A DNA stretch of 60,493 nt, counting the filler, from Sphacelaria rigidula (taxonomy: Eukaryota), in assembly GCA_964200075.2 (NCBI GenBank). It is 7 parts of 7 records of this genome, joined end to end, with 100 filler letters (N's around TTAATTAATTAA, not from the genome) between each part and the next. Parts side by side here need not be neighbours in the genome. Positions count along the whole stretch, not along the records: positions 8,658 to 17,214 come from CAXNAA020010785.1; 6 more parts are not named here. One strand, 5' to 3'. The notes under the pieces are model-generated. The model had not been told where the DNA came from and ran no database searches. It was given only the letters and a program-made list of their open reading frames with translations. Below, one piece after another: positions 1-60,493 of the stretch. A program made the translations under genes and the position numbers. Each line of letters begins with the position of its first letter. Position 1 is the stretch's first letter.

Positions 1-950
1 GCTCCGTCCCGGCTTTGTAGGAATGCGAGGTCAATGGTCTTATGACGATGGCATGCATGATCATGAGTACACCACCCCCCCACCCCCCATCGTAGAGTGA
101 CTCAACTAACACCCATCCCGAGGGGGGTGAAGGAACGCGAACTTTGGTCCCCCCAGATGCACTCGAGCTTTTTATATTAATCTGACTTCCGTGGTTGAAC
201 ATGTCAGGGCGTGAGCAGCCAAAAGAGTTCGTTTAACGAGAGTCGACGCGGGGTGGGAATGTTGGTCATGATCCAACCCGCAAGACCAAAATGCGAGAGC
301 GTGTTGCGGGGGAGAGGTGGGTTGATCCCTTGAGATCACAAAGTCATTCCGAGGCAGGGAAAGGGTTAAAAAAAGCATGATGGAATGGCGGGGGAACCTG
401 TTCAAGGATATACACTAGAGCCTCTTCTCCTCCCCTGCAGCCCTATCGAGGATATGTTAGTGTTTTCCTTGGGATCGATAGTTGCTCCCAGCCTGGTGTC
501 TACAGGTCAGCCCACCCTGTCCGTCTCTTTCGATTTTTTCCTTCACCATAAAATATATTCATCGAGTTTCCTTCTGCGAGAGTGTTCCCCTCCACTTACG
601 TTGGGTGTATACGCCTACCTTGAATGGTCAGGGCTAGTTTCGGTTCGTGGATTGGTCCATTCCACAATAATCGATCCATTCGATAAATCAATTGATTTTT
701 AATATAATATATATGTATATATATATATATATATATTTTTTCGTCACACTTCCAACCCTTCCCCTTCCTCGGAACGAATCCGTGGTCTCAAGGGATCAAC
801 CCGTCTTTCCCTCCGTGATTTACAAAGTACAGTCTTCAGCGAGTGTTTCAGTTAATTTGTCTCGGGTACGTCTTTCATGTGACCACGGCTGGACCCGTGG
901 CGGTCAGTTAAAGTGCGACAATCAATCAATCAGCCAATCAGGTATACAAA

Positions 951-1240
951 TATTTTCGTGAGATTGTGAGTAGAGCGCTGATTGAGCGTGGCTTTTATCA
1001 GTCGCTTTAACTTGGCCAATTTTTCACTCTGTAGGTGCTTTTCTTTCCCTGTATGACTGGCGCGTGCCTACAGCTACACGTCGATATCCTTCTCAGGGAT
1101 ATCAAGGGCTTCAGTGGCAAGCTACAGCAGAAAGCATATCGGACCTCGTGGAGGGGCATTTCGGAACTGAAACGGCTCATTCACTAATTGACCGCTTTTC
1201 ATTCTCAATCGTATCCTCTACTCTCAATCTCACGAAAATA
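951..1240. mobile_element. MITE with ~25-bp TIRs (second copy 3492-3776)
   Basis: TATTTTCGTGAGATTGTGAGTAGAG ... CTCTACTCTCAATCTCACGAAAATA; the interiors of the two copies align. Confidence 0.85.
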
Positions 1241-3257
1241 TTGTCGTCTGTACCGATCAGTTACCCGGTGGTACTACGATAGCGGTGCACGACAACCTTC
1301 GCAGGTTTGAATGGTTAGGAGCCCTCCATCTCATCCAAAAAACGGTGCATCAAATACATGAGGAAGCCTACCACGGTTGGCATTGCAATGGGCTAGGGAT
1401 ATTCGGAAAAAAATCGAAAAACGGGATTTTTCCTTATACCCATGTTCTCGTGTACCTCCTCTAGTTTCATGAGCCCCTCAAAAGGAAGCATCGAGCTCCA
1501 AATGTGCAGCTCTACTGTGTGGTATGACTCTACCGTCTAGCACAACAACAGATTTAGAAATAGAGACAATCGATCAATTTAATGAACCGTTCGTCAATCG
1601 ATTTACGAAATACAATCACCGCTCGGTTACCTTCTAAGGCCACAGAGACGCAGAAACAGAATGGCCGAGAAACCTACAGCAATGTATCGTTACCTGCCTC
1701 GATTTTATCGAAGAGCCTACGTCTCCTGTGGAATATATAATTCCATGTTCAACTCTTGATTTGCGATACCTGCTTTCAACTAGGCCAAGATCTTCATGCT
1801 GTATGACACATGTAGGCTGTAAAACATATTTTGTTTTTTTTCATCCACATCACATATGACAGTGTGGTACATATACCTACCGAATATGCACTCAGACACA
1901 CGTATGCGTGCAAAGGATAGATATTCATTGAAACCAATGAATATGTATACATATATATTCCGCACACAAGATTTGTCAAAACACCTGGCCCACGCAGTAA
2001 TGCAACATTAACATTTTCGCTTATCGCGTGAAACCACGGCATCAGAGCGTTAGGGCAACACTACATTGACTGTATATGTATATACATATATATTTACAGA
2101 ATTCGCACCTCCAAGATAACGGGCTAAACCTAGAGCTATGCCGCGGTACCCTCCCCCTCCTCCCCCCCCAGAAAAGTACCATCTCCGGCTCGGAAGGGAT
2201 GCGTGGTCAACGGTCAAGCGACTAAGGCAAGCAACAAATGACTACGCCCCCGTCCCCCACCCCCAGAAAAGTGGAATGGGGACCGAGGAAAAATCAACCT
2301 GTGAGAATTTTTTATCTCGTTTCTGAAACCAGCTATATTTGCATTCTTCATGGTGGTTTTGCAAACGCTGGTTTCTGAAGCTATACTCGTATCCTTTCCT
2401 ATAGTTTTCAAGACCTGGTTATCAGAACCAGCTGTCTGCATTCTCCGTGAAATTTCTAGGACCTGGTTTCCGAAACCACCCATCATCTCGATGCGCGGTA
2501 TGACCATTTCTGCGCAACAGTTTTGTGGCCCATTTGGGGGCCCATCTGGGGGGGCGTACTCATTTGTTGCTTGCCTTAGTCGTTTGACGACTGGCCAATT
2601 TGGGGGTGGACGGCTGTCGCAGTATCACTAACTAGTAATATACCGACCTCAGTGCGGTGTTTTAAATACACTCCCTACCATAGCCTCCACCCAAGAAAAA
2701 TGGCTGGTTTGGGGGGGTAAATTCTACGCGGAAATCAGAATATGGGAGAAGCCGAGCACAACGAGCAGCTGGGTGGGAATTCCCACGCTTGCGTTCGTTT
2801 TCGTCAAAGTCGCCCATATGAGGCGCTTCATGCAACCTGCACCCAAACACCAGACGCTGTTGTATGACCATATTTTTCGTAACAATTTGGGACTGGTTTT
2901 GAGTGCGGGGGGGGGGGGGGGGGGGGAAGGGGGGGTATCGTACAAAGTGTCAAAACATGTCTTGGAACGGTCTATTCTATCGCGGCAATTACTCGGGGAC
3001 GAGGAGGCCTTCTGGCTACCCTGCTTCGTTCAGCAGGACCGCTGTGAGTGTTGGCGATGGAATAACTCTACAGCGATGAGAAATCACATATCCTGTGTGC
3101 GACGTGTGTCGAACCCCAAAAGCGAATCCATATTCTGGAAATTATTTGGTGTGCCGGAAGTGTATAATCTTGATATGCCGGACGTGTATAATCGTTATGA
3201 AGATACATACAGCAAAAAGTGAACGCCCAACTCGTGCAGCCAGCCTTGCAGACTACA

Positions 3258-3386
3258 TCAACCCTTTGGGAACTAACCCACTGACGGTTTTTGTTTTGTG
3301 AGTCGGCATCATTTTGACTTGAAAATGAGTGAAAATGATGCCGACTCACAAAAACAAAATTCGTCAATGGGTTCCAGAATGGTTAA
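3258..3386. mobile_element. Palindromic piggyBac-like MITE (TTAA/CCC ends); relatives at 29441-29562 and 60421-60493 (truncated)
   Basis: Almost the whole element is an inverted repeat (GTGAGTCGGCATCATTTT / AAAATGATGCCGACTCAC). It ends in GGTTAA, and the 60421 copy starts TTAACCC. Confidence 0.75.
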
Positions 3387-3977
3387 CTTCCTAGTATTTA
3401 CTGTCATTTATTCGCCTTCTCGAAAAGGGTGGACTCAGAATAGGCGGGTGGGATCTTTGAGGGGCAGGTCGGGTAGGGTGGTACAACAACTTTTTCGTGA
3501 GATTGAGAGAAGGGCGTTGATTGGGGGTGGGTTTTATTATTCGTTCGAACTTTACCATTTTTCCATCCTGTGTGTGCTTTCTTTGCCTGTAACACGGGCG
3601 TGTGCTTATAGCTACACCTCGATATTCTACTGAGGGATATCACGGGCTTCAGTGGCAAGCTACTACAGGAAGCGTATCGGATTTCGTGAAGGGTCATTTC
3701 GGAACTGAAACGATTCATTCAGTTATTGGCCGCTTCTCACCCTCAATCGTATTCTCTACTCTCAATCTCACGAAAACATTATTATTGTATGTACTTTTGA
3801 GTACCTCGGTGTGATACCCAGCTATTTACTTTACCCATTTTTTCGGTTAATTGGATACGATTTCATCCTCTGAACACATATCAGGTAGTTCGTGTATGTT
3901 CTCAATACTCTGTTACCTGAAAAAATGATAAGTAATCCCAGCGATACCCGTGTAGAGTATCACCCTGGTATGATTTC

Positions 3978-4634
3978 TGTTATGGTATTTGAAGGAACTA
4001 GTGCTGGTAAGGAACCGAAGCACCCGGGGTGTCGGAGTAAATGAACGTTGGATATGACTCTTGGTCGGCTGTCGTGGCTCGTCAGCTTGCCTGAAGATAC
4101 AGATATACAATGTGTTCTGGATAGTCGATGGGAGATACAGTATGGTTGATGTCTGCTGCACATCGAATAATCATGTGCACAACGGAGAGTGTTCGCGGAA
4201 CGTCCGTTGGATGGAGGATTTCTGCTCTTTGGTTATTGTATCATGATTTGATACGGATATAACTCCTGCGTAAGGTAGTCACACAGTCGCCCCCAGCCCT
4301 CCCATGAGCACTTCATTTCGGGCCCAGGATATCATCAGCCTTGCCGCCGTTGCTCTGAGTTCCAAGGGAGTCCTTACCAGAGAGTTTGTGGTCGTGGGGA
4401 AACTACTGGCTGTGGTTCGTATTGTGACCTAGAAGGCGATAACTGTTTTTGTTTGTGTGAACACATGGATTCAACTGCTACTGCTGTTATTGGATCTCTA
4501 TTGATTTGCTGCACCCAGCTGTGCGCATTGCAACCTGGCACACACGGCTTGAGCCTCTGTTCGTGAGAACATATCAGGGCAAAGGTGGACCGAGGCTGCC
4601 TTCTCCAAGGCAATTGGCCTATAAGTGCATAATA
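3978..4634 (+). mobile_element. ~655-bp LTR-like unit; inverted partial copies at 4636-5147 and 5256-5590
   Basis: Starts TGTTATG and ends CATAATA, one mismatch from the TG...CA inverted terminus. 4636-5147 is the reverse complement of ~3978-4507, and 5256-5590 of ~4300-4634. Confidence 0.65.
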
Positions 4635-5726
4635 TAATCAATACAGACCTAAATCACAGTAGCAGCAATTTGGATCCAGGTGTTCACATAAACAAAATCA
4701 TCGCCTTGTAGTTTACAATACGAACCACAGCCAATAGTTCCTCCAAACTATGAAGCGTACTGGTAAGGACTCACTTGGAACTCAGAGCAACGGCAGCAAA
4801 AGCTGATGATGTCCTGGGCCCGAAATAGAGTGAGCTCAGATGGGCTCGGGGCGATGGTGTAACTACCTTACGCAGGAGTTACATCTGTATCAAATCAAAA
4901 TACAATAAGCAAGGAGTAGAAATCCTCCATTCAACGAACGTTCCGGGAACACTACCCGTTGTGCACATGATCATTCAATGTGCAGCAGACATCAACCATA
5001 CTGTATCTTCCATCGACTATTCGGAACATGAAATTGGATCTTTCAACAAACTGGCATGTCTCGGCGGCTAACCAAGAGTCATATCCAACCTTCATTTATT
5101 CCATCTTTATGTCCAGAGCGACGCTAGTTCCTTCAAATACCATAACATCTCAATACTCTACCCACGTATTGGGTAGAGTTGGGTACGATCTCAATACCCT
5201 ACCCAATTTTTGGGTAAAATTTGCATGATTTGAAAGTACGACATTTCAAAATACTATTGTGAACTTATAGCCTAGTCGCCTCCGAGAAGGCAGCCTCAGT
5301 ATACCTTTGTCCTGTTATGTTCTCACGAACAGAGGCTCGAGTCGTGTGTGCCCGTGCAATGCGCCGCTGGATGCAGCAAATCAATACAGACCCAAATCGC
5401 AGTAGTAGCGATCGAATCCAGATGTTCACAGAAATATATTATCTCCTCGTGGTCTACAATACGAACCACAGCCAGTAGTGATCCCACGACTATAAAGCTC
5501 ACTGGTGAGGACTCACTTGGAACTCAGAGCAACGGCGGTAAAACTGATGATGTCCTGGGCCCAAAATAGAGTGCTAATGGCGGGAGCTCAACGCCCAGAT
5601 GTTTGTCATCGAGAAGCTCCCTAAAGTGCAAAGCCTCAGAGAAAAAAATATGTGCACCCCTACCGTAGAACACCTAGCTCTTCATCATACCCCATTTTTT
5701 CGTGGAAATCGGATCGACTCGTACAG

Positions 5727-6076
5727 GCCAGGTTCGAGAGATGTGAGGTGGGTGGGGGGGGCGAGAGCTCTCCAGGACCAGGGGGCGCCCTGTACGTCGG
5801 CGACAAGGGCTTTGTCGTGTTCGAGGAAGGTGTGCGAATCAGCGAAGTGTCCATCTTGGACGACGAGGGCAATAATGGCGCCGGCATCTACAACCAAGGC
5901 ACCGTCCTGGTCAAGGGTGACTCCAAGTTCGAGCGCCTGTTTGCGGAGACGGCCGGGGCGATATACAACGCCGAGGGAGCGTCCTTCAAGTTTAAGGGCG
6001 GAGCGACCGTGATCTTTACCGATTGCAGATCGTCCGATGGATACGCCGGGGTGATTTACAACGCCGGGTACCTAAG
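5727..6076 (+). CDS. Penultimate exon of a polymorphic-outer-membrane-protein (Pmp)/adhesin-like beta-helix repeat protein
   Basis: Acceptor gtacAG at 5725-5726 and donor AG|GTAAGG at 6077. GC-rich frame ARFERCEV...GGALYV...GAGIYNQG...AGAIYN...AGVIYNAG has recurring GGA(I/L)-type motifs. The exon ends in phase 2. Confidence 0.85.
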
Positions 6077-7950
6077 GTAAGGCGTTCAAGGATTTGGGGC
6101 GGCAGTGCCAAGGAGAGGAGACGGAAGTGTGAAAAAAAGGGGGGGGGGGGGTGGTTCAGTGCACCGCATTATTTGGCATTTCTACACACACATACACACA
6201 CACATATGCGGGCGCGCGCCATGTTCACCGAAACGTTCTTGTACAACACTGTGACTTCACCAATGCTCCCTTCACGGTGCTGTGATTGGATCATGACAAA
6301 AGTCCGTTTCAATACTCTCGTACCTGGCTCTTGTTCTGTAATGTCAAGGGAGGACGGGAGAGGGGGTTGTACTCGTGGTATTGCATGCCGTAGTCGAAAA
6401 CCATTATTGGCTTCGCATTCCTACAATGCCGGGACGGAGCACGCCGGGTGGGGGGGATTCTGGAAGAAGTCCTCAATACTGTGTGGGGATAAGTCTAGGC
6501 AGGGGATGTAAGTATCTTGTTCTTGTGTACCATAATACCGTATCTTGTGTAACAGCCACAGTTCATTTATGTGCATATATACGAAGTATATATATATATA
6601 TATGTACATATCGGGCTATCGAGGCTCATAAAAATAGGGCGACGCGTGCACTGCGCCAAGTTTACAGGGGGTTTTCGTGTGTTCGGATCCCACACTGCCT
6701 GGAGCAAAGCTTTCCGAACGCTCGAGGCGCCTACGCCACATGACTGCCGCGAGGCGATCTAGCCCAGCCTACGAGCAATCGGCATACGAACCCGTTCTCG
6801 GAATAAGTGCTGGGTGAGGTTTCCCCCTTTCTTTGGGGAGAGAAAAAACGTGACAATCGGGGCCGATAGGATGATGACGATACTCGGGCGTTAACTTCGT
6901 GTCAAATGTTTGAGGTCTATATTTTGTACTTACCGAATACGTCGTGTATGCGGTACATTAAGTGTACAGGTACAGTACCAGGTACAGAGATCGCACCCCA
7001 GCAATATTCGAGCTTTGGTTGTCAACACGCTCGTGAGCACGGCAGAGATCAGTCCGTCTCTACGCCGTGGAGACAAAACGGGGCTCAGGCATGCATGTCA
7101 TGAATTCCTCACCAACAGTTAGGCTGTTAACCATGCGCACAGTCGAGAGAACAGGGCATCATCGTCATCCTCTATGATAGGGGTATCGCAGAGGCCTAAC
7201 CGATGGGCTGGGGAGAGAACACAACAACTGCGCCATTAATTATTTTCGCGTTTCTGGCAGTCTTGCCCGGGTGGGGGCATCATACGCTCTGATTCCCGGC
7301 ATCGCCCTTAAAAACTGCGCACTGCTATCAGGGGAAACATGGTGTCATTTATCATGAATCGATTCTTCTGAACGGGCAGGGGGGGGGCGTACTCATGATC
7401 ATGCATGTCACAGTCATAAGACCATTGACCTCGCATCCCTGCAAAGCCGGGGCGGAGCACGCCGAGTTTTTGACGGACCAGGCTCGCATTCAACCACCAA
7501 GCGGGCAGAGGAGGTGGGGGGGGGTCTAAAAGGCAGGATACGATCGCACGTGCTTCATCCATTTTGTGCTGCTTTTTCTTCTACGGGTGATCGCGTAGTT
7601 AACCTAGCTGGAACCAAATTTGTGCATATACACACTCATACACACAAAGTTCTTTTTGTCTCGCACATCATATATATATATGGATACAGTCATCTCGAAA
7701 CCATTGCCGATCACCTCTCTCTGCGGACCCCTCGTAAACCTCGAAACACGCAAGAAATCGACGTCCCCCCTCATCGTCTTCCTCCCCTCTAGATATGTTG
7801 GCCCCGCCAGGAAAATCCGGGATGCAGAGCATTGAACGTTAAATGAATAAGGCTGTTCTTCCATCAGAATCTCGGGACGCCGGTAAACTTATGACTTCTT
7901 CAATATTGTCCCCCTTACTCGTTCCTGAACCAATCAATGATCCCCGCCAG

Positions 7951-8218
7951 ATTTTCGGGAGCAGCTCTGTTCCTCAACGGGAAATCGTTCTGGCACGGGG
8001 GTGCCATAGTTGTGCAGCGTACAGGGGAGACGGTACTTTCGGAAGATACCGTATTTTTCCAAAACGAAAGTGGTGATGACATCGGCGCTCCCGTTTATGT
8101 TGTGGATGGAGGTTCCTTGGAAGTCCCTGATGATCTCCTCTTCATCGGGAATGCTGACGAAGATGCCGTATGTGGGACGATCTACTTCGAGGACGACGAG
8201 GAGTGTGTTGGAGGATGA
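7951..8218 (+). CDS. Terminal exon of the same Pmp-like protein
   Basis: Acceptor ccgccAG at 7949-7950 is phase-compatible with exon 5727-6076 (AG|A = Arg). Encodes FSGAALFLNG...HGGAIVV...FFQN...CVGG and stops at TGA 8216-8218. Contains GGAI and FxxN motifs. Confidence 0.85.
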
Positions 8219-8557
8219 CAACAAACGCGTTGACTTTTGTTTGGGGGCATGACTTTATACATTCGAATGAAGATCCTTGAGACTCGAACCAAGAGAGGAA
8301 TTTCTCTCCGGTAGGGGTGCACAATTCTTTTCTTAGGCTCTGCACCTCAGGAGCCTCTCGATGATGAACATCTGGGCCTCAGTATGCAGTCTCAAAAACC
8401 TTTTGGACTGAAAAGTGCACCGCTACCGTAGAATCACTCAAAGAGAGAGAGAGGGGCGTACTCATTTGTTGCTTGCCTTAGTCATTTGACCATTGACCAC
8501 GCATCCCTTTCGAGACGGAGCAAGAAAGAGAGAGGGGGGGGGGGGGGGGGGGGGGGG

Positions 8558-8657
8558 NNNNNNNNNNNNNNNNNNNNNNNNNNNNNNNNNNNNNNNNNNN
8601 NTTAATTAATTAANNNNNNNNNNNNNNNNNNNNNNNNNNNNNNNNNNNNNNNNNNNN
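8558..8657. other. Artificial contig linker N44-TTAATTAATTAA-N44 (also 17215-17314, 25871-25970, 34527-34626, 43183-43282, 51839-51938)
   Basis: Six identical 100-bp spacers contain a six-frame stop linker, and the intervening contigs are 8557-8555 bp in descending order. Confidence 0.97.
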
Positions 8658-8761
8658 GTCCGGCGAAAACCCGGCGTGCTCCGTCCCGGCTTTGTAGGGA
8701 TGCGAGGTCAATGGTCTGATGACTATGGCGTGCATGATCATGAGTACACCCTTCCCCCCCC
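8658..8761 (+). repeat. Short structured dispersed element, subfamily D (~90-100 bp, ends in a C-run)
   Basis: Copies at 1-80(+), 6360-6447(-), 7378-7470(-), 8658-8761(+), 8965-9010 (partial). Confidence 0.85.
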
Positions 8762-10336
8762 TCTCCGCCCGACACCCATGAGGTAGTGTATAAGCCATGG
8801 CTGTCCCTGGAAGCGGCGATACCAGATAATAAAGCAACTCAATGGAGACTGTGATCCAACTGCAAAATAATCAGTAGGCTTTGGGCCGAAACATCTTAGC
8901 AGGCTGCAGCTCACCCTCCATGCGACTCGCCGAACACACCACGGCGCTTCGCGCTTGNNNNNNNGATGACTATGGCATGCATGATCATGAGTACACCCCT
9001 CTTCCCCCCCCCGCCCCTCCTCGGAATGAGTCCGTGCTCTCAAGGGATCAGCCTATCTCTCCCTCGATACACGCGTCCTTATATTTTGGTATCGCGGACG
9101 GGATAAGCGCAGAGAGGACCGACACTTCTGCACTGCATCGGCTGTCGACAAACACAAACTCAGCCGAATCGACAACTTCCGCTGTTCACGTACGCCCTCA
9201 CGCTTCCAACGACAAAACAATCAGATAATTCTGAAAAAAAAGCAAAACGATGGAAGTCAGATACTTCTGAGGGAAAAAAAAACGCAATATGACGTCTCCG
9301 GCGTTAACCGATATCGCGTTTTCTCCGCCCTAATGATGTCCGCTGCATCACTTAAATTTAACACACTAGGTATATGTTTTGTGTATTTTGTAGCATTGAG
9401 ATGAAGCACTAGGTCCAAGTCGACGTCCGGTACAACCGCAATGGCCAGCTTAAAGCCACCCGTACACTTGTATTCCTCTACCTGGTGCCTGCAGAATGTT
9501 CAAGTACCCGTGTCGAGGTACTCGCCCTCCCCCCTTCCTCAAGCAGAAAAGGAAAGAAAGAGATATACCAGTAGTCGAGTGGAGGAGGCAGTATTTGCGC
9601 AGAAGTGACCATGTGACAAAGCAACAGAGAGTAGAACTCACACAGCGGCAGAATGTGGACTTTACAAGGAGGAACGGGACGTTTTAGAGAGAGAGATGTG
9701 GGGAGTAGACGAAGATGGTATGGGATCGTTTGATGCATTACACCGTACCGCAAAGATCCCTCCTAGCGGTTAGCTTCTATGCGAGACGTGAATCACACGA
9801 ACGACAGAACACGGGATAGAACATCTGCATCACGTGAAACAATTTACCCCAACACTGTCAGATGTCCCACCGAGCTCAGGGTCAGTTGCCCAAACGTTAC
9901 AGATGTTGTGTGTCGAGCATAGAGCAGCGTTTCAAACGGTGTCCGGTGTTCCATTCAGTTCAGAACGTGTCTTGTCAAGTAATTTTTCGACCCAAAGAGT
10001 GCGACGGAAAATAACAACTCCGATCTGATAGGTCGCCATTTTCATGTAAACGACATGGACATAAAATCACAAACCTGTCCTGACCTGTCAGATCGTATTC
10101 TCTCTTATCCGCCGTACCCCTTTGATGAGAAAAATATTTTCACGATACACGGCCTGAGAAGGAAATACGAGTTGCGCAAGCGTTGGCGAAACAACGACCA
10201 AGTTCGAAGGCCAATGACGCTTTTTAGGAACAAATTTATCTCGCGTCATGCAAAAAGTCTGTTTTATTGCAAGAGGTAAAACAAGCTAATAATGCTTCGG
10301 TTACCGTCTGCAACTACAGCAACACCATTGCCGGGG

Positions 10337-10470
10337 AACTTGCAAGCATTGTCATCATCCAACCTGTTCCATAACAATCTTGCAAGCATTTTCATCATCC
10401 AACTTGCAAGCATTGTCACCTCCAACTTGCAAGCATTGTCATCATCCAACTTGCAAGCATTGTCCTCACC
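10337..10470. repeat. Minisatellite, ~24-bp unit AACTTGCAAGCATTGTCATCATCC x5
   Basis: Direct tandem copies, with one short insertion after the first. Confidence 0.9.
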
Positions 10471-10767
10471 TAATACATACATGCCATTAGTCACCTGTAT
10501 CTTGAGTCTTCTTGTGTGACGTATCGCGTGGACATAGCACTTCTCACAGGAACAGGGGCAATACGCCAAGTAAAAAAAAACGCTCAATATTATTGGGCCC
10601 ACAACCACACCAGACGGGGTCCTAAGAACGCTTGTAGTACAGTACAACATGAGTGCAGCGAACGTGTGCTAGATGCGCACAGTATATCAGTCTCTACCGT
10701 TCATCAAGTCTGTTATGCCCTTTGCGCACAGCATATTGTCTGGTTGCACGTACAGTGTTGCATGCCT

Positions 10768-11143
10768 TGTGTTGTTGTGTGTTGTCGTCCCATCTATTCT
10801 GGACGACGGTCTACAGCTTTCGGTATATGTGGGCGCACCCGCCGGGGTCACACAGGCGGAAGGTAAACACAGGAGCTTTTCCTTTTTGTTCGTTCGTTTG
10901 TTTTTGGCAAATATTTCTCCACTTTCCTTCTGCGGTGCTTGCCTGTATTTTTTCATCACGGGAGGAGTTCAGCAATCCCTTTCCCTCGTCGACCATTAAG
11001 TCGAATGTTGTGTACCCACGATAAAGTTGCTCTTCACAGTTGGGCACTGTGTGAGAAAAATCCCAGAACGCTTCGAGATCCGAATTCACGACTCAACCGT
11101 CAGAAGATTTCGAGGTTATCAACTGAGCCACCGGGGCGACCGG
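10768..11143 (-). mobile_element. SINE family A, full-length copy
   Basis: Reverse-complement tRNA-like head at the right end (ccggggcgaccgg) and a TG-rich tail at the left end. Confidence 0.85.
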
Positions 11144-11177
11144 CATCTCTTGTAGGATCGATTATTCGTGAACCCAC

Positions 11178-11278
11178 CTGGTATGGTTGACGGTGCGTCT
11201 TCTCTAGCTGGAATCTTGAAGCTCTCCGACACGCTGCCCACGTGGGCGTTCTTCATCCACGTAGCGTCTAGTCGTTCC
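11178..11278 (-). CDS. Probable next exon of the same unidentified gene (R-ERLDATWMKNAHVGSVSESFKIPAREDAPSTIP)
   Basis: Acceptor ggtAG and donor CAG|GTGGGT. Only one frame is open, and it is the one required by the upstream exon's phase. Confidence 0.45.
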
Positions 11279-11553
11279 CTACCGTGTGCAACAGTACGAC
11301 TTGTATAAGACGATGGCACCAGGATGACTTGGCACTACCTTGTACTTCGATAAGGATGTTCATTCCTTGTATGTCTTCCCCCAATACTCCGTTAATGTAA
11401 GGAATTGGAGTATCGGTACTGGAACGGCGAGCCTACGTCTGTCATAAGGGATTTGAGAGATCGGACTCACGTGCGGAAATAACAACAACACAACAGTAAT
11501 GATCATGATGGCGATTATTATACAGATAATGACAAAAATAGTGATGGTGATAA

Positions 11554-11754
11554 TAGAGAGTGTCGGAGAACGCTTTTTTGTCATCCCAGAGTGGAAATAT
11601 CTCAGGATCAGAGTGTAACGAAAAATTAGTTTCCCCTCCGTCAAATGTGGTATCCCCCCAACGTTTTTTCGATGAGTCTTGTTTCTCTACTCTGCACTCT
11701 AATCCTGAGATATTTGCACTCAAAAATGACAAAAGTAAGTTTTCCGAAATTCTA
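11554..11754. mobile_element. MITE with ~60-bp TIRs (TAGA... ends, hAT-like) inserted in a trinucleotide-repeat tract
   Basis: GAGTGGAAATATCTCAGGATCAGAGTG vs CACTCTAATCCTGAGATATTTGCACTC. Confidence 0.75.
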
Positions 11755-12144
11755 CAATGATGGTGATTATGATGATGGTAATGGTAATGATCATGATCAT
11801 GATAATAATGGTAGTGGTAATAATAATAACCTTACGTACATGGTTTTTGTGATCACGGCCGGCGTGGTAATGTATCAGTAAATGTACGATAATCAATTGA
11901 CCACTCAACCAATCAAACATCGAACACGGAAAAAATGCCTCGTGCGAGACATTGGTGTCAATGCATGGTTATCTTGGACAGAGCGTCTACAGATAGCTGT
12001 AAAAGAAAAACAAGAAATAATGATGAGCACAATCGTTGGTGAAAATACTTGATTGACGAGAAAGTATTACACACCCTCGACAATAGATGGCATCGTCAAA
12101 ACTTGTACCACGTACAGTATGGAATCTATAGTCTACTGCAACAG

Positions 12145-12465
12145 GGGCCGCCGCGCCCGGATGGTGTAACGATCCGACTGTCGCCAGTAGCGTGGAGAAA
12201 ACGACGGTTCGATTTCCGATGCTCTGAGTTTTTTCTTCGTTGTATCTGATTTCCACCGTGGAAAGCGTGAGAACGTGAGTAAACAACGTAGTCAACCGAC
12301 TTCGTTTGACGTGGTTTGACGCGGTGCGGGAGTACTTACCCGATCCGCGAGACCAAAATGTAAGGCGTGCTCTGGGGAAAGACGGGTTGATCACTTGAGA
12401 CCACAGACTCGCCCCGAGAAAGGGGAGGGGTTCAAGTGAGACAAATAGTAGTAATAATAAAATAA
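12145..12465 (+). mobile_element. SINE family B (second tRNA-like head), full-length copy
   Basis: A-box-like TGGTGTAACG and B box GGTTCGATT; family 3' end GACCACGG...AAAGTGCGACAA plus an AAT-rich tail. Other copies: 14752-15035(+), 41955-42262(-); fragments at 230-370, 738-810, 9003-9095, 12553-12610, 12925-13080, 39498-39670. Confidence 0.75.
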
Positions 12466-13428
12466 TGATATTATTGATAGTAGACGCAATAGTCTATACT
12501 ATACGCAGTACACTTTCTTATAGTGCAATCTATTGCCCAGGGTGTGGACTCTTCAGACCACGGACTCGTATCGAGGAAGGGGAGGGATTCAAAGTACGAC
12601 AAAAAATAATACTAGACGCAACAGTCCATACTGTACACAGTACACTTTCTCATAGTGCAATCTATAGTCAATATCCAGCGCGTGGAAGTGTGAAAGTATT
12701 GCCGGGGGACGCCGAAAACACACTTGGCAATGCTTTCCCCGTGAAATTGAGCCCGTATGCCGCTGCCCAAAGGTGGTCTCATCATACAAACGACATGACT
12801 AGCTTGAAAGATGTTGGTTCTATTCTCGGGCGCCAGATGCATTTAGTTTGATTCTTTTCTGTCATGGTAGCTGATTCCATCATTGAAAGCGCGCGAACGG
12901 TAGCGATGAAATAGCTGTTCGACTGCGTTTGTTTGACGAGAGTCGACGCCGTGCGGAAGTAGCGCGGGTCCAAATCAAATTTACGATACCGAAATGTAAG
13001 ACGTGTGCCGGGGGAGATGATGCACGGGTTGATTCCTCGAGACCACAGACTAGGTCCCCAGGAAGGGCAGGAGTCTATAAAATGCGATTTGAGAAGAAAA
13101 ACAAATCGAAAGCGTAAAACGTTTTGTACTACAGGCGGCGTTGGTCGACATACGCTGCAGCGGCACCAATAATTGTGACCTTGTGCACTGACCGAGATCG
13201 TTTATAACACACATACCATCGCTATTATAGTTGGTAATCACTTGTACAGGCGTGCAGTACAAGACACACGGCACCGTGACCGTTTCGAAGCGACTCATGA
13301 GTAATAGTGCAGCAAAAAACATATGGCGCCGGGATCCACACAGCACTACATAAAGAAAAAAAGTAGAAGAAGGAAATAAATCGTGCCGTGAACCAACCAA
13401 CAAAGAAGAAAACAAAATACACGCTTGC

Positions 13429-13559
13429 CTTCCTAGGTGCGCCCCGATGAGACCAAACTTGACCGAGTCCTCCACTGTTGTCCCCGTCAGCTTCACCAGG
13501 GCTGGCTCTTGAGATCCCCCAAAAGATAGCAGCGCCAGCAAGCAGTGGAAATTCATTTC
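13429..13559 (-). CDS. Probable internal exon of an unidentified gene (EMNFHCLLALLSFGGSQEPALVKLTGTTVEDSVKFGLIGAHLG), GC-AG donor
   Basis: Pyrimidine-rich tract ending tcAG, an open frame, and donor AG|GCAAGC in phase 2 matching the exon at 11178-11278. The plus-strand alternative exon has stops in all three frames. Confidence 0.45.
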
Positions 13560-15696
13560 CTGACCAAGGCCGGTGTAAGCGGCGGGACAGAAACAGGCAA
13601 CGCAGGGTGACCTCACCGAAAGCGCAAGCACGTGAGTATCAAGAAAAAACGCCGACGAACGTGGACGTGTTGCCGTAGTGCTGCTTCGATGCTCGACAAT
13701 GTTTCACCAGGCATTTGGAGGGAGAGGTACGGGTCGATTCTTTTGATGGACGATACGATGAACCCGCCCCGAGGAAGAGAGGTGGAGGTTCAAATGAAAG
13801 CATAGCAAAAAAACGGACGGAGTAATACCAGAGCAGTTCATACAAAATTCGACTTCACGGTCGACGAGGGAAAGGGACTGCTAAACCCTTCTCGCGAAAA
13901 AATAATAAAGGCAAGCACCGCAGAAGAAAGGTGGGGTACTAAAGAAAAAGAAAAAAGAAAAAGCTCCTGTGTTGACATTCCTCCTGTGCGACCCCGCTGG
14001 TGCGCTCACATATTCCGAAAGGTGTAGACCGACGCCCAGAATAGATGGGACGACAACACACAACACACACACAGTTCATAGCGTGAGTTGTAAGAATAGA
14101 AGTGGTGAGGGGTAATGAACAAAAACGATGGCGACAACAGCCGGCCGAGGCTCAGTACGACGGAAGCCGTCTTGAGTTGATTTCGGGGCTCTGCCTGGTC
14201 GTTGATGTGTGTGGGTGTGTTGTCGTTCCATCTGTTCTGGACGCTGGTCTCCACCTTTCGGTACAGTATATGCGAGCGCACCAGCCGGGGTCATACAGGA
14301 GGAAGGCCAACACAGGATCTTTTTTCATCTTTTGCTTGTTTTAGTTATCCACCCTCCTTCTGCGGTGCTTGCTTTATTATTTTATCGCAAGAGGGGTTCA
14401 GCAGTCCCTTTCCCTCGCCGACCATCAAGTCGAATTTTGGTCGTTGATGCGTACTGTGTATATTTGGCTTGCCGGCTATCTCCACGGAAACTAATGAGTA
14501 TGTTCGGCGGAGACAACCATGCGTCGCTGCCTGTCTATTGATTCAGTAAGGGTACTGATCCAAACCCTCATGGCGAATAAGGGAAACAATGAAAACTTAA
14601 TATTAACTTGCCGTGGAAGTCATCATGATGGTGCACGTGGTCGGGAGGTTCAACACGAATCAAGAGGTATTGGCAGCGGAATAAAACATGCTCCTGACAA
14701 TCGTGCGCAGGTACGTGGCACATTCGAAAATAAAAAAAAAGAAGGTATGGGTCGACTGTCGCCAGTAGGATGGAGAAAACGACGGTTCGATTCCCGATGC
14801 GTTGAGTTTTTTCTTCGTAGTATCTGATTTCCACCGTGGAATGCGTGAGGACGTGAGTGATTCAAGTAGTTGGCTGAGTTTGTTCGATGTGAGTTGACGC
14901 GGTGCGGGAGTGCTGATAGTCATGACCCAATTCGCGAGACCAAAATGCAAGGCGTGTACCGGGGGAGAGATGGGTTGATCCCTTGAGTCCACGGACTCGT
15001 ACCTAGGGAGGGGAGGGGTTCAAAGTGCGACGAAAATATTTGAACGAAAAAACAGATCGACTTTGGCGCTGCAGGTTGAGGACAGTGCCACATGCACGCC
15101 ATGTGAATGGGGCTGCATGTGAATAGGGGCATCTCTCGTCATCTTGAGTTGGGAGCACCATTCAACGTTGTGATTGTGTGATTGCATCCATCACCAACCT
15201 TGCACTAGCTAGAACCAACCCATTGCCAAGAACCGATGTTCTCTAAATCGTGCGCGAAACTGGGTTACTCAGTGGCACCGGCTCCATGTGTTCCGCTTTT
15301 CTTTTTCTTTTTTTCATTTCAGTTCTCGCATTTTTTTGTCCGCTTTCTCCATCCCATTTTTCTTGTTCACATCCTATTCCTTTTTCGACCTCCCTCTATC
15401 GATTGTACTACCATTTTGCTCACCTTAGTTGATGACCCTCGCTTGGTGGCCATGCTAATCCCCTTTTGCCATCTGTCTTTTCTCGTCTTTCTTTTCTCTT
15501 TCCTTTCGGTGCGCTTTTACGCAGATCTAAAGTCTGTTTCTTTCCTTTATCCCGATGAACTCAGGGAAGCTATGTCTCACCTGATTTCTTGGCGTCTCTT
15601 CTAATTTTTATTCTGCTAATATCTTAGTTTATTGTTCCTGTTTTTGTTATCAGTCGGGAGTCTCAGAAAAAAAAAATGATGAGGACTCTTGTGTCT

Positions 15697-15778
15697 TGTG
15701 AGGAATAGTAGGGATGGTATTGGAAAGACGAGCCTACGTCTGTGACCACGAGTTCGACAGATCGGACTGATATGCGGA

Positions 15779-15839
<61 letters not shown>

Positions 15840-15950
15840 TAATAGTAATAACCCTGGTTACGTCCATCTCGAGACCACGGCTGGATCCTTCTGGGATCAC
15901 TTCATGTGCGATAAGCGATCAACTAATCGATCCATCGATGAATCAGTCAG
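15697..15950 (+). mobile_element. Non-LTR retroelement 3'-end module(s) with internal (AAT)n and a CAAT-like tail
   Basis: GTGACCACG...GCGGAAAT(AAT)n followed by GAGACCACGGCTGG...GTGCGATAA. Related segments: 11397-11920, 59045-59150, 832-940, 41120-41230(-), 56273-56365(-). Confidence 0.6.
15779..15850. repeat. (AAT)n microsatellite
   Basis: Long AAT run inside the retroelement 3' module. Confidence 0.95.
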
Positions 15951-16441
15951 ACCCGAGAAAATTCAGAAAAGAGGAAGGAATTTTCCCCAGGAACGCTCAC
16001 GACCGTCACATTCGGCGCCGTCGTGAGTCCACAACATCTTACCTGCGCACACGCGTTAGCTCAGTTTCGAGTGGCCGGGGTCTTCTTGAGCTTACGAAAG
16101 CACGACACGCATTTCAAACAATTTCTCCCCCCTTAATTTCTACGGTACGAAGTGTTCAAGGGTCGGACGAACCAATTATTCGTCTGGAAGTTTATTGATC
16201 CTAGTGTAATTGATTCGTATCGTATGAAGCAATCCTTAGGCTTTGTTTCCAGCGCTGCAACCCAGGTACACGCAGCCCAGGCACGTGGAATAGCGCAACA
16301 TTGCGTGGAGACCTCATTGACCAGCGGCCAACTTTCTTCTTTCGAGCGACCAGGCCTGAAAAATCGTGAATTTGGTGATTCGAACCGGCGATGATTCGTC
16401 CGAACCGTGGAACCGTTCATGAAGGGACACAGGCCGAAGCT

Positions 16442-16665
16442 CATAAGAGTAGGGCGACGCGTGCACTGCGCCAAGTTCAGAGAGGTTTTTAGTGGGCTTA
16501 GCTCCCCACACTGCCTTGAGCAAAGCTTCAAGAAGGCTCGAGGCGCCTGCCTCATATGATCGCCACACGGTGGTCTAGCCAAGCCTCGGGGTAACCGGTG
16601 CACGAACCCGTTTGCGGGGTAATTGCTGGGCAAAGTTTCCTCCTTACTTCAAGGGGGAAAAAAAA
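16442..16665 (+). repeat. ~200-bp dispersed element family E
   Basis: Three copies start at the same ATAAGAGTAGGGCG-like motif: 6628-6848, 16442-16665, 54185-54380. Two end in a purine/A-rich tail. Confidence 0.75.
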
Positions 16666-16755
16666 GACGGATGCAACGACCAAACTTCGCACGGGCATAC
16701 TATTTATGAGAAAGCTCCAAGACCTTTCATTTTTTTTTTCTCCAGTCACGATTTA

Positions 16756-17008
16756 AGTCATCCTACGATAGGGGGGGAGGGGGTGTTTTGGGCTGCTTCT
16801 TGCCCGAACTTCCAAGTCAGATCGTCGTCGAAAGCAGCGACGGTTGCTCGAACGAGCTTGTTATAAAAAAGTAACGCTTAATCATACTGCTTGACACCGT
16901 TTTTAACCAAATATAAGCGAACCGCGAGTGTGTCAGGTCGTCTGACACACCTATGAGCCTCTTTTTTCGTGGAATCAAACTCCCCCGCCCCCCCATCGTA
17001 GAATGACT
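16756..17008. mobile_element. MITE with ~20-bp TIRs AGTCAT(C/T)CTACGAT.GGGGG
   Basis: Inverted termini seen directly; a solo end also occurs at ~83-102. Confidence 0.65.
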
Positions 17009-17592
17009 CGTTTTACCTCTCCCCTTCCTCAGGATACGTCCATAGTGTCAAGTGATCGATCCTTTCTCTCTGCCCTCCCCCCAGTACAGGACTGCTCCGT
17101 CTCGAAAGGGATGCGTGGTCAGTGGTCAAATGACTAAGGCAAGCAACAAAGGAGGACGCCGCGCCCCCCACCCCCCCCCCCCCCACCACACACTGTCCGC
17201 GGCCAGACATAGAANNNNNNNNNNNNNNNNNNNNNNNNNNNNNNNNNNNNNNNNNNNNTTAATTAATTAANNNNNNNNNNNNNNNNNNNNNNNNNNNNNN
17301 NNNNNNNNNNNNNNACTGGCGATTGCCTTGGGCTTTTTCGCCTGCCACGACTCATTATATCTAGGATTCAAAGATACTTGAATCCGCTGCACACTTTCCA
17401 CAAAAACAACACTGTTTGGAATATAGAGTGACTCATGGGCTTACGGGCTGATTTGTCATCGACAGTCCTGCCATGTCTCAATCCAGATTCTGACTCTTGA
17501 AAAGTTTCCCTTGATCGGGTGACGTGGTGACGTGTAGCGTGTGACGACTCGTGTGTCACGCTTTTGCTATCGAACTTTCGACTTCGGAAGTG

Positions 17593-17732
17593 AACCGGTA
17601 AAACCGGTTCACCGGTTTAACCGGGTCAAAAAAAACTCCGTTTTTTTTTTCGTTACCGTTACCGGTTAACGCCTGTGGGGGTTTCCAAGAGCCGGTTATA
17701 ACCGGTTCTTTGTCTGCCGGTGCCCACCTCTA
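17593..17732. mobile_element. hAT-like MITE end with ACCGGT subterminal repeats
   Basis: Multiple CCGGT motifs ending in GCCCACCTCTA (reverse complement TAGAGGTGGGC). Confidence 0.55.
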
Positions 17733-18726
17733 TCAGCGGGCAAACTGAGCGAATTTTGTAGATGGGTATTTTTGGAGATGTTTCGCGTACCTGCCGCTTA
17801 TCACGCTGAAAGTTTGATTTCATAGTCTCGGGGAGCGGGAGATATTAGGATCCGCTTCGTTTTTCGAAAAAAAAAGTGCGTTCAATACCGAACGACTGAC
17901 GAGGTGGCCGGTTCACGGGGGTCCTCCGACTACACAGCCCCAGGTTTTGACTCTTCGATATTTTTCTCGATTGAACCAAACCTGATCGTTGTCGTGAACA
18001 AATAGAAAATGCTGCTTTTCCTGAAATTATACCTTTTCACTGTGCTAGAGCCGAAAAACTGTGTTCTTTGGACAGATAACGGTCGATGGCACCCTACTGA
18101 CACACGAGGTCTCTACTCCGTATCACCCCGACAACACTAACTGGGGGATTCCGCCCCGAGCACAACCTTTTATTTACCCAATACCTACGGACTCTAGCAC
18201 GGTGAAGTGCTGAGAGAAATAACATGCGAGGGAATAAAAAGAGATCCACTACATTACAAATTCGCCCACTTTACCCGCGGACCATCATTAAAATAAGAAC
18301 CTTTGCCGACAACTTCGGCTAATGAAAACATGAACACAGTGTGAACCGGAAATTGAAGAAGTAGAAAACCAAGTCGCACAACTCAAGCAGGTTACCTGGA
18401 AAATCTGCAGAGTGCGCAACCCACACGAAGCACTTCGTACCGGCGACAACAGCATCGGAAGACACATTGCGCATTGCCATTCAGGAGACAGCGCAGGCGG
18501 TAATTCGACGGAGCGAACCAACCGTCGGAAACAAACACAAGCACACAAAACATAAAAAACCGACCGAACGATAAAAATAGACGAGGAACGAATCCGACAA
18601 GAGAAAAATCTCGCATTCGAGTGCACGCGCAGCTCTGCGATTTTCTGGACCAAAGCCTGACGATTACGCCCAAACACACTATATCCATCCATCCTACGGG
18701 TGACACGACAAGGAAGGGGAATGTTA

Positions 18727-19080
18727 TGTGTGTTGTAGTCCCAATTATTTTGGACACCGGTCTACACCCTTCTGTATATGTGGGCGATTCAGTCGGGGTT
18801 AAACAAGAGGAAGGCCAATGCAGGATTTCTGTTCTTCTTAATTTGTTCTAGTACCCCACCTTCCTTTTGCGGTGCTTGCCTTACTTTTTTGTCGCGAGAG
18901 GGGTTCGGCGGTCCCTTTTCTTCGTCGACCGTTCAGTCGTATTTTGTTCACCGACGACATAGCCACTCTCCATTGTTGAGCATTGTGTGAGAAAAACTCC
19001 CACATCACTCCGAGATTTGGACCCACAACCCAACCGTACGAAGGTTTTGAGGTTACCAACTGAGCCACCAGGGCGATCGG
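18727..19080 (-). mobile_element. SINE family A, full-length copy inside SPT4 intron 2
   Basis: Matches the family along its length; the head lies ~36 bp from the SPT4 exon 2 donor. Confidence 0.85.
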
Positions 19081-19116
19081 CTTGAATGAAAAAAAAAAAA
19101 AGTACAAAAATCTTAC

Positions 19117-19208
19117 CCGCTGAAGTAGGTGGTTGTGCAATCTTGCACGCGGTTCTGGTCGCTCTCCATCTGCAAAAACGGGCAATTGATGCACCCGTTG
19201 TTCACGAA
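19117..19208 (-). CDS. SPT4: SPT4 exon 2 (FVNNGCINCPFLQMESDQNRVQDCTTTYFSG)
   Basis: Acceptor agcAG in phase 0; GCxNC and DCTTxxFxG Spt4 motifs; donor GG|GTAAGA. Remaining exon(s) were not found on this contig. Confidence 0.93.
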
Positions 19209-21151
19209 CTGCTTGGATACCACGCGTGCGGCCAGCAAACGAAAAGGAAACGCAATAACCGAAAATATCCAACAACGTTCGACGAAACGATGTAAGACGG
19301 AAAGGTTGTGTGGGGGGGCGAAGGCGGCAGGAACGGTAGCACGAATGATGAGAGACGATGGGAGCCTTGGGTTAACCGAGTGTACGGTGTTTTGGCGTAT
19401 GCGGGCATCTTGCTTCGGAACATCCATTACACCGACAGCTACGCTCCGGGTTATCAGACATTTAGTGTCTCGTGATAACATGTGAAAATCGAGAGTATTT
19501 CGCCGCTGGTTGTTCGCCTTTCCCCGTAACTACCGGTTGCGCTGTGAACAGTCTATCTGAACATGAAGCGGGCAAAACGAACAAAAACAAATGCCAGAAA
19601 ATAGTCATGCCGCATAAAGTTCGCTGTCCAAAAATCCATTCGACGGGTGGAACTACACGCACGTTTTTCTTCAGATAAGATCGAGGTCGTTGATATCTGG
19701 AAATATTCTGTCGAACGGTTTCGACAGTCTCTGGCGGCCCCCCGTTGCGGGAAACGACCTTGCAACCCTTGAAATCGAGCAAAATAGAACAGAGACACTG
19801 GCAACTGGAAAACACGGGCATTCGTTCAGCGACAAGTGTAAAAAACCTTGCCTCCGAACTCGAGAAATATGTTGTGATGAACGGCTGCCGATTACATGTC
19901 TGACTTTTTCGGCTGAAAAGTCGGTATCAGGATTCTGACGCACAAAATGACGTACGGCCTCGCCAACGAAGAGAAGAGTGGTCACTAACGGAAAGAAGGT
20001 TTTTCCTGCCCGTATTGCGCCGCGGAGCAAATAAAAGTGCAGTAGAAGTATAGTGGAGTAAGATTGGGGGCCAAGCTGAGAACTTTCAATGGAACGTCAT
20101 TGGCCAGTCATCTTCCAAGATCGTGGCTGCCTCGATTTCAATTCGGTGAGAGGGGTACCTCCGATGGATAATCGCACGGCACGGCGAGTGGGCAAATGAT
20201 TAGATAATAACTTCGTATCGTTGAAACGCTCACCAAGATATCCGCCCAATTGGAACGCCGGTTGTCGCTGGTACAACAATATCGTACTGTACTTGAACAA
20301 GACAAAATCACCCGGGCGCGGTGATAGCCCCACAAAGGTCTGTACGAGAAGGTGCAATCTAACTCTTCGAGCACTCGCAGACGGACACTTGATTTTGATG
20401 GTCATTTTCCAATTGAGGGTAATGTCGATTCAACACATTGACATCCCTCAGCGGGTAAGGATTCAGGGGGCACCATACTAACTGCTGAAGCCAACTTCGG
20501 AAATATACACATGCGGGCGGTGCGTCTATTTTGCAGTTTGAAGCTCCACTTTAGACACGATAGTCGATCAAGAACCAAGCACACAAGGACGCACGACCCG
20601 GTGGTGCATGAACCTAATTCCCTCCTGTAGCAAACCCGACGCCGTGCGTCGCACATGGTACTCAAAGAGTTGCTACTCTCATCGAAAGAGCGGCGCGGGG
20701 AACTCCCGGCACAGGTCCAATTTTAACAGTCCCTGAATGCCAACTGTCGACGGTCATGTCACAAATCATGGCTCAAATCACTTTGACCATGGCCAGTGAG
20801 AAGGGTTTAGATACGTGCTCCGCGCAGTAGGGTATACTACACATGGAACTGAAATGTCGGATAGATGGTTAAACACTCGACAGGTCAAGAGCGTGGTGCG
20901 AACAGCAACCTACAATACAGACAGTAACCAACTGGGTGCATTCAAATTCAGTACAAGCCTGGTGGAGGCAGCAAGAATAACTTCGCGACAAAATCTGCCC
21001 GCTACAGGACAGCACAGGGTATGAAAAAAACGATCTCGATACCACCCTTGCTGCAACGCACGTACCTACCCATTGACTGCACTCTTGCTATGGTTTGTAC
21101 TACTGTACAGATATGTTACCGCCGGGATACGATGCTGACTGTCGTCTGTAC

Positions 21152-21271
21152 CTGATCGTTGCCCTTGACCAAGGAGCAGCGCTTGCAGGCCCGTAAACCC
21201 TTAATACCCCCGGGAAGTTCCGCCCAGGTGTTCTCGTCGCCTTCTTCTTCATCATACTCGATATCGCTCAT
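21152..21271 (-). CDS. SPT4: Transcription elongation factor SPT4, exon 1 (MSDIEYDEEEGDENTWAELPGGIKGLRACKRCSLVKGNDQ)
   Basis: ATG at 21271; LRACxxCxLVK zinc-ribbon signature of Spt4; donor CAG|GTACAG in phase 0. It is absent from the ORF track because it is shorter than 60 aa. Confidence 0.93.
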
Positions 21272-21970
21272 GGTTCTTAGTAAACACTTGACGTGGTACG
21301 AGACTACTGGTACTCGCTGATACGGCGAGGTATTGGCGGACGGGGATGAGGCAATGGTATGATGATCTATGTGTTGGGGGAAAGGTCGAACGGTTGCCCT
21401 GTACTATATTTTTATTTTTTAACACCTTAGCCAAAACATTTTTTTCAGCGTATATGCACAGGGCGATGGGGTCTTCTCTATTACAATGTTGGTGGTAAAA
21501 TGTGTTAAAATGCTATAATGGAAAGAATTCGTAAGATCCTCCTTTTTGAGACCTTTATCGTAGCTCATTCACACTCACTGCAATGAATGATTCAATGCCG
21601 AGCCAATATTGTAGAGTATGGTAACGTACAACGCGTAGTGATTTAGATTATGGCGGATGGTATCTTGATGACACCCCCCTACACAGACGGGCTCGGATTT
21701 AAAAATAACACAGTCTGCAAGATCATGATGGTGATGATGGAAGCAGTGCCCCAATTGCGGCATATGACATCACGCACACAACGACAGGTGGCTTGCACTA
21801 TTCAGAAACGGCTTATTTCCACATCTAAGTCGACGGACATTTCATACAACACAAAGCGACAACTGCAGCACCATCATCGCGATACAAAGTGCGGCGTAAC
21901 TCATCGCCCACTTGTTTCCAATATCGTGCAGCGGAACAATCATACTCGCAATAGAACGTGGGTGCCGTCC

Positions 21971-22132
21971 ATGTTGTCACGGAGCTTTGGAGGGGAGCGT
22001 ACGCGGCGAGCTCAGCCAGCGGTGATGAATATCTGTACTGGCGGCGGGACTGGTGTCGCGGAAAATGGTCTGCAGCACTGGGTGGCGACGGTGGCTGCTG
22101 CCGGGCTGGCGGCGGCAGCGGCGAAACACCAG
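21971..22132 (+). CDS. Possible first exon of a gene divergent from SPT4 (MLSRSFGGERTRRAQPAV...AAAGLAAAAAKHQ)
   Basis: ATG in a GC-rich stretch and a strong donor CAG|GTATGT in phase 0. No recognisable domain. Confidence 0.4.
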
Positions 22133-24377
22133 GTATGTATTGTACAGCCAGGACAATCAAGGGGCAGTACAGGTATCATACGGCCAGTGGATCCTCGTGC
22201 CCGCCAAATGTAAGTGAGAAGGCTCACAAGAACATGTTTAGCACCGATAATTCAGAGCAGGCGCAACTAGCCCTTGGGCTCCCTTCTTACGACCTGCAAT
22301 ACTGAAGTTCTGCTAGCAACGGGTGCTTATTTTGGCCATTTAGCGATCTTCTCCGACGGTCACAAGGGCTGTTATTAAGCCGCTTCTTGTATTCTGAAAA
22401 AAGTCGCTGTAAGGCCGTGTCTTTCGTGTGTGTGTGTGTGTGTTGTCGTCCCATCTATTCTGGACGCCGGTCTACACCTTTCAGTATATGTGGGCGCACC
22501 AGCCGAGATCGCACAGGAGGAAGGTCAACACAGGACTTTTTGCTTGTTTGTTTGATTTAGTTGTCCACCTTCCTTCTGCGGTGCTTGCCTTTATTTTTCT
22601 TATCGCGAGACGGGTTCAGCAGCCCCTTTTCCCTCGTCAACCGTTGAGTCGAATTTTGTGTACCCACGACATAGTCGCTCTCCACGGTTGAGCAATGTGT
22701 GAGAAAAAATTCCAGATCGCACCGAGTCTTACGCCGATTCTTCCGGTTCGCTTTTTCCCTCGTTTTTAGCAAATAACGAGGTAAAAGTACGAGATGGCTA
22801 CTTACGGTTCGTGTTTTCACAAGATTCTCGGGAAAAAAGTTATTAGACGAGGGAAATTCTCCAGTACGAGATGGGCCCTCCTGGCTTGTATTTTTGGAAA
22901 AAATACGAAACGAGATCGACCGATCGACTTGTATTTTTCTCTCGTTTTTTCATTCGCCGCGCGGCGAGACTAGCAACGCCCGCCAGCCCTGAATGTGCTT
23001 GTGGCCTTCGACATGTGCGGGGCTCTCCTGACAGCAATGTCGAACATCGCCAGCGCCGTTTACACACTAGACCAACCTTTGCTTCGCCATCCCGGCGAAG
23101 GCGAGATGCCGTCAAGGGTTGATAACCTATTGGCATCGACCGTGCTCTCGAAAACCTGCAGCACAGATACTACCCAGGGCAGAGACTACAGGATACTGTC
23201 TGTGCTGTCTCGTGCAGTGAAATGTAGGTGTCAGTTTGCATACAACAGTATACATGCGCACATGTCAAGTTAGAGACGGTAATATACAACGGCTGCTCTA
23301 AAATTGATGTGGAGGAGTGCAGTACAGACAGCGCTAGACAATACAGTACAAATGTCTGTACAACCGCATACGTGATACGGTAGTAAAGATAGATTGGAGA
23401 CATCAGGTTGCACACAGTGCGAGCTGGGAGCGGGGCCAGCAGCGATCGGGGGAGGTCTGTGTATCACGTCTTCTTAAACAAACACAGGAAGTTTGGCATG
23501 GCGAAGTCTTTAGGTCTTTGAGCCTCGCCTTGGCATGCACACCCCTTTGAATTCCACTGACCGTATTTTTGGTACCTCCCCACTCTTTTGGTACCCCACC
23601 CCCCTCAAAAATATATCTGGAACCGTAAGCTAGGGTCAACATCTGTGATAGTATTTTCCTAGCGGTACTTTTTCCTCATAGTTTGTTTGAAAAAACAAGG
23701 AGAAAAAACGAACCGGAAGAATCGGCCTTAGACCAACTTTTATGGCAACGAATCTCGATATATTTGAGACCTCGATTTTGAAAATATCGGGGGAACTAAA
23801 ATTCGCAAACTCAAAATCGGGAGGACCGTTCCATGGTACATACAACAGTACAGTACCACAGATTTGTGAGACGGTTCTGTACACAAACGGTCATTTTCTG
23901 CATGAGTGTGGTACTGCGTATTCATGCATGAAGCCGAAGAGTAGGCAGGCGGTGAACAATCCTTCGAGCACAGTGCCGTACCTTAGTACCTCAGGGTAAT
24001 ACAGTGCAGGACACTCCATCAGTACAGCACATGATAATGCCGTGTGGTAGTACATGATGGCACAGTCGGTATTGCGAGAACAGAGAACAAAAAGTGCACG
24101 AGAAGAGTTCAGTAGTGCAGTGCCGTACATCACCCCTCAAGTAAAGCGACAACAGCTAGGAGAGTACAGTAGCGTTCGTTACAGTGATACATCTGGCAGC
24201 GCAGCGCAGCATAAAAATTATCATCGCCGCAGGGTACGGCGTCAACACTTATTATCCGCTTGTCAAACCCCGTGCGAAGCTGCTTCAGCAGCTGGCGCGG
24301 GCGGTAGGCACGCCCTGCGCTGTCACGAGACTGTCTTCTGCTGCCGTTGCAAAAATATCAAACGCCTCGTACCCCAC

Positions 24378-24601
24378 CATTGTACGTCAATGCACGTACG
24401 TCACCTCAAAAACATCGGGGGGAGTCACGATCTCGGAACGATTTCCCCCGTTTTTTCGGAAAATCGGGAGAAACCGTTCCGAGATCGTGACTCCCCCATT
24501 TGTTTTTACCCCGATTTGGACAACCGAATCGGTGTCCATACAATGCGTTCCCCGTTTTTTTCCCCCCGATGCTCGAAATAACCGAGATTGGTGACTGCCA
24601 T
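24378..24601. mobile_element. Non-autonomous DNA element with an internal ~80-bp hairpin; reverse copy at 26211-26423
   Basis: GGGGGAGTCACGATCTCGGAACG ... CGTTCCGAGATCGTGACTCCCCC at 24417-24497. Confidence 0.65.
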
Positions 24602-26859
24602 AAAAGTTGGTCTTAGCACATCATTTTTCGATCGAAAAAGGGCGGCGGATAACAAAAATCCCGATCTGATAAATCGTGATTTCAACCATCTTCAAAATTA
24701 TTGACGATGGTTGAAATCACGATCTATCATATTGGGATGCCTATTTTCCACCGCACAATTTCGATCGAAAACCAATGGCTAAGACACACCCTAAGACGGT
24801 ACATGGTCACTCGTTCGCGTACAGTACAGACAGTCTGTACTGTCTGCACTGCTTGTGTACGTGTTTCGTACAAGAAGATATTAAAGAGAAGGGCAAAGTG
24901 GAGTCCAGACAGCCCAGGACCGTCAGTTCTCTCTGCTTACAATGCGACGTGAAAAGAACGTCGGCAACGTGCAGCTTTGTACTGCCTGCACTGTCCATGA
25001 GCGTGCACGCAACTCGGTTGCGCACCGTACCACGCGGTTCGGTCGCTGATCCCTACCATGTTCTTGCAAAGAAGATGCGCAAGCTCTCGCCAACAAAAAG
25101 TAAATAAAGTGTAGCCAACTACTGCAATGTGTCTGTCCTTGGGCTCAATACGTGCTCTATGCTGCAGGGTTGTGGTGGTAGCTGAGAATGAGTTCGATGG
25201 AGTTTGCATGGTCCTGTGAGCAGGTGTTATCTGGCATGGTGGTCTCTAAGATAGGGGTCAAATGCCGCTTCGTGCCTTTCGACCGCATGTTTTCGATCGA
25301 AAATGATTATTTTCTGTGTCGAATAGTTTTCCTCCGCGCGCCACTAATTGTAATTTTGACTTGAAGCCTTCTAGGAACATAAATGCGGTGGAACTATCAG
25401 ATCGGCAACAAAAGAGATCGACCGCACGTTTTCGATCGAAAAAAAAGGGTGCTAAGACACGCCCTAAGCCTACTTCGTATGTATAAAAAACCAGTGTCAG
25501 AAAACGCGTTTTCCGATAACAGGCCAAAACCCTACTTCTTACGTGATGAGAAAACGAGTTTTACGATAAGAAGTTTTTTGGGTTGGGGACTGGCGCTACG
25601 CGCCAGTACCAGGTAAGCTGGCTGAGGAGAGCAGCCAGTTTACTGGGCCCTATCAGTACATTGGTGTCGCGGCGAAGCCGCGACCACCGCCACCCCCGGC
25701 TGGTGAGGGGGCCCCGCCGGAGGCGTATTTTTACGCGATCTGGCTTCACTAGAAGATATTTTTTGGGTGATTTTGGGCAACTTCGATGATGTCTGCCCGG
25801 GTGTGAAAACGTTTCTTCTCGAAATACTTGTTACTATACCCAGAGAAAAACTTCAACAATCGTGATTCGCNNNNNNNNNNNNNNNNNNNNNNNNNNNNNN
25901 NNNNNNNNNNNNNNTTAATTAATTAANNNNNNNNNNNNNNNNNNNNNNNNNNNNNNNNNNNNNNNNNNNNCCCACATATACCGAAAGGTGAAGACTGGCG
26001 CCCAGAATAAATGGGACGACAACACACACGCACACACGCACACACACACACACACAACTGTGGACACATCAGAGTAAAAAAGGTATCTCGAACTCGACGT
26101 TCCCTGCATATTTCGCAATAATCAAATCTTTTCTGGACGCCAGTTTACAACTTTTGGTACATGTGGGCGCATCAGCCGGGGTCACACAGGAGGAACGCTG
26201 AGACCATCCGTTATAGCAGTCACCAATCTCGATTTTTCCGAGTATCGGGGGAAAAAAAATCGGAGAACGTATTTTATGGGACCCGATATGGACAAAATCG
26301 GGGGAGAAAAAAAAACGTGGAGTGCCACGATCTCAGAACGATTTCCCCCGATTTTTCGGAAAATCGGGGGAAAGCTGAGGTCCCCCTGACTTTGACGTGA
26401 CATACGTGCTTTGACGTACAATGAGAGGGTACGAGGCGTTTGATATTCTTGCAACCCCAGCAGGAGACATTATCGTGACAACGCAGGGCGCGCCTGCCCG
26501 CGCCAGCTGCTGTAGCAGCTTCCCACGAGGTTTGACAAAGCGGATAATACCTGTTGACGCCGTACCCTACGGCGATGGTAATATTTCACACCCTGTACGA
26601 CAATAGTTGGTAGTTGTTTCTCAAACAACTAAATTTGGTTGGTTACAGTTGAAAAAAAATGAAAAATGATGATGGCGAAGGGGTTGGGTGCTGGCGAGAC
26701 AGTTTGACATGTCGGATAGACAGAGAGGCGGATCTTCTGCGTCTGGGAGAATATGGGAGGTTGCAGATGAAATTGGCTGAAGAGAAAAATATTCAACGTT
26801 CGAGAAAATTTGAAATTAGCCGAAGAGCTCGAACGTGAAGCGGTTGTACACATACGGGT

Positions 26860-27445
26860 CGTGTGTGAAATGCAACGTATGTAATCTGCAGAAAATAATA
26901 GGGAAATTCCACGAACTCGCCGACGAAGGCGAGCGGGGAGTAACATTCGAAGAACAGCCGATCAGCACGACTGTATAGCGACTGTTCACGGCTCGTCCGA
27001 GACATGCAACGTATCGAGATCTGCACCAAAAACTAGGAATACGTTTGAAATTTATCAGTTCGCCGATTTGAACGAGCGGGGAGTAAAGTTTGACAAATCA
27101 GCCGCTGAGCACAATCGTATACTCGTAGCGGCTGTACTGTAAACGTCGGGAAGTCGGTGAAATTCAACTTATGAAAATCTGCACAATGAAAGAGACGGCT
27201 CGTCCGAGACATGCAACGTATCGAGATCTGCACCAAAAAATAAGAATAAATTCGAAATTAATCAATTTGCCGATTTGAACGAGCGGGGAGTAAAGTTTGA
27301 CAAATCAGCCGTTGAGCACGATCGCATACTCGTAGCGGCTGCACCGTAGACGTCGGGACGTCGGTGAAATTGAACTTATGAAAATCTGCACAATGAAAGA
27401 GACGGCTCGTCCGAGGAATGCAACGTATCGAGATCTGCACAGAAA
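26860..27445. repeat. Tandem repeat, ~207-bp unit (2 full copies plus a partial one)
   Basis: ATGCAACGTATCGAGATCTGCAC recurs at ~27004, ~27211 and ~27418. Confidence 0.88.
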
Positions 27446-28294
27446 AATGGGAATAAATGTTCACACCCCAAAAATCCGACTTGACAGTCGACGAGGGAAA
27501 GGGACTGAAGAACCCCTCTCGCGATAAAAAATAAAGGCAAGCGCCGCAGAAGGAAGGTGGGGTACTAAAAACAAATAATACATAAAGACTCCTATGTTGA
27601 CCTTCCTCCTGTGTGACCCCGGCTGATGCCCCCACATATACCGAAAGGTGTAGACGGGCACCCAGAATAAATGGGACGACAACACACGCACAACACACAC
27701 ATTACAGTTTTTGGTTTGTTTTTTTGTTCAAGTACTTGCATTTTATTCATCGCGGGACGGGTTCAGCGGTCCCTTTCCCTCGTCGACCGCGAAGTCCAAT
27801 TTCGTGCACCCACGACATCGTCGCTTTCCACTGCTTGGCATGGTGAGAGTAAAAATCCCAGATCGCGTAAACTCACCAAGATTCTAACCCACGACCCAAG
27901 CATCAGAAGGTTTCGAGGTTACCAATGACTGTGCCACCGGGACGATACATCATGATGTATCAGTAGATCACGGTATCAAATGCCGTATCAAAACACGGGA
28001 CTTGACAGATTGCGGATAGTTTCTTCTTTGAAGATGAACCTTCGGAACCTTCAAATAAGCATCGGCGTATCATCGAAAACAATATAAAAATGCACTCTTC
28101 GGCCGTGATGCGTGACCTCTCTCATTCGGGGTATGGGTGGATCCTCATATCCCCCGATTTGGGGGGATGTAACATTTTCGGTTTGGGACCGTGATATTTC
28201 AGTGATACGGGATTTTAGCCTATTCCGCTAATGGAACACACCAAAAACAGTTAATGCACCATGCGCTTTAGCATTTGATGCGGAGGGGAGAGAG

Positions 28295-28497
28295 TAAGGC
28301 CGTGCCTTTGCACATCTTTTCTAGATCGAAAAAGTGCGGGGGAAAACGAAAATTCCGATCTGATAGGTCGTGATTTCAAGCACCGTCAGCATAAAGGGCG
28401 ATCGTTGAAATCACGACCTTTCAAGTATTGAAATTGTCCCTCTTTCACCGGACATTCCTGATAAAAATGAAAAAAAATGTGCGTAGACACGCCCTAA
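28295..28497. mobile_element. PIF/Harbinger (Tourist-like) MITE with TAA target duplication; relatives at 24603-24795 and ~25260-25468
   Basis: TAA|GGCCGTGCCTTTGCAC ... GTGCGTAGACACGCCC|TAA, with an internal hairpin GTCGTGATTTCAA/TTGAAATCACGAC. Confidence 0.7.
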
Positions 28498-29317
28498 GTC
28501 GTGCGAAGCAAGCACGAAGCCGCGGTAACGATGGAGCGCGATTCATACCCTACGCAAGACTTCATATCAGACCGCGGGAAGACATGAGAGAATTTCACCA
28601 AAATATTTGGCAACCACCACAAAGAGAAGACAAATTCCCTCAAATGTCTGTCAAGGAATCACCGTTTCACACTGGCGACACCATCAGACAGCTCGTGCGC
28701 TTCACGAACAGTATGTCCCGGGTTTAAATCTCGGATCCCACGCAAACGGTGGGTGCCAAGAACAATGGTGGATACCACCTGAAGCAGAGTTGAAAACTCG
28801 CGGATAATCTCCTACGGCGACTGTTGGTTGGGTGACTCAACATCAATAAAATATGTGACCTCAAAGGTTACTCCTACTGTACAAAACCTCCAAGAGCTTC
28901 ATGAAGGGGGGGGGGGTGATGTGAGAACCACCACGTAAAAGGGACAAACTCCCCCACAAGCGTCTGTCAAGGAATCTCCTTTTCATAGAGCTCGGAAATG
29001 GTTTGTCGAACCATCAACCAGTTGCATGGTTACGCGTAGCCCAACCATTAACCAGTTGCATGGTACATAATGATTTGAATCGACCATCATATTTTCTTCA
29101 AATAACCATCATCATTATACCATTATACCGATGATGGCCAGTTACAACTGGTACAATTTCCGAGCCCTACCTTTTCACATATAAATATACATATAGGTAT
29201 AATGATACAAAAATATGTGTATAATAGTGTTTCCACGTAGCGGAAGGAGTGCGATTTTCCCGGCGCAATCCCATCGTATGCCCGTTCATCTCGCTCCATG
29301 CTCCGGTTCGCTCCACG

Positions 29318-29440
29318 AAGGGCCGTTATTGACGGGCTTTATTGTTCATTTATTTTCGTCCGTTTTATGGTGAAATCTGGACGAAAATGAATGAAAATTG
29401 ATGAAACTGTGATAAATATAACCCGTCAATCAAGTCCCTT
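29318..29440. mobile_element. Small MITE with ~19-bp TIRs
   Basis: AAGGGCCGTTATTGACGGG ... CCCGTCAATCAAGTCCCTT. Confidence 0.6.
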
Positions 29441-32044
29441 ATAATCCTTCGACGGCCGGAGGTGGTCTGTTGTGGAATCGGCATGACTTGCATTCGTTTC
29501 TCATGTGAAAGCGATGCCAAATTGCACAAAATAGATCCACCTGCGGCGGTCGAACGGGTTAAAAGGTGTCAAGTCATTTGTAAGATCCTCGACACTAAGG
29601 CCGTACCTTACCATTTTTTTTTGTTTTCGAACGAAATAGTGCCGCGGAATTAAAATCGTTTGTTGGGCACGGTTTGGCTCCGAGCAAACTTGAAAGCTTT
29701 CCATCTGAAAAAGAGGGTGGAATTCGTGAGGCGGCTACTGGTTCGGTTGTATTCAGTATAGACAGCATGACGTGAAAACGAAGCGAGCGATATGAAGTAC
29801 AGACAAAACAGGGATGTCTGTATCCTTTGCATACAGGATGCACGCCGATAAGATTTGTTGAATAATCACTTGCAATTTTGTACTGCCTTCACTATCCATG
29901 AGCGTGTACGCAATTCGGTCACCCACGCCTACCATGCGATTCCGTCGCTGGACCCTACTAGAATATAAGGCGCTAAAGTTTTCGCCCACAAAAAATAAAC
30001 ACATCGCACCGAGAAGGTGACAGTGTCGGTTCCCACCGTCACAGTGCAGTGCATGCATCCCTGTGCTCAATTCGTGATCTATGCTGCAGGGATTGATTGA
30101 TAGCTGAAAAGGAACGGTGTGGGGTTTGCATGCTCCTCTGAAATGGTGGGGTATCTGACATGCTTGTCTCCAAGATGGAGTGAACCGCCCCTTCGTTCTT
30201 TTCCGCCGCGTGTTTTCGACCGAAAAAACTGAGCTTTCCTGCTTCTCACCCTGCCGGTCTGTGCGCCAGAATGTTGGACGTGTCTCTATTAGGAGTAGGA
30301 ACGGTTCTCCGTCTCGAAAGGGATGCGTGGTCAATGGTCAGACGACTAAGTCAAGCAACACATGAGAACGCCACGCCCCTGCCGGTCGCGCGCAAACACT
30401 TATAAAACGGACTTGCAGCTATCTGAGAACATTAATGCCGCTGGCGTATCAGATACGAGCTATTTTGATTCCACCGCACTTTTTCGATACGAAAAAAAAT
30501 GGCAACACACTGCCCAAGATAAGGTCGTGCCCTAGCGATACCAATAAGAGGAGCGGAAAAAAAAAAAAAACGTCCAAAGAGCAGCATGGATTGATTAATC
30601 GCCGGGCGGGTACACGACCTGATTTTCATACAGATGTTTCCGAATCAAGTGCCCGAGCTTCGTCTTTGTTCTTTAGAAAGAATGCAACAGCTCTCTACTG
30701 CACGCAGTCTACTGCCACGGGGGTCAATAATATCATCCATCATTTTTTGTCACATGATATCGAGAAGTCGTTCATGACGCCCGAAGTAACCAGTGGCTGA
30801 GAATCGCTTCGCGTGCTCGGTTCCACCGGCTTCTTCGGGGTCCCGCGTAATATATACCGTCCATGATCGCGGAATAATTTCACTCCTTGAATGACGCCCA
30901 AGCTCACCGATATCGAGGAATTTCTTACGGGCTGGTCCAGGGTTGAATACCCAAAATTCATTCCCCTCTAGATACAGGAGGTAAATCTGACACGATAAAA
31001 AATACATCTGGTATCACCGTGAGACCCCCATGAGTAAGCCAACAGTGTGACATGACCAGATTTCTTCTTGCGCTGGTAGTGACGATGTTCCTCGGCCAAT
31101 CAGGGGTCTTCAAATTGTTCTGAAGCCAAAAGTGCGAATTCCCGACACAATTTGCACCCAATCTCATCACCAATCTAATCTTAGTAATAACCGGCATCAG
31201 CGAGGGAATCCAGCGCCGAAAACAGATTTGAAAACGGTTGGTATAGGATCGAGTTATACCCCAAAAAGCGGTATTTCGGTGTATGTGGGGTTTTGGCGTC
31301 ATCAGATTCCCACTGATAATATGCACCGAAGACTCGAATAATTTTGACATTTTCCCTAGTAACTTTCGTAGAATAGCTCCGATCATCCTCAAGCGTGGCA
31401 GTTTGGAAGATATTTGGCGAAGAGGAAAATAAATAAATCAAAGGCCCCAATCGTACAGCCGTTCTAAATATCTATCAGGGTACGCGTGTGCAAAATTTCA
31501 GGGTCTCACTCGAAATCCCCCCGTCGAAAACCGCTGAGGAGTAAATTCCAGTCGTTTACCCCGAACCAGCCTGTACCTCATCCGTTTTCACCGCTTTATT
31601 GGGGTCCCCGGCCGCCAAAAATTGCTCGGGATCCTGGGACCCTTGAGACCAAGGGAAAAAAAAAATGATCTCAACTTTGACGCCACCTCTAGAGGAAATG
31701 TATGGAGTTGTGTCGTACCATCCAACACGAGAGAGGAATGGACCCGAAGAGACTTTCGGGGTTCTCGTGGACCACCGTGAAACAAGTTCTCGGAACATTT
31801 TTACGTCTGCTTATTTTCTCACGCCGTTGTGAAAAGTTGAGCATCGAAATTGCAGAGAAGTATATCTAGAGTCAAGCCTTTCTTCACCCCTGTTTGTGCC
31901 GCACAGCTTCGCCGATTTCTCGCGCTCCGTTCCACAGTGTGTGTGACAATAGTTTTCCTCGGTTTCACCGGTTTCTCGAGGCCCCCTATGAATTCTGGGC
32001 ATGACCCCAAGAAACCAGCGAAACCAACCGAAACGGAGATTAGT

Positions 32045-32235
32045 GTGCCCCCTATGATTTCGAACAAGCTATAACACCAACCCTAACCCTGAACCCAAAA
32101 AAGGTATACCGAGAACCCTCGGGGCGCCGATTTTGACAAAAACGCGTTCTGCGCACCCTAGCACACTTGGAGCACATCCCCAATAAAGATGCGGATTTCA
32201 GTGCCCACACTAAAATCAAGTCGAACTGAAAATCA
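32045..32235. repeat. Dispersed element with a telomere-like AACCCT motif; homologue at ~52200-52410
   Basis: Shared ACCGAGAACCCTCGGG...GTTCTGCGCAC...CACTTGG core preceded by AACCCTAACCCT-like hexamers. Confidence 0.55.
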
Positions 32236-34848
32236 ATCATAGCATCCTCCCAAGTGGTAACTATACTCACGAAACGACATGAGCACAAACACCGATGAGC
32301 TCTGGATTGACTTCAGGAACACATGTCGTGTCACTTCGTCTCCAAACTTTCCAGAATGGTGTAAGAAATGGCCGTTGGCTAAATATCTTGGTACTTTCGA
32401 GGACAGCATTCGGTATCTTCCTATATTTCATTTTCCAAGTTGCTTTGAGATTGGACGGGAGCTTCTGTACCATTGATCCGATGTATCATGAGGAGAGCCG
32501 CGGACTTTTCGCGTGGATGGCATTGGAACGGGAAAATACAGGAAGAGGTCAGGACGGGACGGAAGCATTTGCCAGTCACGCGAAAAATCAGGATGTGACG
32601 GCAAGGCAAGACGGGATCGCCACCCTCCAAGAAAAACGTACAGGACTGTCGAGATATCCCGTCCATCCTCAAATCTCACGGAAGGAACCAATCGCGTCCC
32701 GGAAATGCTCATCTCGTCTCATCATGATCATCACGGGACAAACGACCCTCGTCTAGTGAGATTCCAGTTCCGTTCCCACGTGGAAACAACACGCAACTTT
32801 GAACAATTCAGACTACTGTCGATAGAGGCCAGCGTGTCGTGTCTGACATTTACAATCTAGGTCGGACCATGGCGTAAAAGCACGAGCGGGAGAGGAAAGA
32901 CCGGGGAAATGCGAATCGCTGTCAAAGGACCATTATTTTCACCCGCCACGCCTGTTGCTTTGCCCTTAGCAGCAACTGTGACTGTCTCAGATGCGTGGCA
33001 GCGAAAATCCGGGAAGGACTCGTTGTTTTGACAGAAAAGATTGGAGCCAATTATCCTGAAGTCGACTGGAGGTCAAACACAAGAAAAAACTGCAGCCCTC
33101 TACCCCGCCGCCTTCTTCTCCGGTGTATGACACCGTGAAAATTCCACCTTGGTAGATATTTTGCAGGACTTCCAACGAGTGTCAAAACCGACTGCTCGTT
33201 TTCCGCTGAATCACATTCGACAGGGATTAGGAATGTCAATCCTTTGTCGAAACCTCGGGGCCATCCCCGACAAGTTGAAAACCAAGACCCCAAAACAGCA
33301 TACAGTAACATGACTAGGTGGTCGAAATTCACGGCAACATGGGCGGCCGGGAAGAAAGCCACCGGTGAAAAAAGGCAGGAAAAGGAGGAGACATGGGGAG
33401 ACAACCAGAGAAACCAGATTATGAAATGGACGTACCCTAGCTGCCGCCGATGGCGCGGTACCACACGCGCTGGTGGTGCTTGCTTTGTTTCCTGTACAAG
33501 TTTTCTGTTTTTCCTTTGTGCGTTTGTTCTTCTCACCGCTCTTCACTGGATGGAAATCTCACGGGACAATCATGGGGAGAGCACGGGATGGCCCGTTCCA
33601 TCCCCTGTCGACACATCATCATTCTTTCCAGCCTGTCCTGGTACCTTTTTCATCAACGGGAAATGAATCGGCCACGCCCCGTCGTTTTTCCAGCATTACG
33701 CTTCCAATCCTATCCTCTCGCGACAAATTTACAAAATTGCCGTCCGGTGCCGAAAATTATTCAAGCGGCGGGAAGAGTACCGTCTTGACGCCTTTACAGT
33801 TTTTCCCGTTCCCACCCTGTTCTCACGGGATATCCTCAACCTCTTACCGAGAATGTCAAGGGACGTGTCGTACCATCCTCACCAGATATCCCGTGCATGT
33901 GATATAATGTTTTGAATCAAATCCAGGCAGAACATGGCCGAGTACAGTACTATATTATCCATCACCAGCTGCTATTTTGTCCCCGACTTGTACGGTACCA
34001 AGAAGCTGTCGTGGAAGTACCATCGCTGCCTACTGTACTGGCCCCGAACCATCACCGGGGAAGCATGCATGGGCAATGGGGAAGCTGTGTACGCTGACAG
34101 AATGAGAAATATATCATGTGCAACTTTCATCCATGCCGATTTGGGACACTTTCATACCACAAGCGCACGCTCGTTTCAGCTTTTCGTCCGTTTGCAGCGC
34201 ACACGTACAACAACGAGCACACAGTGCTGACATGAACCTCATGATCACAAGGAACGCACGCGGAATGTTGGGGGAAACGATCGGTGAAGTCAAAAAGCCA
34301 CCAGCCAACCAGGATTTCTTCAGGTAGTGATGAGATGTTAGCTTCTCTTGTAGTTGGTGGAGTTCACTGATGCCAGCAATGCATATTCCTATTTTCCTTC
34401 GATTGAATCGTCGCTACCGCCTATCCTTTCTCGTCAAAACTGCTGTTGGTTGCTTTATTTCAAGGGTCGGACAAATAATGATTTGTCTGGAAATTACTTG
34501 GTTTTAGTATAATGAGTCGACTCGTGNNNNNNNNNNNNNNNNNNNNNNNNNNNNNNNNNNNNNNNNNNNNTTAATTAATTAANNNNNNNNNNNNNNNNNN
34601 NNNNNNNNNNNNNNNNNNNNNNNNNNCGCGTTTCTGGCCATTTTTCGTACCTTTCTTAGGCAAAAAACAAGAAGGTATACCTTTTCTAGGCCATTGCCCT
34701 AGATATATAGTTAGATAGGCACGACAAGGAAGGGTGGGTGTCTGCTACAAGTAGCTATGGTGTACGTGTATTGAAGTAGGCGCGCCCACTCACGGTCTGT
34801 GTGTATGTGTATATGTGTGTATGTATATCCAATCTACGATATCCTTCG

Positions 34849-35214
34849 AGTGCGTGTGTTGTCATCCCATCTCTCCTGGACGCCAATTTACACCGTCCGG
34901 TATGCCTGGGCGCATCAGCCAAGGTCGCACAGGAGGAAGGTCGCACACAGCAAGTGTCATATTTTACGTTGTTCTAGTTCCCCGCTTTCCTTCTGCGGTG
35001 TTTGCCTTCCTTTTAATCGCCGGAAGGGTTCGGCGGTCCCTTTCCGTCGTTGCCGTGAAATTAAACCTCGTGTAGTCACGATATAGTCACTCTCCACTCG
35101 TGAGCATGATGTGACAGAATCCCAGGTCGTGTGACTTACTTCACCGAGATTCGAACCCAAGTCCCAACCGCCACAAGGTTTCGAGGTTACCAACTGAGCC
35201 ACCGGGGCGACCGG
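34849..35214 (-). mobile_element. SINE family A, full-length copy
   Basis: Head gattcgaaccc...aactgagccaccggggcgaccgg and the family body. Confidence 0.85.
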
Positions 35215-35707
35215 CTCTCTAGCAGTGTGCCACATTTTGCGACTTGTGACGGCCGTTTTTACCACTTAGCGGGTGATCCCAATGCATCCATCAATATGTT
35301 ACACAAGCTCGTGCGTTAACGATGCCTACACATCGATAAAAAGACCCCTGGTGCTGGGTTGCTGTCTGCTCCTAAAAACAGTATCGTACATACTTTCACG
35401 TGGGTTTCGATATGCTACTTCACAACAAGAACCGAAAACAATAAAAAAGTCTCTACATTACTTTTGAATCGAGGGTACACAGGATGACTGATATCTTGTA
35501 CCTACGAAAATATGGGAGATGATTCGCCATTTCCAAGATACCAGGTTGTTACGAGAAGTGCCCCTTCGGCCTGCAGAAAACGTGGATACGTTTGAAAGCT
35601 CCGCTCTGAAGCTTTTCTTGCTTTACTCGCATGTGCTTCAAAAATTGATCCTGCATCTAGCGTTTGGAGTGCGCCTGGTTGAACAATCAAGAGACAGTGC
35701 CCGTCAC

Positions 35708-35875
35708 CTTGTATTGCATGACGAACGCAACGGCAAACTTGAGAATCTCCGCCATGACAACAGCAGTGGTTGAAATGTACATCCTCCTCTCCTGTCCTTC
35801 ATCCTGTTTCCTGGTGAACCGCATCACCAGCGCGAGGGCGGAGTTCTGCAAAATGAGCGTTACAAGGGCTCCTCC
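35708..35875 (-). CDS. Exon of an SLC35A-type nucleotide-sugar transporter (UDP-galactose/CMP-sialic acid transporter family), TM1-TM2
   Basis: Acceptor tgtcAG and donor AAG|GTGACG, phase 0-0. GGALVTLILQNSALALVMRFTR...YISTTAVVMAEILKF matches the N-terminal motifs (LxxQN..., YxxxTAVxxxExxK) of the SLC35A family. Confidence 0.88.
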
Positions 35876-38800
35876 CTGACAAACAAGAGAAAGAAAAACG
35901 AACCAGAAATATGTAGACGGTGCGTTGAAAACATTATCCGTAGCCAAACCCACGGCCCACCCACCCGCACACTGGTCAGAAAACAAAAATAGTGTAACCT
36001 TCAACAGTTCTGAGCCTGCCTGCTAAGATACAGGAACTTCGATACGATCCGATACGAACATTTTGCGTTGGGTTCCGAGGTGCATTCAATCGATGAACTC
36101 CACTCCTTGGATACAGAAATTGCACATATTCCCCCGAAAAATTTCGCAGATTTGTATTATCTGGTGGTAGCAGCTATGTATTTTTCGTTTCAGAAGCCGA
36201 CTGAACGAAGTGGTGTTATTTTTTTTCTTGGATATGCATACCCTACAATGTTGTTCAAAGAAACACAGCAACCCTTTTTTGCGTCGGCGTCGACTTCAAA
36301 CTCGAAACTACACACGTGGCCACATGGTGGAAATAAAATGAAGCTGGAGTGTGATCGTTCTATATTTGAACCTCCATTTTCGAGTCACGGTTGACGTGGA
36401 GTTGCTTGGGACCAAGGACGGACATGAGCAGTCAGCATCGCTCAGTCCTTTCGTCATCAATGTCGACAAGTGTGCAAAATTTCAGGTCAAAAGTTGAACG
36501 CTGATAGCGGTAAAAGCGATAACAGTGCGCTCAATAATTTGGGGTATACATATTATACCTTCCGGCATGTTAAGTCGTATATTTACTCGAGATTCGGGTA
36601 AGCTCCAAGAAGAAGACATCACCACGTTTACCTCAAACCTGGTGAGAGTAGCGACCACTGCCCTCGTGCAACCATTCGTCAATCTCATCTCGAACGTCCG
36701 AAAACACGGGAAAGGGAAACATGCTCACTTGGCCTCGAGCGAATCGATTTGCCCTCACTAAATGTCACCTCTTGGGCGCCGAATGCCACACACTGCCTCC
36801 AGATCAACCGCCGTACACGGGATAGCACATTAGTTTTCTCAACAAGGACGGCTACGCAAATGATCCAGAGGATAACGTGAGTTTGTATGGAACGTAGTGT
36901 ACAACTACCCCACACTTATTTGTGTTGCGGTTGATTGGGGCGTACCGCCATGGTGTTGACACGGTGCCCTCTGCGTGTACAGTACCTTGCCGATCCCGCT
37001 ACAGTCGCGTTTGAGGGAACGACTGTGCCCCCCTTACTGTGGTAAAGACACGCCTTGCTTGGGTAGTTGGGTACCTCAAGTGCCCTTGACGAAGTCTTCG
37101 GTTTTATAAACACGGCATCTGTCGGTCACAAGAGAGTAATTCAAACGCTATGCGGCTGCAAGTCATGCTATCGGCCTCAAGCAGTGATGTTGGCATCAGT
37201 TGCGCAGGCTTACTCAACGCCTGGAAACAGTCTCAACCACTAGCGGCCACCTCGTTCTATGCAAATAACCAAATGGATACAAACATACAGCGGAGCGATT
37301 AGAATAAACAGCGAAACAATTGCCGGCCTCGTGCAAAATGAAAACTAGCGCTGTCTTTCGAAGTACGAAAGAGCAGGTGGGGGTCGATGTTCTAAGTTCA
37401 GGCACACGCCTCCCACTCTCGCAACAGCCACGGTATGTTCTGTTGGCATCACATCAAACCCAAACCACCACCATATTGTTCGCGCAGCTGTTTTCGATAT
37501 CGGTGTCTACAGTCTGATCGTCCAGCATACATGAAACACCGTAATATTGCGCATTGCGGCTTAGGTAACGAGATGCTCCGTCCAACACGACGAAAAATAA
37601 CCATACTTTCCAACCTCATGATTGTTGATGTGGTGTCCCCAGGATAACAAGCCATCACGCATGCCACAGCTCGGCATCGGTGAGTGACCTATATGCGTGC
37701 CATTCGTGTGGGGGGCACCGCTGTTCTCCATATGTTCACTTGCATAGTTCCCTCATTTGCACGGTAATCTGCAGCGCATTGGAGGATGGGTGTGTAAACT
37801 ACAAGAACTTAGAGCGCTTGACGCGGACGAAATTTGTTTTGTCATTGTAGACTATTTTTGTGGCGGCCATAACCCACCCTGTATCGTATTTCATGTCATA
37901 CCATTGGATCGCACCTGAGTGAAGAGCTGTAAAACACTTCAACTTATATCTCAAGCCCGAATCTGGACGGAGAGGCGGGTACCCTCGACCCAAGTAGTTA
38001 CGACGCCAGACCTGGTGAGACCTCTGAGGCTGAAGTTCGAGGGATGAGTGACAGTACGTTAGTGGACTCCAAGTAAGGGTGTACAACTTGACCACTTTTC
38101 GTCACACTATTCCCAAGACATTGCTACGAGCTGACCGCACTCCAAACATGGATGTCATGTAGTGATACCAAAGAAAAAAGCGATGCGGTTGAGTTTTCGA
38201 ACTGCCCGGAGACCACGCCGCACTCTTGAAGAGGCACGGGGATAGATTTGTTCACTCAACAAGATCTCCATGCACTATACTTCAGATCATACCTAGAGCT
38301 GATGCAGCTGCTTGCAGAGATCCACAGTTGTTTCTCAGTGGCTTTTGGGCAACTTACAAAATTTTCTAGAAGGCCGAAAGAGAGGGAAGGGTGTGTTGGA
38401 ACTGAGACACATGCCACCCGCTAGCTCACCGCAAAAATAATTGTTCGATTGGACCCTGGGACACTGCAAAATCTTAGATTAGGCGCATGTATCCTGAGCA
38501 AGATCGGCCTGATTCTAAGCTACGCGCAGGGGTGGATAGCTCGATCTTTCTTCATTTGTCGTCATGGATCGGCCAAAAAAGGTCTATTTGTGGACCTCAA
38601 TGACGCTTTTTAGGAAAAAAACAATCGTGCATTTTATTGAATTACGATAAAACTGCTCACACATGGCACCGCGCAAAACACCGCACGGGATTCTTCGTTC
38701 TCATCAGTAATCCGCTTATTTGAATTTCATGTCGGGGGCTGAAGCAAGCTAAAGTGAAGGACGAGTGGGGGACAGAAATATTCCCGGTACAAATTTTCAT

Positions 38801-41800
38801 CGCCGGGGCGAGAATCATACCACACACTGATCCATAAAACGCTGCAGATTCTGCTACAGAGTTTCGTGCATGTGCAGTCGCGTGGCAACGCTTCCCTATA
38901 TTCTACGCAGAAGGTCATACACGCCTTGCACACTATGACACGCACGGTTTTACGACTCGCGATACCTCGGCCGGGCAAATGTGAAGTAGGACGTGCGTCA
39001 GATCTTGCTCGACTCCTGCCTTAGCACCCAACGTGGACCTGTACGCTAACATAACACCAAATGAATGGTCGACTTGACATTGTCTCGATGTCAGTGTCTC
39101 AGTGTGGTTCCTTCATCATCGGAGAACCCCGACAACACGCGCCCCGTGCAATTTCTCCGGGGGATTGTTAGCTGAAAAAAATGTACGAAACGATAGCTGA
39201 GGCTCCAAGGGCGATGTACTGAAACCTGAGGCAGAGCAGTAAATATCGAGGGACAGTTCTCTTGAGTCGTGGGTGCCGACATGTTTGTAATAGTTCAGGT
39301 CAAGATTCGAGTGCTGTTCTGGGGCAAAAGAGGTGAACAAGTAAAATATAAGCCTCGAAATGATCAAGGATATATAACTCTGCCACGCCCCGGTAGCCTA
39401 ATGGTCCAAGTGACACCGTTAGGGTAGAGAAAACATGTGTTCGATTCTTCATGCGTCGGCGTTTTTCCTTCCAAGTACCTGATTCCCGCAGTAAAAAACG
39501 TGAGTAAGTGCAGAAGAAAGGAGGTGGCTGAGTTTGTCTGACGACAGTTGACGCGGTGCGGGGGTGCTGACCCCATCCGCGAGGCGAAAATGCAAGCTAA
39601 GGCGTGTACTTTACCGGGGGAAAAATATGGGTTGGATGATCTCTTGAGACCACCGACTCGTCCCGAGGGAAAATAACTCCAAAACGCTGAATATAGGTTC
39701 AATACGGCATGTGGCGTATACACTTCAAGACGGGGGAAAAGTCGTATTGCGCAATCGTCTATGGCACAGCGCAATGAGTTTCACGTTTCTTATGTCCCGA
39801 AAACAATAGGCAGTAGAGTCAATGGACTCGATGTGTTACCTCAGAATGCAGGGCACTAGTATCTATGTGCCTTGGTTAACAGAGCAGGCGGAGCTGAGTC
39901 CATACGTGCTGTGTCGACAGAAAAACGTTTGACTGTGTAGGGGATGAGGCAAAATGGAAGATACTAATAATGTCAGAATGTTTACTGAAAGTACTTGTAA
40001 CATGTGAGTACGGCGGTTTCGCTGCACAAGGCTCGTACTCATACTCATAATCATACTGCTCCTCGTACTGCTACTGCTGCTATCATTCAAGCTCTGTCGA
40101 CCCCCGTGCAGACACCGTGTGTATTCTTGGTGTCTCTTGCACGGAAGTCAGTTGTAACAGTAGTTGTACATTCCATAGCCGTACTGTCTTGATGAGCCAT
40201 CTTTTTCATGCCCAAATTAAACGCAACACGGTCCAGAGTTGGACAACAGCTTGTGCACAAGACATGTCAAGTAAGCTTCGGCGTGACCCCATTGGTGAAT
40301 ATGTCCAACTTCCGTTCCGTCGCTTAATCATGTCATGGAAATAATGCTTTCGTCGGCGTCTCACTAGACTACGTAGCGTGAGAAATTTCTGCACTCGATG
40401 TCAGCACAGCAGTACTCAGAAAGTATATTCGGTGAAGTCAGTACTGTAGGGCTACTCGATAACAGTTTTTGATTGATATTCATTACGCTATCCGATTTCA
40501 GTTGCGGCAAGTAGTTGGGGTTTGTGCAAACCCTTCGAACGTTCTGCACTGGATCATCCCGTGCCAGCCTGTGGCCCATAAGCGTTGAGGGACACCTGAA
40601 ACTGTGCTTTGCCCTGAAAACAAAAGGCAGACGCAACACTGTGGTAGCCGCGGGATTGTAAAAAATAGGGAAGTCCCTTTGGTACAAATCGAACGGAGAC
40701 GGCTGCACGTGCGCTCGTTTCGAATATCTCAATATTTGGTCCGGCACGCAGCAGTATATCGCAGACCAGTTCTAAAATAGTCATGGATGGCGCTGTGTTC
40801 CTCTTGACCAAAAAGTGGTTACACAGAGCGTCACGATGATGATAAGCAGTGCATGTCGAGTGTTGGTTGATTGCTCTTGTGCTAGGCCTGTGTAGGGGGC
40901 CTTAGCTTCTTTGGTACACGTGAAGGACTACGGTTGCACTGTTGTGTCTGTGAATGGGGCTCGATTTCGGGCACTACATATCGTGAAAATGGACCGACCA
41001 ACTACAGTCAGTTGAACGTGGAAGAAACGAAACCTAAATGAGCCAATCAGTTTCAATCACGAGTACAAGCGTCACTCGAAATGACGACGACGCTCATACA
41101 AAATGTGCTATTGACTTGATTGAATGATTGATTAATTGATTGTCGCACTTTAACTGACCCCCCAGGGGTCCAGCCGTGGTCTCATGATAGACGTACCCAA
41201 GGAAAAACAAAACTGAAACACTCGCTGAAAAAAAGAAGGAACAGATATATATATATATATATTACATTCTACAACAAACCTATGACTGACGTTGCTTGAC
41301 ACCTGTTGACAGGGTTACAACAACAGGAGGATAGAAGCTGCTGCTTGTGTTGTTGTTGTGCCCCTTTGGTTGCAGTATGTTCTTGAGCCTATATTTCAAC
41401 GCCGCTAACTCGGCAACCAAGCAGAGTATTGTACTGCGGTTTGATGCGTGTGCTTCCCACACACCGGAACTAGCGACTATAGGGACGGTTTTCCAGAAGC
41501 GCACTGCAGAGACCGCAGCACTCAGCAAACCGCTGTACCAAACCCAAAGTGTACCAAGGAAGGCGTTTCCTTCAACGCTTTGGAGCTTCTCGTGTCCGCT
41601 GTAGCGAATTGGTCAAATCGGCTCCTATAGTTCCTAGGTCTAGTGTGTGTGCGGTGGGGTGTAAAGTGCCACAGGTTGGTTTGCTTCCTGTGTCGAGAAA
41701 CAGGCGGTGAAAAAATTACAGCTGTCGCATACTAAACCTAGGTAAGTTGGGATGGAGTGTGTGTTCTGTTCGGCAGAGGTTCGGCAGAGGTCGGACCAGT

Positions 41801-41954
41801 CTATGACGCGTTCATGATTCCTCCGCTTTCTCTTTTTTTTCTGTTTGTTGCCCACGGATTTTTGGTCGGAAAAGCCTCCATTCACAGGCATACCTGTGTG
41901 TCGCCGACTGCTCTTGGTATCGTTCGATGACAGCGTCGTCGTTGTCTTTTGTTC

Positions 41955-42262
41955 TATCGCCCTTTGAACTTTGGTTCCCCCCCCCCTCCTCAGGATGAGT
42001 CCATGGTCTCAAGGGATAAAAACATCTCTGCGGTACACGCCTCGCATTTTGGTCTCGCGAATTTGGTCAGCACTCCCACACCGCGTTACCTCTCATCAAA
42101 CAAACTCAGTCAACTATTAATACTTTTGGTTTACTCACATACTCACGCTTTCGATGGTGAAAATCAGTTACTTGGGGGAAAAAAAAAACGCGTTGGATAT
42201 CGAACCAATGTTCTCCCCACCCTAATGGTGATTGTCGGACCATTGCACCACCGGGGGGCGGC
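41955..42262 (-). mobile_element. SINE family B, full-length copy
   Basis: The reverse complement gives TGGTGCAATGG (A box) and GGTTCGATATCC (B box), then the family body. Confidence 0.75.
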
Positions 42263-43282
42263 AGATTAAGAGGTATATATATCTTCATCCTTGGATCATT
42301 CCGGGGCTAATCTTTTCGACGTTCACCTCTTTTGCCCCGGTGATGATTGCTTGTACCAGCGCGTCGGATAATCGGCGCTACACTCAACGCGTTTGCTTCG
42401 GGTGATTATGCACACTTATTCACGAGGATTGGGTGGGATAGGATCGGATCGGATCGGATCTCACGGGACGGGGTTTGCTAGTCCCGTGAGCACCGAACGA
42501 TTCTATCCCGTCTCGTCCAGGTGAGTCCTCATGGAATCGAGTGTTGATCGGGGGAAGCAGCCATCGGATCAGCAGTGTAAGCCAGATCAGCTGAGCAGCA
42601 CGTATTGCGCACTGCACTGAACTGTAGCGTGTGCGAGCATCGTTCAGCTCAGCCAACTGTTTCTTTTACCTGGTATCCTTCGAGTGTGTGTTGTCATCAC
42701 ATCCAGTCTGGACGCCAGTCTACACCTTCCGGTGATTGTGGAGGTATCAGACGGGGTCACAAAAGAGGAAGGTCAACACAGGAGTTTCTTTGGCTTCTTT
42801 GTTTCAGTACTCCGCCTCCCTTTTGAGGTGCTTGCCTTCTTTTCCGATCGTTCAGGCGAACTTCGTGCACGAATGACATAGTCGCTCTCTACTGTTGAGC
42901 AAACACCCCATCATGTGACTTAATTGAGATTCCAATCCACAATCCACATCCCAACTGTCAGAGGGTTCAGAGGTTACCAACTGAGCCACTGGGACGACCA
43001 GCTTCGACCCAGCAAATACTCGTCACGTACACATACATGACACCCTGATGTGTGTGTTGTGTGTGTTGGGTTGTCATCCTATTAATTCTGGACGCCAGTC
43101 TACACCTTTCGGTATATGTGGGCGCATCAGCCGGGGTCTCACAGGAGGAAGGCCAAGACAGGAGCTTTTTCTTTTTTCTTTCNNNNNNNNNNNNNNNNNN
43201 NNNNNNNNNNNNNNNNNNNNNNNNNNTTAATTAATTAANNNNNNNNNNNNNNNNNNNNNNNNNNNNNNNNNNNNNNNNNNNN

Positions 43283-44200
43283 TCCGTGCAAGAGAGATAT
43301 GCCACTTCAGCCCCATATTTTGTATGAACCCCAAACTATAAAATCGGCTGTTTCTTGTAGCTGTTTTGTTTGCTCTACTTCTCCGATGTATCCTTTTATT
43401 AATTTTCTCAATAGAAATCGAGTCTCGCCTTGATGAAGGGCTTCTTGATATTCCTCCATTCTTCAATTTTTGGTCACCTCGGCCCACACTGAATAAATAT
43501 TCGAGCATGCCGGTTTCCACAATGACTAGAATGAAGTCCTCGTCTGTTGCGTACTCCTCACACCCCTGTAGAATCAAGCCTACGACATGTAAATCCCTAG
43601 CATTCCGTACATGAGCCCTGACCTAGGTCATGCTAGCATAATAGAAAGCCTCGTGCACCGGGTGCATCGTCGGGAGAAGTTGTAGGCCTGCCATGGCCAG
43701 TTGAGACCAGATATCATTCATGAAATTAATTCACCCATATTTGTCCAGTCACACACACACCCAAAAAAACACACGCACCGAACGCACACCGCACACTGAA
43801 CACACACACACAACGAAGTGGGGTAGTCATTCCTGGGGAAAACACTCATACGAAATGACATGTCATAATCCCATCTCTTCGCCACGCAAGAAAGCATGTC
43901 CCCGTCAGATACCTACTGCAACCATGATATCGGGTATACCTTGAATAACAGAACTAATCTCCTATTCGTATTTCCCCTGTACGTCATGATCCAATCTCAG
44001 TATACATATCCCTTGCATCCAGGCACATCGACGGTTACAAATCCTGGAGCGTAAGTATAATCGATTATCCCTTGCCTGTCATCTTCAGCGCCTCTCAGGC
44101 CAGGGTCACGGGGGGTGGCGCGTAGCTCCTCCTATACACCGTACCCTACGTTCCACGCCTGTGGAAGGCGTGCTTAAGTCTCAAGCGACCCACTGACACC
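43283..44200 (-). mobile_element. Probable 5' end of a degenerate LTR retrotransposon (LTR end, PBS, leader, gag-position ORF), cut by the contig end
   Basis: On the minus strand ...GATATCA is followed directly by TGGTTGCAGTAGG (43924-43912), then a ~190-nt leader, then an intronless frame from ATG 43721 with one internal TAG (43623-43625). The LTR 5' boundary is uncertain. Confidence 0.45.
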
Positions 44201-44930
44201 TCTAGATGGAGGATTCTTGGGGCAGCAATGGAGAGTGTATCCGCGGCTTTGTGACAGGGCGTTGGCGACGGCAGAGGCCATGTCGTTGACGTCCGGGACT
44301 GCGGTGAAGTTGGTGGCATTCGCGAGCTTGGCGGCAATGGCCTACGATACGATCGTTCTTAAACACCGGTCGAATGTAAAGAGTTACTGTCGAAACACAC
44401 TCCGTTGCCCCTGCCTCCTGTTCTGGGCCAGTGGTTGGGTGCGCTCCGCCCAAGGAGACGGATAGAGGCTGCAATCATCGGATGGAGTGATTTAATCTTG
44501 GGGTACATAGTGACGTTTCCACCTAGTCTTCGGTCTTGCTGATGCACCAGGATGTAGTACAGACGGCGCGGTGTCCGTCCTTTGGCCCCTCACATGTGTA
44601 TGCGCCTGAGCTTCCCCCGCTAGCTGGCGTGCTGAACAATGTCTTGACTGTCATTTCATCTTCTGCAGCGCGTGTCAACAAGCGCATTCCGTTGTCACTG
44701 AGGGCGTCTCGGCCATTTACTGTACTCCCAAAACAAGATCGTCTCTCAGACCTCCTCCTTCATCTCTCTTTCCAGTTCGAGCATTGGCATCCATCATGAA
44801 CATCAGGTGTGTATGTTGCTCCGTGAACCTCCATACTCTCCCACAATATACGTCACACCACGCCGATGTGAAACTCCGAAATAGAACACATGATAGAGGA
44901 ACGATGACGCAAACTTGCCGAGCACCCACA

Positions 44931-45359
44931 AACAGTGGATTCTCGAAAAGGGGGTTGACCAAAAAAATGAGGTAAACCTCAAAAGCCGTGCTTCCGCTGA
45001 CCTAGATTCATGACAAGTGACTTTCACATGGACGACCTCATCCGTCCTGACCTCCCCAGACTATTCCGGGGATTTCTAGCCTTTCGTTTCCCCAAAGGGT
45101 ATGTGCGAAGGCATGATTTTTGTGCCAAAAGCGTCTTTTTTCACCCCGAAATCGAGACAAAAAAAGTGTGCTTTCGCACATATCCTTTGAGGAAACGGAA
45201 GGCTAGGAATTCCCCGAGATAGTTGTAGGGAGGTCGGGAGGGATGAAGTCGTCCATATAAAAGTATAGAAGTAATTTGTCATGAATTTAGGTCAGGGAGA
45301 GCACGGCTTTTGAGTCGACCCTCATCGTTTTTGAACCCCATTTTCGAGAATCCTTTGTT
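44931..45359. mobile_element. Foldback element with ~190-bp TIRs
   Basis: Arms align in reverse complement from AACAGTGGATTCTCGAAAA / TTTTCGAGAATCCTTTGTT inward; CACA flanks both ends. Confidence 0.85.
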
Positions 45360-48300
45360 CACAGACCAACATAATATGCAAAAACGTTTTGCAACGGGGG
45401 GTTATGCCACGGCGGGAATTGTACATTTATTTGGGCATAAACCTCTCCTTCAGGCAATCCTAAATTCAGGAGTTCCACAAGAACATGGTCCGGGACATGA
45501 CCGATTTCACATCCATGCAGTATATCCGTAGCCCTTCGAAATGCTAACCGTGGGGTGCTCGGATAAATTTATTTAGCGAGTCCGTTTTATTTGTGTAGGT
45601 TCACCGTATCATTATGGAGGGGGAAGGGGGGGGAAGTGGAGTATATGTGCAGTTCATGTATATTGCGTGTTCATAGTTTTCCTGAAAAGAGCAGACATGC
45701 GAGGTTTGCTTGCCTGCACAATGAACAGTAAGCATGGTTGGTGTTTGTGCTGCTTCGGGTTGGATACGCACTGAAGACGACCTTGTTTGCCGCCGAACGC
45801 GCACACAGGGCAAAACATGGGGGAAAAGGAGCCCCAAACATGAGGCGTTTATCGGTCACCCCCCCCCCCCCCCCCACCCCACGCCCCCCCCCCCCCCCCC
45901 CCCCCCCCGCCCCCACCCCCGCCCCCCGCCCCCCCCCCCCAACGGCNNNNNNNNNNTGTTTGTCGCCCCACGCGCCCCCAGGGGAACCCATGGGGTGAAA
46001 TGGGCCCCTAACAGATGGGTTTTTTCTGTTCCCCCCCCCCCCCCCCCCCTCCCCCCCACGATCGCAGTCATCATCGTGCGGATGGATTCCCAGCTTCGTG
46101 CCTTCCCATGAGATATGGAGAGAATGATGAAAGAAGTGCAGTTGCCCAAATATGTCGTGACGAACAATACCTTCTTCTTTCGTCAGGATACACCGCAGTT
46201 GAAAAACAAGAAAACCCACTGTTTCTGCCGTTTGATTGTCATCATTAGTAATCATCGTCAATATTGCATGATATCCCTGATCAACTTGCCAACTGATACC
46301 ACGACGCACTGTTGTACCCGTCAACCAACCAATCCGACCCGATGATAAGCGCAAAAACCCACCATGCTATATATAGGGGGCTTCTTCGCTGCCTTCAACC
46401 ACAGGCGCCCGTTCAAATTCCTCGTCCAAGAAACACAACCCAAATCGCGAGTACCCCGACATGACCAGGGGGGAGTGGGGGTGGGTGAGGGGGGGGGGAG
46501 GGGGGAGACAAGCATATTGCTCAATATCTGGCCCATCTACTTACATTCGAACCAAACAGACCTTTTCAAAGAGGGCCATCGCATTTTGAATGCTGCCACT
46601 GCCCCTCTCCTTTCACTCCAGCCATGAGAGGGGCCATCATCACAATTAAGGTGGGCGGCGGTCAAATCACAAAACCAATCCATCTCGCCATTCACACCAT
46701 GCTGTTTTGAAGTGCGCCTGCTCTTTAGTCGTCTGTTTGACGCCACATACCAACGAAAGAAAGGAACACCACAACCGTGTCTTATTCTTTTCCTGTTCCC
46801 TCGCATCCTGTCTTCTTTCCCCAATACTAAAAACCGTTCGGTGATCGATACTATACGATAACCACAGGTGGGCGGAAAACAAGCAAACGAAAGACATGCG
46901 AGGGGACGGAAAATACAAGAAGGAATCTTTACATACATGTTCGCATATATACACGACACAGCAAAAAAAAGGTATACACAACACAGCCAAAAGCAAATCC
47001 CGAAATCAACACTATTACACACGCCTGAGTACATCAGCCACCCACCAACCACACGATAAAAAAAAACGCGATGAGCTAAAATATTTTCAACACTACGATC
47101 GTTTTCTCCTTCGCACCGCAGCCACATCCTCCCTGGAACAACAGAAATTGGCGAGCTTCAACTGTACTTTCAAAAACAAGCACCGGTGCACATGAAGATC
47201 TACCTAAGGCATACGACACAGCGAAATCCCACATCTCGATGTCCTACGTTTTACCTTTTGCAGCCCAGAAAGGGGGCAGGGGAAATGGGAAACGGCTTGT
47301 TTACAGGGTACAATTTTTGGGGATATACAAAATATCTGGGGGGTTTTGAAATATACTAGAACCCACGAAAAGATGCAAGAAAATAGCCTGAACCGGCACC
47401 ATATCGACCGCACACCGTTTCAGTTCTCATGATGCATTCTTCGCTGCCATGATCGTGATATGACCACAACGCGACTGTCAACGCGGCATACTTGTCAACA
47501 CAAGGGAACCAATATAAAGGAAGAAGCACGAGATAAAATATTATCTCATTGATCTGGTTTACTACCCTCAACACCTCGTAAAAACCAGCCGAGTCCGGCA
47601 TACCCAGAGGAAAAAAGAAAGAAAAAAAAACACACACAGCGTTTTGAATGAAGACGGTCTCTATCTCTACTCTTTAGTAACTTCACGGGCCGGTCACCGT
47701 CTTCCTCCACTATGTTATCTAGGTTACCCCCATTACTGTACTAGAGTTTTGCTCTTTACACAACCTCTGCCAGCGGGGCACAAAAAGGCAAATACAGGAG
47801 AGCTGCACAAATTTCCCTTCTCCGAAATTAAATTACCCTCAGAAGACACAGGAAAGGGATGATCAAGATAAACATACATTTGAGGCACCGCATTTTCTGA
47901 TCCAAAACACATGTCGCGTAATGACAGCGACCAAGGGCGTTAAATAAAAAAATAAAACGGAAAGACAAAAGGATGAATGACTAATAAAAAATCCAGTCCA
48001 TCATATGTCAACATTACAGTACATTCCCCATTTATCGTGACAAACGCAAAAAGTAATAACATCGATCTCATATGACGTATCCGAAATAATAATCTATATA
48101 AAGTCGGACGCGGAGCGGAATGGAATAAGACCATATCCATAAACTTGTTTTGCCAAAATTCCACCATATATTATTAGCCAAAATCGATGTCTTCATCGCA
48201 CATGAATAGATAGATCTACGAAAGTGTATCACATCGGAAATGCCCGGGGACCCACGGAATTTAGAGCATACAGCTGCGAGGCCAAAATGCACACAAAAAG

Positions 48301-49545
48301 GAAATACCCCCACATAAATCGAGAACCGTTCAGTGCCCATGCCACTCTCTCATCCGCGCCAAACCTTTAGATACAACCACCACCATTCTTATCAACTGTT
48401 GAACACGCGCATGCTTTTGTCGAGGGCAAAAGGAACCCAAGAGGGAGTATTAATTATTTTCCGTCCATTTCTACAAATTACCCACTTTCAATCAAGAATG
48501 ATTCCCGCTCTCAAATACGCGTAAGAGTATCGTCTTCCTGCTAAAAATGTATGTGGTTGTGTGGACATCCGTGGATGATATCGTTGCCCCCTCTCGACAA
48601 ACCTTGATGGGTAAAAAACACGACCGCGCGTACAAACCCCCGTTCATGAAACGCACAATGTACACCGGCTTTGTTTCTTCCTTTTTCCCTTCTCCGCGTG
48701 TGAAATCGAATCCTCCACCCTGTTTATTGCTTGTCTGTCTGTCCATCAAAACACATAGAAATAGTAATCCGTCGGTATCGTTCCTTGCGTCGTCGTACAC
48801 ACTGGATAAGTGGACAACCACCTTGTACAAATTTTGAACTCAGGACTTGAAAAAAAAGCAAAAAACAAAATGCTACTGCGCATGATTTTCCTCGCCATTC
48901 GACGAAAAAAAACAGAGATACATGACAAAAATGGGCGGGACGTGATACCGTGAGAAAGTACGCGTGCACAACCGGCGAAACATGATACAGAGGGGGGAGG
49001 GAACAACAGCCGCTTGCCATCACTCATATTTTGCTGGGCACAACCCACTCCAAACGGTGGGTAACTGGTCACTGCCCTCCAAAAGACATACACTTATTTT
49101 CAAGTCAGCGGTGGTGTGCTCCAAAGCACCACCTCACTGCACGCGACCAAGTTGGCGGGGTAACTTGGGGGGAAGGAGGGATAGGTCGAGAAAGAGAGCA
49201 GTAAAATTAAATAAGTGAATATAAACCCCCGCTTTCGTCTATTCCCACCAACAAGACGAGATACAGTTTCGTATAGGCTCGGCTAAACGCTCGGTACGCC
49301 GGAGACCCGAAAGGTATCATTTTCGTGTGGGCGCACCAAATAAAAAAATCCAAAAAAACCGAGCTTGCATTACAGGCGCCGCAGTAGGCGAGCAAAACAT
49401 CTCCCTTTTCCCCCCCCCCCCCCCGCTCCGCCTCCCATCCCCGACCCCGCCCCGAAAAAATAACAGGAAAAAGAACAATTTTTCGGTTCGCTATAGGAAC
49501 CAACCGCGCTTGTTTAGTTCGTTCTCCTGGATTGTGTGCGTTCCT

Positions 49546-50693
49546 TCAGAACCCAGCAAACACGCCTCCGTAGTTATCATTCAAATCCTCTGACAGGCAG
49601 ATTACCCTCTGGTCTCGGAGCCACACGTCCCCGCCCTCGATCGCCGCGTGGACGATCGCTTCCTCCTCCTCCACATCCGCCTGCGAACGCACCGCCGCTC
49701 TCAGCGCCTGGAAGTCTACGCCCTCGAAGAACGGGTGGGCCTTGATTTCTTCGATGCTCGGCCGTCGGAAAGGGTTCAGCTGCAGCAAGCTCTTCACCAG
49801 GGCCTGCGCGGCGGGATCTTGAGCGCCATCACTCTCATCCACCCGGACTTCAGCCTCATCGCCTTGCGGGCCATTACCGACAAATGATCCGCCGTTGCTG
49901 CTGACGGTACCGTTGTGAGCCGCCGTAGCATGCGCGGCAGTATAACGTGTATCGGCAGGGTTGTTACCCTCCGGTAAGAATCTCCCCGCCGCTGTCACGA
50001 CATCCGCATCGTCGGGATGGTACTGAAAATATCCCGCACCCGCAGGGGCGATCGTCTTACCGTAGCCGGCGGGGACTTTCGGGTACGGGAATCCAGTAGA
50101 TGACATCGCAGACATGGTACTATCGTGGGAGGAATTGTTCTTGCGGTGACCCTTTCCACCGCGGAAGCTGTTGAAGTGCCCGCCGCCCGCATGCACACCG
50201 CCCCCCGCCGGCGAAGGCGTCTGGTACGACTTGGTGGACGAGGGTGACTTGTTGTACGCTGCGTAATTGTCCAGGCTATGGTTGGGTGCACCGCCAACCG
50301 AAAGCGTCTTGTGGTGCCCGCCGTAACCTCCGCGAGGGTTGGCACCACGCTTGTTGCTGCGGGAGGATAAACCCCCCGCAACGTTGCCCTTGACCGACGG
50401 AGATCTTCGCGCGGGTGGCGGGGGGAAAGCGTAATCCCCCGCAGCTATCCGCTCGTACATTTCATCGACTGAAGCAGCCTTGAACGGTGTGCGGCCTACG
50501 AGGAGCTCGTAGATCAGAACACCCAGGGCCCACAGGTCAACCGGTTTGCCGTGACCGCAGCCATTCAGCACTTCTGGCGCAACATACTCCGGCGTACCGA
50601 ATTGCGAAAACAGCCGTTCCCCTGGGGCGAGCTCGCGCGCAAATCCGAAGTCCGTGAGCTTCAGTGTGCCCGATTTGCCCATCAGGAAGTTCT
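49546..50693 (-). CDS. Terminal exon of an AGC-group Ser/Thr protein kinase (PKA/PKG-like), subdomains VIb-XI plus C-tail
   Basis: Acceptor cgcAG|AG AAC gives (E)NFL. Motifs LKLTDFGFA, GTPEYVAPE, VDLWALGVLIYELL, IKAHPFF, and a C-terminal FxxF hydrophobic motif (FAGF) before TGA. Confidence 0.92.
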
Positions 50694-51240
50694 CTGCGGG
50701 GTTTTGGTTGAAGAGGGGCGGCGGTATATGATATACATTTCGATGCATGCAGGGAGTGGCTATTTGAAGCAGAAAACCGGTGTCGCAAGCATATTCAAGT
50801 TCGTGCTCGAAGGACGGGATTCACGGGGGAGCTCGAACAAAAACTTCTCGACTCAGTGGGGAGTCACGTCTCGTGGCTGGGAACTAGATGAGTATTGGTG
50901 GGGGTTGGAAGGCTGGGTTGTATCCAGTCTCGAAAGCCTTTGGGCATGTTTTTGCGTGTTGATGACAAGAGGAGCATATCTGGGGTTTCTCGACACTGCC
51001 AAGCACGGGTTTCGAGAGAAGAAGGGGCTTCGATGTTCGAAAAGCCTTCGCTTCCCACCCCCTGCATCATCTTTCCTCGGCTCAATCAATTCACGTTTCG
51101 GGAAATTTTCTCCGACACGAGAAGCTCATTTGAAAGAGCTGACCCCCCGTTTGGCGCAAATAACCGATGCTTGGATTTGCACTCGCTCATTACATAGTGC
51201 AGACATTATATTGGGAATGATGGGCTCGTGGTGAAGATGG

Positions 51241-51242
<2 letters not shown>

Positions 51243-51311
<69 letters not shown>
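51243..51311. repeat. (GT)n microsatellite, the expanded tail of a SINE A copy
   Basis: Uninterrupted GT run abutting the SINE A 3' end. Confidence 0.95.
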
Positions 51312-51315
<4 letters not shown>

Positions 51316-52938
51316 CATCCCGTTCACTATGGACGCCGGTCTGCCTTTCGGCATATATGTGGACGGGCGCACCAGCCGGGGTCACACAGATAATAGGCCA
51401 ACAGAGGAGTTATTTCTATTTTGTTTGCGTAATCTACCTTCCTTTTGCGATGCTCGCCTCCATGTTTTATCGCGAGAGGAGTTCACCAGTTATTTTCCCT
51501 AGTCGACCATCAAGTCGAATTTTGTCTACCCACGACATTGTCAAAGTTTAAAATTCAATTTTGGCATCTACCTCCGTCACCATTCTCCAAAGCACGAGAA
51601 AACTACAAAAGTGAGCGCCACCGATTAAATCCACCTCAAGACTGGAAATCCACAAGGATGAAGCAGCACGGTCGGTCGATCGTGCGATTCGGGAACAACG
51701 CCCATACATGGGGATAGATTTTTGTAGTGAAATGTGAAAATCAATCAATCAGAGGCTCTTCAGTGAGGAATCGGCGGAATCTAGCTCCAATGAAATGCGA
51801 CATTTGTAGTGAATTATGTAGTCAAGAATGCTTGTGATNNNNNNNNNNNNNNNNNNNNNNNNNNNNNNNNNNNNNNNNNNNNTTAATTAATTAANNNNNN
51901 NNNNNNNNNNNNNNNNNNNNNNNNNNNNNNNNNNNNNNTGGACCAGCGATCAACTTTTTTTCCCCTTTTGGGCAATCAGGCCGAAGAAATCGGGGATTTG
52001 GTGATTTTTAGTCGTGATGATTCGTCCCAACCGTGGATTTTTTTATGCTCCCGCTTCTAGCCGTCCACAGTGCTCCCATGGTCCCCCCTCTTGATGAATT
52101 CTATACCCTGATTTGTCAGCGTATCATGAAATCGCTATCCCAAAGGTCAGTTTTTACCGTTCGGTCTGACAAAAAAAATCTCGGAAGTATCTTACCTCGA
52201 AGTAACGCTAACCGTAACCTCAATCCCATGCCAAGGCACACCGAGAACCCTCGGGCGAGGCAAAGTGCGGTGTTGGTAGACCTCAAATTGGCGCATGCAG
52301 CGCCGTTTCAGATTAAAACGTGTTCTGCGCACGCCAGGAGCACTTGGGGCTGTCAGAACCACTAAAGATCCCAACATCGGTGTTTTCACTCAAATCAAAT
52401 AGTAAAATTCCGGGAAAGTTCCATCCGATCAAGTGGTGAACTACTGCTATCCCACCCCCTCCAACCGTTGTTGGTGGTATGCTATATGGAATAGGATGAA
52501 GACGATACTCGCCGGGTGGTTCTCTGGCAACGCTGTTTTTCTAGTCAACAAAATGGTAATGTGAACCGCGCGCGCGCATGTGTATTTGTGTGTTCCCCCT
52601 ACAAAAAGGCGTACGCCCCAGGACGACGAAAAACATCTCGGTGCTCCCCCTAAAAGAGCAAAACGTGGCGGGGAAGTGCATTGCTGGGAGCAAGGCTGAT
52701 TAAAGTGTGAGCGGGTATTGACGAGGATTCACATTTTTCGCACTACTTACACAGCGCAACTTAAGCTGAGGAGAGGCGGGGGTGCGTTGACACCAGAGTG
52801 GGGAAACAACAACAACAAAAAACGCCTCCTTTCGGTACGCGTAGGGGGGAGCGAGGCTGGGAATCCTCAATTGGATCAAGGTGCTAATAAGGTGGACAGT
52901 CTTTCCATCATGTTCCATCTACACTCTCGACGGCGGAG

Positions 52939-53242
52939 GTTGGATAAAACTGGCGACGGTTTGAGCTTCGACGAAGATGACGAAGGCGGCGGTTTCTCGG
53001 AGCATAGCAATAACGGCGGAGACGAAGAACCCGGGCATGGAAGCGGCGGTGATTGGTCAAGCTCCCCTGGTGATCACTGCGGTGGATATCGGGACAATTT
53101 TGGTAGGAGTAGCAGTGGTGCTGGCAATCGAGCACGGTTCGGGGGTCCCATGTCCGTTGATATGGGGGGTGACACCGATGAGGACGAAGATGATGATGTC
53201 CAAGAGGAGGAAGATGACCAAGAAGAGGAGGAGGAGGAGGAG
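52939..53242 (+). CDS. Exon of an acidic/Gly-Ser low-complexity protein (5' boundary uncertain)
   Basis: Open GC-rich frame DKTGDGLSFDEDDEGGG...EEEEEEE ending at donor GAG|GTGAGA in phase 0. Confidence 0.65.
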
Positions 53243-53376
53243 GTGAGATGCATTGGTATAGTACCGAAAAAACATGATAATCACCGCTCGAAAAACGTGT
53301 ATGATTGTTTTTTCCCCGAAGATATGTGAAACCAATGTTCTCTTTCATGTACGTTCTCGTTTGGTGTGTGGTGCAT

Positions 53377-53540
53377 TACACAATCCTGGATAAAGACATT
53401 GTGTAGATTACATTGTCAAAACGTGTACTGCGTGCAGTATCGACTATTGCGTCAAGTTGTATTGCAATAGACCATAGATCGTATACTGTACGCAGTACAC
53501 TTTTTGACAATGTAATTTGTTGTCATTATCCAGAGTGTGG
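53377..53540. mobile_element. Palindromic MITE (empty form); the SINE-interrupted form is at 12067-12546
   Basis: ACATTGTCAAAACGTGTACTGCGTGCAGTAT / ATACTGTACGCAGTACACTTTTTGACAATGT. Confidence 0.7.
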
Positions 53541-53735
53541 TGTACTATCTATGTGTGTGTTGATGCAGTTATCTCTCCCGTGTGTCTCCCTTGCCTTTCG
53601 GCATCACGGTCTCATACGCATTTTTTTCTATCGATTATTCTTCTGCATTTTGGGTGTTTCGGGCGGGTGTGGGGTGATTACGGCAACGCGTCTGTGGGGT
53701 GATACTACGGCAACAATACCGCGTGGAAAATACAG

Positions 53736-53906
53736 GAAGAGGATGAGGAGGAGGGCGAGGAGGAGGAACAATTGGAAAATGACGGCAGCGACGATGGGGA
53801 TGAGGAGCGCGAGGCGGCAGAGGGGGAAGATGGAGAAGGAGAGGGAGAAGAAGAGGGCAGCTCAAGCGACGACGACTCTTCGGACTCTGACCTTCCCCCT
53901 GCACAG
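53736..53906 (+). CDS. Next exon of the acidic low-complexity protein (EEDEEEGEEEE...SDSDLPPAQ)
   Basis: Acceptor atacAG and donor CAG|GT; 171 nt, phase 0-0. Confidence 0.75.
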
Positions 53907-54426
53907 GTCCAATATTGAGATACCAATGCTGCATTGTTTTTTCTTCTCTGTTGTCTCGAGTCATACTTCAGCCTTTGCACCGTCCTTCGGGAGCAGTCCG
54001 TAGCCTGGAGAAATCAACTTCGCAGTTTCCCCACTACTCCCATTGCGCTGTTTCATCGAGTAGGAATATCAGCCTATCCCCCGCGCAGCGTGTCCACCCT
54101 TCAAATGTACTACGGATAGAGTGAAGGTACTCCTAAGTACTGAACACTCCACAAGAGTAGTTGCACTAAAGTCGAAACTTATAAATAAGAGTAGGGCGGC
54201 GCGTGCACTGCGCTAAGTTGACGAGGGGGGTTTCAGTGGGGTTCAACTCACATTGCCTTGAGCAAAAGCTTTCCGAACGCTCGAGGCGCCTGCTCCATAT
54301 GACTGCCACACGATGGCCCAGCCGAGCCTCCAGATAATCGGCACACGGACTCGTTTGCGGGGTAAGTCTTCGATGAGTCTACCTCATTTTGCTGACGATG
54401 CAAGTTGAAGCCGCTTTCCTCCCGCG

Positions 54427-54965
54427 TTACCCGATGTGGGGTACCGTAGGTACGAGAATAGTAGAAAAGTGCGGGGTTCCTCCTGCACTACCGGATGGGG
54501 GTACCATAGGTATAAGAATAGTAGAATAGTGCGGGGTTCCTCCTGTATTATCCGATGAGAGGTACCATATGTGTGAGAGTAGTGGAATAGTGCAGGGTCC
54601 CTCTTGCATTATCCGATTAGGGGTACCATAGGTGTGAGAGTAGTGGAATAGTGCAGGGTCCCTCTTGCACTACCCGGTTAGGGGTACCATAGGTATGATA
54701 GTAGTGGAATAGTGCAGGGTCTCTCTTGCATTATCCGATTAGGGATACCATGGGTGTGAGAGTAGTGGAATAGTACGGGGTTCCTCCTGCATTATCCGAT
54801 TAGGGGTACCATAGGTGTGAGAGTAGTGGAATAGTGCAGGGTCCCTCTTGCACTACCCGATTAGGAGTACCATAGGTATGATAGTAGTGGAATAGTGCAG
54901 GGTCCCTCTTGCATTATCCGATTAGGGGTACCATAGGTATGATAGTAATGGAATAGTGCGGGATT
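54427..54965. repeat. Intronic minisatellite, 60-61-bp unit x9
   Basis: Units start at 54427, 54488, 54548, 54609, 54670, 54731, 54792, 54853 and 54914. Confidence 0.95.
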
Positions 54966-55144
54966 CAAATGACAGTCTCGTGACGGGAGGGGGCTGATGA
55001 AGTCACGGTAGAGTTTGTTCGAAAAGCTGATGACATGTGTGTCCCCCCCACCCCTCCCGTGCTGGCGCCCGCGCGCGCGCCGACACACGCTCCGCACTTG
55101 CCGCTCTCTACCGAAAAAAACAATCTTCACAATAAATACAAAAG

Positions 55145-56024
55145 ATTGTTTTTGCCGAAGAAACCAACCCGGAACAGAGCAACGAAGATCAAGGACAGGA
55201 GGAGGAGGAGGAGGAGGAGGAGGAGGAAGGAGAAGAGGAAAACGGATCGGAAAATGACGATAGTGAGCAAGAAGGTATTGCTAACAAGGACGAGGGCAAG
55301 GACGAGACGGAGGCCGCGGCCAACGAGGGTAAAGCGGATATTGACCGAGATAACAGTAAGAAAGACGACGACGATGACGACGACGATGACGGGACGGAGA
55401 GCGATGACGGTAGAAGCCGTCGGCCCCGGCGACCGCGCCGCACGCCACCCGTAGTGCCGACTTCGGCGTCAGGGGCAGGGGCTGGTGGAGCAGGGGTTAT
55501 GCACCAAAACCGCCTCGGACAAGAATTTTCACAGGCAGGAGGAGGCGCCGCTGCCTCCACCGCAGCGGTGGCCGGGGCTGTCGCCAACACGCTGCACCGG
55601 CCGTCTCCGACACGTCCGTCCTCTTCTATAACCGTAAGCGGCGGCGGTGCTCCGGGGAACGGTCCGGAGAACGGTGCTACGGTGCAACAGCAACAACAGC
55701 TGAAGCACCGGGAAACATTGCAGGCTCGGGTGCGATCCAATTCGTTCCCCGTGGTTGTGGAGAGACATGCCGCGAATGATGGTTCCCTCGGTACCACCGC
55801 TGCCGTCTCCGGCGACCTTGATAGCACCATGGCAAGAGGTGCAAGCAGCGCTACACCGCCCCCCGGGGGAAAGGCAAAGGGCGCGGCGTCTGCGGAACGC
55901 AGGAAGCCTTCTCGGACGAGTGGGGCTGGTTCGTCTTCTCCCATGACGACCCCGGGCCGCGGAGGAGGAGATGCTGGTGTTGCTGGGGATGGAGGGCGAG
56001 TCAGGAACAAGTCACCGTTCTCGG
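55145..56024 (+). CDS. Large exon of the acidic low-complexity protein (acceptor at 55145 or 55178)
   Basis: Continuous open frame EETNPEQSNEDQGQEEEE...PTSASGAGAGG...RVRSNSFP...NKSPFS. Both candidate acceptors are phase 0; donor TCG G|GTGCGT is phase 1. Confidence 0.78.
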
Positions 56025-57339
56025 GTGCGTCGATGCGGAGTAGGGAGATTGGTTGGTTGGTTTGTTACGTTGCACGTGTAACTAATGCGCGAGATGTTCA
56101 CCGATCCGATACTGTGCAGTCGATAGACTTACACGATTGAGTCACCGGTACCCCAAAGGGGAATTTTGATCGGAAGCACTCACGCTCGCTCCCATACACA
56201 CTACTCTCCCTGGATAAAACAAGAACATTCCAAGCAAGGGGACGATGGAAAAGAAAAACATGCACAAGAGGATTTGATTGTCACATTTTAACGGACCACC
56301 CATGGGTCCAGCCGCGGTCGCATGATGAACGTTCCCAAGAGGAGCAAACTGAAACACTCGCTCAAGAAAAAGACGGAGCAGAAAGGGGTCAAACAGAACG
56401 ACATAGTAAACGAGGACGTGAAAAAACGAAGGAAAGCACAGAAAGAGATGGCCGACCTAAAAAAAAGGAAGAAGAAAGTGATGATAATATGATAATTCTG
56501 GCGTACCCTCAGATATATCGTAGGTCATGCTTCGGATGAGATGAAGGGCTCCCAACAATTCAAGCCTCGGAAAATATTTGCGCACCCCTACCGTAGCATT
56601 ACACTTCAGGGGCTCCCACAGTCAGGAGCTGTTACACAAGAACATGGGTCAGGACTTTCCCGTTTTCAAAAATCGTTCGGGATGTCCCTAGCCCATTGGA
56701 GTGCTGATCGTGGCGTGCTTTCACACATTTCACCATGAGTCGGATGTTTTCTTGGATGAGATGGAGTGCTCCCAACAATTCGAACCTCGAAAAATGTTTT
56801 CTGTGCATCCCTCCTACCGTATAGCACCACTCCAGTTACTGAATCGTACATCATATTATATTATTACAACCATTATTATTACCCCGCATGCAAATGCCGC
56901 GAAGGTGACCTCGCCGTGCGTTTCGGTATATTTGATACCGGTCATGTGCACCATTGTGAGCGGTTACCGGTTTATCATTATCCCGCAAATCCTCTGTTTG
57001 ATCTTTGATCATGCATGAATCAACGATCGAACAAGTCATCGCCGGTTTGAATCACTAATTCTACGATCTTTTAGGCCTACTTTGATCGCTCGAAAAATGT
57101 AGGAAAACGTGGGAAGAAAAAAAGAAGGAAACACGTTGACCTCGGGTGGCAAAAGTCTCCACACGCGGATTTTGCGCCATTCCTGGGGTGAGCACAACTT
57201 GTGTGCAACGTTTAAAACAAAGCCGAAGGGTTTCATTGAAACGTACGGTACAAATCAATTACACTAAAATCAACATTTTCTTAGATGGATCATTATTCCT
57301 CCGACCATTTGGAATTTCATTATATTGCCCCACACGCAG

Positions 57340-57615
57340 GTGCCGCTAGGGCGACCTCGCCTTACTCGACGGCGTCGGGTTATCGAGGCTCTCCGGGGTC
57401 TGTCCCGGGGTCCGGTTCGAGAAACAACAACAACATGAGCAGCAATAATAATCGCGCAGAGAGCCCCGCGCCAGCAACATCGCTGGCATTCTCGGCGTTG
57501 GATATGATGCCCTCTTTAGCATCTGGAGGCAGCGCAGGAGGGGAGGGCAGCAGCGACGAGAACACCAGCAGGAGAGGGCTGGAGAACGACTTTGACGATG
57601 ATAGTATAGGACGAG
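57340..57615 (+). CDS. Further exon of the acidic low-complexity protein (GAARATSPYS...ENDFDDDSIGR)
   Basis: Acceptor acgcAG in phase 1 matches the previous donor; donor CGA G|GTATGT. Confidence 0.78.
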
Positions 57616-57665
57616 GTATGTGTTTTAGTTCTCATGGGATTGGGTGGGTAGGGATGAGGTCAGGG

Positions 57666-57804
57666 GCGGGGGGCATACTCATTTGTTGCTTGCCTTAGTC
57701 GTTTGACCGTTGACGACGCATCCCTTTCGAGACGGAGCAAGTACTCATTCGTTGCTTGCCTTTGTCATTTGACCTTTGACCATGCATCCCTTTCGAGACG
57801 GAGC
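57666..57804 (-). repeat. Short structured dispersed element, subfamily C (~70 bp), tandem pair
   Basis: Two adjacent copies. Others at 2181-2251(+), 2548-2597(-), 8454-8522(-), 17093-17170(+), 30306-30380(+). Confidence 0.85.
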
Positions 57805-57844
57805 GATGAGGTTAGGGGTTGAAAAGTTGTAGAATTCGTTCATA

Positions 57845-58215
57845 CGCCCCGGTGGTTCAGTTGGTAACCTGGAAACCTCCCGACGGCTGGGAAAGTGGGC
57901 TCGAACCTTGGTCAAGTCGCACGATCCGAGATTTTTTTTTCTCATATCATGCCAAATAGCGGAAAGCGACTGTGCGAGAGGTATACAAAAATAAAAACTC
58001 GACTTCACGGTCGACGAGGGAAACGGGTCGCTGAAGCCTTATCGCGATGAAAAGGAAGGCAGGCACCGCAGAAGGAAGATGGAGTGCTGAAAAAAAATGA
58101 AAGAAAAATTCCTGTGCTGACCTTCCTGTGTGACCCCGGCTGATGCGCCCATATGCACCGAAAGGTGTTGACTGGCGTCCAGAATAGATGGGATGACAAG
58201 ACACACACACACACA
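57845..58215 (+). mobile_element. SINE family A (tRNA-derived head, (CA)n tail), near full-length copy
   Basis: Family head has an A box (TGGCTCAGTTGG) and a B box (GGTTCGAATC), slightly diverged in this copy; body ~370 bp; 3' (CA)n. About 14 copies or fragments: 10768-11143(-), 13845-14071(+), 14206-14439(-), 18727-19080(-), 22426-22725(-), 25971-26056(+), 26128-26195(-), 27463-27701(+), 27733-27943(-), 34849-35214(-), 42684-43000(-), 43048-43182(-), 51243-51540(-). Confidence 0.85.
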
Positions 58216-58830
58216 GAGTGGGTGCAAGGTAGTGTGCAGGGGAAAAAGGTATACGTCTACCTGGCCATTTATTTTAGGTTACTTCGAAGAATCGATGGTC
58301 GGTCGGGCTTTCTCGCGGCACATGAAATACGTGGATTTGTTTTACCCGATTTCGAGGCGTTTTTGCCCAGAAGTTGCAGTGATTTTTTTTTCTTGTACTA
58401 GGAAGAAGCATGTATTGCGAGGACAAAAACGAAAAAGTAGCAGGATGGTGTATGAGATAAGCACAGCGGCGAAGTTCAGGGTATTCCACCCCAGCTGTCG
58501 TGGCCCCTTGACTGGCTCGAAAACTAGCAGGGTAGGCTGGTTCTCTCCTGCTTGCCTTTGCCGTTATTTCTCTTTAACGACCACAATTTTTCGACTCTGG
58601 GTATTTGAAGACCTATTTTCGGTGATTGGTGGGCCATTTTTATGGACGAAAAAAGGTACAAGTTTGAGTTTGCTTGTCATGGGTAACTTCGCCGACCCCT
58701 GTACCTGAAAGTAGCCATACACGACAAAGTATAAAAGTTTTTTTGCTCAGTTTGCTCACGCTAAAGATTCACGGGACCAAAATTGAAATTATCCCCATGG
58801 TGCTTGCCTTATATATATATATATATATAT

Positions 58831-59000
58831 TACACCCTGGACAATATATGGTCAATGGATGCAATAGATCAAAGAGGTACAGGAAAAGGTATAGGACTGT
58901 TGCAACTATTGTCGATCGACAACAGTTGCACTAGGCTTATACTTCACTCAGTACAGTTTTGGTCTAATGCATCTATTGATCATATACTGTCCGGAGTGTA
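58831..59000. mobile_element. Palindromic Tc1/mariner-like MITE inserted in (TA)n
   Basis: TA|CACCCTGGACAATATATGGTCAAT ... ATTGATCATATACTGTCCGGAGTG|TA, with a central palindrome at 58901-58930. Confidence 0.8.
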
Positions 59001-60493
59001 ATATATATATATATATATATGCTCAATAGGCGGTTCTACATCTAGTAAGAAATCAAGGTGTTGGTACTGAGAAGGCGATCATACGTCTGTGACCACGGGT
59101 TCGAGAAATCGGGCTAATGTGCGGAATAGTAATGATAATAACTGGAATTATAATTCGAAATAGAAGTAGACTTGGAGTTAGAACAAATGTTCTTCTTGCA
59201 ATTATTGTCGTTGGAGAGTTTCGGAGGATTTTTTTTCATCATGGAGTCAGAGTGTAGAGTGGAAGCTTTGAAACTTCACAGTGGACATTAAAAAGTTCCC
59301 TGCGGAAGCTGATGTGACGTGGCTTCACGTGATTTGTTTTTGTCGCAGTGATTGGTCGCGAGTTGCCCCGCCAAATGTACGATCGACCAGCTTCCAGTTC
59401 GAAAGTGCATAGGCCGCCACAACACAGACTGTACCGTACACTGCGGCACCGTACGCACCGTAAACTACATTTTTCTCTGCACCTGCAGTACTTCAATCCA
59501 CTACGGCATACTACAGGACACAGAGTGCGGTACAGAGAGTGCAATTCAGAACCCTACAAAAGTGCGTTGCGATACGGTGAACTAGTGTAGAGCGATACCG
59601 TACAGAGAGTCAGTTGTACAGACAGTAAACAGTAGTACAGTACCGTACGCACCACATTCAAACAACAGACCTAGGCCGCATTGTGATGGTTTTTCAAAAT
59701 GCCACCCATAACGGTGGTACAAGACGCAATGATCTCTAACGGGATGGAAACGCAGCCAAGTGCAGTACTGCTTGTGTGCCGTAGACTACGAATCGTTCCC
59801 ACCGTCTTCTTCCAGCTGAAGCTGGCAAGAGTGAGGAACTGCACCCAAGGTAACGTGTACCCGTCGAGCATTTGAATCTTCACCAAAAACAACCAAGCGA
59901 GTGCTGATACCATGGCGGAGTCAGGAAGGCCTTCTGACTGCGATGCCAAGCTTTTCTACTTCGTGAATGGCCCATTGTGATAAGCATGGCAGTTGTGATG
60001 GGTGATGAATGTCCCACTTTGCTTGTCAGGGTGTCTTGACTTTGGACTGGCCGTGACCATGGTGGTGAAGGTGGGCGTGGTTATTTTTCGTTCCGCTATG
60101 AACTCTGAAGAGAAACAACGGTTTTCAGATTGACGAGGTGCAAACGGCACTCTGACTCGGAAACAATCGTTCGAAGAAACAAATGAGCGTGGAATGTGCA
60201 CCGTTACCGGCTATTTTTCCTACCACAATGACTCTAAGATGGGAAAAAAACGTTTTCCGAAACTCTCTATTATTAGAAGAATCTGCTCGTGCCGTCTCAG
60301 CTGATTTGCCGTGCTTCGTGCTCGAATTATCAATGAGAACGACAGCAAAAGCCACATTCATCAACGGGCTTCCATGAATCATTATCTAGGTAGCTTGCTG
60401 AATACAAAAAAATAATTGAGTTAACCCTTTGGGAACTAGACCCCCAGGGAGTGCTGATTTTTGTTTTGGTGAATCGGCATCATTTTCAGTCAT

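What the first reader, a model, noticed from the sequence alone, without database searches (positions are those of the whole stretch)
8658..8761. Two related 70-100-bp dispersed elements conserve a strand-specific three-stem fold while their loops diverge
Seen: subfamily C (7 copies, TGCTCCGTCTCGAAAGGGATGCGTGGTCAAYGGTCAAAYGACTAAGGCAAGCAACAAATGAGTACGCCCC) and subfamily D (5 copies, GGCGTGCTCCGTCCCGGCTTTGTAGGGATGCGAGGTCAATGGTCTTATGACTATGGCATGCATGATCATGAGTACRCCC) align end to end. On the C-tailed strand both fold the same way. The closing stem is (GGCG)UGCUC/GAGUA(CGCC). P2 is CGUYCC-like/GGGAUG, capped by GAAA (GGAA in the 2181 copy, still GNRA) in C and by a 9-nt loop in D, with a U-G to C-G change. 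P3 is GGUC/GACU with loop AAAY in C and UUAU in D. Every stem uses G-U pairs, which would be A-C mismatches on the other strand, and the C/D differences concentrate in loops and the junction. Inference: the structure is selected as RNA or ssDNA. It could be an undescribed minimal mobile RNA or ribozyme-like unit, or a recognition end for a single-strand transposase, rather than an ordinary TIR.
Basis: partly seen in the sequence, partly recalled or inferred. Interest (0 to 1): 0.7.

Follow-up and report, generated by a model that had tools for sequence, protein, structure and literature searches.

The report
Folded 3′ tail of algal LINE
The two short repeats are the cut-off 3′ ends of a known kind of brown-algal retrotransposon and of its non-coding hitch-hiker; what looks new is that their shared RNA fold is written into the last codons of the reverse-transcriptase gene and that over half of the short copies begin exactly where the fold begins.

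Summary
The repeats are real but are not stand-alone elements. C is the last ~20 codons, stop codon and 5 nt of an endonuclease-RT LINE, plus a C tail: 14 of 23 RT loci carry it 1.03-1.14 kb downstream, in frame. D is the 3′ end of a ~560-nt non-coding partner. Single copies sit between 10-20-bp C-led target duplications, as expected of target-primed retrotransposition, not TIRs. The architecture matches Ectocarpus RTEX-1/2 and RTEX-N1 ((C)n tail, C-rich TSD; PMC12477816 supplement). P2 and a longer P3 arm stay paired across five lineages, with four double-sided changes. P1 shows none, and folding z-scores are unremarkable. It is most likely the RT's recognition tail, not a ribozyme or transposase end. 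Unexpected: 40 of 71 unselected C copies start 62-68 nt from the end, at the base of P1. Long D copies pile up at ~95-104 nt, below an extra hairpin. That pile-up, which I did not find described, is why the tails look like discrete 70/100-bp elements.

The parts
8658..8748 (+). D copy: last 91 nt of the non-coding partner element; 5′ end lost at the contig edge
8676..8681 (+). P1 5′ arm (pairs with 8742-8747)
   Evidence: no double-sided change seen
8682..8702 (+). P2 hairpin, 6 bp with a 9-nt loop
   Evidence: 6 of 6 pairs kept in C, D and both L277 elements
8707..8729 (+). P3 arm: 3-bp helix (8707-8709/8727-8729), internal loop, 5-bp helix (8712-8716/8721-8725), variable 4-nt loop
   Evidence: 47 of 48 cells paired, 2 pairs with double-sided change
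8742..8747 (+). P1 3′ arm, the last conserved bases before the tail; in the LINE it overlaps the stop codon
8749..8761 (+). C-rich tail, running into the target duplication
8771..8995 (+). Second D copy, ~295-nt class, 5′-truncated, inserted next to the first copy's tail; assembly gap at 8958-8964
8457..8522 (-). C copy of the 66-nt class (LINE ORF C-terminus + stop + 5 nt), C/T-rich duplication on both sides; different contig from 8658
   Evidence: 100% to residues 1342-1360 of P0002
7388..7501 (-). D copy of about 115 nt with C tail (5′ limit read by eye)
6368..6449 (-). Older, diverged D copy
1..71 (+). D copy at a contig start
2182..2246 (+). C copy, ~65 nt
2555..2598 (-). C copy truncated inside P3
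17093..17158 (+). C copy, 66-nt class
30255..30370 (+). Longer C copy (~115-120 nt) that still carries 35 codons of the LINE ORF
   Evidence: residues 1325-1359, 74%
57674..57806 (-). Head-to-tail dimer of two 66-nt C units with no C tail between them
9516..9755 (+). Decayed internal fragment of the same LINE ORF (cysteine-knuckle region)
   Evidence: residues 1216-1292, 51%

Best explanation
C and D are 5′-truncated retrocopies. C is the 3′ end of an APE-endonuclease/RT LINE of the brown-algal RTE-X type, and D is the 3′ end of its ~560-nt non-autonomous partner (shown). The shared ~66 nt fold into a three-way junction, which in the LINE overlaps the last ~20 codons and the stop (P2 and P3 supported by comparison, P1 inferred). 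The fold is the stringent signal the LINE protein binds, which is why the non-coding partner keeps it (inferred from known SINE/LINE tail pairs). The endonuclease nicks the G-rich strand of a genomic C-run, the G-run primes on the RNA's terminal Cs, slippage gives a variable C tail, and the second nick 10-20 bp away gives the duplication (products shown, steps inferred). 5′ ends pile up at the edge of the folded domain: 62-68 nt in C, ~95-104 nt in long D copies (shown). Most likely the template has been trimmed 5′→3′ back to the folded, protein-bound tail (my odds ~45%); RT stopping at that boundary ~35%, separate short source elements ~15%, self-cleavage ~5%.
For: In-frame ORF end: 14 of 23 RT loci with at least 1.1 kb of downstream DNA carry C on the same strand 1,026-1,136 nt after the RT anchor, 17 of 23 within 1.5 kb; 7 of 30 had too little DNA. 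APE motifs lie upstream; full-length relative P0002 (77% class) has Pfam Exo_endo_phos + RVT_1 in one ORF. Ectocarpus proteins are 52-63% identical over the RT and group with this family apart from the genome's RTE-type RTs. Duplications: 29 of 69 C and 13 of 37 D copies, against 0-3 in each of 20 mismatched-flank controls. A CCCC run lies just upstream in 84 of 108 copies against 351 of 4,000 random 30-mers. Lengths run continuously from ~20 to over 900 nt, all sharing the 3′ end. PMC12477816 supplement lists (C)n 3′ ends, C-rich TSDs and a 604-607-bp partner sharing the last 60 bp. Fold. Pile-up: 40 of 71, 8 of 21 and 22 of 41 in three samples. Both alleles of loop position 28 occur in short (28 C, 13 T) and long (15 C, 4 T) copies, against one short master.
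Against: Folding z-scores are weak. The covariation rests on six sequences, and both double-sided P3 changes come from one distant locus; 15-21 of 500 shuffles reach the observed values, which is suggestive only. The Ectocarpus-like L277 LINE breaks the loop-closing pair of P3. P1 is invariant, competes with an upstream hairpin in the full LINE RNA (probability 0.18), and in L276 cannot be assigned uniquely. Conservation between LINEs may partly be protein constraint. D has no pile-up at its own P1 base (0 of 24 at risk), and 24 of 37 D copies end within 52 nt, which I do not explain. No intact LINE copy was found among the 144 RT matches listed, and identity with RTEX-1/2_Ec32 could not be checked by sequence.
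Confidence: 0.85

Rival explanations
1. The fold is incidental. The tail is conserved because it codes the protein's C-terminus and because D took it recently; recognition is by primary sequence and the C run.
For: z-scores near zero; few independent lineages; the terminal peptide motif recurs in 18 of 76 homologs (one search lists 19 rows, one a loose match).
Against: Non-coding D and the L277 partner keep all P2/P3 pairs while loops change length and sequence. Non-synonymous changes (C/R, Q/L/H) keep pairs or fall in loops. L276, 41% identical in protein, has double-sided changes in P2 and P3. 5′ ends track the predicted domain edge.
Confidence: 0.15
2. The 66-nt and ~97-nt units are separate tail-only SINE-like families with their own source genes and start sites, moved by the LINE.
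For: Sharp modes at 66 (C) and 97-99 (20 of 24 non-edge top D hits end at 95-104); full-length D starts at the same point as the ~97-nt unit, through a direct repeat of its 5′ half; one tail-less 66+66 dimer.
Against: No diagnostic base seen at the one polymorphic site tested; 5′ ends spread over 62-68; ARAGORN finds no tRNA head in 5 loci with long D copies; I saw no convincing A/B box by eye.
Confidence: 0.15
3. The unit is a self-cleaving ribozyme that cuts at its 5′ edge.
For: 5′ ends pile up at the 5′ base of a ~66-nt fold; 5′ HDV-like ribozymes are known in other non-LTR elements (recalled).
Against: No Rfam match on C or D at gathering score or at E up to 5. HDV, hammerhead and pistol layouts tried by eye lack P1/P1.1 or stem II. 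Both hairpin loops vary freely, so there is no conserved pseudoknot. Cleavage would cut the LINE's own ORF. D does not end at the same site.
Confidence: 0.04
4. One arm of a cut-and-paste transposon, or an HUH/Helitron end.
For: Short self-complementary ends (P1).
Against: Single copies are bracketed by variable 10-20-bp duplications; variable 5′ ends with a fixed 3′ end; in frame with an RT ORF. The apparent inverted pair at 8457/8658 lies on two contigs.
Confidence: 0.01

Closest known systems
RTEX-1_Ec32 / RTEX-2_Ec32 (Ectocarpus RTE-X LINEs; PMC12477816, Supplementary Material 3)
   Same: Single EN-RT ORF, (C)n 3′ end, C-rich TSD, thousands of mostly short copies; Ectocarpus proteins 52-63% identical in RT with the same terminal motif.
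   Different: Another species (244-Mb assembly). The main text has no hit for hairpin, stem-loop, secondary structure or C-rich, and its annotation table none for hairpin, stem, structure or ribozyme. The library FASTA could not be read, so orthology to a named family is untested.
RTEX-N1_Ec32 / RTEX-N2_Ec32 (non-autonomous partners, 604-607 and 188 bp)
   Same: ~560-600 nt, non-coding, last ~60 nt shared with the LINE, C-rich TSD, tandem occurrence, 5′ head of unknown origin.
   Different: Here the 5′ head is a direct repeat of the 5′ half of the terminal ~97-nt unit, and many copies are only that unit; neither is noted in the rows I read.
Stringent SINE/LINE tail pairs with 3′ stem-loops (eel UnaL2/UnaSINE, SART1, plant L1/SINE; review PMC3747384, passages read)
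   Same: Shared folded 3′ tail recruits the LINE machinery; short repeat tail used in slippage.
   Different: Those passages place the signal in the 3′ UTR as a hairpin; here the UTR is 5 nt and a three-way junction lies in coding sequence. Green-algal RTEX tails listed there are (CA)n, (CAA)n, (CCAT)n and similar, not (C)n.
Mammalian L1 (poly-A tail, T-rich nick site; recalled)
   Same: APE nick in a homopolymer run whose freed strand pairs with the RNA's homopolymer tail.
   Different: G/C instead of T/A, and a specific folded tail is shared with the partner.

Membership tests
APE-type non-LTR retrotransposon (LINE) | ORF with APE endonuclease and RT | tested here: met
   RT upstream of C, APE motifs, Pfam on the close full-length relative P0002
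APE-type non-LTR retrotransposon (LINE) | Fixed 3′ end, variable 5′ truncation, simple-repeat tail | tested here: met
APE-type non-LTR retrotransposon (LINE) | Variable-length target-site duplications | tested here: met
   29 of 69 and 13 of 37 vs 0-3 in controls, 10-20 bp
Ectocarpus-type RTE-X (RTEX-1/2_Ec32) | (C)n 3′ end and C-rich TSD, single EN-RT ORF | tested here: met
   P0002 is one 1,360-aa ORF; the 5′ end of this genome's element was not mapped
Ectocarpus-type RTE-X (RTEX-1/2_Ec32) | Sequence match to the named consensus or to Repbase RTEX RTs | not testable with these tools
   FASTA supplements unreadable; no Repbase or Dfam; the tree shows only grouping with Ectocarpus proteins and separation from RTE-type RTs
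SINE (for D) | LINE-derived 3′ tail, non-coding, TSD | tested here: met
SINE (for D) | Pol III head from tRNA, 5S or 7SL | tested here: not met
   ARAGORN 0 genes in 5 loci; no Rfam match on D tails; the 5′ head itself was not run through Rfam at low stringency
Known self-cleaving ribozymes | Match to an Rfam model or conserved catalytic core | tested here: not met
   loops variable
Known self-cleaving ribozymes | Self-cleavage in vitro | not testable with these tools
   needs a bench assay
TIR transposon / MITE | Paired inverted ends, fixed-length TSD | tested here: not met
HUH / Helitron end | No TSD, terminal hairpin plus fixed short motif | tested here: not met
   10-20-bp duplications present

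The most novel reading that the evidence does not exclude
RTE-X LINEs of this lineage carry an old three-way-junction RNA signal inside the end of their RT gene, shared from brown algae to a distant clade (41% protein identity, different tail repeat). The folded, protein-bound tail resists 5′→3′ decay, so a ~66-nt decay fragment plus Cs is itself the commonest template: a minimal, self-delimiting cis signal for G-primed insertion at C-runs that also seeds the genome with new C-run targets.
Probability: 0.3. Interest if true: 0.65.

Novelty: new member of a known kind. Interest (0 to 1): 0.4.

Why it matters
The identity corrects an annotation trap: thousands of 66-100-bp 'elements' in brown-algal genomes are LINE tails. 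The extras matter to retrotransposon biologists. Half of all insertions stopping at one structure-defined point gives a natural map of the minimal RNA signal, and a direct test of whether 5′ truncation can come from template trimming rather than RT fall-off. A compact signal inside coding sequence and G-primed insertion at C-runs would also be a simple contrast to L1's poly-A route. The elements sit at 18 of 92 C-runs of 8 or more in a 254-kb sample, so they probably feed the G/C homopolymers at which this assembly often breaks (inference).

Tried and rejected
Rfam on the window (gathering) and on 8 loci (E up to 5): nothing on C or D; two weak snoRNA hits elsewhere in L276. HDV-like, type II hammerhead (the CUGAUGA variant is in 50 of 136 D copies, and lacks stem II), pistol, tRNA-like/RNase P and 5S-like readings were tried by eye from recalled consensus layouts and dropped. 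A cDNA snap-back model for the pile-up predicts a stronger peak in D, whose P1 is longer; 0 of 24 at risk were seen, so it was rejected. An intrinsic flavivirus-type xrRNA fold is unlikely because no loop is conserved enough for a pseudoknot. Pattern and protein scans of viral contigs found nothing; the prokaryote collection gave one LINE end in a MAG. A second RTEX-like family was sought in this genome with the L277 end and only C and D were recovered. Sequencing runs: no RNA holder listed, and only contigs were available, so expression and RNA ends are untested. No earlier finding of the scan matched. The cluster look-up gave no organism names for the distant clade. The random-contig sample is 20 contigs plus the window, smaller than planned. 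Literature searches for a C-tailed LINE or a structure-linked truncation peak returned only the Ectocarpus paper as directly relevant; subscription journals, Repbase and Dfam were not searchable.

Full report
Observation. The window is seven ~8.6-kb contigs joined by N spacers, from a 244-Mb, 27,214-contig eukaryotic assembly. Its closest named protein relatives are from Ectocarpus, so I infer a brown alga. Genome-wide, exact 3′ motifs occur 3,209 (C) and 2,566 (D) times, equally on both strands, with 0 for reversed controls. The 8658 copy starts at a contig edge, and the nearby inverted C copy is on another contig.

What C is. Upstream of some C copies lies an RT-like reading frame. Of 30 loci fetched for that RT, 23 had at least 1.1 kb of downstream DNA; 14 of these carry C on the same strand 1,026-1,136 nt after the RT anchor and 17 within 1.5 kb. 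The majority frame runs through a cysteine knuckle and through C to a TGA, followed by 5 nt and a C run. APE-endonuclease motifs lie upstream. A close full-length relative is one 1,360-aa ORF with Exo_endo_phos and RVT_1 domains, and the window's C copies translate to its last 19 residues at 84-100%. In a FastTree RT tree the family groups with Ectocarpus proteins and apart from this genome's RTE-type RTs, which are 27-36% identical.

What D is. D is the end of a ~560-nt non-coding element whose 5′ end repeats the first ~50 nt of its terminal ~97-nt unit. ARAGORN finds no tRNA head in 5 loci.

Insertion signature. In copies chosen only by their 3′ motif, target duplications of 10-20 bp were detected in 29 of 69 C and 13 of 37 D copies, against 0-3 when flanks were mismatched (20 controls each). 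The detector needs four non-C bases and so misses all-C sites. A CCCC run lies within 30 nt upstream in 84 of 108 copies against 351 of 4,000 random 30-mers. Among 25 resolvable sites the tail is longer than the target's C run in 13, equal in 3 and shorter in 9; junctions show microhomology in 11, extra bases in 11 and are flush in 3. Copies often land in each other's tails (8 cases plus one tail-less dimer). This is what target-primed reverse transcription gives if a nicked G-run primes on terminal Cs; the steps are inferred, the products shown.

Known kind. PMC12477816 (passages of the main text, the first part of the annotation table and searches of its supplements) describes Ectocarpus RTEX-1/2 as single EN-RT ORFs with (C)n 3′ ends and C-rich TSDs, and RTEX-N1 as a ~600-bp partner whose last 60 bp are 83% like the LINE's. 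The architecture matches point for point. The FASTA supplements that would prove orthology could not be read. PMC3747384 (passages) gives the general rule that stringent LINEs and their SINEs share a stem-loop tail. Other papers were seen only as search listings.

The fold. Single-sequence evidence is weak: sense z-scores are -0.13 to -1.27. Comparative evidence is better. I compared C, D, an Ectocarpus-like LINE and its partner (L277, 52% protein identity to the query) and a distant LINE (L276, 41%, AT-rich tail) from metagenome contigs. P2 keeps 6 of 6 pairs in the first four, with loops of 4-13 nt and one double-sided change, and 4-5 pairs in L276 with further double-sided changes, one of them at the same pair. 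P3 is best drawn as a longer arm: 47 of 48 cells pair in 6 sequences, two pairs change on both sides (both in L276), slid controls pair 15-58%, and 15-21 of 500 shuffles reach the observed scores. That is suggestive, not significant, and L277 breaks the loop-closing pair. Frequent variants within families fall in loops, bulges or the junction. In contigs from three other organisms the listed fixed differences inside the unit lie in the P3 loop, apart from changes private to my reference copy; 11 rows were not shown. P1 has no double-sided change and drops to probability 0.17-0.18 when 90-98 nt are folded. The terminal peptide motif recurs in 18 of 76 homologs and tolerates C/R and N/D/Y swaps, which suggests it is the shadow of an RNA signal; I lack their DNA to test this.

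The pile-up of 5′ ends. Among C copies picked by the 3′ 22-mer alone, 40 of 71 non-edge copies (8 edge copies dropped) begin 62-68 nt from the end, mode 66. Independent samples give 8 of 21 (20 random contigs plus the window) and 22 of 41 (bystanders in D loci). Pooled, 67 of 105 copies that reach 62 nt stop by 67, against 0-18% in the other 6-nt bins; the pool may count a few copies twice. Position 66-67 is the first base of P1. D shows 0 of 24 at its equivalent position (Fisher p 1e-9). Instead, 20 of 24 non-edge top-hit D copies end at 95-104 nt, at the base of an extra predicted hairpin, while the unselected D sample shows only a moderate rise there (7 of 18 at 98-109). Loose ends in three other organisms' contigs show C-runs directly before the same two points, though both sit near breaks in my reference. 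Both alleles of the one polymorphic site occur in short and long C copies. I favour trimming of the RNA back to the folded, protein-bound domain (~45%) over an RT stop there (~35%), separate short sources (~15%) or self-cleavage (~5%); none is tested. Unexplained: 24 of 37 D copies, but only 11 of 71 C copies, stop within 57 nt.

Verdict. A new member of a known kind: the 3′ tail of an Ectocarpus-type RTE-X LINE and its partner. I did not find the coding-region three-way junction or the structure-linked pile-up in the searches made, which do not cover Repbase, Dfam or subscription journals. Interest 0.4.

Noticed in passing
window 8558-8657, 17215-17314, 25871-25970, 34527-34626, 43183-43282, 51839-51938: 100-nt N spacers with a central TTAATTAATTAA at ~8.66-kb period: joins between unplaced contigs, an assembly artefact.
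   Followed up: yes
window 10768-11144, 18719-19081, 22429-22718, 27471-27864, 34845-35215, 42677-43176, 51298-51584 and others: Another dispersed family of ~400 bp, 60-90% alike, on both strands; one end looks tRNA-like by eye (recalled pattern), so probably a SINE.
   Followed up: no
window 4113-5028: 230-bp inverted arms, 86% complementary, 456 bp apart; MITE-like.
   Followed up: no
window 54430-55023: Tandem array with a 61-bp period between E/D-rich low-complexity stretches.
   Followed up: no
window 58811-59020: 105-bp arms, 80% complementary, with no spacer.
   Followed up: no
L278 near 5300-5345: A more distant LINE (36% identity) with a ~420-nt 3′ UTR and (TAA)n tail has a hairpin resembling the P3 helix just before the tail; homology untested.
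   Followed up: partly
LINE positions 76-81 from the 3′ end: A second copy of the P1 3′-arm motif can pair with the P1 5′ arm, so P1 may be a switch that forms only once upstream RNA is gone.
   Followed up: partly
L311 1-557: A C-tailed LINE end in a record titled uncultured bacterium MAG: probably algal contamination of that bin.
   Followed up: partly
20 random contigs plus window (254 kb): 18 of 92 C-runs of 8 or more follow one of these tails directly; many copies lie at contig ends.
   Followed up: partly
L091-L120: The genome also holds many RTE-type LINE and Gypsy-type RT copies.
   Followed up: no
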